A stretch of DNA of 64,000 nucleotides from assembly GCA_047495785.1 (NCBI GenBank), contig JBLDXI010000028.1:62001-126000 (forward strand), in the 5' to 3' direction. The translations under genes and the position numbers were made by a program. Numbering within the stretch: the stretch's first letter is position 1; each line of letters starts with the position of its first letter. Source of the DNA: Lepidodermella squamata (taxonomy: Eukaryota > Animalia > Gastrotricha). This document shows positions 1 through 64,000 of the stretch, piece by piece. The notes beneath the pieces were generated by a model, which worked only from the letters and a program-made list of their open reading frames with translations, made no database searches and had not been told where the DNA came from.

Positions 1-279
1 CGAAAACGTGAAAGAGACGTCTCGCCCCCTTTTCACCGGCGCCCTTTTCTTAGTGTTCGGCCATCGAGGCGCGTCTGTCCCCATTGATGCGCTTGCTTTC
101 ATTTCGCGATCACCACCTAGTTTCTGTATTTATTCGACGCCTAGATCACTTGACCAGTAGCTCCTAGTGTTACACCAAGGCACACCTGCTTGCTGCTGAA
201 CGAGATCGTCTTCGAATCGTCTCTTCGCGGCGATGATGTCTGTCGATAGTCGACGCAGTGCATCGCAGCGTGTCTATAC

Positions 280-2620
280 AAGACACATAGTAGTAGTCGC
301 GGTAGGAAGTAGTAGTAGCCGAAGCGGTAACATACATCAACAAACAACACAGCAATGCTCTATTAGTGTATAATATTTTCGTATAGTACCTGAGATGCGC
401 GCGCAATATATGAAAGGCAAACATTGTGTGTTCGGAATGGCATCGGCTGCTACTACTACAACTGCTACTACTACTACCTACTCCCAATCCAAAGATCCAC
501 CCACCCCTACCTGTGCTTGTGCTCGTGTGTGTGTGTGTCTACGCAATCGCGAGTCGGCAAACTTTCCGACATCAACATCAGCCGGGGAACTGCTGGGACG
601 ATGACGGACGCGCTGTTGTGGTGGGCTAGGTAGGCAATGCCTGGCTGGCTGGCTGCTGGTGGTAGTTGCCTACCTTGTGTAATGTATAGCAAACACACAT
701 ACCGACTGCCGCTCCTGCCTCTCTCTCTCTGTGCTCTTCCTTATTTTGGTAATACAATAATATAATAAATAGTAGTAGCAGACAAGCTAAGCGATGGCAT
801 GTATAATATTACCGGCGCGTGTTTGATTACTTATTACTACTACGACTACTACTACTGGTTGGCTGGCTGGTACGAAGACGGCAGAATGAATCCGCAGCGC
901 CTTCGGTTCGTTGCCATCATCCATCCATCAATCCCGAACTGACTGACTGACTTACGCCGCCGCTGCCGCACACGTAGCAGCTTCTCCTTCTTCTTCTTCG
1001 ACGACGACGAAGACCAAGACATAGACTATAGGTATATACCGGGCGTGTTTATGCGTGCCGTATGCTCTTAAGCCATCATCAGCCAGCCAGCCAGCCAGCA
1101 ACCGCCCAAGTCATTGCCTTTTTACCTATATATTTAGTACCATGGGCACTTACTACTACTACTATTACTGGTGCTTCTTTATTGCTGCTGCTGCTGCTAC
1201 GGGTGTAACATGACGCGGCAACGGCTATTCTTCGTTGTTTTGTTGTTGTATTGTGCGCGTGTTGTTGTTGCTTAGGGCGCGGCGCATCAGCATCAGCATC
1301 ATTTATTCTATGTAGAGATCGTACATGCGAGAACGCGCGCGCTCGCCTCGCTGCATCAGTCAGTCAGTCACGGCCTGACGGCTACGAGTGAACGAGCGAG
1401 CGAGCGAGCGATTTCGAACCGCAACCACCACCACCAGCATCGCCGAATCGCCAATCGCACACACACACATGTGTATTGCTGCGATCGCGGTTTATTACCA
1501 ACGTAACACCAGAACCCGGCCGCATTACACACCGTTATGCCACCACAACCACCGAAGATGCGTCTGAGCCTCTGCTCGGAGCAGATCATCATCATCATCA
1601 TCATCCCCATCACCCATCACCATCGCCATCATCATCATCGGCGTGGTGGTTGGTGATAGTAGAACCATGTGTGTGTGTGTGTGTGTGTGTGGTTGAACAC
1701 ACCAGCAGCCATTGCCTGCTTGGTTCGGAATTCGTTCCGAATAGTATTACGAATTGCTATAATATTACGATCAGCCTGGCGCATCACATCCTATGCCTGC
1801 CTGTGATGAGAAGCGGAGCCTGGGCGCGAAAAGACGCACGCCATCATGCCCGAGATCGTTATTACTTATTTACGAGCAACAGCCGGGGCGGGGCGAGCGG
1901 GCGATTACACCCGCTTGATTATTACCGCTTGCTCTCTCTCTCTCTCTCTCTCGTTCGCTCACTGATGGATGCTCCGGTGAGGTACCCACCACCGTAAATC
2001 ACCGTGTTTTCACGCACTGTTACCATTGTTTTGCTGTTTGTTACCTAAATACCTAAATTCGATTTGTATTACCATCCCTACATACTTATTTTGTATTAGG
2101 CATTTAACAGACAGTGTGTGCGAGCTTAACTTAGCCGTCCTTTCACAGTTGTTACCTTTTTGTTCGAACCTGCCGCTGCAACTGCAACTACGACGACGCC
2201 GCATCATCGACGACACACGAGTTCCCGCGTTTCTACTCCGCAGTTTTCCACGTAGCCATTTTCGTTTGTCGTGACTGCGTTTTTTCTCCCCGCACTTAGT
2301 TCAACACATCATCAACTTCAACTTCAACTTCTTCCACGAGTTTCGCGTGTGTGATTGCCGAACGAAATCATTCGATAAATCGATCGATCGAAGGAAAAAC
2401 TGGTGTTGTCAACTAAGACTACTACGACGACGACGACTACTTCGCGTGTTCTCTAATCTATTTCTGCTCTGCTGTGTGTGCTGCGTGCCGTGCTGTTCAT
2501 CAACTCATCAATATCATCATCATCAACTCGTGTCTCTGCTGCTTCTTCATCATCATTTGACCGGTTGCTGTTCCGCTTCATCAAACACACACTCAACTAT
2601 ACACACACTCACGTGTTTTT
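280..2620. repeat. dense short-microsatellite region upstream of RBM24
   Basis: Many (TAC)n, (GT)n, (CT)n, (CAT)n, (CAGC)n and (GCGA)n runs. Confidence 0.8.
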
Positions 2621-2675
2621 CTCTTGATTTATTTCGAAAATTCAACTAATACTCAGCAATAACTATCCTGCAACT

Positions 2676-4731
2676 ATGGCTGCAACTACTCAAAGCGTGA
2701 CCAGCGTTAACGGCGGACAAGTGACGCCGTCGGTGACTAGCGGCGGCGGTGGCGGCGTCGCCAACCGCCCGCCCTACAAGGACACGACCCTCACGAAGCT
2801 GTTCGTCGGCGGCCTGCCGTACCACACAACGGACGACACGCTGCGCAAGCACTTCGAGCAGTACGGCGACATCGAAGAAGCCGTCGTGATCACGGACCGG
2901 CAGACGGCCAAGTCCAAGGGCTACGGCTTCGTCACCATGTCCGACCCGGCGGCGGCGGCGCGCGCGTGCCAGGACCCGAACCCGATCATCGACGGGCGCA
3001 AGGCCAACGTCAACCTGGCGTTCCTCGGCGCCAAGCCGCGCACCATCCAAAGCTCAGGACTAGGTTAGTCATTCTTACTGAAAAATATACCTATCCGTTT
3101 ATCATACAACAACGCAACAATTTGTTTTATACATAACTGAATTTTTTTGCCTACAGCTGCTGCTTTACCGTTTGCGTTCCGAACCGCCGGCATTCCGACG
3201 CTGTTGCCAACCGGCCAAATTGGGTGAGTTCCACAAGGCTTTAATTATTTTATCAATTATTTTTTCAATTATTCTAATTGTTACTACAACCTATTAATTA
3301 ATAATATATCGTTGATATTATTTCAACAAATCGCAACTGCAGTTGATGATGATGATCAATCGCAGCCAGCCCGCGGCATCCACTTCCGTTCATCCAAGTA
3401 GGGTTCAAAGACATTATTATCTGATTCTATAAGCGTGGTTGTACTATATTATACCTCGAGAGTTGTTGAGACTGTTGAAGCTGCCGTGGCGTGTTTTTTG
3501 CGAGTGACCTTTTTCTTCACTTTTTCTCGACATTTCGGTTTTAATTCACTACGCAACTTTTGCGCGCGTGCAACAAAAAAAAACAAAAAAACGCATATAC
3601 ATATAGCTTCCCACTCTACGTGTCTTTTCTATTACTATCAAAAAATATTAATAATAATTGAAAAAATAGGCTATGATGTGTCATTGAGTGATTTTTATTG
3701 AGTGCGAGTTTTTATTACATAATATACTATTGAGGTGGTGTCTGTCGTGTCACACGCATCAGATGAGCGCGCGCGCGCGCGCGCGGCTGGCTGTTTTTTT
3801 TATATTATCACCACCACCACCGCCACCACGGCCAATACCTCCTACCTATCTACCACCCGCTCTTAGCTGATATCACTATCTCTGTCGCTCATGCTACTAC
3901 TGCCCATATCATCCTCATCCTGATTGGTTTTTTTGTTGTTATTTGTTGATGATTTTTCCTCACATTTTGCTACATGAGTACATGATCATAGTACGCGAGT
4001 ACATGAAATGGTTATGGTACATGGATATTAATCGATTTGTTGTTCTTATTTTTCTCTGTGCAGAATCCAGCCGTACGTGTACGCGACGAACCCGGGGCAG
4101 TCGTCGACGTCGACGCTGTTGTCGGCGGCGACGTCGCCGCAACTGCAACAACTGCTGCTGCAGCCGGCGCACCACAGCGCCAACTCGATGTCGAACGCCG
4201 CCGCGCTGCAGAACGCCGCGCAACAGGCGGCCGCCAACGCCGGCACCACCGCCCACCTCATCGACTACGCCACTTACAGCCAACTGGTTGGTCTCTTCAA
4301 TGTCTCTTTTACTTCACATTTTTATTATTAGCATTTTACATAATATTTTGAGCCTCCACAATTGATCGAAGTTTATCAACAAATCTTATTTTAATCAATT
4401 TTAGATTAATTTTAGCCAGCCATTTTCCACTGAATATTCCCTATATTTAGATTAATTAACCATCTTCAATGTAATAATGAAATGCTAATAAGTATTTTGC
4501 GTTTTCTTGTTACAGCTGAACGCTGCGGCCGCGGCTGCTGCTGCTGACCAAGTGTCGCCGTCGGCGGTGTCGGCGGCGCTGTCGTCGCCGTACGTCACCT
4601 CGCCGACAGCGTACACCCTGGCGGCGAACCCGTACGCGGCGCTCAACACGTCGGCGCTCGGCAACTCGGCGCTGACCACGGCCGCGCTCCAGGCCGCCTA
4701 CCAGGCCGCCGCCGCCCAGGACCGTGTCTGA
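2676..4731 (+). CDS. RBM24: RBM24/RBM38 (SUP-12/SEB4 family) single-RRM RNA-binding protein, 4 exons, ~297 aa
   Basis: [15 protein letters not shown] (RNP2), [10 protein letters not shown] (RNP1) and [23 protein letters not shown] are family-diagnostic. Exons 2676-3063, 3157-3223, 4064-4286 and 4516-4731 have GT/AG ends and consistent phases. Ala/Gln/Tyr-rich tail. Confidence 0.95.
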
Positions 4732-7700
4732 GCGAGCGATCGAGCGACTACGACTACGCCTACGACCTACGACGTGTCCACCCACCGTTTCACTACCCAC
4801 TTTCCACTGTCCAAGTCCACCACATTTTATGCAAGTCAAGTCAAGTCAAGTCATCACCCATCGTCACATCCATCCCATTTCTATACACAACCCGCCTCGG
4901 CATACCTACATGACAATTTCGATGATGACAATTCAGTGTTATTCAGTGATATCACACGCGTTACATTGTATATCATTTTACTATAAGCAGGATGGATCAC
5001 TTTTTTTTATACTGATCTTCAATGATTGAATGAACAACCGACCACTTCTTCTTCTTCTTCTGATACAACGGCGGCGATGCAACACAATTCTGATACATAC
5101 ATTATGGTAATATGAAACAAAACGGTGGATCGCTATAACTGAGCCAATATGATATCTATATTATATTATAATGCAATTGTCGATGCAATAATTGTTAGTA
5201 GAGTCCGTATAATATGCGCACCACGTGATCGCGCGCGCACCGATTTTCGCGAAAATCGATAAATAATACACAGCAGTGTTACATGTCTTCGCCGCCGCCG
5301 CCGCCGCCGCCGTTGTCGTCGCGCCTGTTACAAGTATTTACTTACCTGCTGCATACCTGGCTAGAATCAGGCAGCAGGCAGTCGCACGGTTATTACATGC
5401 TATATTTTATCAACAACAACAACAACTACTTCGAGGCGTTGCGTCACACCATCGCTCGCATGCCAATCGCTATATATTTATCTATACTACTATATTATTA
5501 TTTATCTCTCGCTCGCTGCTGCGTTTTCAGCGCCGCAAAATACTCATCGAGGTCGCCACGCACACCTCTGTACACATCATCATTTTTTATATTCGAACAA
5601 ATTATTTATAATAACAGTATCATCATTCGCATTATTATTATTATTATTATTATCATTATTGTTATTATTTGTGTAAATTATGATCGCACAAAAAATGATT
5701 CCGAGACGCCGATAAAATCAAATTTCGTCTTCTCTTCAAATGCGATTGACCTGTTGTTTTTGAAGAACCGTTCATTCACTTCTTCTTCTTCTTCAACTTC
5801 TTCATCTTCTTCATCTTCTTGTTTTTATACGCCGATTTTTGAACAGAAAACAAAACAATTCATGACCGACACTCGATTTTTTGTTCGAGGTCATCTCGCA
5901 GCAGCATCGTCATCGCGCGCATGAACATGACTTGTATGTAATATTATACACAGTTATCATGATACTTACTATGCAAATTTCTAGTGCTATACCCTGTCTA
6001 TGCACAAGACTATGGACGACTGGCTATACTGTTCGATGACGACGAGTGAATGACGACGCGCCCAGGGAAAAATGTTGGACGGGCTGGTTTGCAGATGATT
6101 ATTTGTATGGTACCACCTGAATGAATGAGCAGTGAATGAATGAAAGAAAGAAAGAATGAGAGCCAATCAATGACAATGCCCGCTGTACAGACTATTATAG
6201 CTAGTTGATTATTATAATATGATCAATTGTTATTGCTATAGTATATTATGCAAAATTCAAATTTTAAAAATTTTAATGCGATATCTGATGATTCTTACAA
6301 AAATATTAAATAATTATTATACAAAATATAAATATATATATATTCAAAGACTCACACGCTGCAAAACGTTATGCAAATAAAACAAAATGATACGTTACTA
6401 AATTTTTACGGTTTTTTTGTCGTTGCAACCTGAGGGAAAAGAAAACGCACTTGGGACACATTATCATCATTTGCGTTTTATTTTTGTTTCTTGCTTTTTT
6501 CAGTCGCTCTCAATTTTTCAGAGTCAATATAAGAATGATAATATAACAGTAGTAAATTATGCGTATTCTCCCGTCAATCAATCTTTATCCTCTTTCGTCT
6601 TTATTCTTTCTTCTTGCGTGTTTCCACCAGCTGCTGCAAGTTTTAGCGAGTTATGTACCTAAATTAATATCCAATAATTTTTGTTACATCAAATTGTATA
6701 TAAAAATATATTTTGTTTTTACTCGACCGCGAACGCTGATTTTTCAAAACGTCCCGCCGCCGCCGCCGCTGCGTTAGGTGTTGCGCCTGCCTACCCTGCT
6801 GGAATCCTGCCGCCAGCCAGCTTATGCCAATGACGCACCCCTGTCTCCTTACTTGATTTATATTTGTTTGATTTTGTAACTCATGTTATGTTTCAGAGCA
6901 GCTAAAGCAGTTGAGCAGTTGAGCCATTAGCCAACTCGCAACCGGCCGGCAGGCTCGCTTCGCTCGCCGCCGGCCGCTTGCTCTCTATCTACTAATATAA
7001 GCTCATACTAATATAAGCCACCTACTGTACACAAACAACTAAGTAAGCTGAACCATGTATTGAAGAGTTGCAGCAGATACATGGTGGTCTTCACTTCCAT
7101 CGTTAAAAGACTACTAAAGCACTTATGACTTATGAGCTGAATGATTGGCCTGCTAGTATCTCTTAACGTTGTGAGGTGTGAGTTAGCTTTGCTGCTTGCT
7201 TTTAATACAGATCAGTTGAAAATACTGTTTCCTGTATGCATTACTTGCTTATATATTGAAATATCATGCAACAGCAATCTATATATTTCATTATAAGAGC
7301 AGTATTATTGAAGCTGTCGTTGCAGTGATAACTCATGCCTAGCCTCGCATTTTCATGTTGCTCTGAAAAGATGCTTGAAACTTCTGTAAACTTATTATTA
7401 ATGTTTAGCAACATTTGTAATAAAGCATGCAGTGCCCAATATATATACCGGTTATACTGATGCTGAAACGGACCGAATTGACAAGATAATCTGCTACTAA
7501 TTTTTACTTCAAGCAAACTTTCTTTTCTGAGCTGTCAACTTTGGGATTTGTGCTCTTAAAGAAATAAGATAAATAAGAACAAAGTTAACAGCTTCCTGAA
7601 TGTAATTTTCAAGTTATAGTTACAACGGCTTCTAAAGTGACCCCATTGACATTTCTTGTTTTTAGTGCGTTTAATGATTGAATTGCCATTGATGATTTGC

Positions 7701-10026
7701 AAGGACGAAGAAGAAGAAGAAATAGAGGAAAACAACACTGTCATAAATTTCACGCGTGACGGTGGCGCAAGAAAGTGATCACGCGTGACGGATTTACAAA
7801 GTGAGCAAGGATGTGAGAATTGAGGCTTGTTGATGAATTTTCAATGTCTTTTTAGGTAGAAAGATGGAAATGTGAACACTTCTGTTCAATTCGACAGAGT
7901 TGGGAAAATTGCCAGTGGATAAAGTCACTACGTGGTTTGATTGAGTCGTACTTCTATAATCAGCGAGCTATTCAGCCGTTTAGATGAAAAATCGACTGGT
8001 CTTCAGCATAGAAGAGACAGATATGTAAGCTTTCTGTCAATTGATAAAGGGAACTGAAAGATTAATATTGTTAACTGTTTACAGAATGTGCACCGATAAA
8101 TGCTACACAACGGCTTAAAATGGCGAAAGGCGCAGTTTCAGTCACACAAACAGACTATTTGATGGTTAACTTTGGGCCGCCTACACGCAAGATCTTCGCG
8201 CCATCTAACAATCTGCACGGAATTATGCACGTCTCAAGCTAAGGAGAAGAGAAGCGAGCAAATGTACACAGTTCGAAGTTCGACAAGCAAATTGCAGCAA
8301 CGCCAGCAAAACACAAGGAAGTAAATTCCTGAACTATTTGGAACATTGATTCTTTGTGAAGCGAGATGATTGTGATAATGACGAGTGTGGTAGTGCTTAT
8401 TGAGCTTATTATTGATTGGAGTTCGTTGGTCGTAAATGAAGACAATAAATGAGAATATTTGAAATCCTCCGCGTTTTGGCGCCGAATCAAAAATAGAATG
8501 GGACAGAAGGTAAGCAGCTGATAGAGGATCATCACATGATTTGGGTCTAAGTGAAGCTATATTTAGAAATGCTGGGCCGGTAGGAATAATTCCGTCACGC
8601 GTGATACGCTGTCGAAAAGGGATTACGCGTGACCGATTAAAAAGCCGGCGTTGGATGTATCTCTCCGTTTTCGATGTGATGTTTTATTTTCGTCTAAATT
8701 ACTAGGACTAAACAAAATTCTCAAATTATATGTGCGGTGCTGATTCGGGCAAATTATATGCCGCCGATTATTGTTATGATTACGTCAATTTTGAGTCGGC
8801 CTCTTTGTCTCTGTCTCTATCTCTTTCAGTTTTCGTGTATCGCATCGCTTGGTCGTATAATATGCTCTTGGCCTCTTTCGTATCATTGAATTTTCAACAA
8901 ATATTCCCTCACAATTTCGATACGTGAATTGAAATTATTTATTTAAAATTGATTACAGCCGCCGTGCCATCTTTCAGTGCCATCTCCAACCGTCATACAA
9001 ATAATATGGGCTTCCTCTCAGTTCTCGTGTCCTGTCATTTGTTGTGTTAATTAGTATCAAATTAACTCGCTGTTACTATTTTTCACATGCTTCTTCCCTT
9101 ATTTCGGATTTGTTAGACACGCTGCTGCATTTTTTTCGCTTGGCCTGGTTGCGCTATCCATGCTTTAATGTCCGAAAAATGTTGTATCACTAAACGTGCT
9201 ATTCTATCGAACCATCAAAAATAATATTATTCAATCGCTTTTTTCTTATTTCTTTCAGCTCATTATGCGTATTCGCGCAGTTTTGAAACACAGAGAATAT
9301 ATTATAAGTTATAGTATCTGTATAAGAATTTTTGTCGAAATGTATATAATAACTGTTCCGGAATTTGAAGTTTGTTTTTGTTCAAACAATAACGACGACG
9401 ACAACGACAACGATAACGACACGGACTTTGAAATAATAATATTTATATTCTATAATATGTATAGAGGATTGCAGTCGCGCGCGGCAAAAAATACTCTCAA
9501 TTATATATGAATAATCAAAAGTGCGCGGGCGGCTATTTTAACATGACCCCGATCGGTATAGGCTACAAGTAATACTGGTCAAGGTCACACAAACAGAGTT
9601 ATTACGACGCCGTTTTTTTGTGTGTTCTCATAAAAGCAGGTGAGAAGGTGTGTGAAAAACAGTCAAGTCAGTCGAAAGGTCAGTCGAATCAAGGTCGGTA
9701 TCATTAAACAAAGCGCAAATCGGGATTTCAATCAAGACTAGCAAATAATCATTTTTGTTTTGTATATATCACGTACGAAACAGTATAGTGACTTTCAATA
9801 AGTAAGTAATCCAAGTAATAATAGTATAATATAATAGTAATATTTATAGGAAGTGTTCGAAAGCGATGAAGAGTGGTGGATTTATTCTCGGTATGCGGTG
9901 TCATTATTATTATTTTATTCGATTGGTTCCTTGAACACAATGATCTCTGATGATAGATAATATGTGTGCGCGCGGATTGAGAAAGCTTTTATTAGGTATA
10001 GTACAGGTATCAATTCAATTCATCTT

Positions 10027-13000
10027 TCAGTAATAGGCGATGGCGCCGGTTCGCTGCGACGAACTCAGGTGATTGAGCCGTTCCGGCACCGACGAACACC
10101 GCCGCCGTTGTTGCTGCTCGGCGAACGCCTGACTAGACGGTGTCTATAACATAGGAATACACATTGATGAGAAAAACCATCCAAAATAATTAATCATGTG
10201 ATGCTTACGATTTCTTGAATATGCCGGTAAATATCTTTGAAAAAGGGCCGCGACAACGGGTCGTGACACCAGCAGTCCTCGATTAATTGCTGTAGCAAAT
10301 AAAATAAAAAAATTAGGACAATCGATTATTTCTTATTATGGTTATAAATAGCTCAGGCGTAGAAAATGAGCTCATTTCAAGCGCGCAGTCTCGCAGGAAG
10401 CTAAGCGCTTCCGCATAGGTATACTGAATCATGATTTTTCGAGAGGCGACAATAATTTTTAGGTCAAAATGAATGAATGCACATACCCTGATGCTGGCGA
10501 GCACCGAGCTGTTAAGCAGTTGTTGCTGTTGTTGCTGTGGATTGCCGTTGTTGATTGTTGCGTCTGATGCGTTGTTGTTGTAAGAGGGCGAAGGGGCGGA
10601 GTCGAAAGCAGGCCGGCAGCCGGACGCGATCTGGTAGATGGCGACGTCGAGCGGCGTGCCGGCGAACGGGAACTCGGAGTAGACGACCTCGTAGAGCAGC
10701 GTGCCGAAGGCGAACACGTCGGTGTCGGTGGTGGGCGCGGCTTTGAAGGCGATGCGCGGCGGCATGTTCACGTGCACCTGCGCCACGATCGACAGCGACT
10801 TGAGCAGCTCCGGCGCCAGGTACGTTACCACGCCGCGTGAAAGACAGGCGTACCTATTGTATTTATATACACAATATTAGTATCTACATACACAAGTATC
10901 TACATTTCGAATTGAATGTGTCTCTATACGAACCCGTGCTTGACGTAGTCGCGCCGCGGCTTCGAGCAGTCGGCCATGGAAATTTTGAGTTTGCCGTCGA
11001 TGAAGACGTTGCGCGAGTTGAGGTGGCCGAGCACGATGTTGCGCGAGTGCAGGTAGCCCATGCCCTGCGCCAGCTGCCGCCCGATCGCCAGCACGTTGGG
11101 CGCGAGGCTGACGCCACTGACGTGGATCTGGTCGAACAGCGACACGCTGCACTGCACCGAGATGACGATGGCGAGGGCGGCGCGCTCGACGGCGGCGCCC
11201 ATGAAGAGCGCGACGTTGTCGTGGCGCAGCGTCACCATCTTGTGCACCTCGGACCAGAACGCGCCGACGTCGCGGTCCGTGAACCCGCTGAACAGGTGGA
11301 TCATCACCGAGCCGTACCACCGCCCCGCGAATATCTTGTGCCCGTCCGAGTCGCGCACGCAGTCGCCGAACTCGAGGTCCGCGAACGGAATCGCGCAGTC
11401 AGAACACACCTGCAGTAACAGTCATAATAATAAATAACATCAAACAATAAATGCTCAATTTCTTATTGATATGAGCAGTATCAACGTTTTTCTACATTTT
11501 TTCTGTTGTTGCGTCTAGCCTTAAATTCGGGTTTACACTATACATCCTAGTTTTATCCATTTTTCTCCTCGTCTGCACTCAATTCTGGCCAAACTCCATT
11601 TTCATGGCAGCTGATTAGCGTTATTTTCACATACAGCTACATTAATTTCAAAAGCAGAGGAGACATATAGCAGCTGAAGTGTCAATCTGCTTTTTATAAT
11701 AACACTAGGTATCTTTCGTCGCAACTTGAATGATGACAGGTTTTAAACATTAGTTGATACATATATTTTGCATTTTTCAAGAGCACCTAACATGACAGTA
11801 AAGACAAGCCGATAAAAGCGGGGTTTCATCCTTTTGACAAGATAGTTCGAGCTATAGTTGTCTTGAAATTATCTAAAATAAATTGTCCGTTTCAATCGAA
11901 AAACGTGAAAAAATGAATTTACGCTTGCTTCAATTTATAAAAACCTATTAGGTATGAGGAATAATTTGTGATAAACGAACCGAGTCTCGCGCCGAGTCCT
12001 GCGTCTGGGTGACGTAGTGGCGCCAGCCGGCGCGGCGCTCCGCCATGGTCGCCATGCCGCGCACCGTGCCGCCCAGCTCGCCGGCCGCGTCGTCTTCGTT
12101 GTAGAACGCGTCGTTCGCCGCCCCGCCGCCCGCTCCTCCCGCCTGACTCAACGCGCCGTTCGCGTTCAGCCCAGACAGCGCGTCGTTATCACCGGCACCG
12201 GCGCCGTTGTTCAGGCTCAGCTTGGACGCGAGCCGGTCGATGAGCGGCCACGACGCGCTCAGCTGCAGGCCCGGCTGTTCGTAGTCGTTCGTCGACACGG
12301 TCGACGTCTCCGGGTTGCCGCGCATCCCGCCGCCGCCCAAGCGAGCGCCCCTGCCACCGCGCACGGCCGCCGAGCCGCCGCGCCGCCCCCGCCCCGCCGG
12401 ACAGCTGATCGTCGACGTGACGGTGAATGCGGTTTTGGCATGCACCTGCAGGTAGGCGGCGTGGCGGGTGGCGCGACTCGGGTCCACGGCGACGCCGAGC
12501 TGGTTCTTGAGCTGCTCGCGGCGCTCCTTCTCGGCCATCTCGCGGCGCTGCCGGCCGACACGCCGCTTCAGCTCCAGCAGCGAGTTGGTCGACTCGGACG
12601 AGGCGAGCGACGAGTCGGAGGCGCGCCGCTCGCCCACCGTGATCTTGACGGGCGGGTGGTGGTGGTGGTGGGTGAGGGGCGGGATGACGACGTCGAGGTC
12701 GGTGAGGCTCGGTTGCGAGTCGCACAGGCTCGTCGACGACGACGACGTGGAGAGCGAGGCGCCGGACAGCGACGACGACGACGCCGACGCCGACGAGGCG
12801 GACAGGCGGAGAGAGGCGAGCGAGCCGCCGCGTTTGTCGCGCGACGACCGCGGCGCGAAGATCTTGCGCGCGAACCACCGCTTGATGCGCTCGAGCATGA
12901 CGCGGAACGACGACACCGCCAGCGCGTCGCCACTCCCAGTCCCGGCCCCAGCCGCGGCCGCTTTCGCCGCGTGGCTCGAGCGAGCCGACATCGGGTAGCC

Positions 13001-15969
13001 GCCCGAGTCGAGGCCGAAGTGCCGCGAGGCGACTGTCGGTGAGCTGCTCGGCGCCGGTGGCATCTTGTCGCTGCGGTGAGTGTGATGGTGGTGTTGATGG
13101 TGGTGCTTGTGGTGTTTGTGGTGGTGTTTGTGGTGGTGGTGGCGGTGCTTCGGGGGCTTGCCGCTGCGGCCCGAGTACAGACTCGCCGAGCCGATGCCGC
13201 CTTTTTGCACCGGCTGCTGCAGCTGCTGTTGCTTTTTACTGCTGCTGCTAGCACTAGCCACTAGCGTTTTGTTGTTGTTGTTCGATTGTTTCGGCTGTTG
13301 ATTTCGGTGGTGTTGCTTTCGTTTCGCCTTGCTTTGCTGCTGCTGGGCTTTCGAGGCGGTGTTGGAGGCAGAAGAGCCACCGCCGCCGCCTCCGAACAGT
13401 TGGTCGAGGCGCTTGCGACTGGCCGACACCTGCTTGGCTTGCTGCAGGCGCAGGCTCTCGACGCTGAGCGAGGGCGGAAGACCTGATATAGATTACAAAA
13501 ACCAGAATTAATCGAATGGCGGACGGAGAAAATCGATAAATTGCGATATAGATGTAAACATCGGAGCTCGGAGCCCTAATATTAGTAACAAGTAGCGGAT
13601 TCCCAGCCGCGGAATGTGTGGATCACGATCACTTACTAATTGACTGCAGTTGTTTGGCCGCAAATTCTGTGAAATTTGTCAACACCTTGCGAAAACTGTG
13701 CATCCAGGCACGCGCTCCTAATTATTACGGGCGAATCACACGCTATAAACTGTGTGTAGGTGGCTGTTAATCACACGCCCAGCCGCTCAAGCACGAAAAA
13801 ATGACCGTCTGTAGCTAATTAAACTGGGTCGCTTTAACTGCTAGCAGTTTCGAACACTTTCGCTGGAACGAAAAAGCTAGAAAAGCCAGCTAGCTTGAAC
13901 TTGGAAATGTCACCGAATTAAGCAAAAAAAACGATGTCGCACGGATCAGTGGGGCTCAATTTTGCGCGCGGCTTATTACCTATAATTGAATTATGTCCTG
14001 GATTATGCGACGACGTATGATATGCGATGTCATTTAGATAAAAAAAAATACACGGCATCATGAGGATGAGCTACATAGTTGTAGTGTAGTAGTACCTGGC
14101 TGAAAGATGACGCCGTCTCGAACGGCGTAGAACAACGGCGGCGTGGCGTCGTAGTTCATGATGGCGGACTGCATGAGCAGCCGCGATGAGTTGACCGACG
14201 CCGCATCCAGCTGATGATGCAGTTGATAGCCTGCTGCTGCTGTTGGGGCGAACATGGCCTCGGGGCGAGGCGTGCGCGGCACCGGCGAGTCCGTATTCAC
14301 CGGGTTCACCTGGTTGTGCCGCAGCACCGGCGACATCGACTGCGGCTGCTGCTGGCCATTCGCCTGGCCATCCAGCGGCAGCGTCGTCGGGTGCGGCAGC
14401 CTAGTAGCCGTAGTCGACGATGAAGAAGATAGGCGGGTTTTCGCCGCCACCGTTGCTGCAGTCACCGAGCCGTTGCACTCAACCGCTGTGCAGCGAGACG
14501 ACGCCGACGACAGCTTGGTGATGCGCGTCGAGGCGCGCGACCGGCCCGACCGCGACGACGAGCCGTTCGACGCCTGTTTCGCGAGCGTCGACGACGTCGG
14601 CGAGCGCAGTGTCGCCGCGTCCTCGTTGCCGCCCGTCGTCGTGAAAATCTCCTCGTCGTCGTCGTCGTCGACGTCGTCGCTCGTTGTCGTCGAGCCGCGG
14701 CTCAGCGTGTTGTTGCCGTTGTTGCCGTTGTTGTTGCTGTTGTGCAGCGTCGATGAGGCGTCACGATGCCTCGCGTCCTCATCGCTCGTGTTCTCCAGCA
14801 AGCCTGGTATTATTTCGGAGGAGAAAAAACAATGAACTTATGAACACAATGAGTTCACAGGCAAATTGACCTGACCTAATGGCCTGGATCTGTACGCCTA
14901 TAATTTGCGACATAGTTACACTTTTTCCTTCCCGTTTTTTCATTCTACAAAATTAATACTCCTACTTTCGCGTGTTATCGATTTCATCACATTGATCGGA
15001 AATAATTAATTTCACTAATAAAACCGTGATTCAAGAGTGCCCACTGGAATTCCCGAATCCTAGATTTTTAATTATTTGTAACAGCAGCTCATAATCGGAA
15101 TTGTAAAATGTGAATGCGCGTATGGATCATGATTTTCAATTAAATCGCTTATAATAAGGAGAATACCTACAGTGAAAGTTGTCTAAACCGGACAAAGCAG
15201 GCAAGGAAAATAGTCAGGATTATCTTAAACCAGACTATAGGACACAAAATAACGTAAAACATTTGCATAAATTTGAAAATTATGAGACGACTCGGCAAGA
15301 TGCTTGCAGTTTTCTCCGAATCCGAATAAAATAAAAGCCGGAGAGTTTGACCTTAAAGTCGGTCCGGGTTAGACGAAGACTAGTCCGTTTTAGAGACAAT
15401 TTTCGCAGTACATAAAATGGAGCATTTTATAGAAAAATTCTATGAATAATTGAACTGCAGCTCCCAAAAATTTCAGACGCTAACAACTTTCAGCAGAATA
15501 AATTGCCACATTTCAGCAATAAAAAAATAACCTAGTCAATGAAATGTGCATTTGTCTGGAACTGTTTTATATCTATAAAATGTCTAAAATTGTTTTGACA
15601 GAATTAGGTATCTAAAATAAAATTGAATGAAAAAACGTATGTAAAAAACATACAAGTTTCATCTTCGAGGCTGTACAGATTGGAATCTGACGACTGGCCG
15701 ACGTTGCTGTAGCTGCCGTTGCTGGTCGACGGCTGCACGGGGCCGCCGGGCGACAGGCCGTTGTATTGATGACAATTGACACTTGTCACGACGATTTGTC
15801 CGTTGCTGCGATGGTGCGACGATGTCATCATCGTCGTCGGCGTCGTCGCCGTTTGGCCGTCCGTCACCGGGCTGGCGTCGCTGAGGGGCAGCGAGGCGTG
15901 GCTGAGGCCGTAAACGCCCTGGTCCACCTCGTCGTCTGTTAAATTGACTAGCAAATCAGCCGCACTCAT
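10027..15969 (-). CDS. KSR-family (RAF-related) pseudokinase, 7 exons, ~1188 aa
   Basis: Exons 15969-15654, 14803-14096, 13482-11981, 11409-10934, 10853-10487, 10289-10209 and 10143-10027, all phase-consistent. Kinase domain motifs IPFADLEFG, GRWYGSV, LRHDNVALFMGA, GMGYLH, YLAPE, DVFAFGT and LIEDCW..RP match KSR. C-terminal RRCSSVP is a 14-3-3-type site. Confidence 0.85.
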
Positions 15970-18931
15970 ACTAATCGTAGTAGTAGTAGTAGTAGTCGTG
16001 TCAGCTGAGGATGATGAGGATGATGGTTAGGACGATCGAGCAGATTCACCGTCCAGTCCATGAACAACACAAACGAAAAACGAGGCGAACACGGGGCAAA
16101 ATAAAAACAAAAGGGTCTCGCCTATATAAATGGGTAAAGAATAATAACAGCAATTAAAATACTAGCTGGTATTACTCATAATAATAATAATAATAATAAT
16201 AATATTAGTATGAAAATAAGTGTTTGAAAGAATTTTCAGCTGTCGCTTGGTTTTTTCTTACTGCTACTGCTACTGCGCTTGCTGTCGTCGGTAAATAACA
16301 GGCGATAGACGCTTAAATTTTGTCGCTCGGTATTACAGCAGCAGTACCCGGTTGTATAGTAGCAATCGCCAGTATAAACATCAGGAGCAGCAGCAGCAGC
16401 AGCAGCAGGCAGTCATGCGTCGCCATCATCGTCATCGGCACGAATATGTTGTGTGCATGCGAAAAAAACGCGAGCGATATAATATTATATGCTAATACGT
16501 GCGGGCGCGCGCGCATTATTTCGCATGTTGTGTGCGTGCGAACGAGTCGACGAGAAGGGCCGCTCGTTCACCGATCGATAGTCCTGTGCGCGCATACTAT
16601 ATATATATATATATATATAATACACACGACGTATAATATTATGAGAGCGGGATTTTATTTTTTTGCAGCAAGCGGCGGGAAAATCGATGCGGCGAGGCCT
16701 GGGCGCCGAGACTCGCTTTCCGCATCGCCGCATCACCAGGCCACCCCCCTGCCCTTGCCGTCAATAAATCGCCGCCGCCAAGGCAGAAACACAGCGCAAA
16801 TCGCCTGGCGACGCCGCCGCTTTGTTTTCGACTCCTCGTTCGTTCGCTTTTTTGCAACCGCTAATTGCTGTGTCATCAGCGTCATCAGCGTCGTCGTATA
16901 CAGCGCGCTCGCAGCATCGACCATACATCGACCATCAATCGTCAACCATGCAGCATCACCTCGAATTGCAAAAAATGAGCGATTGCGCACGACGAAAAGG
17001 TGTCATTTTCGGGGAAACGCTCGCGCATGTATCGGGAATTTAAAATCAAAGCGCTAATAGCCGCGAGGCTATTTCGCGATGCGTGTATTTGAACCCTAAA
17101 TAGAGCAACGGAAGTCAGCCGCCGAGCGTAGGATCTAATGCGCATCCGGTGATTTTTTCTGTTCACCGACTGAGCGAAATTTCTCGGAATAACTCGGCAA
17201 TGTCAAACACTCTCGATGAATCATTTTGTTAGCAAAATAATAATGATGATAAATCATTTCGTAAACATTCGCTATAACTCGGCTCGAATATATTATCGAG
17301 TCTACATGAAATCCAGCTTCCATCGTGGCTACCTATTATCACCTGCGACCTATCACGCATCCTGTTGTCAAGCGAAAACGATTAGTCGTCTTACACTAGA
17401 ATATTTACAGATTATATGAAAAATTGCCGAGGTTCGTAATTTTGGACACTAGATTAAAAGTTCGCAAGGACTGTTCAAAACAGGCTGAGGCGCCAAGATG
17501 GACAAGATGTCGAGTCCGTTTGAGTGTTTGTTCATGAAATTTGCATCAATTTAATGATTTACGACTTGTTTTCATGCTTATGCATTTTTGAACACCGATA
17601 TGAGACAAAACAATGCTTCCTTTGTTTTTTCGTCTGTTCGCTTGTGCGCATGTGTTTGCCGGCGGCTAGCCACTCCGCCCCCGGGCATCTATTGACTATT
17701 GTCTATTGGTAGGTCTGTTGGTGCCTAGTCGGTCGATCTATCGATTCCTGGCGGCCGCGTTTTTTTTTAACATCACTCATCCAGTTGATAAGCTATAAGA
17801 GAGAGCTTATATAGGCTTAAAGGAGGAATGAATTTCTCCCGTCATCTTTACATTCTTTATTCTTTCTTCTTTGTTCTCGCGATGAGCCTGCCAAATAACC
17901 AAAGATATCGATCGAATTAATTTGCTACTCGATGGATTTGCGATAAAAATAGCTCATCTTAATAGGGACATCTTTAATACTAAAATTGCGTATCAGGTGA
18001 GCAAAAAAAGCAGAATGTGAAAACATAAAAGTCGGCGCGATTATCAGAAATAAGGGCGCGGATTTGAGCGGATTTGCAAAACATTTTTTTGTTACTGCAA
18101 CGGGTTTCGAATTCCAATGCTTTCTAATACCTCTGCGAGCCAATTATTGACACGTACTTGACGAAATTGATTAGGTATATTCGAGTGAGAGAGAGCGAGA
18201 GGAGGGCGCGCGTTTTTTCATTTTTTATTGTCGCACATATTGACGGAATGTGTGCCAAATTAGAGCTGAACAAATCTTGACACAATATCCAATCATCAAT
18301 CGAAAAATCGCCACTCGAAATCATCACGTGGCGAAATTTTCATAAATGAAAGATAGCTAAATATATTCTACCTCCGTAATAGCTAAATAAACCGCAACTG
18401 GAGAATCACGGACCCTAAAAAATAGGTAATATGTCAAATTCCTCAGTGCGAAGTTGAACAGCTGTTGATAAAAGTATCAGAAATCCGACGACATAACCGT
18501 GAGACATGTCCCTTTCAATTGCTGCTGTTTCACAAAGCTGTGAGCTGCAGATCCGGCACAACCCTTCATATTCACTGACAAGCCAATTATATTATAGTCA
18601 TTTCTTCCGCATTTTATTGAATAAAGAATACCTACTATAATATAACACGTATATAATTATACAAAAGATGCCAAGCTTTGCTTTTGTTACACCATGTTAA
18701 TATACTTATATGCAACAACAACAATGTTGGAATTAAAATAGCTGTTTATTGATCGATTGATTGATTGATTGATTGGAAAAATAAAGCTATAAATAGTAAT
18801 AAAGTATTATGAGGCGCTTTGCTTAGGCAAGCGTGACGAGACGATACGAGGCGCGATGACGAGAGATGAGAGAGAGAAATTTCAAAAATTCAAGACTAAT
18901 TTGTGTGGGTGCCGACGACGACGACGCTGTG

Positions 18932-19405
18932 TCACAGCTTGACAATGTCGTCATCGTCACTGCTGTCGTCGTCGTCGTCGTCGCCGCCGCCGGCGTTGTT
19001 GAGCTGGTTCGAATCGCCGCCGAGGACCATGGCGGACAGGCAGCCGAACTCGCACTGCTTCTGCGCGCGGTCGCAGCCGAGCGCCTCCGAGCCGCACGCC
19101 ACAAAGTCGGCGTAGCACGACGTCAGGCACGCCGCTAGTTGCCCGTCGTTGTCGTCCGAACCCGCCGCCGCCGCCGTCGCCGCAGCCACTTGTCCTTCAC
19201 CGTCGTCATCGCCACTCAGCAACAAGTCGTTATTCGCATTGTCACCCAGCACAGCTAGGTCAAAGTCGTCAAGGTCGTTATTGTTATTAGCATTATCGTC
19301 GTTGCTGTTCTCGACCAGGTAGACGGGCGCGGCGGCGGCGAGGGCGACGAAGAGTATTGCCGCAACAGCGGCGCCACGGCGGTTCCAGCCTCCAGCTCTT
19401 GACAT
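18932..19405 (-). CDS. orphan secreted acidic protein with 6-Cys motif, 157 aa, single exon
   Basis: Hydrophobic signal-like N-terminus (AVAAILFVALAAAAP), Asp/Asn-rich flanks, CX3C-X6-C-X6-C-X6-CX3C core, GC3-rich codon usage like neighbouring genes. Confidence 0.7.
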   Translation of the reverse strand: MSRAGGWNRRGAAVAAILFVALAAAAPVYLVENSNDDNANNNNDLDDFDLAVLGDNANNDLLLSGDDDGEGQVAAATAAAAGSDDNDGQLAACLTSCYADFVACGSEALGCDRAQKQCEFGCLSAMVLGGDSNQLNNAGGGDDDDDDSSDDDDIVKL

Positions 19406-22400
19406 CGTCTTCTTTCAACAAAGCCTAATAAGCCTATCGGGATAGTAAGAAAACAAATCTGATTGATAGCAAAAAAGCCGAGAGGCGTATAGTGGGCTGA
19501 TTGAGGATGATTACTGACTGTCGCGACACCCACTCAATTCTTCTTGCATAAATTACGCGCGCATGCACTTTTCATGATTTTTCAACTTCTATTTAATGAC
19601 GAATGAGTATTTCAATGGCAATTTTTCAACAAATATTCCGCGCAAAAAACATGCTATTTGGAGGGAGGGGTGAGAATGGCTACTATAATTATGATTTGAA
19701 AATTGGTTCAAGCCTTAAATGTTGCGAGAGAGCGATGAGGCTTCGAAAATTTGCAGTAAAAATGTATCGATTAATAAATACTACGAATGAATGAACGAAC
19801 GAATGAATGAATGAATGAATGGCAATGTTAATAGCTCTTCGATTGACCCCATCATCAGAGTGGGAGGTAGTCGTTGTTGTCCTTGCACTGCGTTGTTTCC
19901 ACCTCCTCGTCGTCATCATCATCATCATCATCACAAAGCAAGTAGTTATAATACTTGAAAATTGTTAAATTCCATGCAATATTCATGACTGTGAGCGTCG
20001 TGTCAAAGTGCACACCCGTGAAAACTGAAGCCTTTGTGAAACGTCATTCGCCATCAGATGATGATTATGATGAGGATGAGGATATTGAGGGTGAATCTTT
20101 TTATGTGCGGTCGGTCACTTTGATGGCTTTTATACAAGCGCGCACAAAGTATCATATCAAATTTATAACATTATTTTAATTTTAAATTCTATATTAGGCA
20201 AGCGATTTTTGGCAAGATAACGCAGTTTGTTCTCGATATGCGATGCCTATTAATCCAGCAGAAGCCACAAAAACCATATACACCATAGCATGAAATTTTG
20301 AGAATTTCGACATCGAAAACACAACAACACGGATCAAAAGTTTGAAGTTTGAATGCTGAAAACAAAGCGCGTACAAATTATGGAGTGCCTAATTATAGCG
20401 TCTAAATAAAAAATATTGTATTGGGCGCCATTCATAAATTGCGACAAATTAATTCTTGGCCGAGCGACAAGATCTCGCGGTGTCGCTATCACTGCTCAAC
20501 CATGCGTGGAACAAGCTAGCGATCGGGAGGTAGACTATCGCATTCACAAAATCGGCATCGACCGTGGGTGGCGGCAGTTTTTTAAAACGATCTCGGTATA
20601 CACACGTATAAGCAATCAATTACGCACGGCAGCCTCTCGGAAAAGCGACTCACTTTTCAGCTACCACACAAGCGTAGCGCTTTCACGCTAATACTACTTT
20701 CGCGAAAATCACAGCCGTCCCAGTTGACGAGCATTAGATTATTATAGCGGTTAAACTGGTTAAGCCTAGAAGGAATTACGGAAGACACTGTCTGTGTGTA
20801 GTAAATTTCCAGCACATCATCGTGGCGCGTGAGAGGAAGGTCAAATTTTGCCGGCAATCGAGGCCGCGCGCACGCACAGGAAAGACGCGCGTTGACGAAG
20901 CGGAAAAACATACGCGAGTCGTCAATTTTTATTGTTTTCACTGCGCCCGCGCGCTGTGTCGCCATATGCCATCTCTGGCTAATTAGGCGCCTTTGCATGG
21001 CGCTAATGGCCGGCCGGCCACGCACCTGAGTATAAGAATAGCGCGCACCTGAGACTCACTCGTTCGGAATGGCGAGAAAATAAACTGCGTGAAACTGGGA
21101 CTGCACATTGCCGTTGTTATCGCTAAGTGCTGCGCGCCCCCGATTCGACGTCACTGAATCGATTGACTCAATGACAAATCATCGCTTTTTTATCCGGCGA
21201 CTGATGGTCATCGTCACCATCATTTTACACCGGCGAGTCATCAATGTGCAATGTGACTCATTTGCGGTTGTTGTAATTAAGTGACACAGGAAGGAAGCGC
21301 ATCGAAGCGGAGTGAATTTCGGAAAAACGTCATTCTCTTTTGCAAGCCAAAAGTGCGCCAGCGAAAACGGACCTGATTAGTCCAAAAATATACCCGATTC
21401 GAACTCCTTACATTGCAATGAAACCATTTTCTAGTATAGACGTTTAAAAAAATGTCTCGACGGAAGTGTTCACCTATATTAACGGCTATATAACGCGAAA
21501 ATTATTTGTCATTTGTTAAAACGCATTTCGGCGAAATTCCTGTATACACGTTTGCGGCTATAAATAAAAAACTCATTCGCCGGGGAAAATATTATATAGG
21601 TTAATGAGGCTAAGTGAAATGCATCCGGAATGAAATTGAAAAAAACACACGATAGCCACTTGTTGCAACACTTCAAATGATGTGATGAATAATCCGTATT
21701 TTTGTAATTGTTCGCAACTATATTATATCAGGATATAATCGTTCGGAAATATGAAAAGAAAATTGTACGCAGCCGGTAGGGATACAATAGTAGCCGGTAG
21801 CGAAGTCCGTGGCCGTGGGTGTTTTGGTACAAGCTAATAAAATCGCAGCAGCTTTCACGCGATTTCTAATTCTCACGGGTAATTTTATTCGAGCCACACA
21901 CAATACAAGCAATGTGTCACTGCCGTCCTAATATCGGCCGTCGGCCGTCCACGAAAGAAGAAAGAGAAATAATTCGCGAGACGCCTATAATTTTTCTCAG
22001 CTTCAATCGACACGCCTCGTCAATTAATCTGAATGTCCTCATCGTGAGGGCGCAAGTTCGCGGCTTTGACAAGGCGTCAGTTTTGCTTAAAAATGAGAAC
22101 TCACGACCATGCGATTCGATTCCCGGTAAACTTTTGAATGTCGCACAGACGGCAACTTGTCACGGCCGCAATTTTGAACCTATTTTCAAGTCAACTGCCA
22201 GAAAAAATACAATGGACGTGCCTGAAGTGTTCTGAATTTATTCGCACTGCCCGTGGCCGTTGGTGATAACAGCGTGTCTCAAAGACTCCCACATCTGTTC
22301 CCAATGATCAACACGTTTTTATCCACTAGGCCAAACTTTGAGTGATTTTTTCCCCGATTCCGGCCACTAGTACAGTTAATTTCGATCGTAATTTCGAAAC

Positions 22401-22611
22401 ATCGACGCCGGATAATAAAAGCAATGACTTTGTACTTTTCTGTCGAGTTTTTATTACTGTTGAAAAAGTGCACGTCGATAGATAAAGAATCGATCATGAT
22501 AATATGGCGGTGCGAGTTGATACGGTATAAAATAACGTTGCATTTTGTTGAGAAGAAGAAGATGATGTTGATGTAAAACGAGGTAGAGGATATAGGCAGG
22601 ATATACTGAAA

Positions 22612-25600
22612 TCACTGGTTGTTGAGCACATGAATTGCCATGCTGACGTTATTGTGGTGAGCTGCACCAGGCGACGATCTAGCACTGCCGCCTATGTTGT
22701 TGTTGTTGCTTGTGGAGCCTAGCAAATTCGAACCGGAATTGCCAGCTGCCGATGTGAGGCCGAGTCGGCGAGCCGTTTTGCCTCGCCTCGCCAGCAACTG
22801 CAGCAGCTCGGCCGCTTCCGAGTCGCGCTGCGCCCCGGCCCAGTCGTTCAGCAACGGCAGGTACAGCTCGCTGGCATCGCCTACAAAATCAATTCAGAAA
22901 ACTGTCAACAATAGTCAACAAAAGTTAGCGATAATCCCTGAATTGAGTTGAAATAAATTCGCTTCTAAAATGTCCTCAACATGGTGTGATTAGTGAAACT
23001 GTGGGATTGGAGCAAAAAATGGTGTTATCTCCACTGATGTATCTTCAAACATGACAGTGAAGAAGAGAATAGGGCTTTCGGCATTGACTTGTTGTCATTT
23101 TTTCCAACATGGAGAAACAACCCTCTCGACATATTCTCAATTCAGAAGAATGCAAGCTCTACTGATCAGTCAGATCGCAAGGATTGGATTGACAGTGCCA
23201 GGCGACTTCATTTCAGTGCCCCGAATGTGGATTCTTCAAGATGTCGCATATACTTATGTGATTATGTGATTAAAACAAACGTACCCAATAGGACGTGATG
23301 GCCGGCTGGCCAGACGAGAGCAGCCGAGCGTAGCAGTTTCAGCAACACTCGCCGTTCCGTCACCAGACCACTGCCAATGTTGTTGCTGCTGCTGCCTATC
23401 GCATCGCAGCCTTCTGCTGTTGCAGCCCCGTAGCAGCCGCCCCACGACGACGAAGCAGTTGCTTGCTTACTGTTGCCACTGCCACTGCTACTGCCTGCGA
23501 CGACGACGTTGTTGAGCAGGCGAGTGGCGAGGCGTTGCGGCAGCCGGGTGGCGAAGACGCGGCCGAGAGCGCGCGGCGACGACACCACCACGCCCGCCAG
23601 CAAGTCCAACGCAGCGCCCGCCAGCACACGGCAGTTCTGAAAAAAAGTAGTCATTCACTATAGGTAGCCCAATACTAAACAAGCACTTTCATGGCTAATG
23701 TAATCTAAATATATGCGCACGACTCCTTAGCATTTCCGACTAGTTTGCTTGAAAATTCGAAGATTCGCGTTTTTTGGCTCGGCTAAGAAAGGTTTGAAAG
23801 TTGCGACCTGGGCAAGCAGGCCAGATTCGTTAGAAATAAACTTACGGCGTCGAATTTGCCAGCTGATTGGCCTCCCGGCTGGTGGTGTTGCTGTTGCAGC
23901 AAATCGGGCATGAACCGCGCCGTCAGTTCGGCGAGGGCGAGCACGTCCTGAGCCGGCACGACACTTGGCATCGCCGCTGCAAACTGCTGTTGCTGCTGCA
24001 GCGTGTCGCTAGAAGCTGCTGCTGCTGCGACGAGGTTGCGGCCGAGCCTCAAACACGCGATCGCCGCCAGTGAAGCGTGGCCGCGCTGTTTCGCCAGCGC
24101 CGACGAGATGCTGCCTGGCCAAGACGCGCCCGTCGCCAGCGTCAGCAGCGTCGTCGCCACGATCGGCAGCACGCCGGCCGCCGAGCAACACGCCACCGCC
24201 GCCCGCCTGCTGCTGCTTTGACCATCGTCGAAGTGCGCCGAAACCGCCGCGAAATCGAGCAGGGCGGCGAGTTCTTCGAAGACCCACGGCTGCAGATCCG
24301 CGTTGTTGCTGCTGCTGCTGTTGCTGCTGCTGGGTTGGTTCTGGCTGGCTGCGTACGCCGACGCCTGGATGCGCTGAGCCAAGGCGACGATGCGCTGCCA
24401 CAGACGCGGCGATGCGAACAGCCGCCGAGTTGCGACACCACTGCTCGATGCTGATGCTGCTGCTGCTGGCAAGCTCTGTTGCAGGGCGCACAGGCAAGCG
24501 ACGGCTCGAATGCTCGCCAGCGTCGATTTTGCGTGCGAGGCGCCACAAGTCGCCCCTACCAGCAACAGTTCTTCAAATTTGTCCAATGCGGCTTCACTGC
24601 CTGAAATCATTCAAGACAAATCTTAATCTTTCATGCTCATCTTGGGAGGAAAAAAATAGAATTGATCTCGAATACTATTTCATGAATTAAAATGTACATA
24701 TCATTTTTGAAAGACAGAGTTCCAGGAATCCATTAAACACAAATCTATATCGATAGCTCATGTGTTGGAACCTCACATTTATGGTTCAAATATTGGGTAT
24801 TCCCTTTGCACGGACATGGTCACTAGCTACAAACAATGCTCTTTCATTGGTTCCCGTACCCTTCCATTTCAGGATTTAGTTTCAACCAATTTTTTTCCAT
24901 AATATTTATCAACAGCAGTTCTCACCTTCAACCTTAAATTTGTAAGGGAATTCACTTTTCCTCAATTCTGTGCTTGCGTCCAAAAATGGGAAAATCGAAA
25001 AAATCAAAATTAATTTTGAAAACTGTTCTCACCTTCAAACATGCCATTTGAAACGGCTGATTTCGTGGCGTTATCGCACCGAGCAGCAGCCGCGCACAAC
25101 AGCTGCAGCGTGACGGCTCCGACATGGCGCTGCGACGGGGTGGAACCCGGTTCCAGCAACACACTGACCGCCAACATGGGCGCCATTTCCGTCAGCATAA
25201 TCGCCGGGGTGCTCAAGCGCGACGACTCGACTTTGCCCACCAAATCATGCTGTACGACGGCGATGTGGAACCGACACAGTGCCTCGGCCAGTTTCGGCCT
25301 AATCGACTGCGAACACGCGGCTAGTAGCTGAGACGACAGCGCCATCAGTGTCCTGAGTGGGGCGATCAAGCCAGCCGGCCATCGGGTTGCACTCGCCAAA
25401 CTCGTCAAAGCAGGCAGCAAATTTCTGGCGACGCAAATTGCCAATCGATCGATTTTATCGACTTCAATCGTCACATTCTCGGGTAGAAAATCGACGAGGG
25501 CTGACATGGCTGATTCGAGCCACTCAATTTCGCACTTGAAACACTTCAGGAACGAACCAACCAGCCCTGACAAACTGCAAGACAGCGCGATTAAATCGAA

Positions 25601-28600
25601 ATTTGCCGATATTCTCCGATCGGCGATCGCTTGATTCGTAGCATGCGCGACTCCTCTCAGCAAAATCTCAACATCTTCATGGCTCAAAATCGACTGATCA
25701 ACCGCAAAATCACGCCGTGATCGGATCGATAAGCACGCGGCTAATAACGTGACACCAGCTGTTCTCAACTGAAGTTGACTCGCCAAGTTCGGTTCGGTGC
25801 AAATTCGATTGCCGACCAGGGCGATCAGTCGATTTCGATCACCCGGGTATCGGCACGACAGCATGACCAATCGAGCGCCGGCCATCAACGCAGCCGGGTC
25901 CTGGACTAGAAACGCGTCGATCAGCGACTCCAGTTGCCGATTGAACCGCTCAGCAGTTGATAGGGCCAAAATCGCGCAGTGGTTGCTCGAAGCAATCGAA
26001 GCGGAGCGGCACAGGAAAACCGATCGTGGTAGTAAAGCGAAGGCAACCGATAACGGCGACGACATCAGCCCGTCATCCGGCTTCAAAATCTGCTCGAACA
26101 ACGCAGATCCCGGCAGTAATTCGAGCAAACCCTGGCTTTTCGAACTCGCGATCGACGCCTTCGTGAAACTATGCAGCAGAACTGCGACTAGCGCGGCGGT
26201 CGAGCATGAATCCGATCGATTTAGGCAAGCTGTTATCGACTGGAGGACATCTCTCGAGAACGAAATCAACTGAGGCGCCAGGTCACTCGTGTCTAACAAA
26301 TGCCGCAGAGCCGCCATGAGGACATGCAGCAGTGCAACAGCGGCCGTTGACGATTCGATCGACGGCTTCGGGTCATCCATTGATTCCTGATCGCCCGATC
26401 GATTGCCTGATAACAGATTCGCCAGTGTTTCAACGCCGAATCGCACGATTCTAGGCAGATGGACGCTGCAGAACGCATTCTCCGCCTCGTCCAGTTCGAA
26501 ATCTTGACACATTTCGAGGCTGGTCAGTGCTAGCCGACTCGCGGCGGTCAGGCACCTGCAATCTTGTCGAGATAACGCCATGCTTGTCCCACTCGAGTCG
26601 AGTAATCGGCCGAGCCCGGATGAAATAATCGAATGGAGACACTCTCGACTCAATTTTTCACTCGATTGAAGTGACAAATCGAGGCACAGGAGAGATGCGA
26701 GGAATCGGTCGTGGTTCGTCGAATCACGGCAGGAATTCAAATGATTTTCTAATTCATCGACAAATTTTTGGTGATTTTCGAAACTCATTCTCGCCCATTG
26801 CGATGAAAACGAGTCGAATTTGTGTGAGCTGTGATGATTTGCCGTAATGATTGATTTCGGACTCGCCCGACACGGTTCGGCTGAGCAGGGCGTGAAATCG
26901 ATCGGCAACTCGAAATCAGCCTCCAGACAGGCTGGCAGCACAAAACAGCGATCATTCTCGCCGCAGCAATTCGAATGGGCGTCGATCAGCCGCGTCAAAC
27001 TGAGGACGCTCAGCAGTGCAGCAGCGGCGCCTGACGTCACGGAATCGTTCAGCAGACACGCGACCGATCGCAATAAACGCGGCTGTTCGAAAAGGCGGCG
27101 TCTCAAATCCGACGACCCAAGGGCTAGCCATTTCAGCCCGGCGAGCAAATGAGCCCGCGCTCTCAGGCCCAAGTTCTGCCGATTGTCTCGCAGTAACAGG
27201 GTGACTAGTAAGTCCAGCCCGCCCAGCGAGTCGAATCTCGCGTGATTTTCACGAATTTGAAGTAGGGCGGATAATTCGGTCAAAATTGGCGCTAAATCTG
27301 GATTTTCATTCGAACAACAGTAATTGGCCAGGGATGAGACCAGCGAGTCTAAACGGTGAGTCGAGTCGTTGTTGTTTTGCGTTAAAACCAACTGAGAACA
27401 CCGCGATGGAGCACTTGATAGCGACGCGAGTAGACCTGAGAATGATTCTGTGGTGACACAGGCCGTTAAGCCGGGCACGAGGCGAGATAACCGCCTGATG
27501 CCGTCTCGCCTCAGCGCAGGTGATCGATTTTGCCGCGAACACGCCGAGAGAAAGGCGAGGGCTACCGAGTCAGAATCACCACCCAGTTGCAACTCTGGGA
27601 TTGAGGCGACCGAGGCGATTAACGAGCTGAACAATTGCGAATTTTCGGAACCTGAGGCGAACAGCGGAACTGCTATCAACGGCAAGCAGGCGTAGACCAG
27701 CTCGAAAACCGGCTTATTGCGACTCGTCACTGAATGACTGGCTAACAACCGAGTTAACCACTGCACAGTTACAACGGGCCCGATTCGGCCTAGTAAACCC
27801 AAAATCGGGAGAGCTGTTTCGCCTTTTCGCAGCAAATTCATGGCCAAATCTTGGTTCGTAGTCACAATTTCTGTCAAAGATTCAACAATCAAATTCGAGA
27901 AATTCGTCGAGGTATCGCCGGCTAAGGCGAGAATTTTTACGAAATTTTGATTCGAGTCTTTCTCGGCTAGCCATTGAATGATTTTCCGCAAGAAATAGCT
28001 CGAATCCTCGTTGAAAATGTTCTGAAGGGCTGGCAGCGAAAGGTCGATCAGTTGCAAAATTTCATCATCAACAGAATCAGTTGGTTCATCGTTGTCGAGC
28101 AGTTTTTGCAATTCTGACGCGTTTTTGCCACATTGCGCTAGTTTTTGGCATTCGGCGAGTTCTGTGCGCAAAAACACGCGCTGACTCGCGCTTGAGGCGT
28201 CACAGCCACTCGCTTCGACCCATCGAATAGATGCTTCAATCAACTGCGAATTTCCGTCGAAATTCGGGCTCAAAACTAGGTTTCGCAACTGCCTAGCTAT
28301 AGACGCCATCAGCGCGTGACCATTCGATTTTTCACGCGACGATTTTCTCATGATGGGCAGACATTTTCGCAATGCCATTCCAGCCAACAACCGGCGAATG
28401 TTTGCCACACTCTGCTTGGCAATCGCTTGTTTTTCGTCATGGTTTTTGGTACTTGCGCTACAATCTACTCCAAAAACTGCAGCGATTTCACTGGCTAAAT
28501 CGGCCAGTGATGAATTAATGGCTAAAATTCGTAGCCTTCGACAATTTTCTGCCTTGCAGCACTGAAGCAACTCGCTTTCACTCGTCGAATTCAACACGGC

Positions 28601-29824
28601 TGATACAAAATGTTTGTTCAGAGCAAAATTTTCAAGCAGCAATTTATACACTATTCCAATTAAATGAGCCACCGAGTACATGTTATAGTAGTTTGGCGCC
28701 GAAGATTTTTGCTGCGGTGGTGTCATGCAACGATGGGCAGTGTCTACCAACAGTTCAAGTCCGTCCAGCAACGTGTCAAAGTACAACGAAATCGAGCCAG
28801 TTGAATTTTCAAAATTGCAACTAGCAATTCGCTCTAAATAACAGCCAATCGTATCTACAACGGGTAGAAACGTCTCTTCGCCAACGTCAAACTGGTGTAG
28901 ACAGGCCTTCGAGTTACTGCCATTCGCGCCTGACATCAGTGAGTAGAGAACTGAGGAGAAACGAGCATGTGTTGCTATGGTGTTTGTCGGAACTTCTGCG
29001 AACATTAAATGGCGAATAGAAAATAAAGCTCGCAGCAACTGCTGACTGCCTAATACAGCATCCGAAGAAGCCGTCGAAACTAAGAGCGAACGAACGGCTT
29101 CATCGATTGTTTTGACGTCCTCAGAATTCTTTGGGTCGTAAGGTTTAGATTTGGAGCTTGTTTTCAGATTACAGCCTTGTAAGCAAACACAACAAGAACT
29201 AGTGCTTGGTGTTGCTGAATTTCTAGTTAATTGAAGTGATGCAGATGTTGAGTCGTGAGCAAGACCTATCGATGTTGCCATTGATTCGTCGCCAGCCGAT
29301 AGGTTGACTGTCGAAGTACCAGATGGCACTGGTTCTGGCAGGTATGATAGCAACTGATGAACACTCTCCGTTGGGCAACTCGGCAGGTCTCGGCATTTTA
29401 AAAGGCTTTTTGTAAGTTCTACAATATCCGCTCTCCCGGAAAATGCCTTTTTCGCTTCAGGGGATATCTGCGGGAATCAAAATGTTGTAGAGCATTGCAA
29501 ACTCCTGGAGATCTCTTACCTGCAGCGATTCCGTTAAAGTTACTACAACTTTCCCAATGAGCTCAGCTGAAGGTGCCGGGTCAAAACATTCCGAAATGAG
29601 AAATGAAACAAATGCATCCACAGTACTTCGAGCTCGAGCACTTGTGACGAGTAAATCAGCAAGACTAATTATTCCACAGCGCAGTTTCAAGAAGAACCCA
29701 TCAACAGCACGTCGTCGAATTTCGGCTATATTGCTGCCTATAGAATTATTTCAACGCAGTAAGTAAAAAGCAGATTGCAGAGCAAAGACTTACCAAATTT
29801 TCCGAGAACTATCTCAACTGACAT
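22612..29824 (-). CDS. RTTN: rotatin / Ana3 (centriole/basal body protein), 6 exons, ~2019 aa
   Basis: Spliced N-terminus MSVEIVLGKFGSNIAEIRRRAVDGFFLKLRCGIISLADLL resembles the rotatin N-terminal domain (KLGH..AEIRERAL..I..K....LI...DL). Long Leu-rich helical-repeat-like body. Exons 29824-29794, 29737-29520, 29467-25033, 24600-23846, 23636-23285 and 22880-22612 are phase-consistent. Confidence 0.8.
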
Positions 29825-30325
29825 ATCGATTGCATTAAAAACTAAGAATAGAGAAAATTATTGATGTTAGGCCTGCAGTTTATTTGAAATTCAAAGGAGA
29901 CATCGACAGGGTAACTCGACTATTTCGAAGTTCTCCTTTTCGAAGGTCTCAAATATGGGATTTGCGCTCAATAAATAAATGCCTAAATAAGGAATTGCAC
30001 AGAGAACTCTTGCCCAGATTTCCCGCGATCGTTCTACACAGCATAAGCAGGAAACGATGCAATTCGTGGATTTTCAGACTTCAACCTTGAACCCCTGTAA
30101 CCTTCAACCGCAACAAGACCTTAGTCTCCGTGCATCTGTCATTGGTTGCATAGGCGCGGGTAGATGTAGCTGAGATTATTTGCGCAACCCAAAGCTTTTT
30201 AATCCTTTTTCGGACGAACTCCTTTTCCCGGGGTTATTTAAATATTTACTTTCACACAAATAAACAATTTTCGATGATAATTTTTAAAAATATTGGGTCT
30301 TAAGAAAAATAATTTTATTATTTGA

Positions 30326-30339
30326 GTTGCCATGGTAGC
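30326..30339 (+). promoter_or_regulatory. RFX X-box in the divergent RTTN/SPAG8 promoter
   Basis: GTTGCCATGGTAGC versus canonical GTTGCCATGGCAAC, ~125 nt upstream of the SPAG8 ATG. Both flanking genes are ciliary/centriolar. Confidence 0.75.
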
Positions 30340-30462
30340 GTTTTTTGATACTAACTATTCGGGGTTCGGGGTTCCTTGTCTTCGTTGGTTCTCAGTTCGT
30401 TTCAGTGCGTCGGTCAATAGCTTGCGGTTTATATCTCCGACTTTCACCCGATATATCAAACT

Positions 30463-31330
30463 ATGAGCCGTAGCTTGGAGAAAGGGTTTGCGCCATTTTT
30501 GACCATGTCTATTACTTTTTATTCGAATGCTTCATCACAGATTCACGATCTCTAATTCCAACTCCCAGTGTTTACTCGAAAACTGGGTTGAAGAAAGACG
30601 TACTAAAGTTTATGATGCCGACCGCCCAGAAAAGGAAGTTTCCAAATATGGTCACAGCCGATTACTGACAATTAATGACGACCCTCAGGTCGATACTACA
30701 TATCGCGTTGTAAGAGTTGCTCACATCATAGTAAAATGTAGTTTAAAATGTTCTTAATTTTGTCCCGAAAGGATTACGTCCCGAAAGACAAGAATTTGCC
30801 ACAGAGAAAGTACGTTGGTCCTACCTGCCGTAAGGAGTTCTTGAAGCAAATGTTTACTCAACAAGCAATGTGAGTTGCCGTTTTATGTACTTTGAAACTT
30901 CGACTGACTCTTCGACTCTTCGATCATTCAGTGAGGCCCTGCAACGGGAGGAAGAGGAGGAGATGCGGCGACAAATCGAGGAGAAAATGCAATCAGAAAC
31001 AGCTAAATCTTTCTGGAAAGAACAGCAACTGATGCAAAAGGCTAATATCAAGGTAGTGCTAATGATGAATATGTATCGATTATAATAATGACGAACTTAA
31101 CAACAGGAACATGATTTGACGAAGGAGCAGCCAATAACGTTTTGGACGGAGCATCACAAGAGAATTACAGTGAGATACGAACCAGTCTAATTCTTCCGTC
31201 ACATTATCCAATTTTTTTTCAGGGCAACACGAAGGCTCCTCTCATTGTCGATTCACCTTTCCGGAAAAATGCCAGCTTTTCAAAGCCCATTTCAGAAAGA
31301 TTCGACGAGTGGGCTTGTGACACCAAATGA
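30463..31330 (+). CDS. SPAG8: SPAG8-like ciliary microtubule inner protein, 6 exons, ~193 aa
   Basis: Motifs QCLLENWVEER, YGHSRLLT, HDLTKEQPITFW and DSPFRKNASFSKP match SPAG8. Exons 30463-30485, 30541-30709, 30772-30869, 30932-31052, 31107-31169 and 31223-31330. Confidence 0.85.
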
Positions 31331-34299
31331 TCAGTCGTAGAAAATGACTCCATCTGAGTTTCTTATTTCTGCAGATTTAATTTGTGCTAAACAAATATAT
31401 TCTGTAAATTGAATTACACATGTGATCGCGGTGAAATCATCTTGCTGCATTGGCATCGATTACCAAATAAACTCTTCTATTTTGACGCTCTCAGTTCGGT
31501 AGTGTTCTGGTTTTCCATCCATTTGACAATGCCCATAATTTGAAAAAGAGCAAAGAGCTGATACCATAAGTTGCATCACTATAATACTTCCGTTGACAGC
31601 AACACGGGCGCAGAACCTGCAGATCTCATATTAACCGGTTTTCCGTAAAATGTGCGGAATTCCCGATGGGCATCGAATAAGTATTAACGAAACCACCCTT
31701 TTCTACTAATTTTTCCAAAATTTGATGCGATATGAGACAATAGATTATGCGATATGAGACGATTACAGTGAATTTTCTCGTGAAGTACGCGAGCGAATAT
31801 GAATTGCACGTTCTATTTTCCCGTCACAGGCGAAATATTCATGTACCGCCTGTGGTTAAATCAACCGACTGCTTACCGCTCAAGAGATTGGATTCCAACA
31901 GTTTTGTTATGGTTTATGCCGCATAGTGACAAAATTAGGTTATCTTCTTTCGGGTAAATATTGAGATGGCTGAAATGAGCTCTCGATGCACGCGAGCCAT
32001 ATCGTTTGCGGCTCGTACGTCGGCTGCTTTCGCTGCCGAAGCCTCTTAAAGAGCCATGCAGTGAAGTTTGAATTTGATTGAGTTCCAGCATAGTTATTTC
32101 AACTTATGAATCATACCAGCTAACAGCACGACAGCCTACCATCGCAGCAGCTTGATCCGTCGTTACAATAGAGCAGCGATCTTGCGGCAAATTTTGACCA
32201 GCGAAACAGTCGTCGGCCACTTGTGGCCTTTCTGCACTGTTGCATTTCCATTTTAAGGGATAACAGTCAGCGCAGGAAAGTAGTCAAAAACCCAGTTTGG
32301 CCCGATTTTCATATCTGTATCGGAGTGTAAGTTTGCTATGGAATCTACATGAGCCTAGGCGATCAATCTCTCGGGCCTATTAGGAGCTATACCCGAATTT
32401 AACCATTTATCAAAAACGCCTCGGAGCCTGCAAAATTTTTAAAAAGCCTAAAAGTTTTGGACCGCACCGAGACAGTCCATTTTGAAAGCCAGAAATTCGC
32501 ATCGCATTCAAACAAAATGGCAGTCAATCAATTAACCGGCCTTGAAAACTCTTGACCTTTAGGTTTCACTAGATATGGTTTAAAACTGCGCAGGCACTTG
32601 CGTTCAGAAAATTTGAAAAATTGGCGATTTCAGCGCAAAATTGATCCGTGATTGCAAACGACCTTGAAAATCACCTGCAACCAAATGTCAAAAAAAATTA
32701 TTAAACGTTTCAAAATCCAAATTAAAGAAATTCATATATATAATTTAGTTATTTTTTTATAATTTATTGTAATAAATAAACGGTACTTCTATAACCGCCG
32801 TCGGATTTTTTTTGGTATTGGTATTGGTATTATTGGCATTGGTATAAAATTAGAATAATTTAAAAATCTCTTCATTTTGCTCTGGAACGAATTTGACATT
32901 TTGAGTTGCCAGAGAAGAAAGAGCATTCAACCAATACGTAGATTCCAAGATGAGGTGCCCATGTAAATCAAACTTTTATTCAACGATCAAAGGATCTGAA
33001 GCATCACGATAACAATTTTACAATGTTGCCCCAATAATTTTCCTCCGACTTTACCATGTTGTTTGCTTACGCTTGGCCAAATAGGCAGTGATTTTAGCAG
33101 CGCCTTTCAGCCGGTTGCGAAGTTCAACCAGGCGTGGGAACTTCTCCATCATTTGAATAACGTTGCTGCCATCGAAAGTGTCACAAGCGTCAAGGAACTC
33201 TTATCAAGCTGAGAATTTCGGCGAGGAAGATACCTGTACCAGTCTCTGTAGTCGCAATCGTGACTCTAAGTGCTGAAAAAAAATTACGTCGCGAATTTCA
33301 CTGGGGCTGTCGGATAGCACTTCTTCAATAATTATCACCATATTCGACCAAAATATCACTTTTTTATCAAAATGAGATAATGGTTGATAATTTGATGATA
33401 TTTGATATCGCCTTTTTATTCACGAGACTTCGGAGATTTTTTCAGTTACTTCTGGAATTTTTATGGCAATTTTAAATTATTTTACCTCTTTTTAGTAATG
33501 ATTCATAACTGGAAACTCGGCACAGATAGCATAAAACATGGAAAAAGTAGGTCTTTTCCAAAATTCACAAAAAATCAGTGGAAAGGTTGCCGCCCATAAA
33601 ATTTATACCAGCATGTAGACGAGAGCTTCCTCTGCAAGCTGCCAACAAATCAGCCAAATCGGTTATGACGCTATTTGAGATTTTCAATTTCAAAATAGGC
33701 AACCTTTTTCGGTTGATCGCTGCTCACCTTTTTGAAGTACACAGATTATTACCCTCATCAAGTGATTTCTTCAGGCACGCGACCCAAAAAGCAAAAAATC
33801 GTGATGAGTCATCTCGGCACACATAAATGTACTAGCGTGTCAGATCTACTGTATTTCTATGTGACGGACGCTGGACTATCCCGATTTTTTTGCCTGAAAA
33901 CATCGCGAAAAAGATAATGTATTTCTCAATGTTATTTCGGTCGTATGACATTTCGGCCCACGACCTTTTGGCCGCGGCTTATCAGCCCCGAATGAGCCGG
34001 AATACAATTCAGCCCGCGACATAGGGGTCCATATTGAAATAAAATAGAGCGGCATTGTAGCCGCGACAATTCAGCGAGCGACGTTTCCACCCAAAATACC
34101 AAAGGCAATAATTCGACATTCGACTTTTTAGCCAGCCACAATTCAGCCCTAACGACTCCCAATACCTTTTTTCAGAAATATACACCGGGGTTTATTTGAG
34201 ATCGAACCAGCATTCGTTTGGGTTGTATTCGAGGTGGGGAATTCTTTTGAGGTGCGTACCGTAAATTAGGGCAAAATGGTCACGGGGAAAAAATCGTCG

Positions 34300-34924
34300 T
34301 TGGTGCGGCTAAAAGTCCTATCTCCAAAACAATTTATTTCGAGATAAATCGAAAAAACAGCTTTACTTCCAAAATGTTAAGTAAAAAATTCACTTATTTT
34401 CAATTGTCAATTCAATTGTCACTGATTTGAATTATAGGGGTAATCAAACCCGGCGGATCGAATGGCGCCGGCCATTTTTACCGGTGACGCATCGTTATTG
34501 CACAATAAGGACATCCGCTGCAGCTAGGACTTTATGGTGGATTTTTTCATTTTTTGGTTCGTGTTTTTTCAAGGTTGTGGTTCGAGTCCTTGCGAAAGCA
34601 TTCATTTTTGGCCGATTTATTCCGACTTATTTTCACTTGGCATCAAATGCCGTACTGAGTCATCGCCATTTTTTGTCGTGATCGGATCATTTTTGCGATG
34701 CACATAGCACTCTTTGTGCCCTATTCGAACTCATGCTATGGAGCTATTTCTGATGGAAAAAGAATGACCTGGAAAAAAATCCACGAATGTGGAGATAGGA
34801 CTTTTGATCCCTGGCGAATTTTGAAATGCGGTTTCCGCGGTTTGACCAGCGTGAAAAACTGAGTCAGAAACTGAAAAAACCCAATTTCGATTTTTGATGG
34901 AGATAGGACTTTTAGCCGCACCAA
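34300..34924. mobile_element. MITE-like element with 27-bp terminal inverted repeats
   Basis: TTGGTGCGGCTAAAAGTCCTATCTCCA (34300-34326) is the exact reverse complement of 34898-34924. TCG flanks both sides. Partial third copy near 34790. No recognisable coding capacity. Confidence 0.7.
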
Positions 34925-35320
34925 TCGTTAACGACGAAATGACCCCCTGTTTTTTTCGCATTTTTACACGTTTCAGAGGGTCCTGATTCCGATATAATAG
35001 GAAGCTCAATTTGCCCCAGGGTTGGGGAAAATTGGACAGGTGTTTTGGGGCTAATTGGCCACCCTTATCCTTATAATGGGTTTGTATAATTAAGTAATTG
35101 TGAGGGTTGAATGGCAGTCTCCAGTGGGTGACAATTGAGAATGTTCAAATGGCTCGAATCTACTACGCTGGCTTAGCAGGTGAGAGGAGACTTAATGCTT
35201 ATGTCTGGGAATCTATATTTGCTATTAACAGGGTGGGCAAAGAAAACAATCTGGGCTGTTGATTTCTGATAGGCTTAGCCTTAGCCGACGCCGGCCCTTT
35301 AAATCATAAAAATGGGCAAT

Positions 35321-36921
35321 TGGCAAATGGACCCATTATCACCACTTTTGTTTTCAATTTTTATAAACGATCTCATTCCTTTCCTAATGAAAGTTTTCCC
35401 TGGCTTGACCTTCGGTGAATATGTAGTCTTGGCAATCCTATACGCCGATGACTTGGTCCTACTGGCAGAAAGCGCTGAGCAGCTGCAGAGCCTCCTGGAT
35501 GAGCTAGTAGCTTATGCTGAAGAAAATTCATTAATAATTAACGTCGATAAAACAAAAATCTTGATTTTTGAAAAGAAACTTGTTGAGAATAATCAACTAA
35601 AATTTTATCTAAACGGCGAACAACTCGAAAGAGTTAAAGAATTTAAATACCTAGGAGTTTATTTTACTAATAATTTGAATTTTGATAAAATGGTGGAGGT
35701 TGTCAATGCGAATGCGAAACGAATTGCCGCTTTTATACCCAACATGATCGATCGGTTCACCACATATCTACCACCCAAAACGTTTCACCTTCTCTATAAT
35801 TCCTATCTGGTTAGCAACTATTCCTATGCTGGAGGATTTTGGGGTCAATCAAAAAAGGCCAAAATTTTTCCTTTCAATACTCATTTCGTAAAACAGCTCT
35901 GCCGAATTCCCGCCGCGGCGAGAGACGAGCTCGTGAAACGTGAATTCTACCTAGACCCTCCAAGCCTAATCCTCACTAAAGCAGCTATACGTCACTTTCT
36001 TAAACTCAAATTCGAGGACAACCATATACTGCTGAAGACAGCTTTCGAAATAATTGACTCAAACAAAAATCTATATAAACATATCTTCAAAAATTTACCA
36101 GAAGATGTTGAAAAACTGGGCGGAAAAGAAATTTTCAATGCTACATCTAAATTTGAGGGCCTAGCCCTGCTTGAGAGATGGTATGAGAAATGGGTCGAAA
36201 ATGACAAATTGTCGACGGCCTCCTCTCTAAAATCGCTCTATCAAAATCCTGTTTACTCTGAAGAAAAATTTGACAAACTACTAATGTACTCGAGTACGCG
36301 GCAAGCTTTCTGGTCACTTAAAAATATCCAAACGCTAGCTATGATTAGAACTAATTCCATTCATAAACCGTTTTGCTATATAAATAACTTCGGCCTTAGA
36401 TGTATTTTCTGCTATAAAAATAGTAACAATCCCGTCCTATCTCTAAATAGCTTCGCTGACTCAGTAGAACTTTTAACTCACCTATACCTAGAATGCAACT
36501 ACTTGCCGTATCTACATAATATAAATAACGCTGAAATGAAACCTGATAAAACTGACATAACTAATTCTATAATTGGCTGTGAATCTAGCGGCTCTGCACA
36601 TTTATCGAAATTACTATCCCTCGCCTACAATTACCGGATGACTCTAAAATTGCATACATATCCGCCTATTCCATCTACCTAATCTTGACCAACTATATCG
36701 GCAATATTAATAAAAAATGTGAATAAATATTACTCTGAGCATCACTCTGGAAAAAACTACCTCTGCCTATGATATTTTTGTGTGTGTGGTACCATACTGT
36801 GCTATATTACATTTATTATATATTATACGATATTATTATAACGATATTTCTGATGCGCCCAAAGCCCAATCGTGGCCGGTGCTTTTATTTTCGTTTTGAA
36901 ACAATAAAACCAACAGCTCTC
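35321..36921 (+). mobile_element. 5'-truncated non-LTR retrotransposon (RT C-terminal half plus CCHC motif), possibly RTE-X-like
   Basis: ORF 35312-36682 has DPLSPLLFSIFINDL, YADDLVL, KYLGV and a C-terminal CIFC...HLYLEC. AATAAA at 36903. 14-bp TSD TAAAAATGGGCAAT at 35307-35320 and 36922-36935. Clade assignment is tentative. Confidence 0.9.
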
Positions 36922-38383
36922 TAAAAATGGGCAATCAGTGCGAATTACGGTAAGAGTGCCCACAGGTTAGTTTTCTGTTGCTAAACATTCTTATTGTTTA
37001 CCAGGTATAGTCCTGGGAGCCGGTATGGCGCTGGAATCGAGTGAAGTTTGAAAGATGATGAAGATCGTGACGATGGAAGTCAGCGTGCATCGTTCCCGGC
37101 TGCGAGTGACTCGGCTCGAAAGAACAATAAGGCGAAGCCCCCGGCGGAGAAGAAGCGATAGGCGAAAAGGCATGTGAAGACCCTGCCGCCGCTGCGAAAG
37201 CAGTGCAAACGGAATTCTGAATGTTTCTGATGCCTATTCGTATCAAGTTGAATTTCCTCATCTTCTTATCTTTGTTACTTTTCGATACTTCTCTGGCGCT
37301 TATTTACTTTTTTAATAAAATACTGATAGAGTTCATTTGTCTCACTTGGGTCGATTAAATCACAGATTACCCTAACCGGCGTATCTCATACAGCCAATCT
37401 TGCCAATGCTCGTGAGTTCATTGGCTCAGTGGAAGGACATCGCACAATTTTTACTGCTGCGGCTCATATCAGAAGCAATGAGCGAAGAAATAGACCAGCA
37501 CTGCAATAAATCCACCTTAATTTTTTTCAATTTTTCTATTGTTATTATTTAACTGCTGGCAGCTATGTGTCACACGTGGCACCAATTATTTCTAAAAACA
37601 AGGTCAGGTCAAAGCAATTTAAAGTGGGTGACCCGCCTTTCGGCTTTTTTATTGAAGCGACCTCGTGGCACTAAGCGGCTTAATTGTTAGCCTGAACCTA
37701 GGTCCAGCATAAAATATGTCTGAGTTCGATTTTCATTTCGTTGGAACATGCGTAGCGCTGATCTCCAAATCATCTTCAACTTATACGGCAGTCTCCTTGC
37801 TGTGCCTATTCCTCTTATAGCATGTATCGCCAACAGCAACTGGTCCTTGCGGTGTCCAAATGGCTTCGAGCTGACGAGCTGGTGTCCAAATGGCAATTTG
37901 TCCTATTTTTCGAGCTGACGAAAAAGCTGTGCGCCACGAATTCACGCTGACTTCAACGCTACCAGGTTTTTTATAGCCAAAATTAGAGACATGCCGTATG
38001 AAAAGAAGCTTATCGTCCATTCAAAGGGATATTGAACGGAAATTTATCTGATTGCTGTGCCGTTGACAAATTCTATAGCTGATTTGCATGGGAATTACAT
38101 TAAAATTTAATTAATTACCCGCGTTTGAGGTGTCGAACCCTTGTCAACATCTTCTATTATTGAGGGGTAATGAGAGCTTATGCGATGTTAACCGCAAATT
38201 TTTGAGGCATTACTTCTGTAGAGGCTTTAACAGGCTGTTTTCCATCATTGTCGTGGAAGTAAAGAATTACCACCCGCAGATAATTTCGGCGTGTATTTTT
38301 GACTTGGATCATTGATGACGAAAATGGTTGACCAAGGCTAACGAAAAGATAGCCATACTATCGATGAACAATAATTTGCAGGC

Positions 38384-38531
38384 TTCATGTAAAAAAATCT
38401 GAAGGCTTCGCGCCTGGTTTCATGTAAAACAATCTGAAGGCTTCGCGCCTGGTTTCATGTAAAAAAATCTGAAGGCTTCGCGCCTGGTTTCATGTAAAAA
38501 AAATCTGAAGGCTTCGCGCCTGGTTTCATGT
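38384..38531. repeat. tandem repeat, ~35-bp unit x4
   Basis: Unit TTCATGTAAAAAAATCTGAAGGCTTCGCGCCTGGT head-to-tail, near identical, no spacers. Confidence 0.95.
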
Positions 38532-41298
38532 GAAGACTTATTGAGTCGTAACATTAAATTTAACCTGTAATTAAACAGTCATCAATGTTTCAAGTCCAAT
38601 TTCAGTGTAGAATTTCTCTGGGGATATTTTGGTCATTATGTGAGTTTCGAGTTGGGCAATTTGACTAATAATAAAAAATAATCCACCTTAAGCGCGTATT
38701 ATTTGTTTTTTGGCCAGTACAATAACATTGTACTTTAGATTGTTTCAGATTTATCGATAATTGTTGTACCACCGTACGATAACGAAAAATCGTAAGATTG
38801 GATAAATTAGCTAGCTATCAGGGCAGCGATGTAGTATGGAAAGAGACAATAATGAGAAATAATGAGAATATTTTTTACGTGGCACCTATGTAGTGGTTTG
38901 TTATGAGATTTTCATTAAGTTTCAGTAAGTGACCCATAAATTCAATCGATTTTTACAAACTAAAAATACCTAGACCTGGTACGATAATACAAACCCCAGG
39001 GCCAGCCTAGCTCTAAAAATGACAGGTGTGCTCTTAGCATTGGGCCTGGGATAATTAGCGATAAAATGTCACTTTTCTATAAAATTGAACTGAATGAAAC
39101 GGTAAGGTAATTTTTCATATGGCGTGTCTCAAATTTGTACATTAACTATTTGCATGACGAATGATCTGAAATTAATACTGTGTCATATTAATTTGAAAAT
39201 CGATTTCGAAAAATGGTTCTCATGTAACATGTTTCCGCTTTCATGAAGGATTCGTGCAATTGTTTTATCTGAATTTTGATTTCGGCTATTGCTATAATAA
39301 AAAACAAATGAAATCAGCACAATCAATTTTCAGCGGTGTTACATATCAAATTCTAACTGTCACCGTTGTAAAAGTAGGCAAAAGAGTGAAATATGGACCA
39401 TTTATCATTTTTAATCATCGAGAATGAAAATCGACATGGTAGTACCAAGTCGCTGTTCCGAAATCAACAAAAACAAATTAATCAATAATCAGGTGTTTGT
39501 GGTAGTTTAACGGTCGTTGAACTTGGCAGTGCTGGTGCTGATATTTTGTTTCGAATAATCGCCTTTCGGTGTGGCTCTCCTTGTTAGACGTCAACAAACA
39601 TTTCTTCAGAATACTGTACTTCGATCCAAAAACCAAGAGTCGATGGCTTGAAGGTGCGGGAAGGTTGTCGTGTCAGTTGCAGTCGAAATTTTCGAACATC
39701 TCTCGAAAACGAACGCAGAGACCTGAGAGAGAGAGCTGATCGCTTCCATGACCCGTGAAACTCGGCCGGGCAATTCTGAAAAACCTTGGTTATTAGCATA
39801 TTGGGAAAAATCTAGAGAAATACTTGCAATAAATTTAGCCTGAAACGCGGCTGTAACGACTCGCATCAAACCATTCCCATCTGGCTCGAGTCACAAATCT
39901 ACCGACAAAAACTGTTGGACTTCACCATTGTTCACCGTGCTGAACATGACAGGACAGCGGTTTCAGTATTCCGCGATTGTACCAATCCATCGCATCTAGA
40001 AAGCCGAAAAGAAAATCATGCGTAGCTTCGAACATAAAAGCGTGAATATGTTTCGATTCGAGTAAATAATTTGAATCAATTATTGAAAGGTTCTTGACTC
40101 AACCTCCAACGAGAACTTATTCGAAACCAACGGTAAGCTGGATTCTCTCAGCATTACGCTAGCCGCTGGCTATCCCGGATTTTATGCGATACGTATTTAA
40201 TCTCAATATCGTAAGGATAATATGCTCCATTCGAATCAGGAGAAAGTTGGGTAGTGAAATCCAGAGAATCGACTATAATTCGAAATTCCGGCAGTCTTAT
40301 TGTTCCCCGTCAAATTTCAAGCCCTCTGCTGGTTTTCGTTACAAGCCTTGGGAAATTCGCAGCGATTCGAGTCTGGTTTCTATCCTCACTTTGATGAGCC
40401 GTTTGATTTCAATTGACAAAACCTGTCGCTTTCACGCAGCCGATCTCAGTGAAATTTATCGCTGGCGTGGAACAATAACCGGTTTCCAACGAATGTCTCC
40501 TCAGCTTCCAATGTTGTAAAAGAAAACGCCTCAGCTTCTCGATTTCAAGGCCGGAAAAAGCTATTCCAAATTTCATTTATCAAAAGTTTGAAATACTTGG
40601 TCCCATTCTTCCTTTGCTGTCTTTGACCTTCCAAAGTCTGATTTGATCCTTTCAGAAAGCCCCTGATATTTTCTCGCAAATAACTGCATTAGGCCGGTTT
40701 GGACAACTTTCACTGTATGTTTTTTGTTCTTGTGGCGTTGATTCCTGTTAATTCTGCCGAGGATTTTCCAATCGTCCGGACATTTATTGTATGGTTCAAT
40801 TAGGCGTAAGAAAGCGGAAAAGTGTCTGATTTCTAGCTATTAACGGTGGTAATTCAAATAAGCAATCAAAAACTTACCATTTTCTTATGAATAATCCAAT
40901 CGGAAATGTTAAAACCAGTCGGTTAATCATCTCGCCGCCCTCGGTTGTCCCAACTAGCGGCTGATTTCGCCTTAAAATCCGCAAATGCTGTTCATAGTTT
41001 CGGTTTCGGCTCACTATCGGCCGGTTTCCAACCTCGGCGAGTGGTGTACCGTGCTCAGTATTGCACTATTTCCGGACATCCGCTGGATCTTCTGCCGTCG
41101 AATGTGGAAACTCTGATTATTCATTAGTAGGCTACGGGGCAGCGAATCTCGATTGTCCAGTGATTACTCCTCGAAACTCACTTGCTTGATTAATGCTCAC
41201 CATTAGGAGCCCGATTAGCATCACCAATTTGCCTCGGTATTCTTGCCATTCTCTTCATCATCATCCTGAGATTTCCATCAAAAAGTGGGCTTAGCACA

Positions 41299-44200
41299 TG
41301 TACTACCGCAAATGCTATTCGTTTAGCGTTTATTTCGGCCGTGTCCGAGTCGATGGTTCGCCGACAGCAGCAGCAGCAGCAGACAGTCAGCAGTAGAATC
41401 GTGTCATCTTCCGCCAGTCGGCTAATGTCTTCTTTCAATTCAGAGCGCAGGGGATTTAGTGACCAGAATCGAACGGGACACGCTTGTTGTTGTTCCGGGC
41501 GCCGGGCGACTCGTTTATACCCGGCCGCCCCACTCACTCGCCAGCTGCTGGGGCCACCGCACGAAGACCCGATCCCCGGAACGACGAAATGTTGACGAAG
41601 CCAGATGACAAACACTACTGGCGGTGGTTTATCCATTGAGGTTTGAACTTTGCGAATCCGTACGGAAAATTATCGGCGTACACCATTTTCCGAGACAGGC
41701 GGCACACGATTACAATTTGTCTCAAGGCAACGGAGCTAGCGATGTCCCAGTTTCTTCCCGAAAATTGTGTACGTGTTGAATTTCCTCCGGATAAAATTGG
41801 CGAATAAATTTCGGATTTTGAAACTCAACTTCAATATGCAAGGCCGTTAAAATTGCGTCGTCGAATATGTAGACCAGCTGCTTCTTAGTGCATTTGAATA
41901 ACGCTTGCGGGAAAATTACGTGGTCGGAAGTAAAAGCGTCTGTGTCAAGTTGGATTTGTCGTTTTGAACGAGTAGCGATGGCCGAAGAAATTATCGAATC
42001 AGCGAGTGCGGCTACGGCGAGCCACAGCCGAAGGCCTAAAAGCGACATCGAAATTCGTGAATGAGTAAATATTGAGAAATGTTTACAGTTCGATGATTAG
42101 GTGATTTTTGTTTTTCGAGCGGGTATTACATATGGCTTGCCGGCGTTCGGCGAAGTTTGAAAGACGGGGTTGGCGAAAGTTACTGGCGTGTGAAGGTTCT
42201 ACGGTTGGTGAACGACCGTAGCGTCAAGATCGGAATTAGTGAGCGTGTTGTTCCTAACGCCGGAGGCGCTATTTGCGCGCTTTTTAGGCGTCGTCCTGCT
42301 TGATTGATTTTTCTCGGGTGACGAGGCTGGTCAGTGTCACGGGGCCACCGATTGTGGTTGATTAGGCGGTACAAGGCTGACCTAGTACATGTCGAACTGG
42401 AATGATGTTGGTCGTCGGTGGAATCCTGGCGATGCTATCAAATGGCCGGTGTTTCGCATTCGAAATTTGTGGGCAAGTTTTGACGCTAGTATTGGACTGA
42501 ATTGATAGATGTTTGTCGGTGGTGACACGGAGGAGTGACGATTATCTTCGTCAGAGGTAGACGGTGCTGGTCCAGTTATTATTGGTGGTGTCGGGATTCT
42601 GGGCGGAGTTTCAGGCAAGTCTGACGTGCTTCGCGGTAACGGTGGCGTTGTTGGGGTTGCGGTCGACGGCGTTGTATTTGCGGTTGTTGTAGTCGGCTTT
42701 GTACAAGTAGACGTTGCCGTTGTAGTACCGGAACTGACCCACCCGTCGTGAAATGTTGTCACGGGTTGGCTCTTGTAGAATCTTGCGACTAATTGTCTGG
42801 CGAAGATCAGGCAACGGCGACGCTGCGGCGGCGAGCGGCCGCGGCGCAGTAGACTTGGCAGTGCTTACAGCCGACTGCTGCGCTTGCGAATAGCGATCAG
42901 CAGTGGGGTAATCGCGCAACCAGGCCAACTTATGGCGGTTGCGATGGGCAAGGATATCACGACCGGACATATCATAGAAGGGAATAGCGCAGATAACAGG
43001 CGAAACACGAGCCACTACGGAATAGGGACCGTTGTAGCGAGAGGCGAATTTCGGTATATCACATCGGGCCGGTTAATTGGCACGTGGAGGAAGACAAGAT
43101 CGCCGATATCGAACGGCTCGCAATTGCCTGAACTTTCTCACGAGCACGCACGAGTTGGAAACGAGCTCCAACGCCGTCCAAAGCGCGACGAATTCGTCAT
43201 ACAAGCCGTAGGCACGCAACTCGTTCTGAGTTTTGGGCTGGGACGCAGGCTTCTCAGCAGAGCACTGCCAGTCTATAACCAGTTTGGGCGTGTGACCCAG
43301 CATAAGATACGCTGGTGGGTGGCGATGAGTCAAATGGTGAGACGAGTTGTAGCCGGAGCAGCAGGTCTCGACGAAGCGGCAGCAGTCGAGATGTTGGCCG
43401 GGTACGACGTATTTCGTGATGCAGTTATTTATGACTAAAATTGAGCTTTTAATACGTCGAATCGCAAACGCATCAGTCACGTCCTCGATGTGCTTGGAGT
43501 TGAAGTAGCGGGCGTTGTCATAGAGCAAAGCGCGAGGGCCACCGAAAATGTAGATCCAGTCGAGCAATTCCTCAATCACGGTTTCAGACTTAATATCCGA
43601 AATGGGCTACCACGACGTTAAGCCACTAAAATGATCGGAAATGATGAGAATATAGCACATTCCACGACGAGGCGTAGGGTATGGACCGGCTACGGCCCAA
43701 GTGAGAAGCTCGTTTACGTCATGCGAAGAGATGGGCTCAATCGGAGCACGTGGATGTTTCACAGGGTGATCACGAATTTGGCACACCATATTCGGCAGTA
43801 ATTTCCTCGTTATTACGGAAGTAGAATCGATCTTTTAAGGTGGATAGGGCGCGTTCAACGCCGAAATGGCATTTCTCGACGTGCGTAGCGTTAAGCACGG
43901 TGACGATGAGATTTTCAGGTACGACGATCCGGTAACCCGATTCAGAGGCAGGCTAGTAGCGACACAACAAGCCACCAGGCGCTATTAAATATTTGCTACG
44001 CTTTTTCTGATTGTGACGAAGACAGAGTTTCTTTGAGCGAAACCGACGATTGGCGGCTTGTGCCGCGAGTAAAACATCTCGGGTCAAGTTAACGCCACAA
44101 GGCGTGAGAGAGCGGAATTCCCGGTACGCGACATCGCATCAGCATTCGCATGGATCGTACCTCGGCGAGTTATTAAATTCAGCAGATATTACTGTAGTAT

Positions 44201-45260
44201 AATGAGGTATTTTGACAACCGCCCTTCTGTGTCCTCCCAGGTATTCAAAGTACGAAGAGCAGCGGCGTGAGGTTGTAATCGAATTCAAACCCGGCAGATG
44301 TATTAAGTTTCGTTCCGGCGGTGGTTGTAATAGCAATCGAAAACGCGGTTGGGAGGTTGGGTTGCTGAGAAGCGATGACCAGAGTAAGCTGCGAAATTTT
44401 GCGATAACGAGCGGCGTAGTCGCCCAGCTTCCTCAACTTGACGGCGAAATTCTCAGTGAACTTCTAAGCCACAAAATGCTCTTCGAAACCGGCTTCAACG
44501 AAACTTCCCGGCGTCGTGTCCTCAGCGAAAAACGAGCAGTGTTGCTTGTCGACGTCGTCTAGTTGGAATTTCTCGCGCATGCCCACGCCGTGAACCAGAG
44601 ATATTGAGCGCGTTTTGAATCGCTTGACTTGAGCGGTCAGTGAAAATGCTCGAGGGCGAAGCTAAAATGTGAAAAATTAATCCAATCGATTTACTGGGAG
44701 ATTTAACTTACTCGGAGATGTTGTATGATGGCTCGTCCAGTAGGTTCTAGAACTCATCACCACGTCGAACCACGAGTTTGATAGCGGTCTTTTCAGCCCG
44801 GCGGCCCGCATGCTTCAGCGACGAGTCCCAGCGAAAACCGGCGATGGTGATGCTGTCATTGAGCTCGTCACTCTCGCCTTCATCGTCGTTGTCGCCGTAG
44901 GCGGACGAGTGTTACTTTGTTCGGGCGCAGTCGTCGTAGATCACGCCGAAATCGTGAGTTGCCATCAACTTGCAACGACTCAAACCCGGCTGAATAGCTC
45001 CAAGGCCGAGTCGCTTCAGCCGAGTTCACATGTAGACGGTGTGTAGGCCGCCGACATAGTCGCGCAGGAACACCTCGCACAGGTAGCCCTCGATGTCGAA
45101 GGCGGCGATTTTCTTTCCCTCGTAGTCCGCTAGCCGGTACTTGAGCGCCACGCCGGTGCCGCCCGGCGCTACGATGCCGCGACTGCTGCTGCTGTTGCCA
45201 CCGCCACGGCCGAAACTCGCAAAACAGGTTATTGCTCACCATCAGTTCTAATACAAGCAT
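41299..45260 (-). mobile_element. decayed Ty3/gypsy LTR retrotransposon (integrase remnant, downstream env-like ORF, probable 3' LTR)
   Basis: Frameshifted integrase at ~43900-43430: H..CHFGVERALSTLKDRFY, CQIR..PRAPIEPI, AGPYPT..YILIISDHFS, FGGPRALLYDNARYFNS. LTR-like block with TATAAA (41519-41514), AATAAA (41334-41329) and end ...GTAGTACA (41299). Outer limits approximate. Confidence 0.7.
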
Positions 45261-45665
45261 TGACTAACCCGGCTGGCTTCTGGTTCAGCTTTTGGTTTGA
45301 TGCCACCTCGAGCGTCGCCTAGATTCCAGCTAAAACGGCGGTGGATGCCAGACGGCTTTTCGCCTACCGAATGACAGGTCGTTTATACAATTGGAGGCGC
45401 ATTCCATTGGACGTTAATCGACGAACAAGTCGCCAGCCAAGCCTGCTTTTGCCTCGAATTTTTCTCGCAGATGTCAGGCAAAAATTTTGCACCTAAAGCG
45501 TAAATTATAATTGTTTTACATTATTAAAAATATCTTGAAAATTACCTGCTGGAGTAAACCTATTTTCGAGTCATTCATGGCTCATGAGGAGCTCCACAAG
45601 TTCCGAATTCCAAATTATTGTAAAAAATCTATAAAACATTCGATTAATAGGTATTTTAAGACGAA

Positions 45666-46461
45666 ATGACTACACAGCTGAGAATTGAGAAGTGTTGGGA
45701 ATTTTTCGAAAAAACTTCGGAAAATTGAGTGATCGAGAAAAGCCGCCTTGTTGAAGTACTAACCAAATCGAATGACGAATTGATACATCACCTGATAGAG
45801 TGCCTGCTGAAACCTGGAAAACCATTCGGCGATGAGATGGCCATGGATAGGAAAGACTTTCGGAAATTCATTTGCGCATTTGTTGGCATTTACGAAATGA
45901 TGGTGAGGGAAAAATTATTTTATGAAGTCCTTAAGTATCAAGTTGAATCGAAGGAAACGAAGCAGCAGCTAAGAGCAGAGGCTGATAAAAAGGTTTTCTT
46001 TGGTTAATTTCAAGAGCGATAATAAAATGCTATTTTTTCTACAGGATGAAGTGATGAAACAAGCTGCAGGAAAGGTTTTTCACGGTTGAAGTCAGCGAAA
46101 ATGAATTTGAAAAAATTTGTAATTTGTTAGATTGATGATCTTGAACGAGAAATCAGGGGTCTGCGCCAAGAAATAGCCGATCAGGTTTGGTAATATAAAT
46201 TTTATGACTGCAACTTACTAAACTGTAATACACACTTGCAGGGTATTTGTGACAGGAATACGAGGCGACTGGAAGAATAAAAGGAGCTACTTCGGCGACG
46301 AAGTGCTGCAAGTTTCCAAAAGAAACTGGTGCAATGGGAAAAATAATTCCCACTTCTGGGTTCGAATTCTAAGGACTGATGACGCGCTCGAAGACTTGAG
46401 GCAGAAGTGTCTCACCTACTTTGTTGGCCTGGACCTGAAATTCATCCTACAAAATGACTGA
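45666..46461 (+). pseudogene. decayed spliced orphan gene
   Basis: ATG 45666 frame continues through a TGA into ORF 45729-46007, then a short GT..AG intron-like gap (~45993-46044) and a further coding-like block 46249-46461. No recognisable homology. Confidence 0.35.
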
Positions 46462-46890
46462 AAGAGCACAAAATGTTATCGCCGAAAATGTTGTATCGGC
46501 TGATCGAGGCTCGTTCACCTTACTGTATCAGCATTAAATCTGGAGTAAATCTGACCTTGGAACAAAGTCTGCGCATAGTTATCTCACATTTTTCACTAGC
46601 TTCAATCGGATAAGGTTCCACACGCTTTCATAACTTCCGATTTCTCTGCTCATTGTTTTAAAAATCTATGGAAATATGAAAAACAATCTGGATAAAATTG
46701 AGTGGACCAAAGCGGAATAGCTTTAAATTGTTTTAATTACTTTTTTACTTTAGGCTGCGTTAAAATTATTGATTAAGACGTTGGCGGCACGAACATTCCC
46801 AAGTTTAGTAATTGGTTACCGCTCGTCAGCATTACTGTAAGTCATAATTAATTTCGCAAATCTGGAGATTAATCAATTCAAATTCATTAC

Positions 46891-48583
46891 ATGTGGCAGA
46901 AAATGTGTCAAAAAACGGAACTTTTCCAAGAGCCGGATGTATATCAGCCATTGGCAATAGCAGATAGCGATATATCAGAAGATGATGGTTTATGGAAGAT
47001 CGACCAGCGCTGTGACAAGCACGAAGCTTTTCGAGTTGAAATAACAACGTCTCATCTGCTTACTTTCATCGTCATCGTTTTTTTCAACTGGCTACTTTTA
47101 TGCGGCGACGTGCGTAATTGCAATATTTGGTCGATATGTAACATTAAAACTAGAGCCCTTTTACAAATTTCGAAGCAAATTGACGGAAAAATTTGGAGAT
47201 GTTAACAAGAATTAGGTAAAAAAAGACAATACTCCGGCTCGGAATTTCCTATAAAATGTATTGCCCTATGAGATTTTTCTGTCGTTAAAATTAGCCTAAT
47301 CTTTTCTGCAGATTGAGGCCAATCCTGGTCCTTGGACAAGAGAAGAGCTGTCTCAATTTACCGATGAAGCACGTTCGGCGCACTTCATGAACCAGTTTCG
47401 AAAATTTGACGAAGTCACCTACACTCTGAATATCGAAAATGACTTGTATTTCAATGGTATTGAAATAAGTGCAACAAAATCTCTCCCCTTCTCATCGCTC
47501 AGGAAAAGTGATGTAATACACCCTTTTTTACTAGGAAAAACAGGCCACATCTTATCCGCCCAACTTGCCGTAATTTTCTATCACTTTTCTTTCCTTTTCA
47601 TCAATCCTAACGCTAGAGCTTATTATGGTAGGCTTGCTAAAACGTTCTTTCTATTTAGCGAATACATATCCGAATATATGGACGAAGACGACACATATAG
47701 CTTTTTCTTTTCATATCGCCATTTATTTTACCTTACCCCAGAACTCTGGCTAAATTTGAATGGAAAACCTCTCTTGGAATGGGACGACTTTTGTACGTTA
47801 TTGAATTCCTCTTTCGATCATTTCGGTTTGAACAATTTATCGCTTATGTACATAACGAGGTTCAACGAAAACGTGGATGATATATTGTTTTCTTCCGGAA
47901 ATGTTTTCTCGCCAGATCAATTATTTTTCGAAAATTACAGTTCGTATAACGGAAGGTTTTATGAACTAAACGAAAAAACTATTGTTATTGCTACCAAAAA
48001 CACTTTCGCTGCGCGACTGTTCCGATTGCTAATGAATTACAAAAAAAATGTTGACAACGGTTTTAATTTTGTTATTGTCTCTTTCAACCTTAGCCTTAAA
48101 AAAAACCAACTTGTTATAATGGATTCTTTTTGTCGACAATTCGGTATTCGAAAATTCTTTCTCCTAGTCGACGCAAACTTCCATGAAATTAGTACATACT
48201 ACAAGACCAGAATCTCAGGCTTCATCAAATTTCAGTTATTATGCCCGTTAGTGTTTCAGCATAATGAAAAATTCGTTCCTTACACTGTTGCACCTGAATC
48301 ACTTCTAAAGTATATTCTCCAGCTGTCAAACTCTGATAATAATTTCAGGATTTGTGCTGGCCTCGTTCTTTCAACACTTAAAACTCAATTTTGGCTGGAG
48401 AAATATTATATTGGTGATGGCAAGTTGAATGAACTGTTGGAATCTATTGTAAACTATGATAATTATTGTGCAGAGGTTAAACGAAAAACGAAATTGTTCT
48501 TAGATGATAATCCTTCAAAATGGGATTATTTGCCAGAAAATGTCAGACAATCCCTAGTAATTTTATATAAAAAGTCATTTTAA
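46891..48583 (+). CDS. orphan two-exon gene (~496 aa) with an intron-split 2A/StopGo peptide
   Basis: Exon 1 (46891-47109) ends LLLCGD at GAC|GTGCGT. Intron has CTAAT branch (47296) and CTTTTCTGCAG. Exon 2 (47312-48583) starts IEANPGP and is in frame with the 398-aa ORF 47387-48583. Confidence 0.75.
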
Positions 48584-48587
48584 CATA

Positions 48588-49043
48588 TGTTTCAATCGCG
48601 TTTTAGAATTTTAAAACATGCCTATGAAGCCGTATTCGCAATTGAACCGTTCGGAAATTACAACTTTATCAAACTGGGAATTTCTTTTGAGTGAAGGTTT
48701 TCACAATAAAATGGCTCACTTCATGTTGTAATTCATGTTATATTATTGCTAAAGGTTTAGCGAAATTTACATGTCGAGAATGCAAAGAAAGGATTGATTT
48801 ACCGGACGCATTTTTTCAAGCGGATATGGAAATCAAAGCTTATATGCTTACAAAACAACGATTTCAATTCGAATATGTAAGTCCTGATACATTCTAATCT
48901 ATTAGACTTATGGTATAACATAGCATGACGAATGTTGGACGAGTTATACAAATCAATACAGGATTCGATATGAAAAAAGCCAATTGAAGTTGAAAACAGC
49001 AAGTCCCATGGTAAATTTTAACATGGAAAATATCTGCGATTGA
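48588..49043 (+). pseudogene. frameshifted small ORF with CxxC..CxxC zinc-ribbon-like motif
   Basis: ATG 4 nt after the preceding stop. CCNSC...CREC in ORF 48691-48897, reached only via a frameshift. Confidence 0.35.
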
Positions 49044-49179
49044 ATATTAAATTTTCTGAGATTTCTTAATAAAAATAATTGTTGAGGAGTGTGCTCCCAG
49101 CTTATTAATTTCACATCTCGTTCGGCTTGGATACGGCATCAACTGTACACTACAACGGACTGTAACCAGCATCGCCGAG

Positions 49180-52100
49180 ATGAAGCCGGAATGCCTCCTG
49201 CTACTGTCGATGTTTGGCGCTGTGGTTATCCTATGGACTGTCGACTTGTCCTTGGCTGGGTCACTTCTCGCTTTTGACCTGGCAGGACAGACTAATTCAA
49301 ATTCGAACTTGGCTGCTTCTACGCCACTCAAGGCGCGTGTGAATCGCGTGCCGTTTGAAACGTGGTGCCGTGAAATCAACGGTCAAGACGACTATAGTGT
49401 GCTCGGACACGACGGCAGGCCAACAGAAACCACGACGCATGAAGGTTTTTCGATCTTTTTTTGTTATTTGGCCCGCGATCCAAAACGTCAAATTACTCGC
49501 ATGAGAGGTTTTATTCTGATTTTACTCTTGATTTCGGGGGTTCAGCCAAATCCGGGGCCCCCTGCTAGACACGAATTACCAGTCACACCAAATCATGAGT
49601 TGAGCGATGTAGTTCAGAAATTGAATTATGGGGACGAAAAAATGAAATTCATACACGCGGTTCATTTCAATGTGAATGGCTTGACATGTAAACTGGAAAA
49701 ATCTAGTATTTTCAAATATGAAGCCCTCGCTGAATTCTGCTCAGTGAATAAGCCTGATCTAATCCTAATATCGGAGACGAAAATTCCGGCGAATTCTACA
49801 CCGAAATTTGTCGAGGATATGTTTTCAGACTATAGTTGCATTTGGGTTGGACGGGAAAATTCTGGCGGTGGCGGTGTAGCAATATTAGTCCGCAACAATT
49901 TGGTGATCAAAAATTATTGGTCAACCTCATCCACAATCGAGAACATTCACGCTTTAATCGAATCACCAAATGGAATGACATTCACAGCATCCGTGATATA
50001 TCGATCACCAACAGTAATGCCCAAAATTCCAGTCGAAGAACTAGACAGTGTTTTAGTTGATCTTACTGCAAAATCGATGCATGTCAATCATCGATTTATA
50101 GGCGGAGATTTCAATTGGGACCTTCTCGATATCAAAGTTGACTCAGAATTACGAGACACATTCAATACGTTTGATCTGAAACATAGCTTTCCACACTGCA
50201 TTACTAGGCCAGCCGCTCTTACCATGCTCGACCATTTTTGGACCACTGAAAAGGAAGAAAACATCATCTTATCGGGAACAATACATGGGCTTAGCGACCA
50301 TCACGGGATCTTGTTAGTTATCACGGACCAGGGAACAAAAAGGTTTAAAAACCAAGTCGCAACCGAATCTAAGTATCGTAACTTGAAAGCTATCAAGGCA
50401 GACCAGTTCAATTATGAACTCGGTAAGGCACTAGGAAGTCCTAGCATCGAAACCGGAGATAGCTCACAGAATTGCTGGGATAAAATCCAGACAGCGATTA
50501 TTAAGGTTCTTGATAAACTTGCACCAGAAACAGTTAGAAAATCTACGCACCGCCGCACCAAACACCGGCCAACTTTTCACTCACTTAGCAAACAACGAAA
50601 GGAACATCGAAAAATCCGGAAATCGCGAAGGGCCAAATGGCGCAGTAAAGTTACTGAGGCAGGGCGGGATTCCAAAAAAATCTGGAAGGTGGTTAATGAG
50701 TTTAGACCTAAGAAATCGTCCAACCACAACGACTTTCCATCTCTGAATAAAGATGAGTCGTATCTCCTGGCTAACACTTTCAATCAGATGTTCTCGAACG
50801 TTGGCAAAAAGATAGCAGATTTGCTTTTGAATCGCCTAGACTTCGACCGGAAGAACCCGAAGAATCAGGAATTTTCATTTAGGCATATCACGCAAAGGGA
50901 ACTATGCCTGGCATTCTCAAAAGTGAAAAACAAATCTACGACTGGTCACGATGGTATTCCGGAGTCTATTCTTAAACTAGCTTCTGATGTTTTGAAACCT
51001 CATTTACTCGTTCTGTTCAATGTAATAATTGACAATAACACAATTCCTGAGCAATGGAAAATCGCAGTGGTTCATCCTCTTCACAAAGGTGGGTGTAAAT
51101 CTGACGTAGGTAATTTTAGGCCTATTTCAATACTGTCAGCCATTTCCAGAACTTTTGAACGGTGCATTTCCATGCAAATTAAGGAACATATCACCAATAT
51201 CGAGTTTCTTTCGCCTAGCCAATTTGGTTTCAGACAATATCATTCTACCGACACATGTCTAGCGAAACTCAGTAATGATCTACGTAAGACTCATGAACAA
51301 AGCAAAATATCGGTAGCTATTGCGATAGACTTGAGCAAGGCTTTTGACTCACTGCATCACCAAGGTGTCTATAACTCCTTAATTAGCGCAGGTTTCACAG
51401 AGAAAGCAGTCGGATTAATTCGCAATTACCTTGAGAACCGAAAACAGTATGTTTCGATAAACAATACCTTTTCAGACCATTTGCCTTTGCTCTACGGCGT
51501 GCCCCAAGGTAGTGTACTGGGGCCGCTACTTTTCACGCTATATATTAATGAGATGGCATCGATTCCCAGATTTGCGAAACTAGTCCAGTTCGCAGATGAT
51601 ACCACTGTATATCATTCAGGAAAAGATGTTGAAAAGTTACAACAGGAGCTTCAGTACGACATTGATCAATTGAGTGTCTGGCTCGCAGCGAACAGTCTAA
51701 TGGTAAACGGGAAAAAATCGCAGATGATTGTTTTGCCAACCGACTACAACACCACTTCCCCACCTAAATTCGAAATCAAAATTGACGGCTGCTTGATCGG
51801 AACAACGTCATCACTCAAAGTCTTGGGGTTTACTCTTGACAATAAATTGGGATTTAAGGAACATTTAAGGGGGGTGAAAAACAAATCACGTAGTGGCTTA
51901 TTCGGACTGAGGATCGCTGCTAAATACCTTGATCGAAAGACTCTCAAACTCATGGCAAATGGCCTAATATTCTGCCACTTAATGTACTGCGATACAACTC
52001 TCTCGCAGCTGGCACCGACCAAGCTCAGCAAACTACAACGTCGCCAAGACCAGGCCGTAAGAATCATTTGCCACGCTCCGATGAACGCGGACCCCGCACC

Positions 52101-52722
52101 GCTAAGACAAAAACTCGGATGGCTGGATCTTGACGGAAAACGAAAAGTTCACCTGGCAACACTGATCTGGCGCTGCATTAATGGTGAGGCCCCGGTAGCC
52201 ATAGCCAACTTCTTCAAACTTCGAACCGCACCAATGGCTTCTACCCGCAAACAAAACGCCCTCAAAGAACTCTCAAACATCCTAGAGGTGCCCAGGACTA
52301 AGTCAGCGATCATGGATCGGTGTTTGGCTCACCATGGATCGGTATTTTGGAACTCTCTCCCCGACCACATCCGCACATCCAAAACTGCCGACCAATGCAG
52401 AAACTTGGTTTACCGTCACCTGCTTACACAACAAAAAGAACTTACCTCAAATACCGCCGCCTGAAACCAGAAGACAAGAGCATCTGCATTTTATATTTTT
52501 ATATTGATCCTGCTACAAACCAACATTCATCACAATTGTTTTCTTTGTTGAGCTATCTTCTTTTTTATACATATAAGTTACATGATGTTTTATAACTATC
52601 TAATCTTGTGTACAGTTTAAATCGAACCTAACTAATCCATTGTCTTTTTTTACAGCTGAGCTTTCCAACTTTTTCTAAAAACGGATGAATGGCTCATAAA
52701 TAAAATAAATAAATAAATAAAA
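49180..52722 (+). mobile_element. CR1-group LINE (Crack/L2-like) with intact 1094-aa APE endonuclease + RT ORF
   Basis: ORF 49180-52464: FNVNGL, ISETK, GGGVAI, GDFN and SDH (APE); NFRPISIL, DLSKAFD, GVPQGSVLGP and FADDT (RT); WNSLP tail motif. (TAAA)n 3' tail at ~52697-52722. 5' boundary and TSD not identified. Confidence 0.95.
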
Positions 52723-52785
52723 AGTTCAATTAAACGTTCTCTGATACCAGTTTTAATTAATCCTATAATAATTAAGGAACGAGGA

Positions 52786-53760
52786 ATGGCTCATATAACT
52801 GAAATATCGCATCTACCTTCAAGTTCTACGATTGAAAGTTCGTTGCCGGTTATTTCTAGAGGAATGGAAACGGTCCAGTCGCCGATGTTAGAGAATCGCT
52901 TGAAGTCAGTCAGTCAAGAGATTCGTCGTTCCAACGAACTGAATGAGCGGTTGAGAGATGTTGCTAATGAAATGAACAATTTATTATCTGGTGATCTCGC
53001 GATTCAAAACGAGTTACGCAAGCTTCTTCAGGATGACGAGGATACGGCAGCTGCCGGGACGCTTTCACGTGTTGACGCCTGTACATTGCATGAGTTGGTT
53101 AAGTCGGTTTGCGATAACGTATCGTATATTGTATCTACCCACTTTCCCGTCGCAAAAGAACTCATTGACCAATACTGTCCAGAAGTTACGAAATTGACGA
53201 TATCTTCGTCTTCATTGCTGTCGTCTTCTGCGATTTCATCGGAGAATCATGGCAATGAAAAAGCCGCAGTTGACACTGCCTTTGAGATACCCCTTCTACT
53301 ACTTCGTCTGCCTGCTGCCTCTTCACCACCTCTTCAGTTAATTTCTGAAAAAAGCGACGAAGCAGAAAAACTGACATTCATTTGTCCTTCCTCGCCACCT
53401 ACTGATCATTTTTTCTGCAATTCAGCAATGGCTCTTGATCCATCCAACCAGCTTGCTGATGCAACATCGCCAATTCCTCCAAGCGACAGCCTCACCTCGC
53501 CAATTGAAATAGCTCCTAGAAGGCGCTGGGTGACCTTCAAATCGCGGAATTTGGTTCGAAAACTTGGAATTGCTAAAATAAAAAAACAACTCGACTCCAT
53601 GAGCTTTAATTACTCCAAAACTTTCCAAAGCGATAATAAGAATACTGTCAGAATATTCTTCAACGTCGGCGACGGTTCTTTTGAGCATTTTGAAAACAGA
53701 AATCAGTACAATTGGATGCTACCCAATGGATTCGTTTCGTCAACAGTGAAACTAGACTGA
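52786..53760 (+). CDS. orphan 324-aa ORF with N-terminal coiled-coil-like segment
   Basis: Uninterrupted ATG-initiated ORF. Heptad-like LENRLKSVSQEIRRSNELNERLRDVANEM, Ser/Pro linker, compact C-terminal domain. No family recognised. Confidence 0.55.
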   Translation: MAHITEISHLPSSSTIESSLPVISRGMETVQSPMLENRLKSVSQEIRRSNELNERLRDVANEMNNLLSGDLAIQNELRKLLQDDEDTAAAGTLSRVDACTLHELVKSVCDNVSYIVSTHFPVAKELIDQYCPEVTKLTISSSSLLSSSAISSENHGNEKAAVDTAFEIPLLLLRLPAASSPPLQLISEKSDEAEKLTFICPSSPPTDHFFCNSAMALDPSNQLADATSPIPPSDSLTSPIEIAPRRRWVTFKSRNLVRKLGIAKIKKQLDSMSFNYSKTFQSDNKNTVRIFFNVGDGSFEHFENRNQYNWMLPNGFVSSTVKLD

Positions 53761-55938
53761 ACTGCCAGAATTATGAGTATCTATGTATGTTTTGTATTTG
53801 TACGCTGAATTTGCACTTCCATACAATGGGCATAAGCAGTAAGCTGGCGAGTTGCTACTTTTTCGCGTGGTAAAAGATTTTGCTCTCGTACTCCGTTTTC
53901 AATGAAGCTTAAATCAGTCGGTCTCTGAGTTTCTTCGGGATCAAGAAGATATCATTAATGAATGATAAATGGTAACACGTCAGTCCATCTGCCATGAGCT
54001 TGAAACCGTAGCTGAGCTTGCCTAGGGTTTTCGAATTCCGACGCCATTGGTGCTGCTTATCTTGATATTTAAAGAGGGCTCCTTGTCCCGATTTCTCATT
54101 ATGGTCGTTTTCTTGGTGAAAACTCTATAGGGTCATTATTTTTCAAACCGTCTTCAAGCTCATCGCGGTGCTCAGCTAACTTTTTTCCCTACAATTTCAA
54201 CTACTATTTCTTAAGGACACACGACGCCAGACGTTAGTGCGCTGGTAGAGGATTATACGCGCTAATTAGGCACAACTGATCGACTCGCGCGGGTGGCTGA
54301 GACATTGCTGAATAGATTTCTTTCAATGGACCCAACATATAATTAAGGGTTAGAACTTTCGAGGGATCGACTATTAGGGGTTGCCAAAGGCTTGGATCCG
54401 TAATGTATTTTTCTAATTTATTTTTCTACTCACGTGCCAATAGGCCCGTGTAAAAACATCGCCACAGCGGTGAATCGGGTTCACTCTTAAACTCAAAGCC
54501 CAAACATGTCGCCGGGCGACTGGCGATTGCGCTTATTTACGCTCAACCCAGCAATAATCCGCCAATAACAATTCGGGGAGGCGGGGTAAGGGGGAGCCGT
54601 TGGTCAGAAATATATATTGGTGAGCACATCGATAGTTCATCAGACGGTTTGAAAAATAATGACCCTTGACCTTGAGTTTTCCCAAGGAAACGACCAGAGA
54701 TAATGAAAAATCGGGGCCATTTTCCGGAGGGGATTCAAATTTTTCCCGCCAGAGTTTTTGACATTAATATACCAGAAACATATATAATGTCGACTAAAAT
54801 ATTTACGCCACTAATTCCAAAAGTCTAAATTTTTTAAAAATGGATCGGATTTTTCCCGTTTTTTGCCTATGAAGAAGGGGCTTTGGAGGACAAGTAACGC
54901 GAAAGGCGAAAGGGGTCGTCGACGTTCTTGGAGGTAGTCTCATCGATATTTCAGGTCTCGGCCGGATGTTACACTCTGATGCCAAATTTTTCTTGAAGCT
55001 AACAGCTAACAGCTAACAGCTACTGCGGGAAAATTGGATTTTTGTGCTTCTCAGCCATGTTCCGAGGGAACCAGGGGAATCATCCGAATTCTGCCATATT
55101 TTCTCATCTATCGATTGAAGCATTTTATGAGCCTCAATCTTGTGGTATCGTCTTTTTTATTTCAAATTCATTTTTAATTTCAATGCTATAAGTACTCGAT
55201 TGGCACAGGTAATTTGCGTATCAACCTTATCCTTCCTGGCGGAGTACGATCAATTGCCCTAATGACGTTGCCCTGCTGAGAGTAATTGCTGAGCAAATAC
55301 TAAATACTGGAAAACCGGGATGAAATTCGCTAGTTGTGAAATGCGAAATGATAACACTGTCATGAAATTAAATGCTAGCTTCAACTCCTCCCTCGACTTT
55401 GGTCGACTCCTATTTGATTCGTAAGAGAGCTTCGAACTTAGATTATAGAATCAATCCGTGAAACTTACTGATTACATATTTCTCACTGAATTATTCAGAA
55501 CCGCTGTAGAAAAGCGGTTCCAATGAGATGCATCTGTTTAATGAAGTGGTCATCGGCCTTTGGCGTACTGCTCACCTTATACGTCTCACGGCACATATTG
55601 CTCTTTAATTTCTATTCAAATCTATGACGCATGTCTGCTCCTTGCTTCGCCTAAGTATTTTTCATTGTAGTGCGTATAGCGGGTTGGATGTTGGAATCGC
55701 TGATTGAAGTGAGGCTGCAGTTTAATGCAGTAATTGGATTTGACATTGATTACACATTCCCAATCAAAAACGTCTATACAAGTCTATAGGAAACCGAATA
55801 CGGCAAACGTTTTAGCAAAAATAACCCCATGTTTTCCGCACATTGACCTAGTCATGTTTTATGTCCTAGTCTTCGCGGATTTAAGTAAGCCATTCTATCA
55901 AAGCTCTGGGCATTTTCTTTTTAGTGTTTAATGATATA

Positions 55939-58596
55939 ATGGAGGTTGATACGAACCGCGTATTATCTCCGGAAGCTGGCAATGGCCATCACTTGCAGCC
56001 ACCAGGCGAAGAAGGAAGAACGTCCGACAACGACGAAGACGTCGAAGATGGCGAGGTGGTGGACGAGCCCGCCGCCGCTCGTCACCTGGGTGAGAATCTC
56101 GAAGATGGTGAAGTCTCCGAGCAAGAGGAGGCCGAAGAGGGCGAGAGTAAAGACGACGAACCCGCCAAAAAAGAAACTCAGCCGCCACAGCGAAAAATCA
56201 ACCGCATCTGCCAGTATTTCCAGAATGGCCGGTGCTACAAAGGCAACAACTGCCCGTTAATCCACCCGGATCCTAATGCTACCAATGGTTTGTTGACTGT
56301 TCTTACCAAGAATTCGTCGTGTTTCATTTCGGCTGGTTTTTTTCTCTAAAGCAATGATGGGCCCGCGTGGACCGATCCACCCTGCTCAAGCCGCAATGAT
56401 GATGGCAATGGCGGCGATGCGTGGCGGCATGCGCCCGCCAGGTGCTTCCCCAACCGCCGGTGCAGGTGGCGGCGTGCCTCCTCTACTCACATCGCCTGGT
56501 GCCGGTGGGCGTTTTCCGTTTCCGTTCCCTTTCAAACCCGCCGCACAACCTGTTGGTTTTGTCGTGGTTACACGTAACAAAAACACTCAATGTTTGTTTA
56601 CAGGTTGACGCGGACGCAACATCGCCGGGCGGGCAGTACAACGTGAAGCCGGTGAATTTCGGCGAGCCTGACCAGGAGAACGAGTCAGCGCCGGCGCAGC
56701 CAGCCAGCGACGACCAGGGCGGCGTCAGCTCGGCGTGGGAGCTCGGTCTGAAGCGCGCGAAGGAAATGAAGAAGCAGGCCGAGTTGCGGCGCAAAATGGC
56801 AGCCGAAGCGCCCGAGAAGCCATTGCCCGCCGCCAGCATCGCACCTGTTGAGAAGAAACCGATCGAGAAGGAGGCCGAGAGTGGTAGTGGCAGGCGCAGT
56901 CGGAATGAGAATAAGTCGAGCAAGGTGCCAGTTGCGGGTGAGAGGAAGTCGTTCCGCATGAACGACCACCAGGTGGACCCGTGGCAGCGGTCGGCCGCCG
57001 TGCCGTCCGCCCCGGCCGGTCCTCACCGCAGCCGCGACCGCACGAGGCGGGCGTCTCGCTCCGGCTCGGAGTCGTCGGGCTCGTCGCGGTCTTATTCCGG
57101 TTCGGGTTCATCATACTCGCGGTCGGGTTCCAGCTCAACGGGCTCGTCCTATTCCGGCACTGGTTCGTACTCGGGCTCAGGCTCGCGGTCCGGCTCATCA
57201 GGTTCGTCCTACTCCTCGTACAGTGGTTCGTCGTATTCCGGGTCGTCTCGATCGCGGTCTCGCTCACCCCGTGGTGGTGGCGGCGGCGGGGGCCGAAGCC
57301 GACCTAGTGATAGTAAAAACAAGTCGAGTAAGTCGGGCGGAGGTAAAGCGTCGATTCCTGCGAAATCGCGAGTTCAGCCGGGTGGCAGTAGCAAATCGCC
57401 CGCGAAGAGCTCTGGTTCAAAGCCAGGAGGCGCTTCTAAAGCGGGCGGTGCCGCGAAACCGTCGTCAACTGCTCAAGGTGCTAAACCGGCGGCTTCGAAG
57501 GCGCCGAGTTCGGCCGCCAGTGCTGCGAAAACAACGTCTAGTCAACAGCCACCGAAGCCGGCGAGTGCGACTGCCGCGGCGGCTGCTGCTGCCTCTTCGA
57601 AACCGGCAGCAACGTCGGCAGCTGCGGTTGCGAAACCTGCGCCTGCTCCTGTTGCATCAGCGGCGAGTGCAGCTGGTCAGAAGAGACCGGCGGCGCCTGC
57701 CTCTGCAGCTGCGGCGGCTGCTCCGGTCCCGGCCGCAGCTGGTGGTGGCGGCGGCGACGCGGCTCCAGCGGCGAAATCAGCCAAACTCTCCAAGGTTGGT
57801 TTTTTCTCGCTCAGAACTCTTGTCGCAAACTCTTGTTGAATAGCCGAGAAAAACGGTATCCCATAGATTATTTAGATTTTTATTCAAAATGGGCACACAG
57901 TAGTTCAGTGGATAGCTATCTGCTGTGTATTGAGCGTCAAGATCGATGGGCACGAGCTCGATCCCCACCCGGGTCGACCGTGGTTTATCAATGACGCTCT
58001 ACCCCGACGGTGGCCGACCACTCAATCGTGTTACAAAAGTGAAAAGTGGTAGATTAGGAGTGTCAGCGAGACTGCACTAATCGCTACCGAGCTGTCCTGA
58101 AGAGACCCCAACAAGCGACCCTAAGAGCGCTCATGGCTTCGGCCCATTCGGCCCATGGCTTCGGCCCATCCATTCAACGAATGGGACGTCTCAATAATAA
58201 AAACGAATTTTCGAATTTTTTTTATTCAAAATATTATTCAAATACCTTGTGACATTGATTACCTCTCAAGGCTCTAGGAAATTCAAAATTTCGCGATCTT
58301 TATCAGTTGATCGCGTAGCTTTGGAGATGGGAAAAATCAACCAACTCGGATATTTCCCTGGATTCACTTCATCAAAGTGTAGCTAGATTCTTCCGAGTGA
58401 AGATTGGCTAGTGGAATTTCTGATTTTGCTTGTAGTTTGCACTCACACTGATTTTTAGAATAATAATAAAATATTATATTTTTTATCCACGATTTGAATG
58501 GTTAATTGTTGCGTGACTTGCTTACAGGACGATATCATGCGTCAAATCGCTAAACTGGACGCGGCAATAGCTAAAAAGCGAACTACAAAGAAGTGA
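55939..58596 (+). CDS. ZC3H18: ZC3H18 CCCH zinc-finger protein (cap-binding/NEXT adaptor), 4 exons, ~602 aa
   Basis: LEDGEV, CQYFQNGRCYKGNNCPLIHP, SAWELGLKRAKE, DPWQRS, SR-rich region and C-terminal DDIMRQIAKLDAAIAKKR match ZC3H18 blocks. Exons 55939-56287, 56352-56551, 56604-57794 and 58528-58596. Confidence 0.85.
57891..58218 (+). mobile_element. tRNA-derived SINE in ZC3H18 last intron
   Basis: A-box-like TAGTTCAGTGG (57901), B-box-like GAGCTCGATCCC (~57954), short A-rich end, 14-bp direct repeat TTTTTATTCAAAAT at 57877-57890 and 58219-58232. Confidence 0.65.
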
Positions 58597-58934
58597 TGAT
58601 AGTCAGCAGGTACGGAATAAAATAGAAAACTTATCATCAATCAATCGATGGATGGATGGATGGATCGACCAGCAATCAATCTTGGCCAGTACTTCATGTT
58701 CTCCTTCGTCTGCTTCTTCTTCTTCTTCTTCTTCTTGGGTCGTCTTAGTCACACAATTGTCAAATTTGTTACTACACACACACAGCTACTACTACGCTCA
58801 GATAAAACAACAAAAAATAAACAGTTTTTGTATCTCGGAAAAACCATCATCGATCATCATCATAATCCTCAATTTTTATTTCAATTTACTTATATAGGGC
58901 TGTTTACTTGGTTGTTGTTGAGTGAGAATACGTG

Positions 58935-60469
58935 ATGTTCCCAGCGGCGTCTTCAACCTCGTCCCGGGCGGCGGCGCGCGTCTTCAGCGTGCCCGGCTCC
59001 GGCCGCCCGTGGGCCGCCCTCATGCCGGCCGTCGCCGTCGACAAGCACGCCGCGATGCCCGTGCCGCCCCGCACCGACGTGCACACCGTGACGTCGATGG
59101 GCGCCCTGCACCCGAGCAGCGGTGGGTTCCTAGGCCCGCGCGCCTCTCTATCGCTGGCGAGGAGCGCGTCGGTGCGGCTGGCGCACACGGACGCGACGCG
59201 CGTGCCAGACTTCAACAAGTACCGCCGCGCTTCGACGCGCGACCCGACGAAGACGGCCAAGTCGAGCGAGGCGCAGCGCAAGCTCTTCTCGTACATGGTC
59301 GGCGTCGGCGCCACCGGCGTTGCCACCGTCTACGCCTCGAAGGCCTTCGTCCGCGATCTGGCTGCCTACTTCGGCCCCGCTGCCGATGTCCTCGCCCTCG
59401 CCAAGGTACGCCATTTTTTGCTACTATTATTAGTACTACTACTACTTCAGCGCACGGCTGAACATGCATAAATGGGGAACGGCACTCCCTGGGTATTTTA
59501 CAAAATCCTAATTTTGAAGCATTTTGAGAAATTTTCACGCTAACAACCAACAACTTCTTATGAAAACTCGTAAAATGACCTTCAAAAACATATTAATGTA
59601 TCAGTTTGAAATCTTGAAATTTTATAATGGTTCCCTTGAATTCGGGCAAGTTTTACAGCCGTGCTCCATCGTTGAATTACTGTCATCATGATACGGAAAA
59701 TATTTTGTTAATAGTTAAATATTAGCTATTAGCTTTTGAACTAATTTTAAATTTCCGATTTTATTTGGTTGCCCTAGGCCATGTTTTGTTTTTTTTGTGA
59801 ATTTTGCGGGTTTCGCAAAACCGCTTTGTCGATTGTCGACAGAAGGTGTTGCCGCTCCCGGATGATAAAGAGACAATAATATGCCGAATTTAACTGCTTC
59901 GAAAAGCGCTAATTTTTACCAAGTAGTAAGAAGAAGCAATATGCTGTCGGATTGAGAAATTGTAAGAGTATTCGTATTTCACATATCAATGAACCTTGAA
60001 TTGAAATCGAAACGAGAGAATTTTCGCGACTTTCCATTTTTAATCGCCGAGGGTTTCCTATTCCTGTTTAGCCGTTAACAATTGTGTTTCGTTGTAGGTT
60101 GAAGTGAAACTGGGCGACATCCCTGAAGGCAAGTCCACGGTGGTGAAGTGGCGCGGCAAGCCGTTGTTCATCCGCCACCGCACGGCCGAGGAGATTGAGC
60201 AGGAGCGGAACGTCGATGTAGCGACCCTGCGCGACCCGCAGACGGACGCGGAGCGCGCGCAACGGCCCGAGTGGCTCGTGCTCATCGGCGTGTGCACGCA
60301 CTTGGGCTGCGTGCCGATCCCGTACGTGGGCGACTACCGCGGCTACTTCTGCCCGTGCCACGGCTCCGTGTACGACGCGTCCGGCCGCATCCGAGCCGGC
60401 CCGGCGCCCACCAACCTCGAGGTGCCCAAGCACGAATTTGTCGACGAGAACACGGTTATCGTTGGTTAG
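58935..60469 (+). CDS. UQCRFS1: mitochondrial complex III Rieske iron-sulfur protein, 2 exons, ~280 aa
   Basis: CTHLGC and CPCHGS Rieske boxes, [20 protein letters not shown] processing region. Exons 58935-59405 and 60098-60469. Confidence 0.98.
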
Positions 60470-61464
60470 GATCGACCTATCTATCATGGATGGATGGATG
60501 GATCAAGACATCGTACAAAAATAATAATGAATAAATAAACAAATAATATTACAGTATACATATAAAATACTTGAAGGCCAACAACACCACCACTACCACC
60601 ACCGCTCCATCTAATGATAATAAATTAGAAATTAGAAAAAATGTTGCAGGTGGTCGAGAAAGTTCCCCGTGCTTATAGTAAAATATCTGCAGATGATGAT
60701 GTTTTAGTCGTTTGAATTTTAGTGTGAAGCACTTCCTTGAAAATAAACACCTTGAACTCTTTCTCACTCGGATGATTGAAATCGAAATCGAAAACCGAAT
60801 CCCGACTCGTTGATGATTGCTAGATCATGATGATAATGTTCTTGTAATATACTTCGGATGAAAAAACCTTGTACGGTAAAGTAATGTCGTATTTCTTGAA
60901 ATGACTCGGTTCGTTGCGACTAAAATAAATAAAAGTGAAAGGATGAATAAACCGATATTGTTGTTTACCAGCCAAGATTACATACTATAAGTATTATTCT
61001 GATATTTTTAGATTTATTTAAATGATATATTAACGAGGAGACGCTGTCAACAATTCTCATTTGAATTTCAAATTTTTACCGAATCGAAATCAGTATTCTC
61101 GCACCAGCGACTTTTCTGGAACTTTTCTATTCAGTTTCTTGAAATTGTTGAATTGTTTTGAAATTTAGGACTAGTTGTAGTTGTTATAGTGCCGGCTAGT
61201 GACACTTCTCCCGTGACACACTGGACTCGATCGAATTGAGGCAGCCGATAACTGCTAGTTGTAAGTTTGATTTCTTTTCTTGACAAAAACCGAGCTATTT
61301 CTATTAATTAATGATTTTTCATTGCAGCTGACACTGGTGTGACTTCGTTGTTGTCGCCGACTGATACTCCACCGCAAGCGCACCGCCGCAGCACGTACCA
61401 GCTTGGTGTTGTTGCCACCGCCGCCCCGCCCGCCGCATCGAACACCTCTGCTCAAGTTGAAAGC

Positions 61465-62929
61465 ATGGGCTGCTGTGAAGTGTTTCTGAAATGCTGTTCC
61501 GGTTTCTTGTTCCTGATCACGCTGCCTTTCTCGCTGTTGTGCGCGCTCAAAATCGTGCAGGAGTACGAACGCGCCGTGCTGTTTCGCATCGGCCGCGTCG
61601 ACGGCGGCCCGCGCGGCCCTGGCATCTTCTTCGTCTACCCGGTATGTTGTTTCAGGCTAAAATGAAGTGATGTCATAAGGATTGTATTTTCTTTGTCATT
61701 TCAGTGCATTGATAAAATTCGGGTGATTGACTTGCGAGTGCGGACGTACGACGTGCCGCCGCAGGAGATTCTGTCCAAGGACTCGGTGACGGTCACCGTC
61801 GACGCGGTTGTCTACTACCGTGTCGCCGACGCCTCGGTCGCGTGTACCAAGGTGGAGAACTACGACCGGTCGACGCACTTGCTAGCCGCGACTACGCTGC
61901 GCACCATCCTCGGCACGAAATCGCTCGCCGAAATTCTGTCAGACCGCGAGCACATCTCAACTTCGCTGGGGCGCATCCTTGACGAATCGACTGATCCATG
62001 GGTAAGTGGCTTTTTTATCAATAGTGCATCATTAATCGGCAGAATTGAGAAATGGTTAATTGGAAACATTTTCAAAATCGTAAAATTTTCGAAACTCGAT
62101 ATCGTGAGAATTACAAATTTCCAATGAATCATATTTAAAACTGTTTGCCTTTAATATCGTAAAACGGGGGCGTGGGGTAACTTTGGAAAATTTTGACCAT
62201 GGGATTTTTTGCGCCTCGTGAGCTTTCGTTAGACCTCAAACTGAAGGTGATCAGAGCGAAAATGGACGTTCGAAAAAGATTCATGCTTCGTATGTCTTTT
62301 TGGGACCGCGTAATGACCCAATTTTGTTCTTAATTTTCTACAAAATTCGACCCCCATTTAAAGTGCCTAAATTATATTGAGAAATTATTTTGGAATTTCC
62401 CAAGCCAGGCAATCTTTTTCTATAAAAGTGAAATTTGTTAAAATTTCCAGGAAAAATGGGAGATGTTTGAGTTTGGACCAAATTGTTGACCTAGGAAAGT
62501 CCTTGTTTTGTCCAAATTTGCGCCTCGTCACGGAATTGGGGTTGAATTGATAATGAGCTTACTATTATTGTATGTATGTACACTGTACAATGTGTTTTTG
62601 TTTTCATTTCACAGGGCGTGAAAGTGGAGCGCGTCGAGATCAAGGACGTGCGGCTGCCGTCGTCGATGCAGCGCGCGATGGCGGCGGAGGCGGAGGCGAC
62701 CCGCGAGGCGCGCGCCAAGGTCATCTCGGCCGAGGGCGAGCAGAAGGCGTCGCGTGCGCTGAAGGAAGCCTCCGACGTCATCAGCGAGTCGCCGGCCGCC
62801 CTGCAGCTGCGCTACCTGCAGACGCTGCACGACATTGCGGCCGAGAAGAACTCGACGATTCTGTTCCCGATCCCGATCGAGATGTTTCGCGCCTGGGCGG
62901 CCAAGCCCGGCGAGACAACCACTGCTTAA
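61465..62929 (+). CDS. STOM: stomatin / band 7 (SPFH) protein, at least 3 exons, at least 262 aa
   Basis: [51 protein letters not shown] and [10 protein letters not shown]. Exons 61465-61641, 61705-62001 and 62615-62929. The frame is open back to the acceptor at 61328, so the true start may lie upstream. Confidence 0.95.
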
Positions 62930-64000
62930 CGGATGGATCTGATCAGAAGAGAAAAAGATACAACCAACCAACCCCATTTCTTTTATACTATGCGTTTTTT
63001 GTTTGGTTTTTAATCGAGTCTAAAAAACAGCAGTGCATAATATTCGATTTTATATTCGATGCTGAATTTTGGAGTGTTTTTTCTGTCCCTGTTTGGTGAA
63101 ACTTGCTCGCTGCTAGTCGCTTTAACAGTAACTGTGAACTCATGATGAATTTCTTCCATGCCTTGGAAAGCAACAACTCAATGAGAATTCTCTCTCTCAC
63201 ACGCGGCCTAGTCTTCTTCTTTTTGTAACAATAATTAACTCTTCCGATCAATCGATTTTTTTATATATCGATATTCGATGGTTTTTTTTTAACATTTCTG
63301 GTCAAAAACTGCTTTTATAATGCTGTTGTTAATTGTTGTCGCTTGACTGGTCAGATATTGATTGATAAGCCATTTTGCCACAACTGCTGTTCGGTTTCGC
63401 GGTGCTTGGTACTGCTCATTTCCGTGTCGCCTACCGCCGCTGTAGTATGACTGTGAAACTGAGAATTTTCGGAGAATAAAACGCATTATTGTGTAGTAGT
63501 AGTCTTAGTAATCAGGTTGTTTTCGACGTTTTGCATCGCCCACGCGCGGGTGAAAACGACTGCTGTCGCCGGTTGTTGTCGGCAAAAAACGCGGCCAAAG
63601 CGACAGAACCCGGGCAGAACACGCCTGTGGCTGTGCTGATACGCCCTCGCCACGCCTGGCCTTGTTGCGCAGTCGACATTTCGCCGGGCGCAAAATTCGC
63701 CGGCCGCTTGTTATTGTTTTCGGTTTTGTTGTTGTTGACGGTGCGCGGGCGTGAGCGAACTTTGATAAAATACCCACCCAGCTAGCTACTGCTACTACTA
63801 CTTGAACAGCAGAACGAAAAAGGCACAGCAGTCAAAAATAACGGCAGTTGCAGATAAGGCGGCCGAGGGACAGCGATATCGCCCCGCTAATTGCCAGGCT
63901 AGCAAGACCGGCCCCCGCGCCACCGCCTGCTGCTACCATGCAGGCCATGTCGACTTGGCCCTGGCCACCTCTTCGCCTCCTCACACCAATCACGGAGCCT

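Follow-up and report, generated by a model that had tools for sequence, protein, structure and literature searches.

2A peptides, a standard tool of biotechnology, occur in RNA viruses, in retrotransposons and in a few cellular genes. A locus in the genome of the gastrotrich Lepidodermella squamata raises the question of whether such a peptide can be divided between two exons and assembled only by splicing and, if so, whether the intron acts as a switch for recoding. The locus lies at positions 46891-48583 of the window, i.e. the whole stretch of 64,000 nucleotides of contig JBLDXI010000028.1 that was analysed, and the original prediction, made from this stretch only, was of a StopGo peptide created by the removal of an intron and heading a long orphan protein. 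N-terminal 2A-like leaders of cellular genes and 2A peptides of retrotransposons are already known (PMC4981915, PMC13405545, PMC12338488). Neither a natural 2A interrupted by an intron nor a 2A on DNA transposases of the P or the MULE/Mutator type was encountered in the searchable literature of one library, absence from which is no proof.

Organization of the locus

The coding part of exon 1 (46891-47109, + strand) translates into 73 amino acids, acidic in the N-terminal half and then hydrophobic, up to the end ...LLTFIVIVFFNWLLLCGD, and its last residues, LLLCGD, directly precede a GT at 47110 (donor gtgcgt), as originally predicted. An in-frame TAA is found upstream (46870-46872); the leader may start at M1 or at M5, additional non-coding exons upstream of exon 1 are possible, and a genome search returned no second copy of this exon. 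Its final part (47053-47109, +) encodes the 2A peptide's first half, HLLTFIVIVFFNWLLLCGD, which is hydrophobic and rich in Leu and occupies positions -25 to -7 relative to the bond predicted to be skipped.

The following 202 nt (47110-47311, +) form a predicted spliceosomal phase-0 intron of the GT...AG type, AT-rich (GC 0.33), with a pyrimidine tract and the 3' end tcttttctgcag. The branch point that had been proposed was located as a branch-like CTAAT at 47295-47299, 17 nt before the intron end, and the acceptor as ctgcag. The length of the intron is not a multiple of three, an in-frame stop interrupts it at 47203-47205, and an in-frame TAA is found ahead of exon 2 at 47297-47299. According to the list of open reading frames, the intron-retained frame ends at 47205, giving the 104-aa product that had been announced for intron retention, and because of the TAA the AG at 47310-47311 is the sole acceptor that opens the long frame.

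Exon 2 (47312-48583, +) consists of 423 codons plus the stop codon and begins in frame with the second half of the 2A peptide, IEANPGP (47312-47332, +), in which StopGo is predicted to occur between Gly (47327-47329) and Pro (47330-47332). The translated frames bear out the product sizes expected on skipping, namely 79 aa through the Gly and 417 aa of orphan protein from the Pro. The first ATG of exon 2 is at 47387, downstream of residue 13, where conservation with the paralog described below starts. A putative polyadenylation signal, AATAAA, was identified from the sequence at 48705-48710 (+), about 120 nt past the stop codon. The window contains two NPGP-coding sites, the other one being in the LINE located downstream.

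The joined motif and its leader context

Upon removal of 47110-47311, LLLCGD and IEANPGP are in frame and D(V/I)ExNPGP is complete in the predicted mRNA, the claimed match to this consensus and to the upstream LLxxG being exact in the predicted joined frame. Leu is found at -10 to -12 and Trp at -13, with FIVIVFF farther upstream, a hydrophobic Leu-rich context like that of class-A 2A peptides when compared with PMC13405545 and PMC4981915, and the frame past the Pro stays open for 417 codons after the Gly, in line with the second product of a class-A 2A. The membrane or signal character of the leader was judged by hydropathy alone, with a Kyte-Doolittle maximum of 2.65 over residues 56-70 within a hydrophobic stretch spanning about residues 55-72. 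The motif ends at residue 79-80 of the present gene, and the leaders of its paralog and of the P-like gene on contig C4 measure about 23-31 aa.

The Leu residues at -10 to -12 fit the Leu-rich upstream context reported for eukaryotic 2A-like peptides, among which those with poly-Leu at -14 to -10 often reduce the amount of protein or cause fall-off in place of clean skipping (PMC13405545). The last ten residues of the joined peptide are also similar to picornavirus 2A sequences ending ..LLSCGDIESNPGP and ..LLMLCGDVELNPGP (PMC11512398). Skipping is sensitive to the upstream context, and its certain prediction is impossible.

The intron in a paralog

One point of the original prediction concerned paralogs, which might keep both the intron and the motif or might instead expose the 202 nt as an inactivating insertion. 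One intact paralog of the exon 2 protein was found, on contig C9 (L002/L019; E 8e-32, 31-32% identity), and it keeps both, with a leader ATG..MRLPVLFAVNLLQLCGD, a 51-nt intron (gtaatt...tttcag) at GD|IE and IESNPGP in frame with 475 codons. No ATG occurs near the start of this long frame, which therefore needs an upstream exon, and since conservation between the two paralogs begins upstream of the first internal Met, both are initiated in an upstream exon. The codons for C, D, I, E, N, P and G of the motif differ synonymously between the present gene and the paralog (TGC/TGT, GAC/GAT, ATT/ATC, GAG/GAA, AAT/AAC, CCT/CCA and GGT/GGG, respectively); as they do so on both sides of the intron, it is the joined peptide and not the DNA that is under selection. 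The two predicted halves would make a meaningful peptide only when joined.

An inactivating insertion was ruled out, as the paralog and the P-like genes described below have introns of other lengths at the identical junction. The donor gtgcgt and the length of 202 nt are nevertheless atypical when compared with the introns of 51-64 nt at the other loci. A search for sequencing runs of this organism returned none from RNA; the sole public run containing the stretch is of genomic DNA, and its contig keeps the intron at a flat depth of 41.6. The comparisons with the paralog and the P-like genes support the prediction of a 2A motif assembled across a real, conserved phase-0 intron of an intron-containing nuclear gene, heading an orphan protein.

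Split and unsplit 2A motifs in the genome

A whole-genome pattern search for (I/V)ExNPGP returned 25 sites and only one for the reversed control, a 25-fold enrichment. At six of the 25 the motif directly follows an AG, and 51-202 nt upstream lies a ..GD|GT donor with a preceding Leu-rich stretch, the chance of the combination of AG and ..GD|GT being roughly estimated at 0.002 per site. The introns of all six are rich in AT (GC 0.18-0.33), and each of them contains stops or shifts the frame through its length.

Three of the six split sites, L036 (C4), L038 (C29) and L040 (C16), precede P-element transposase domains of three types (Tnp_P_element HTH, TNP-like RNase H and GTP-binding insertion domain). 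Searching the genome with the P-like transposase yielded further copies with 54-78% identity, the identical donor/acceptor codon boundary and introns of 52-64 nt, one of these copies being frameshifted. At least nine split loci of this kind were thus counted (C4, C16, C29, C66, C24, C25, C46, C30 and C7), the family comprising L036, L038, L040 and L046-L051, several members of which have upstream exons resembling membrane segments. The motif has drifted at some of the split copies, to DVQSNPGP, DIQLNPGP or DVERQPGP. The sole homolog of the P-like transposase from outside this genome (P0001, a Logan contig from genomic DNA of another sample) has no NPGP.

A further split site, on contig C1 (L011/L037, C1:4939551), reads MRPLMV...FLLLICGD, followed by a 64-nt intron and IESNPGPYGES...; no family was found for its neighbouring open reading frames, nor was the following exon found. 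The junction is therefore common to at least 12 loci (the present gene, the C9 paralog, the C1 gene and the nine P-like loci), so the treatment of the locus as unique does not hold. The downstream proteins of the orphan, C1 and P-like groups showed no detectable relation to one another.

Unsplit 2A motifs are also present in the genome, in APE/RT and zinc-finger/RT retroelements, e.g. as a contiguous GDIE(T/M)NPGP. In addition, transposase domains of the MULE/ZSWIM1-3 type are preceded by unsplit 2A sequences, ..LLQSGNVEMNPGP at L041 (C3:912000-919400) and ..LLLANDVEMNPGP at L042 (C32:3749500-3757000), the former locus also having a weak match to Ulp1 protease. Mutator-type DNA transposons of this genome thus likewise carry 2A-like peptides. 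We had considered that unsplit 2A motifs might mark retroelements and split ones DNA-based genes, a division that was rejected given that these two unsplit families precede MULE/ZSWIM-type transposases; for the same reason, an intron is no general requirement for 2A use here. A decayed copy of the orphan family (L005, C7:945592-948852) carries, at about 1360-1400, a contiguous degenerate ..LKSGFEIDETNPTP some 100 nt upstream of the homologous part, which may be the remnant of a 2A leader without a recognisable intron.

The orphan protein and its copy number

The 423-aa product of exon 2 belongs to no Pfam family and has no homolog detectable by word-indexed search or by an exhaustive phmmer search of 1.84 billion representative proteins. 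A profile search with the two paralogs returned no homolog either, the best hit of a profile search against the PDB had an E-value of 0.67, PHROGs returned nothing and the scores in the ESM Atlas (≤0.88) were under the recognition level. The AlphaFold2 model built from the two-sequence alignment had a mean pLDDT of 38.8 and its fold is unusable. The orphan status originally assigned to the 417-aa protein is thus upheld in all of these searches.

Sequencing depth over the gene equals that of the flank (41.6) and is 4- to 50-fold higher beyond about 49060, the start of the LINE, and 46456-49022 has no DNA-level match elsewhere in the genome. The present gene exists in a single copy and is distinct from the LINE, which is multi-copy. 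Fragments of the orphan family occur on C9, C17, C7, C32 and elsewhere, several with internal stops, and no protein of a transposable element (TE) was found near any member of the family. No similarity between the orphan protein and the P-like transposase was detected by tblastn or by hhalign (probability ≤2%), and the Tnp_P_element HTH, TNP-like RNase H and GTP-binding insertion domains are absent from the orphan protein. Nor does the gene resemble a non-LTR retrotransposon reading frame, as it has single-copy depth and shows neither APE/RT domains nor an ORF1 architecture. The possibility that the gene is part of a transposon was therefore rejected, there being no nearby TE protein, no DNA repeat over the gene and no relation to the P-like transposase.

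Comparison with known 2A systems

Viral class-A 2A peptides (FMDV F2A, T2A, picornavirus 2A-NPGP) share with the present peptide the invariant D(V/I)ExNPGP and the upstream LLxxGD, but they are internal to polyproteins of RNA genomes and never spliced. Among cellular genes, NLR proteins of Strongylocentrotus purpuratus (SpNLR2A) have 2A-like leaders at the N-terminus that are active in recoding (Roulston et al. 2016, PMC4981915). A leader of this type has its 2A within about 30 residues of the initiator Met and a predicted signal-peptide function. The likeness to the present gene lies in a cellular, non-viral gene with a Leu-rich hydrophobic N-terminal leader ending D(V/I)ExNPGP, for which two outcomes, a separated cytosolic protein or a leader-targeted fusion, were proposed; in length and style the SpNLR2A leaders are also like the 23-aa leader of the C9 paralog and those of the P-like genes (..LLLLRSGD VERNPGP). 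The present leader differs in its 79 aa with an internal hydrophobic stretch and in being followed by an orphan protein, the DEATH-NACHT-LRR architecture of SpNLR2A being absent downstream of the 2A. It also differs in the intron splitting the motif, as PMC4981915 mentions no introns in SpNLR2A genes.

2A-like peptides of non-LTR retrotransposons (Odon et al. 2013, as cited in PMC4981915 and PMC13405545) represent a motif class that is present in this genome too, including in the LINE 480 bp downstream of the gene. Those elements are intronless and multi-copy and their 2A precedes APE/RT or zinc-finger-RT domains, whereas the present gene occurs once, is interrupted by an intron and lacks any TE domain. 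In the P-element/THAP9-like transposase genes of this genome, by contrast, the first coding exons carry the same leader with an intron at GD|(V/I)x, and these are, like Drosophila P elements, intron-containing DNA-transposon genes, although the orphan protein itself has no similarity to their transposases.

Proposed mechanism and alternative explanations

Judging from sequence comparison, the locus is probably a real, single-copy, lineage-restricted coding gene of at least two exons, with a StopGo 2A-like leader that is split by an inherited, constitutively spliced phase-0 intron and undergoes skipping in part. The intron would be an inherited part of a "2A leader" module common to the paralog, to one further gene and to the P-like transposase family, and inheritance together with the leader would explain its conserved position without regulated retention. 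We infer that ordinary, probably constitutive, splicing would join LLLCGD to IEANPGP and that the Gly-Pro bond would most likely be skipped in a fraction of ribosome passes, releasing the 79-aa leader with its hydrophobic C-terminus and a separate, Pro-initiated 417-aa protein; on read-through, the hydrophobic stretch would anchor or target the resulting fusion. If the NLR leaders of the sea urchin are a guide, skipping in some ribosomes should be expected for this leader. If both the splice and the skipping hold true, an exon-intron-exon module could be the unit in which cellular 2A leaders are inherited and perhaps shuffled, and split leaders would systematically escape motif searches run on unspliced genomic DNA. 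With more than 12 loci and graded decay of the motif, this genome offers a tractable natural system for studying the roles of N-terminal 2A leaders in transposases and host genes.

It is possible, although unlikely, that the leader exon ending ..LLxxGD, the phase-0 intron and the (V/I)ExNPGP exon form a portable cassette that exon shuffling or transposon-mediated capture has moved between P-type transposase genes and unrelated ones (the orphan family and the C1 locus). The intron would then have been kept because regulated splicing decides if any downstream protein is made. If so, StopGo recoding would be under splicing control, echoing the control of P elements through an intron.

Just as unlikely is a relic. 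The locus would then belong to a decaying family that possibly stems from a transposon, would have ceased to be expressed or been inactivated recently, and would keep the motif and the reading frame only for lack of time. The orphan protein has no homolog outside the genome, several family members are decayed fragments with internal stops, and the gene sits near a contig end in a neighbourhood rich in repeats and retroelements, all of which would suit a relic. An open frame of 423 codons in DNA of 37% GC is, however, far beyond chance, and the full frame, the intron and a perfect motif with synonymous codon changes persist in both of two copies that are only 31% identical, indicating long-term purifying selection.

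The switch proposed in the original prediction appears somewhat more doubtful still. Regulated retention would here toggle between the truncated 104-aa product and the 2A-separated pair, in the manner of the third intron of the Drosophila P element, which is controlled by intron retention. In favour of a switch, the intron has stayed in place despite deep divergence and although the downstream proteins are not homologous, P-type transposases are headed by the same design, and intron retention would lead to an early stop at every locus examined. An inherited intron position nonetheless requires no regulatory role, and no conserved intron sequence or structure was seen among introns whose lengths range from 51 to 202 nt. 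Moreover, the coding stretch of the leader is alike only in the close pair L017/L023 (90% identity, with 49-63% for all other pairs), and the unsplit 2A of the two MULE-type families does without an intron altogether. An intron-containing nuclear gene with a split motif is supported by comparison, but nothing indicates regulated retention. Splicing is a need of any gene with introns, and the gating of recoding by splicing is unsupported, as ordinary constitutive splicing accounts for everything seen.

Poorer still are the prospects that the leader is not a separating 2A in vivo and serves mainly as a signal-anchor or as an attenuator of expression that lowers protein abundance. The effects on abundance and the fall-off often seen with poly-Leu 2A-like peptides (PMC13405545) are compatible with such a role, as are the strong hydrophobic stretch at residues 56-70 and the P-like copies that keep leader and intron while losing the E or the N of the motif. 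A recent preprint suggests that Leu-rich leaders of this kind may chiefly lower the output of protein. A mere membrane anchor, however, would not need the full D(V/I)ExNPGP, which both paralogs retain intact and whose amino acids are conserved between them. Finally, the chance juxtaposition of two half-motifs around a GT..AG interval, which the shortness of the motif alone could suggest, is practically negligible given the 12 or more loci split at one and the same codon boundary and the 25 motif sites versus one in the control.

Genomic neighbourhood

Elsewhere in the window, a 1447-codon open frame (25010-29353, -) encodes a Leu/Ser/Ala-rich protein without a Pfam match, and a 456-aa reading frame (35312-36682, +) contains the C-terminal half of an RVT_1 reverse-transcriptase domain and represents a truncated copy of a retroelement. 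Two GC-rich islands (12001-14000 and 56001-58000; GC 0.60-0.63) have long overlapping frames on both strands with no Pfam match; these frames are probably not genes but artefacts that stem from the composition of GC-rich repeats. Upstream of the gene, 44000-45213 and 45733-46455 match 10-20 other places in the genome with 74-86% identity and are unclassified repeats or gene-family fragments; they include a 92-aa reading frame at 45729-46007 that has no Pfam match.

The LINE downstream (49061-52464, +; reading frame 49180-52464) is a multi-copy APE+RT non-LTR retrotransposon (Pfam Exo_endo_phos and RVT_1) with a read depth 4- to 50-fold above that of the flank. Its reading frame has a signal-peptide-like start and, about 115 residues in and ahead of the APE-RT region, a non-canonical 2A-like ..LLISGVQPNPGP. 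The approximately 38 nt directly 5' of the LINE (49023-49060), where read depth reaches 56151, match with 97% identity the intergenic spacer (L052, 188-223) of an 8.46-kb rDNA unit that has 18S-5.8S-28S on one strand and 5S on the other and forms arrays on C22 and C27. This match suggests that the LINE targets the rDNA spacer and carried rDNA flank along, or that it lies at a target-like site.
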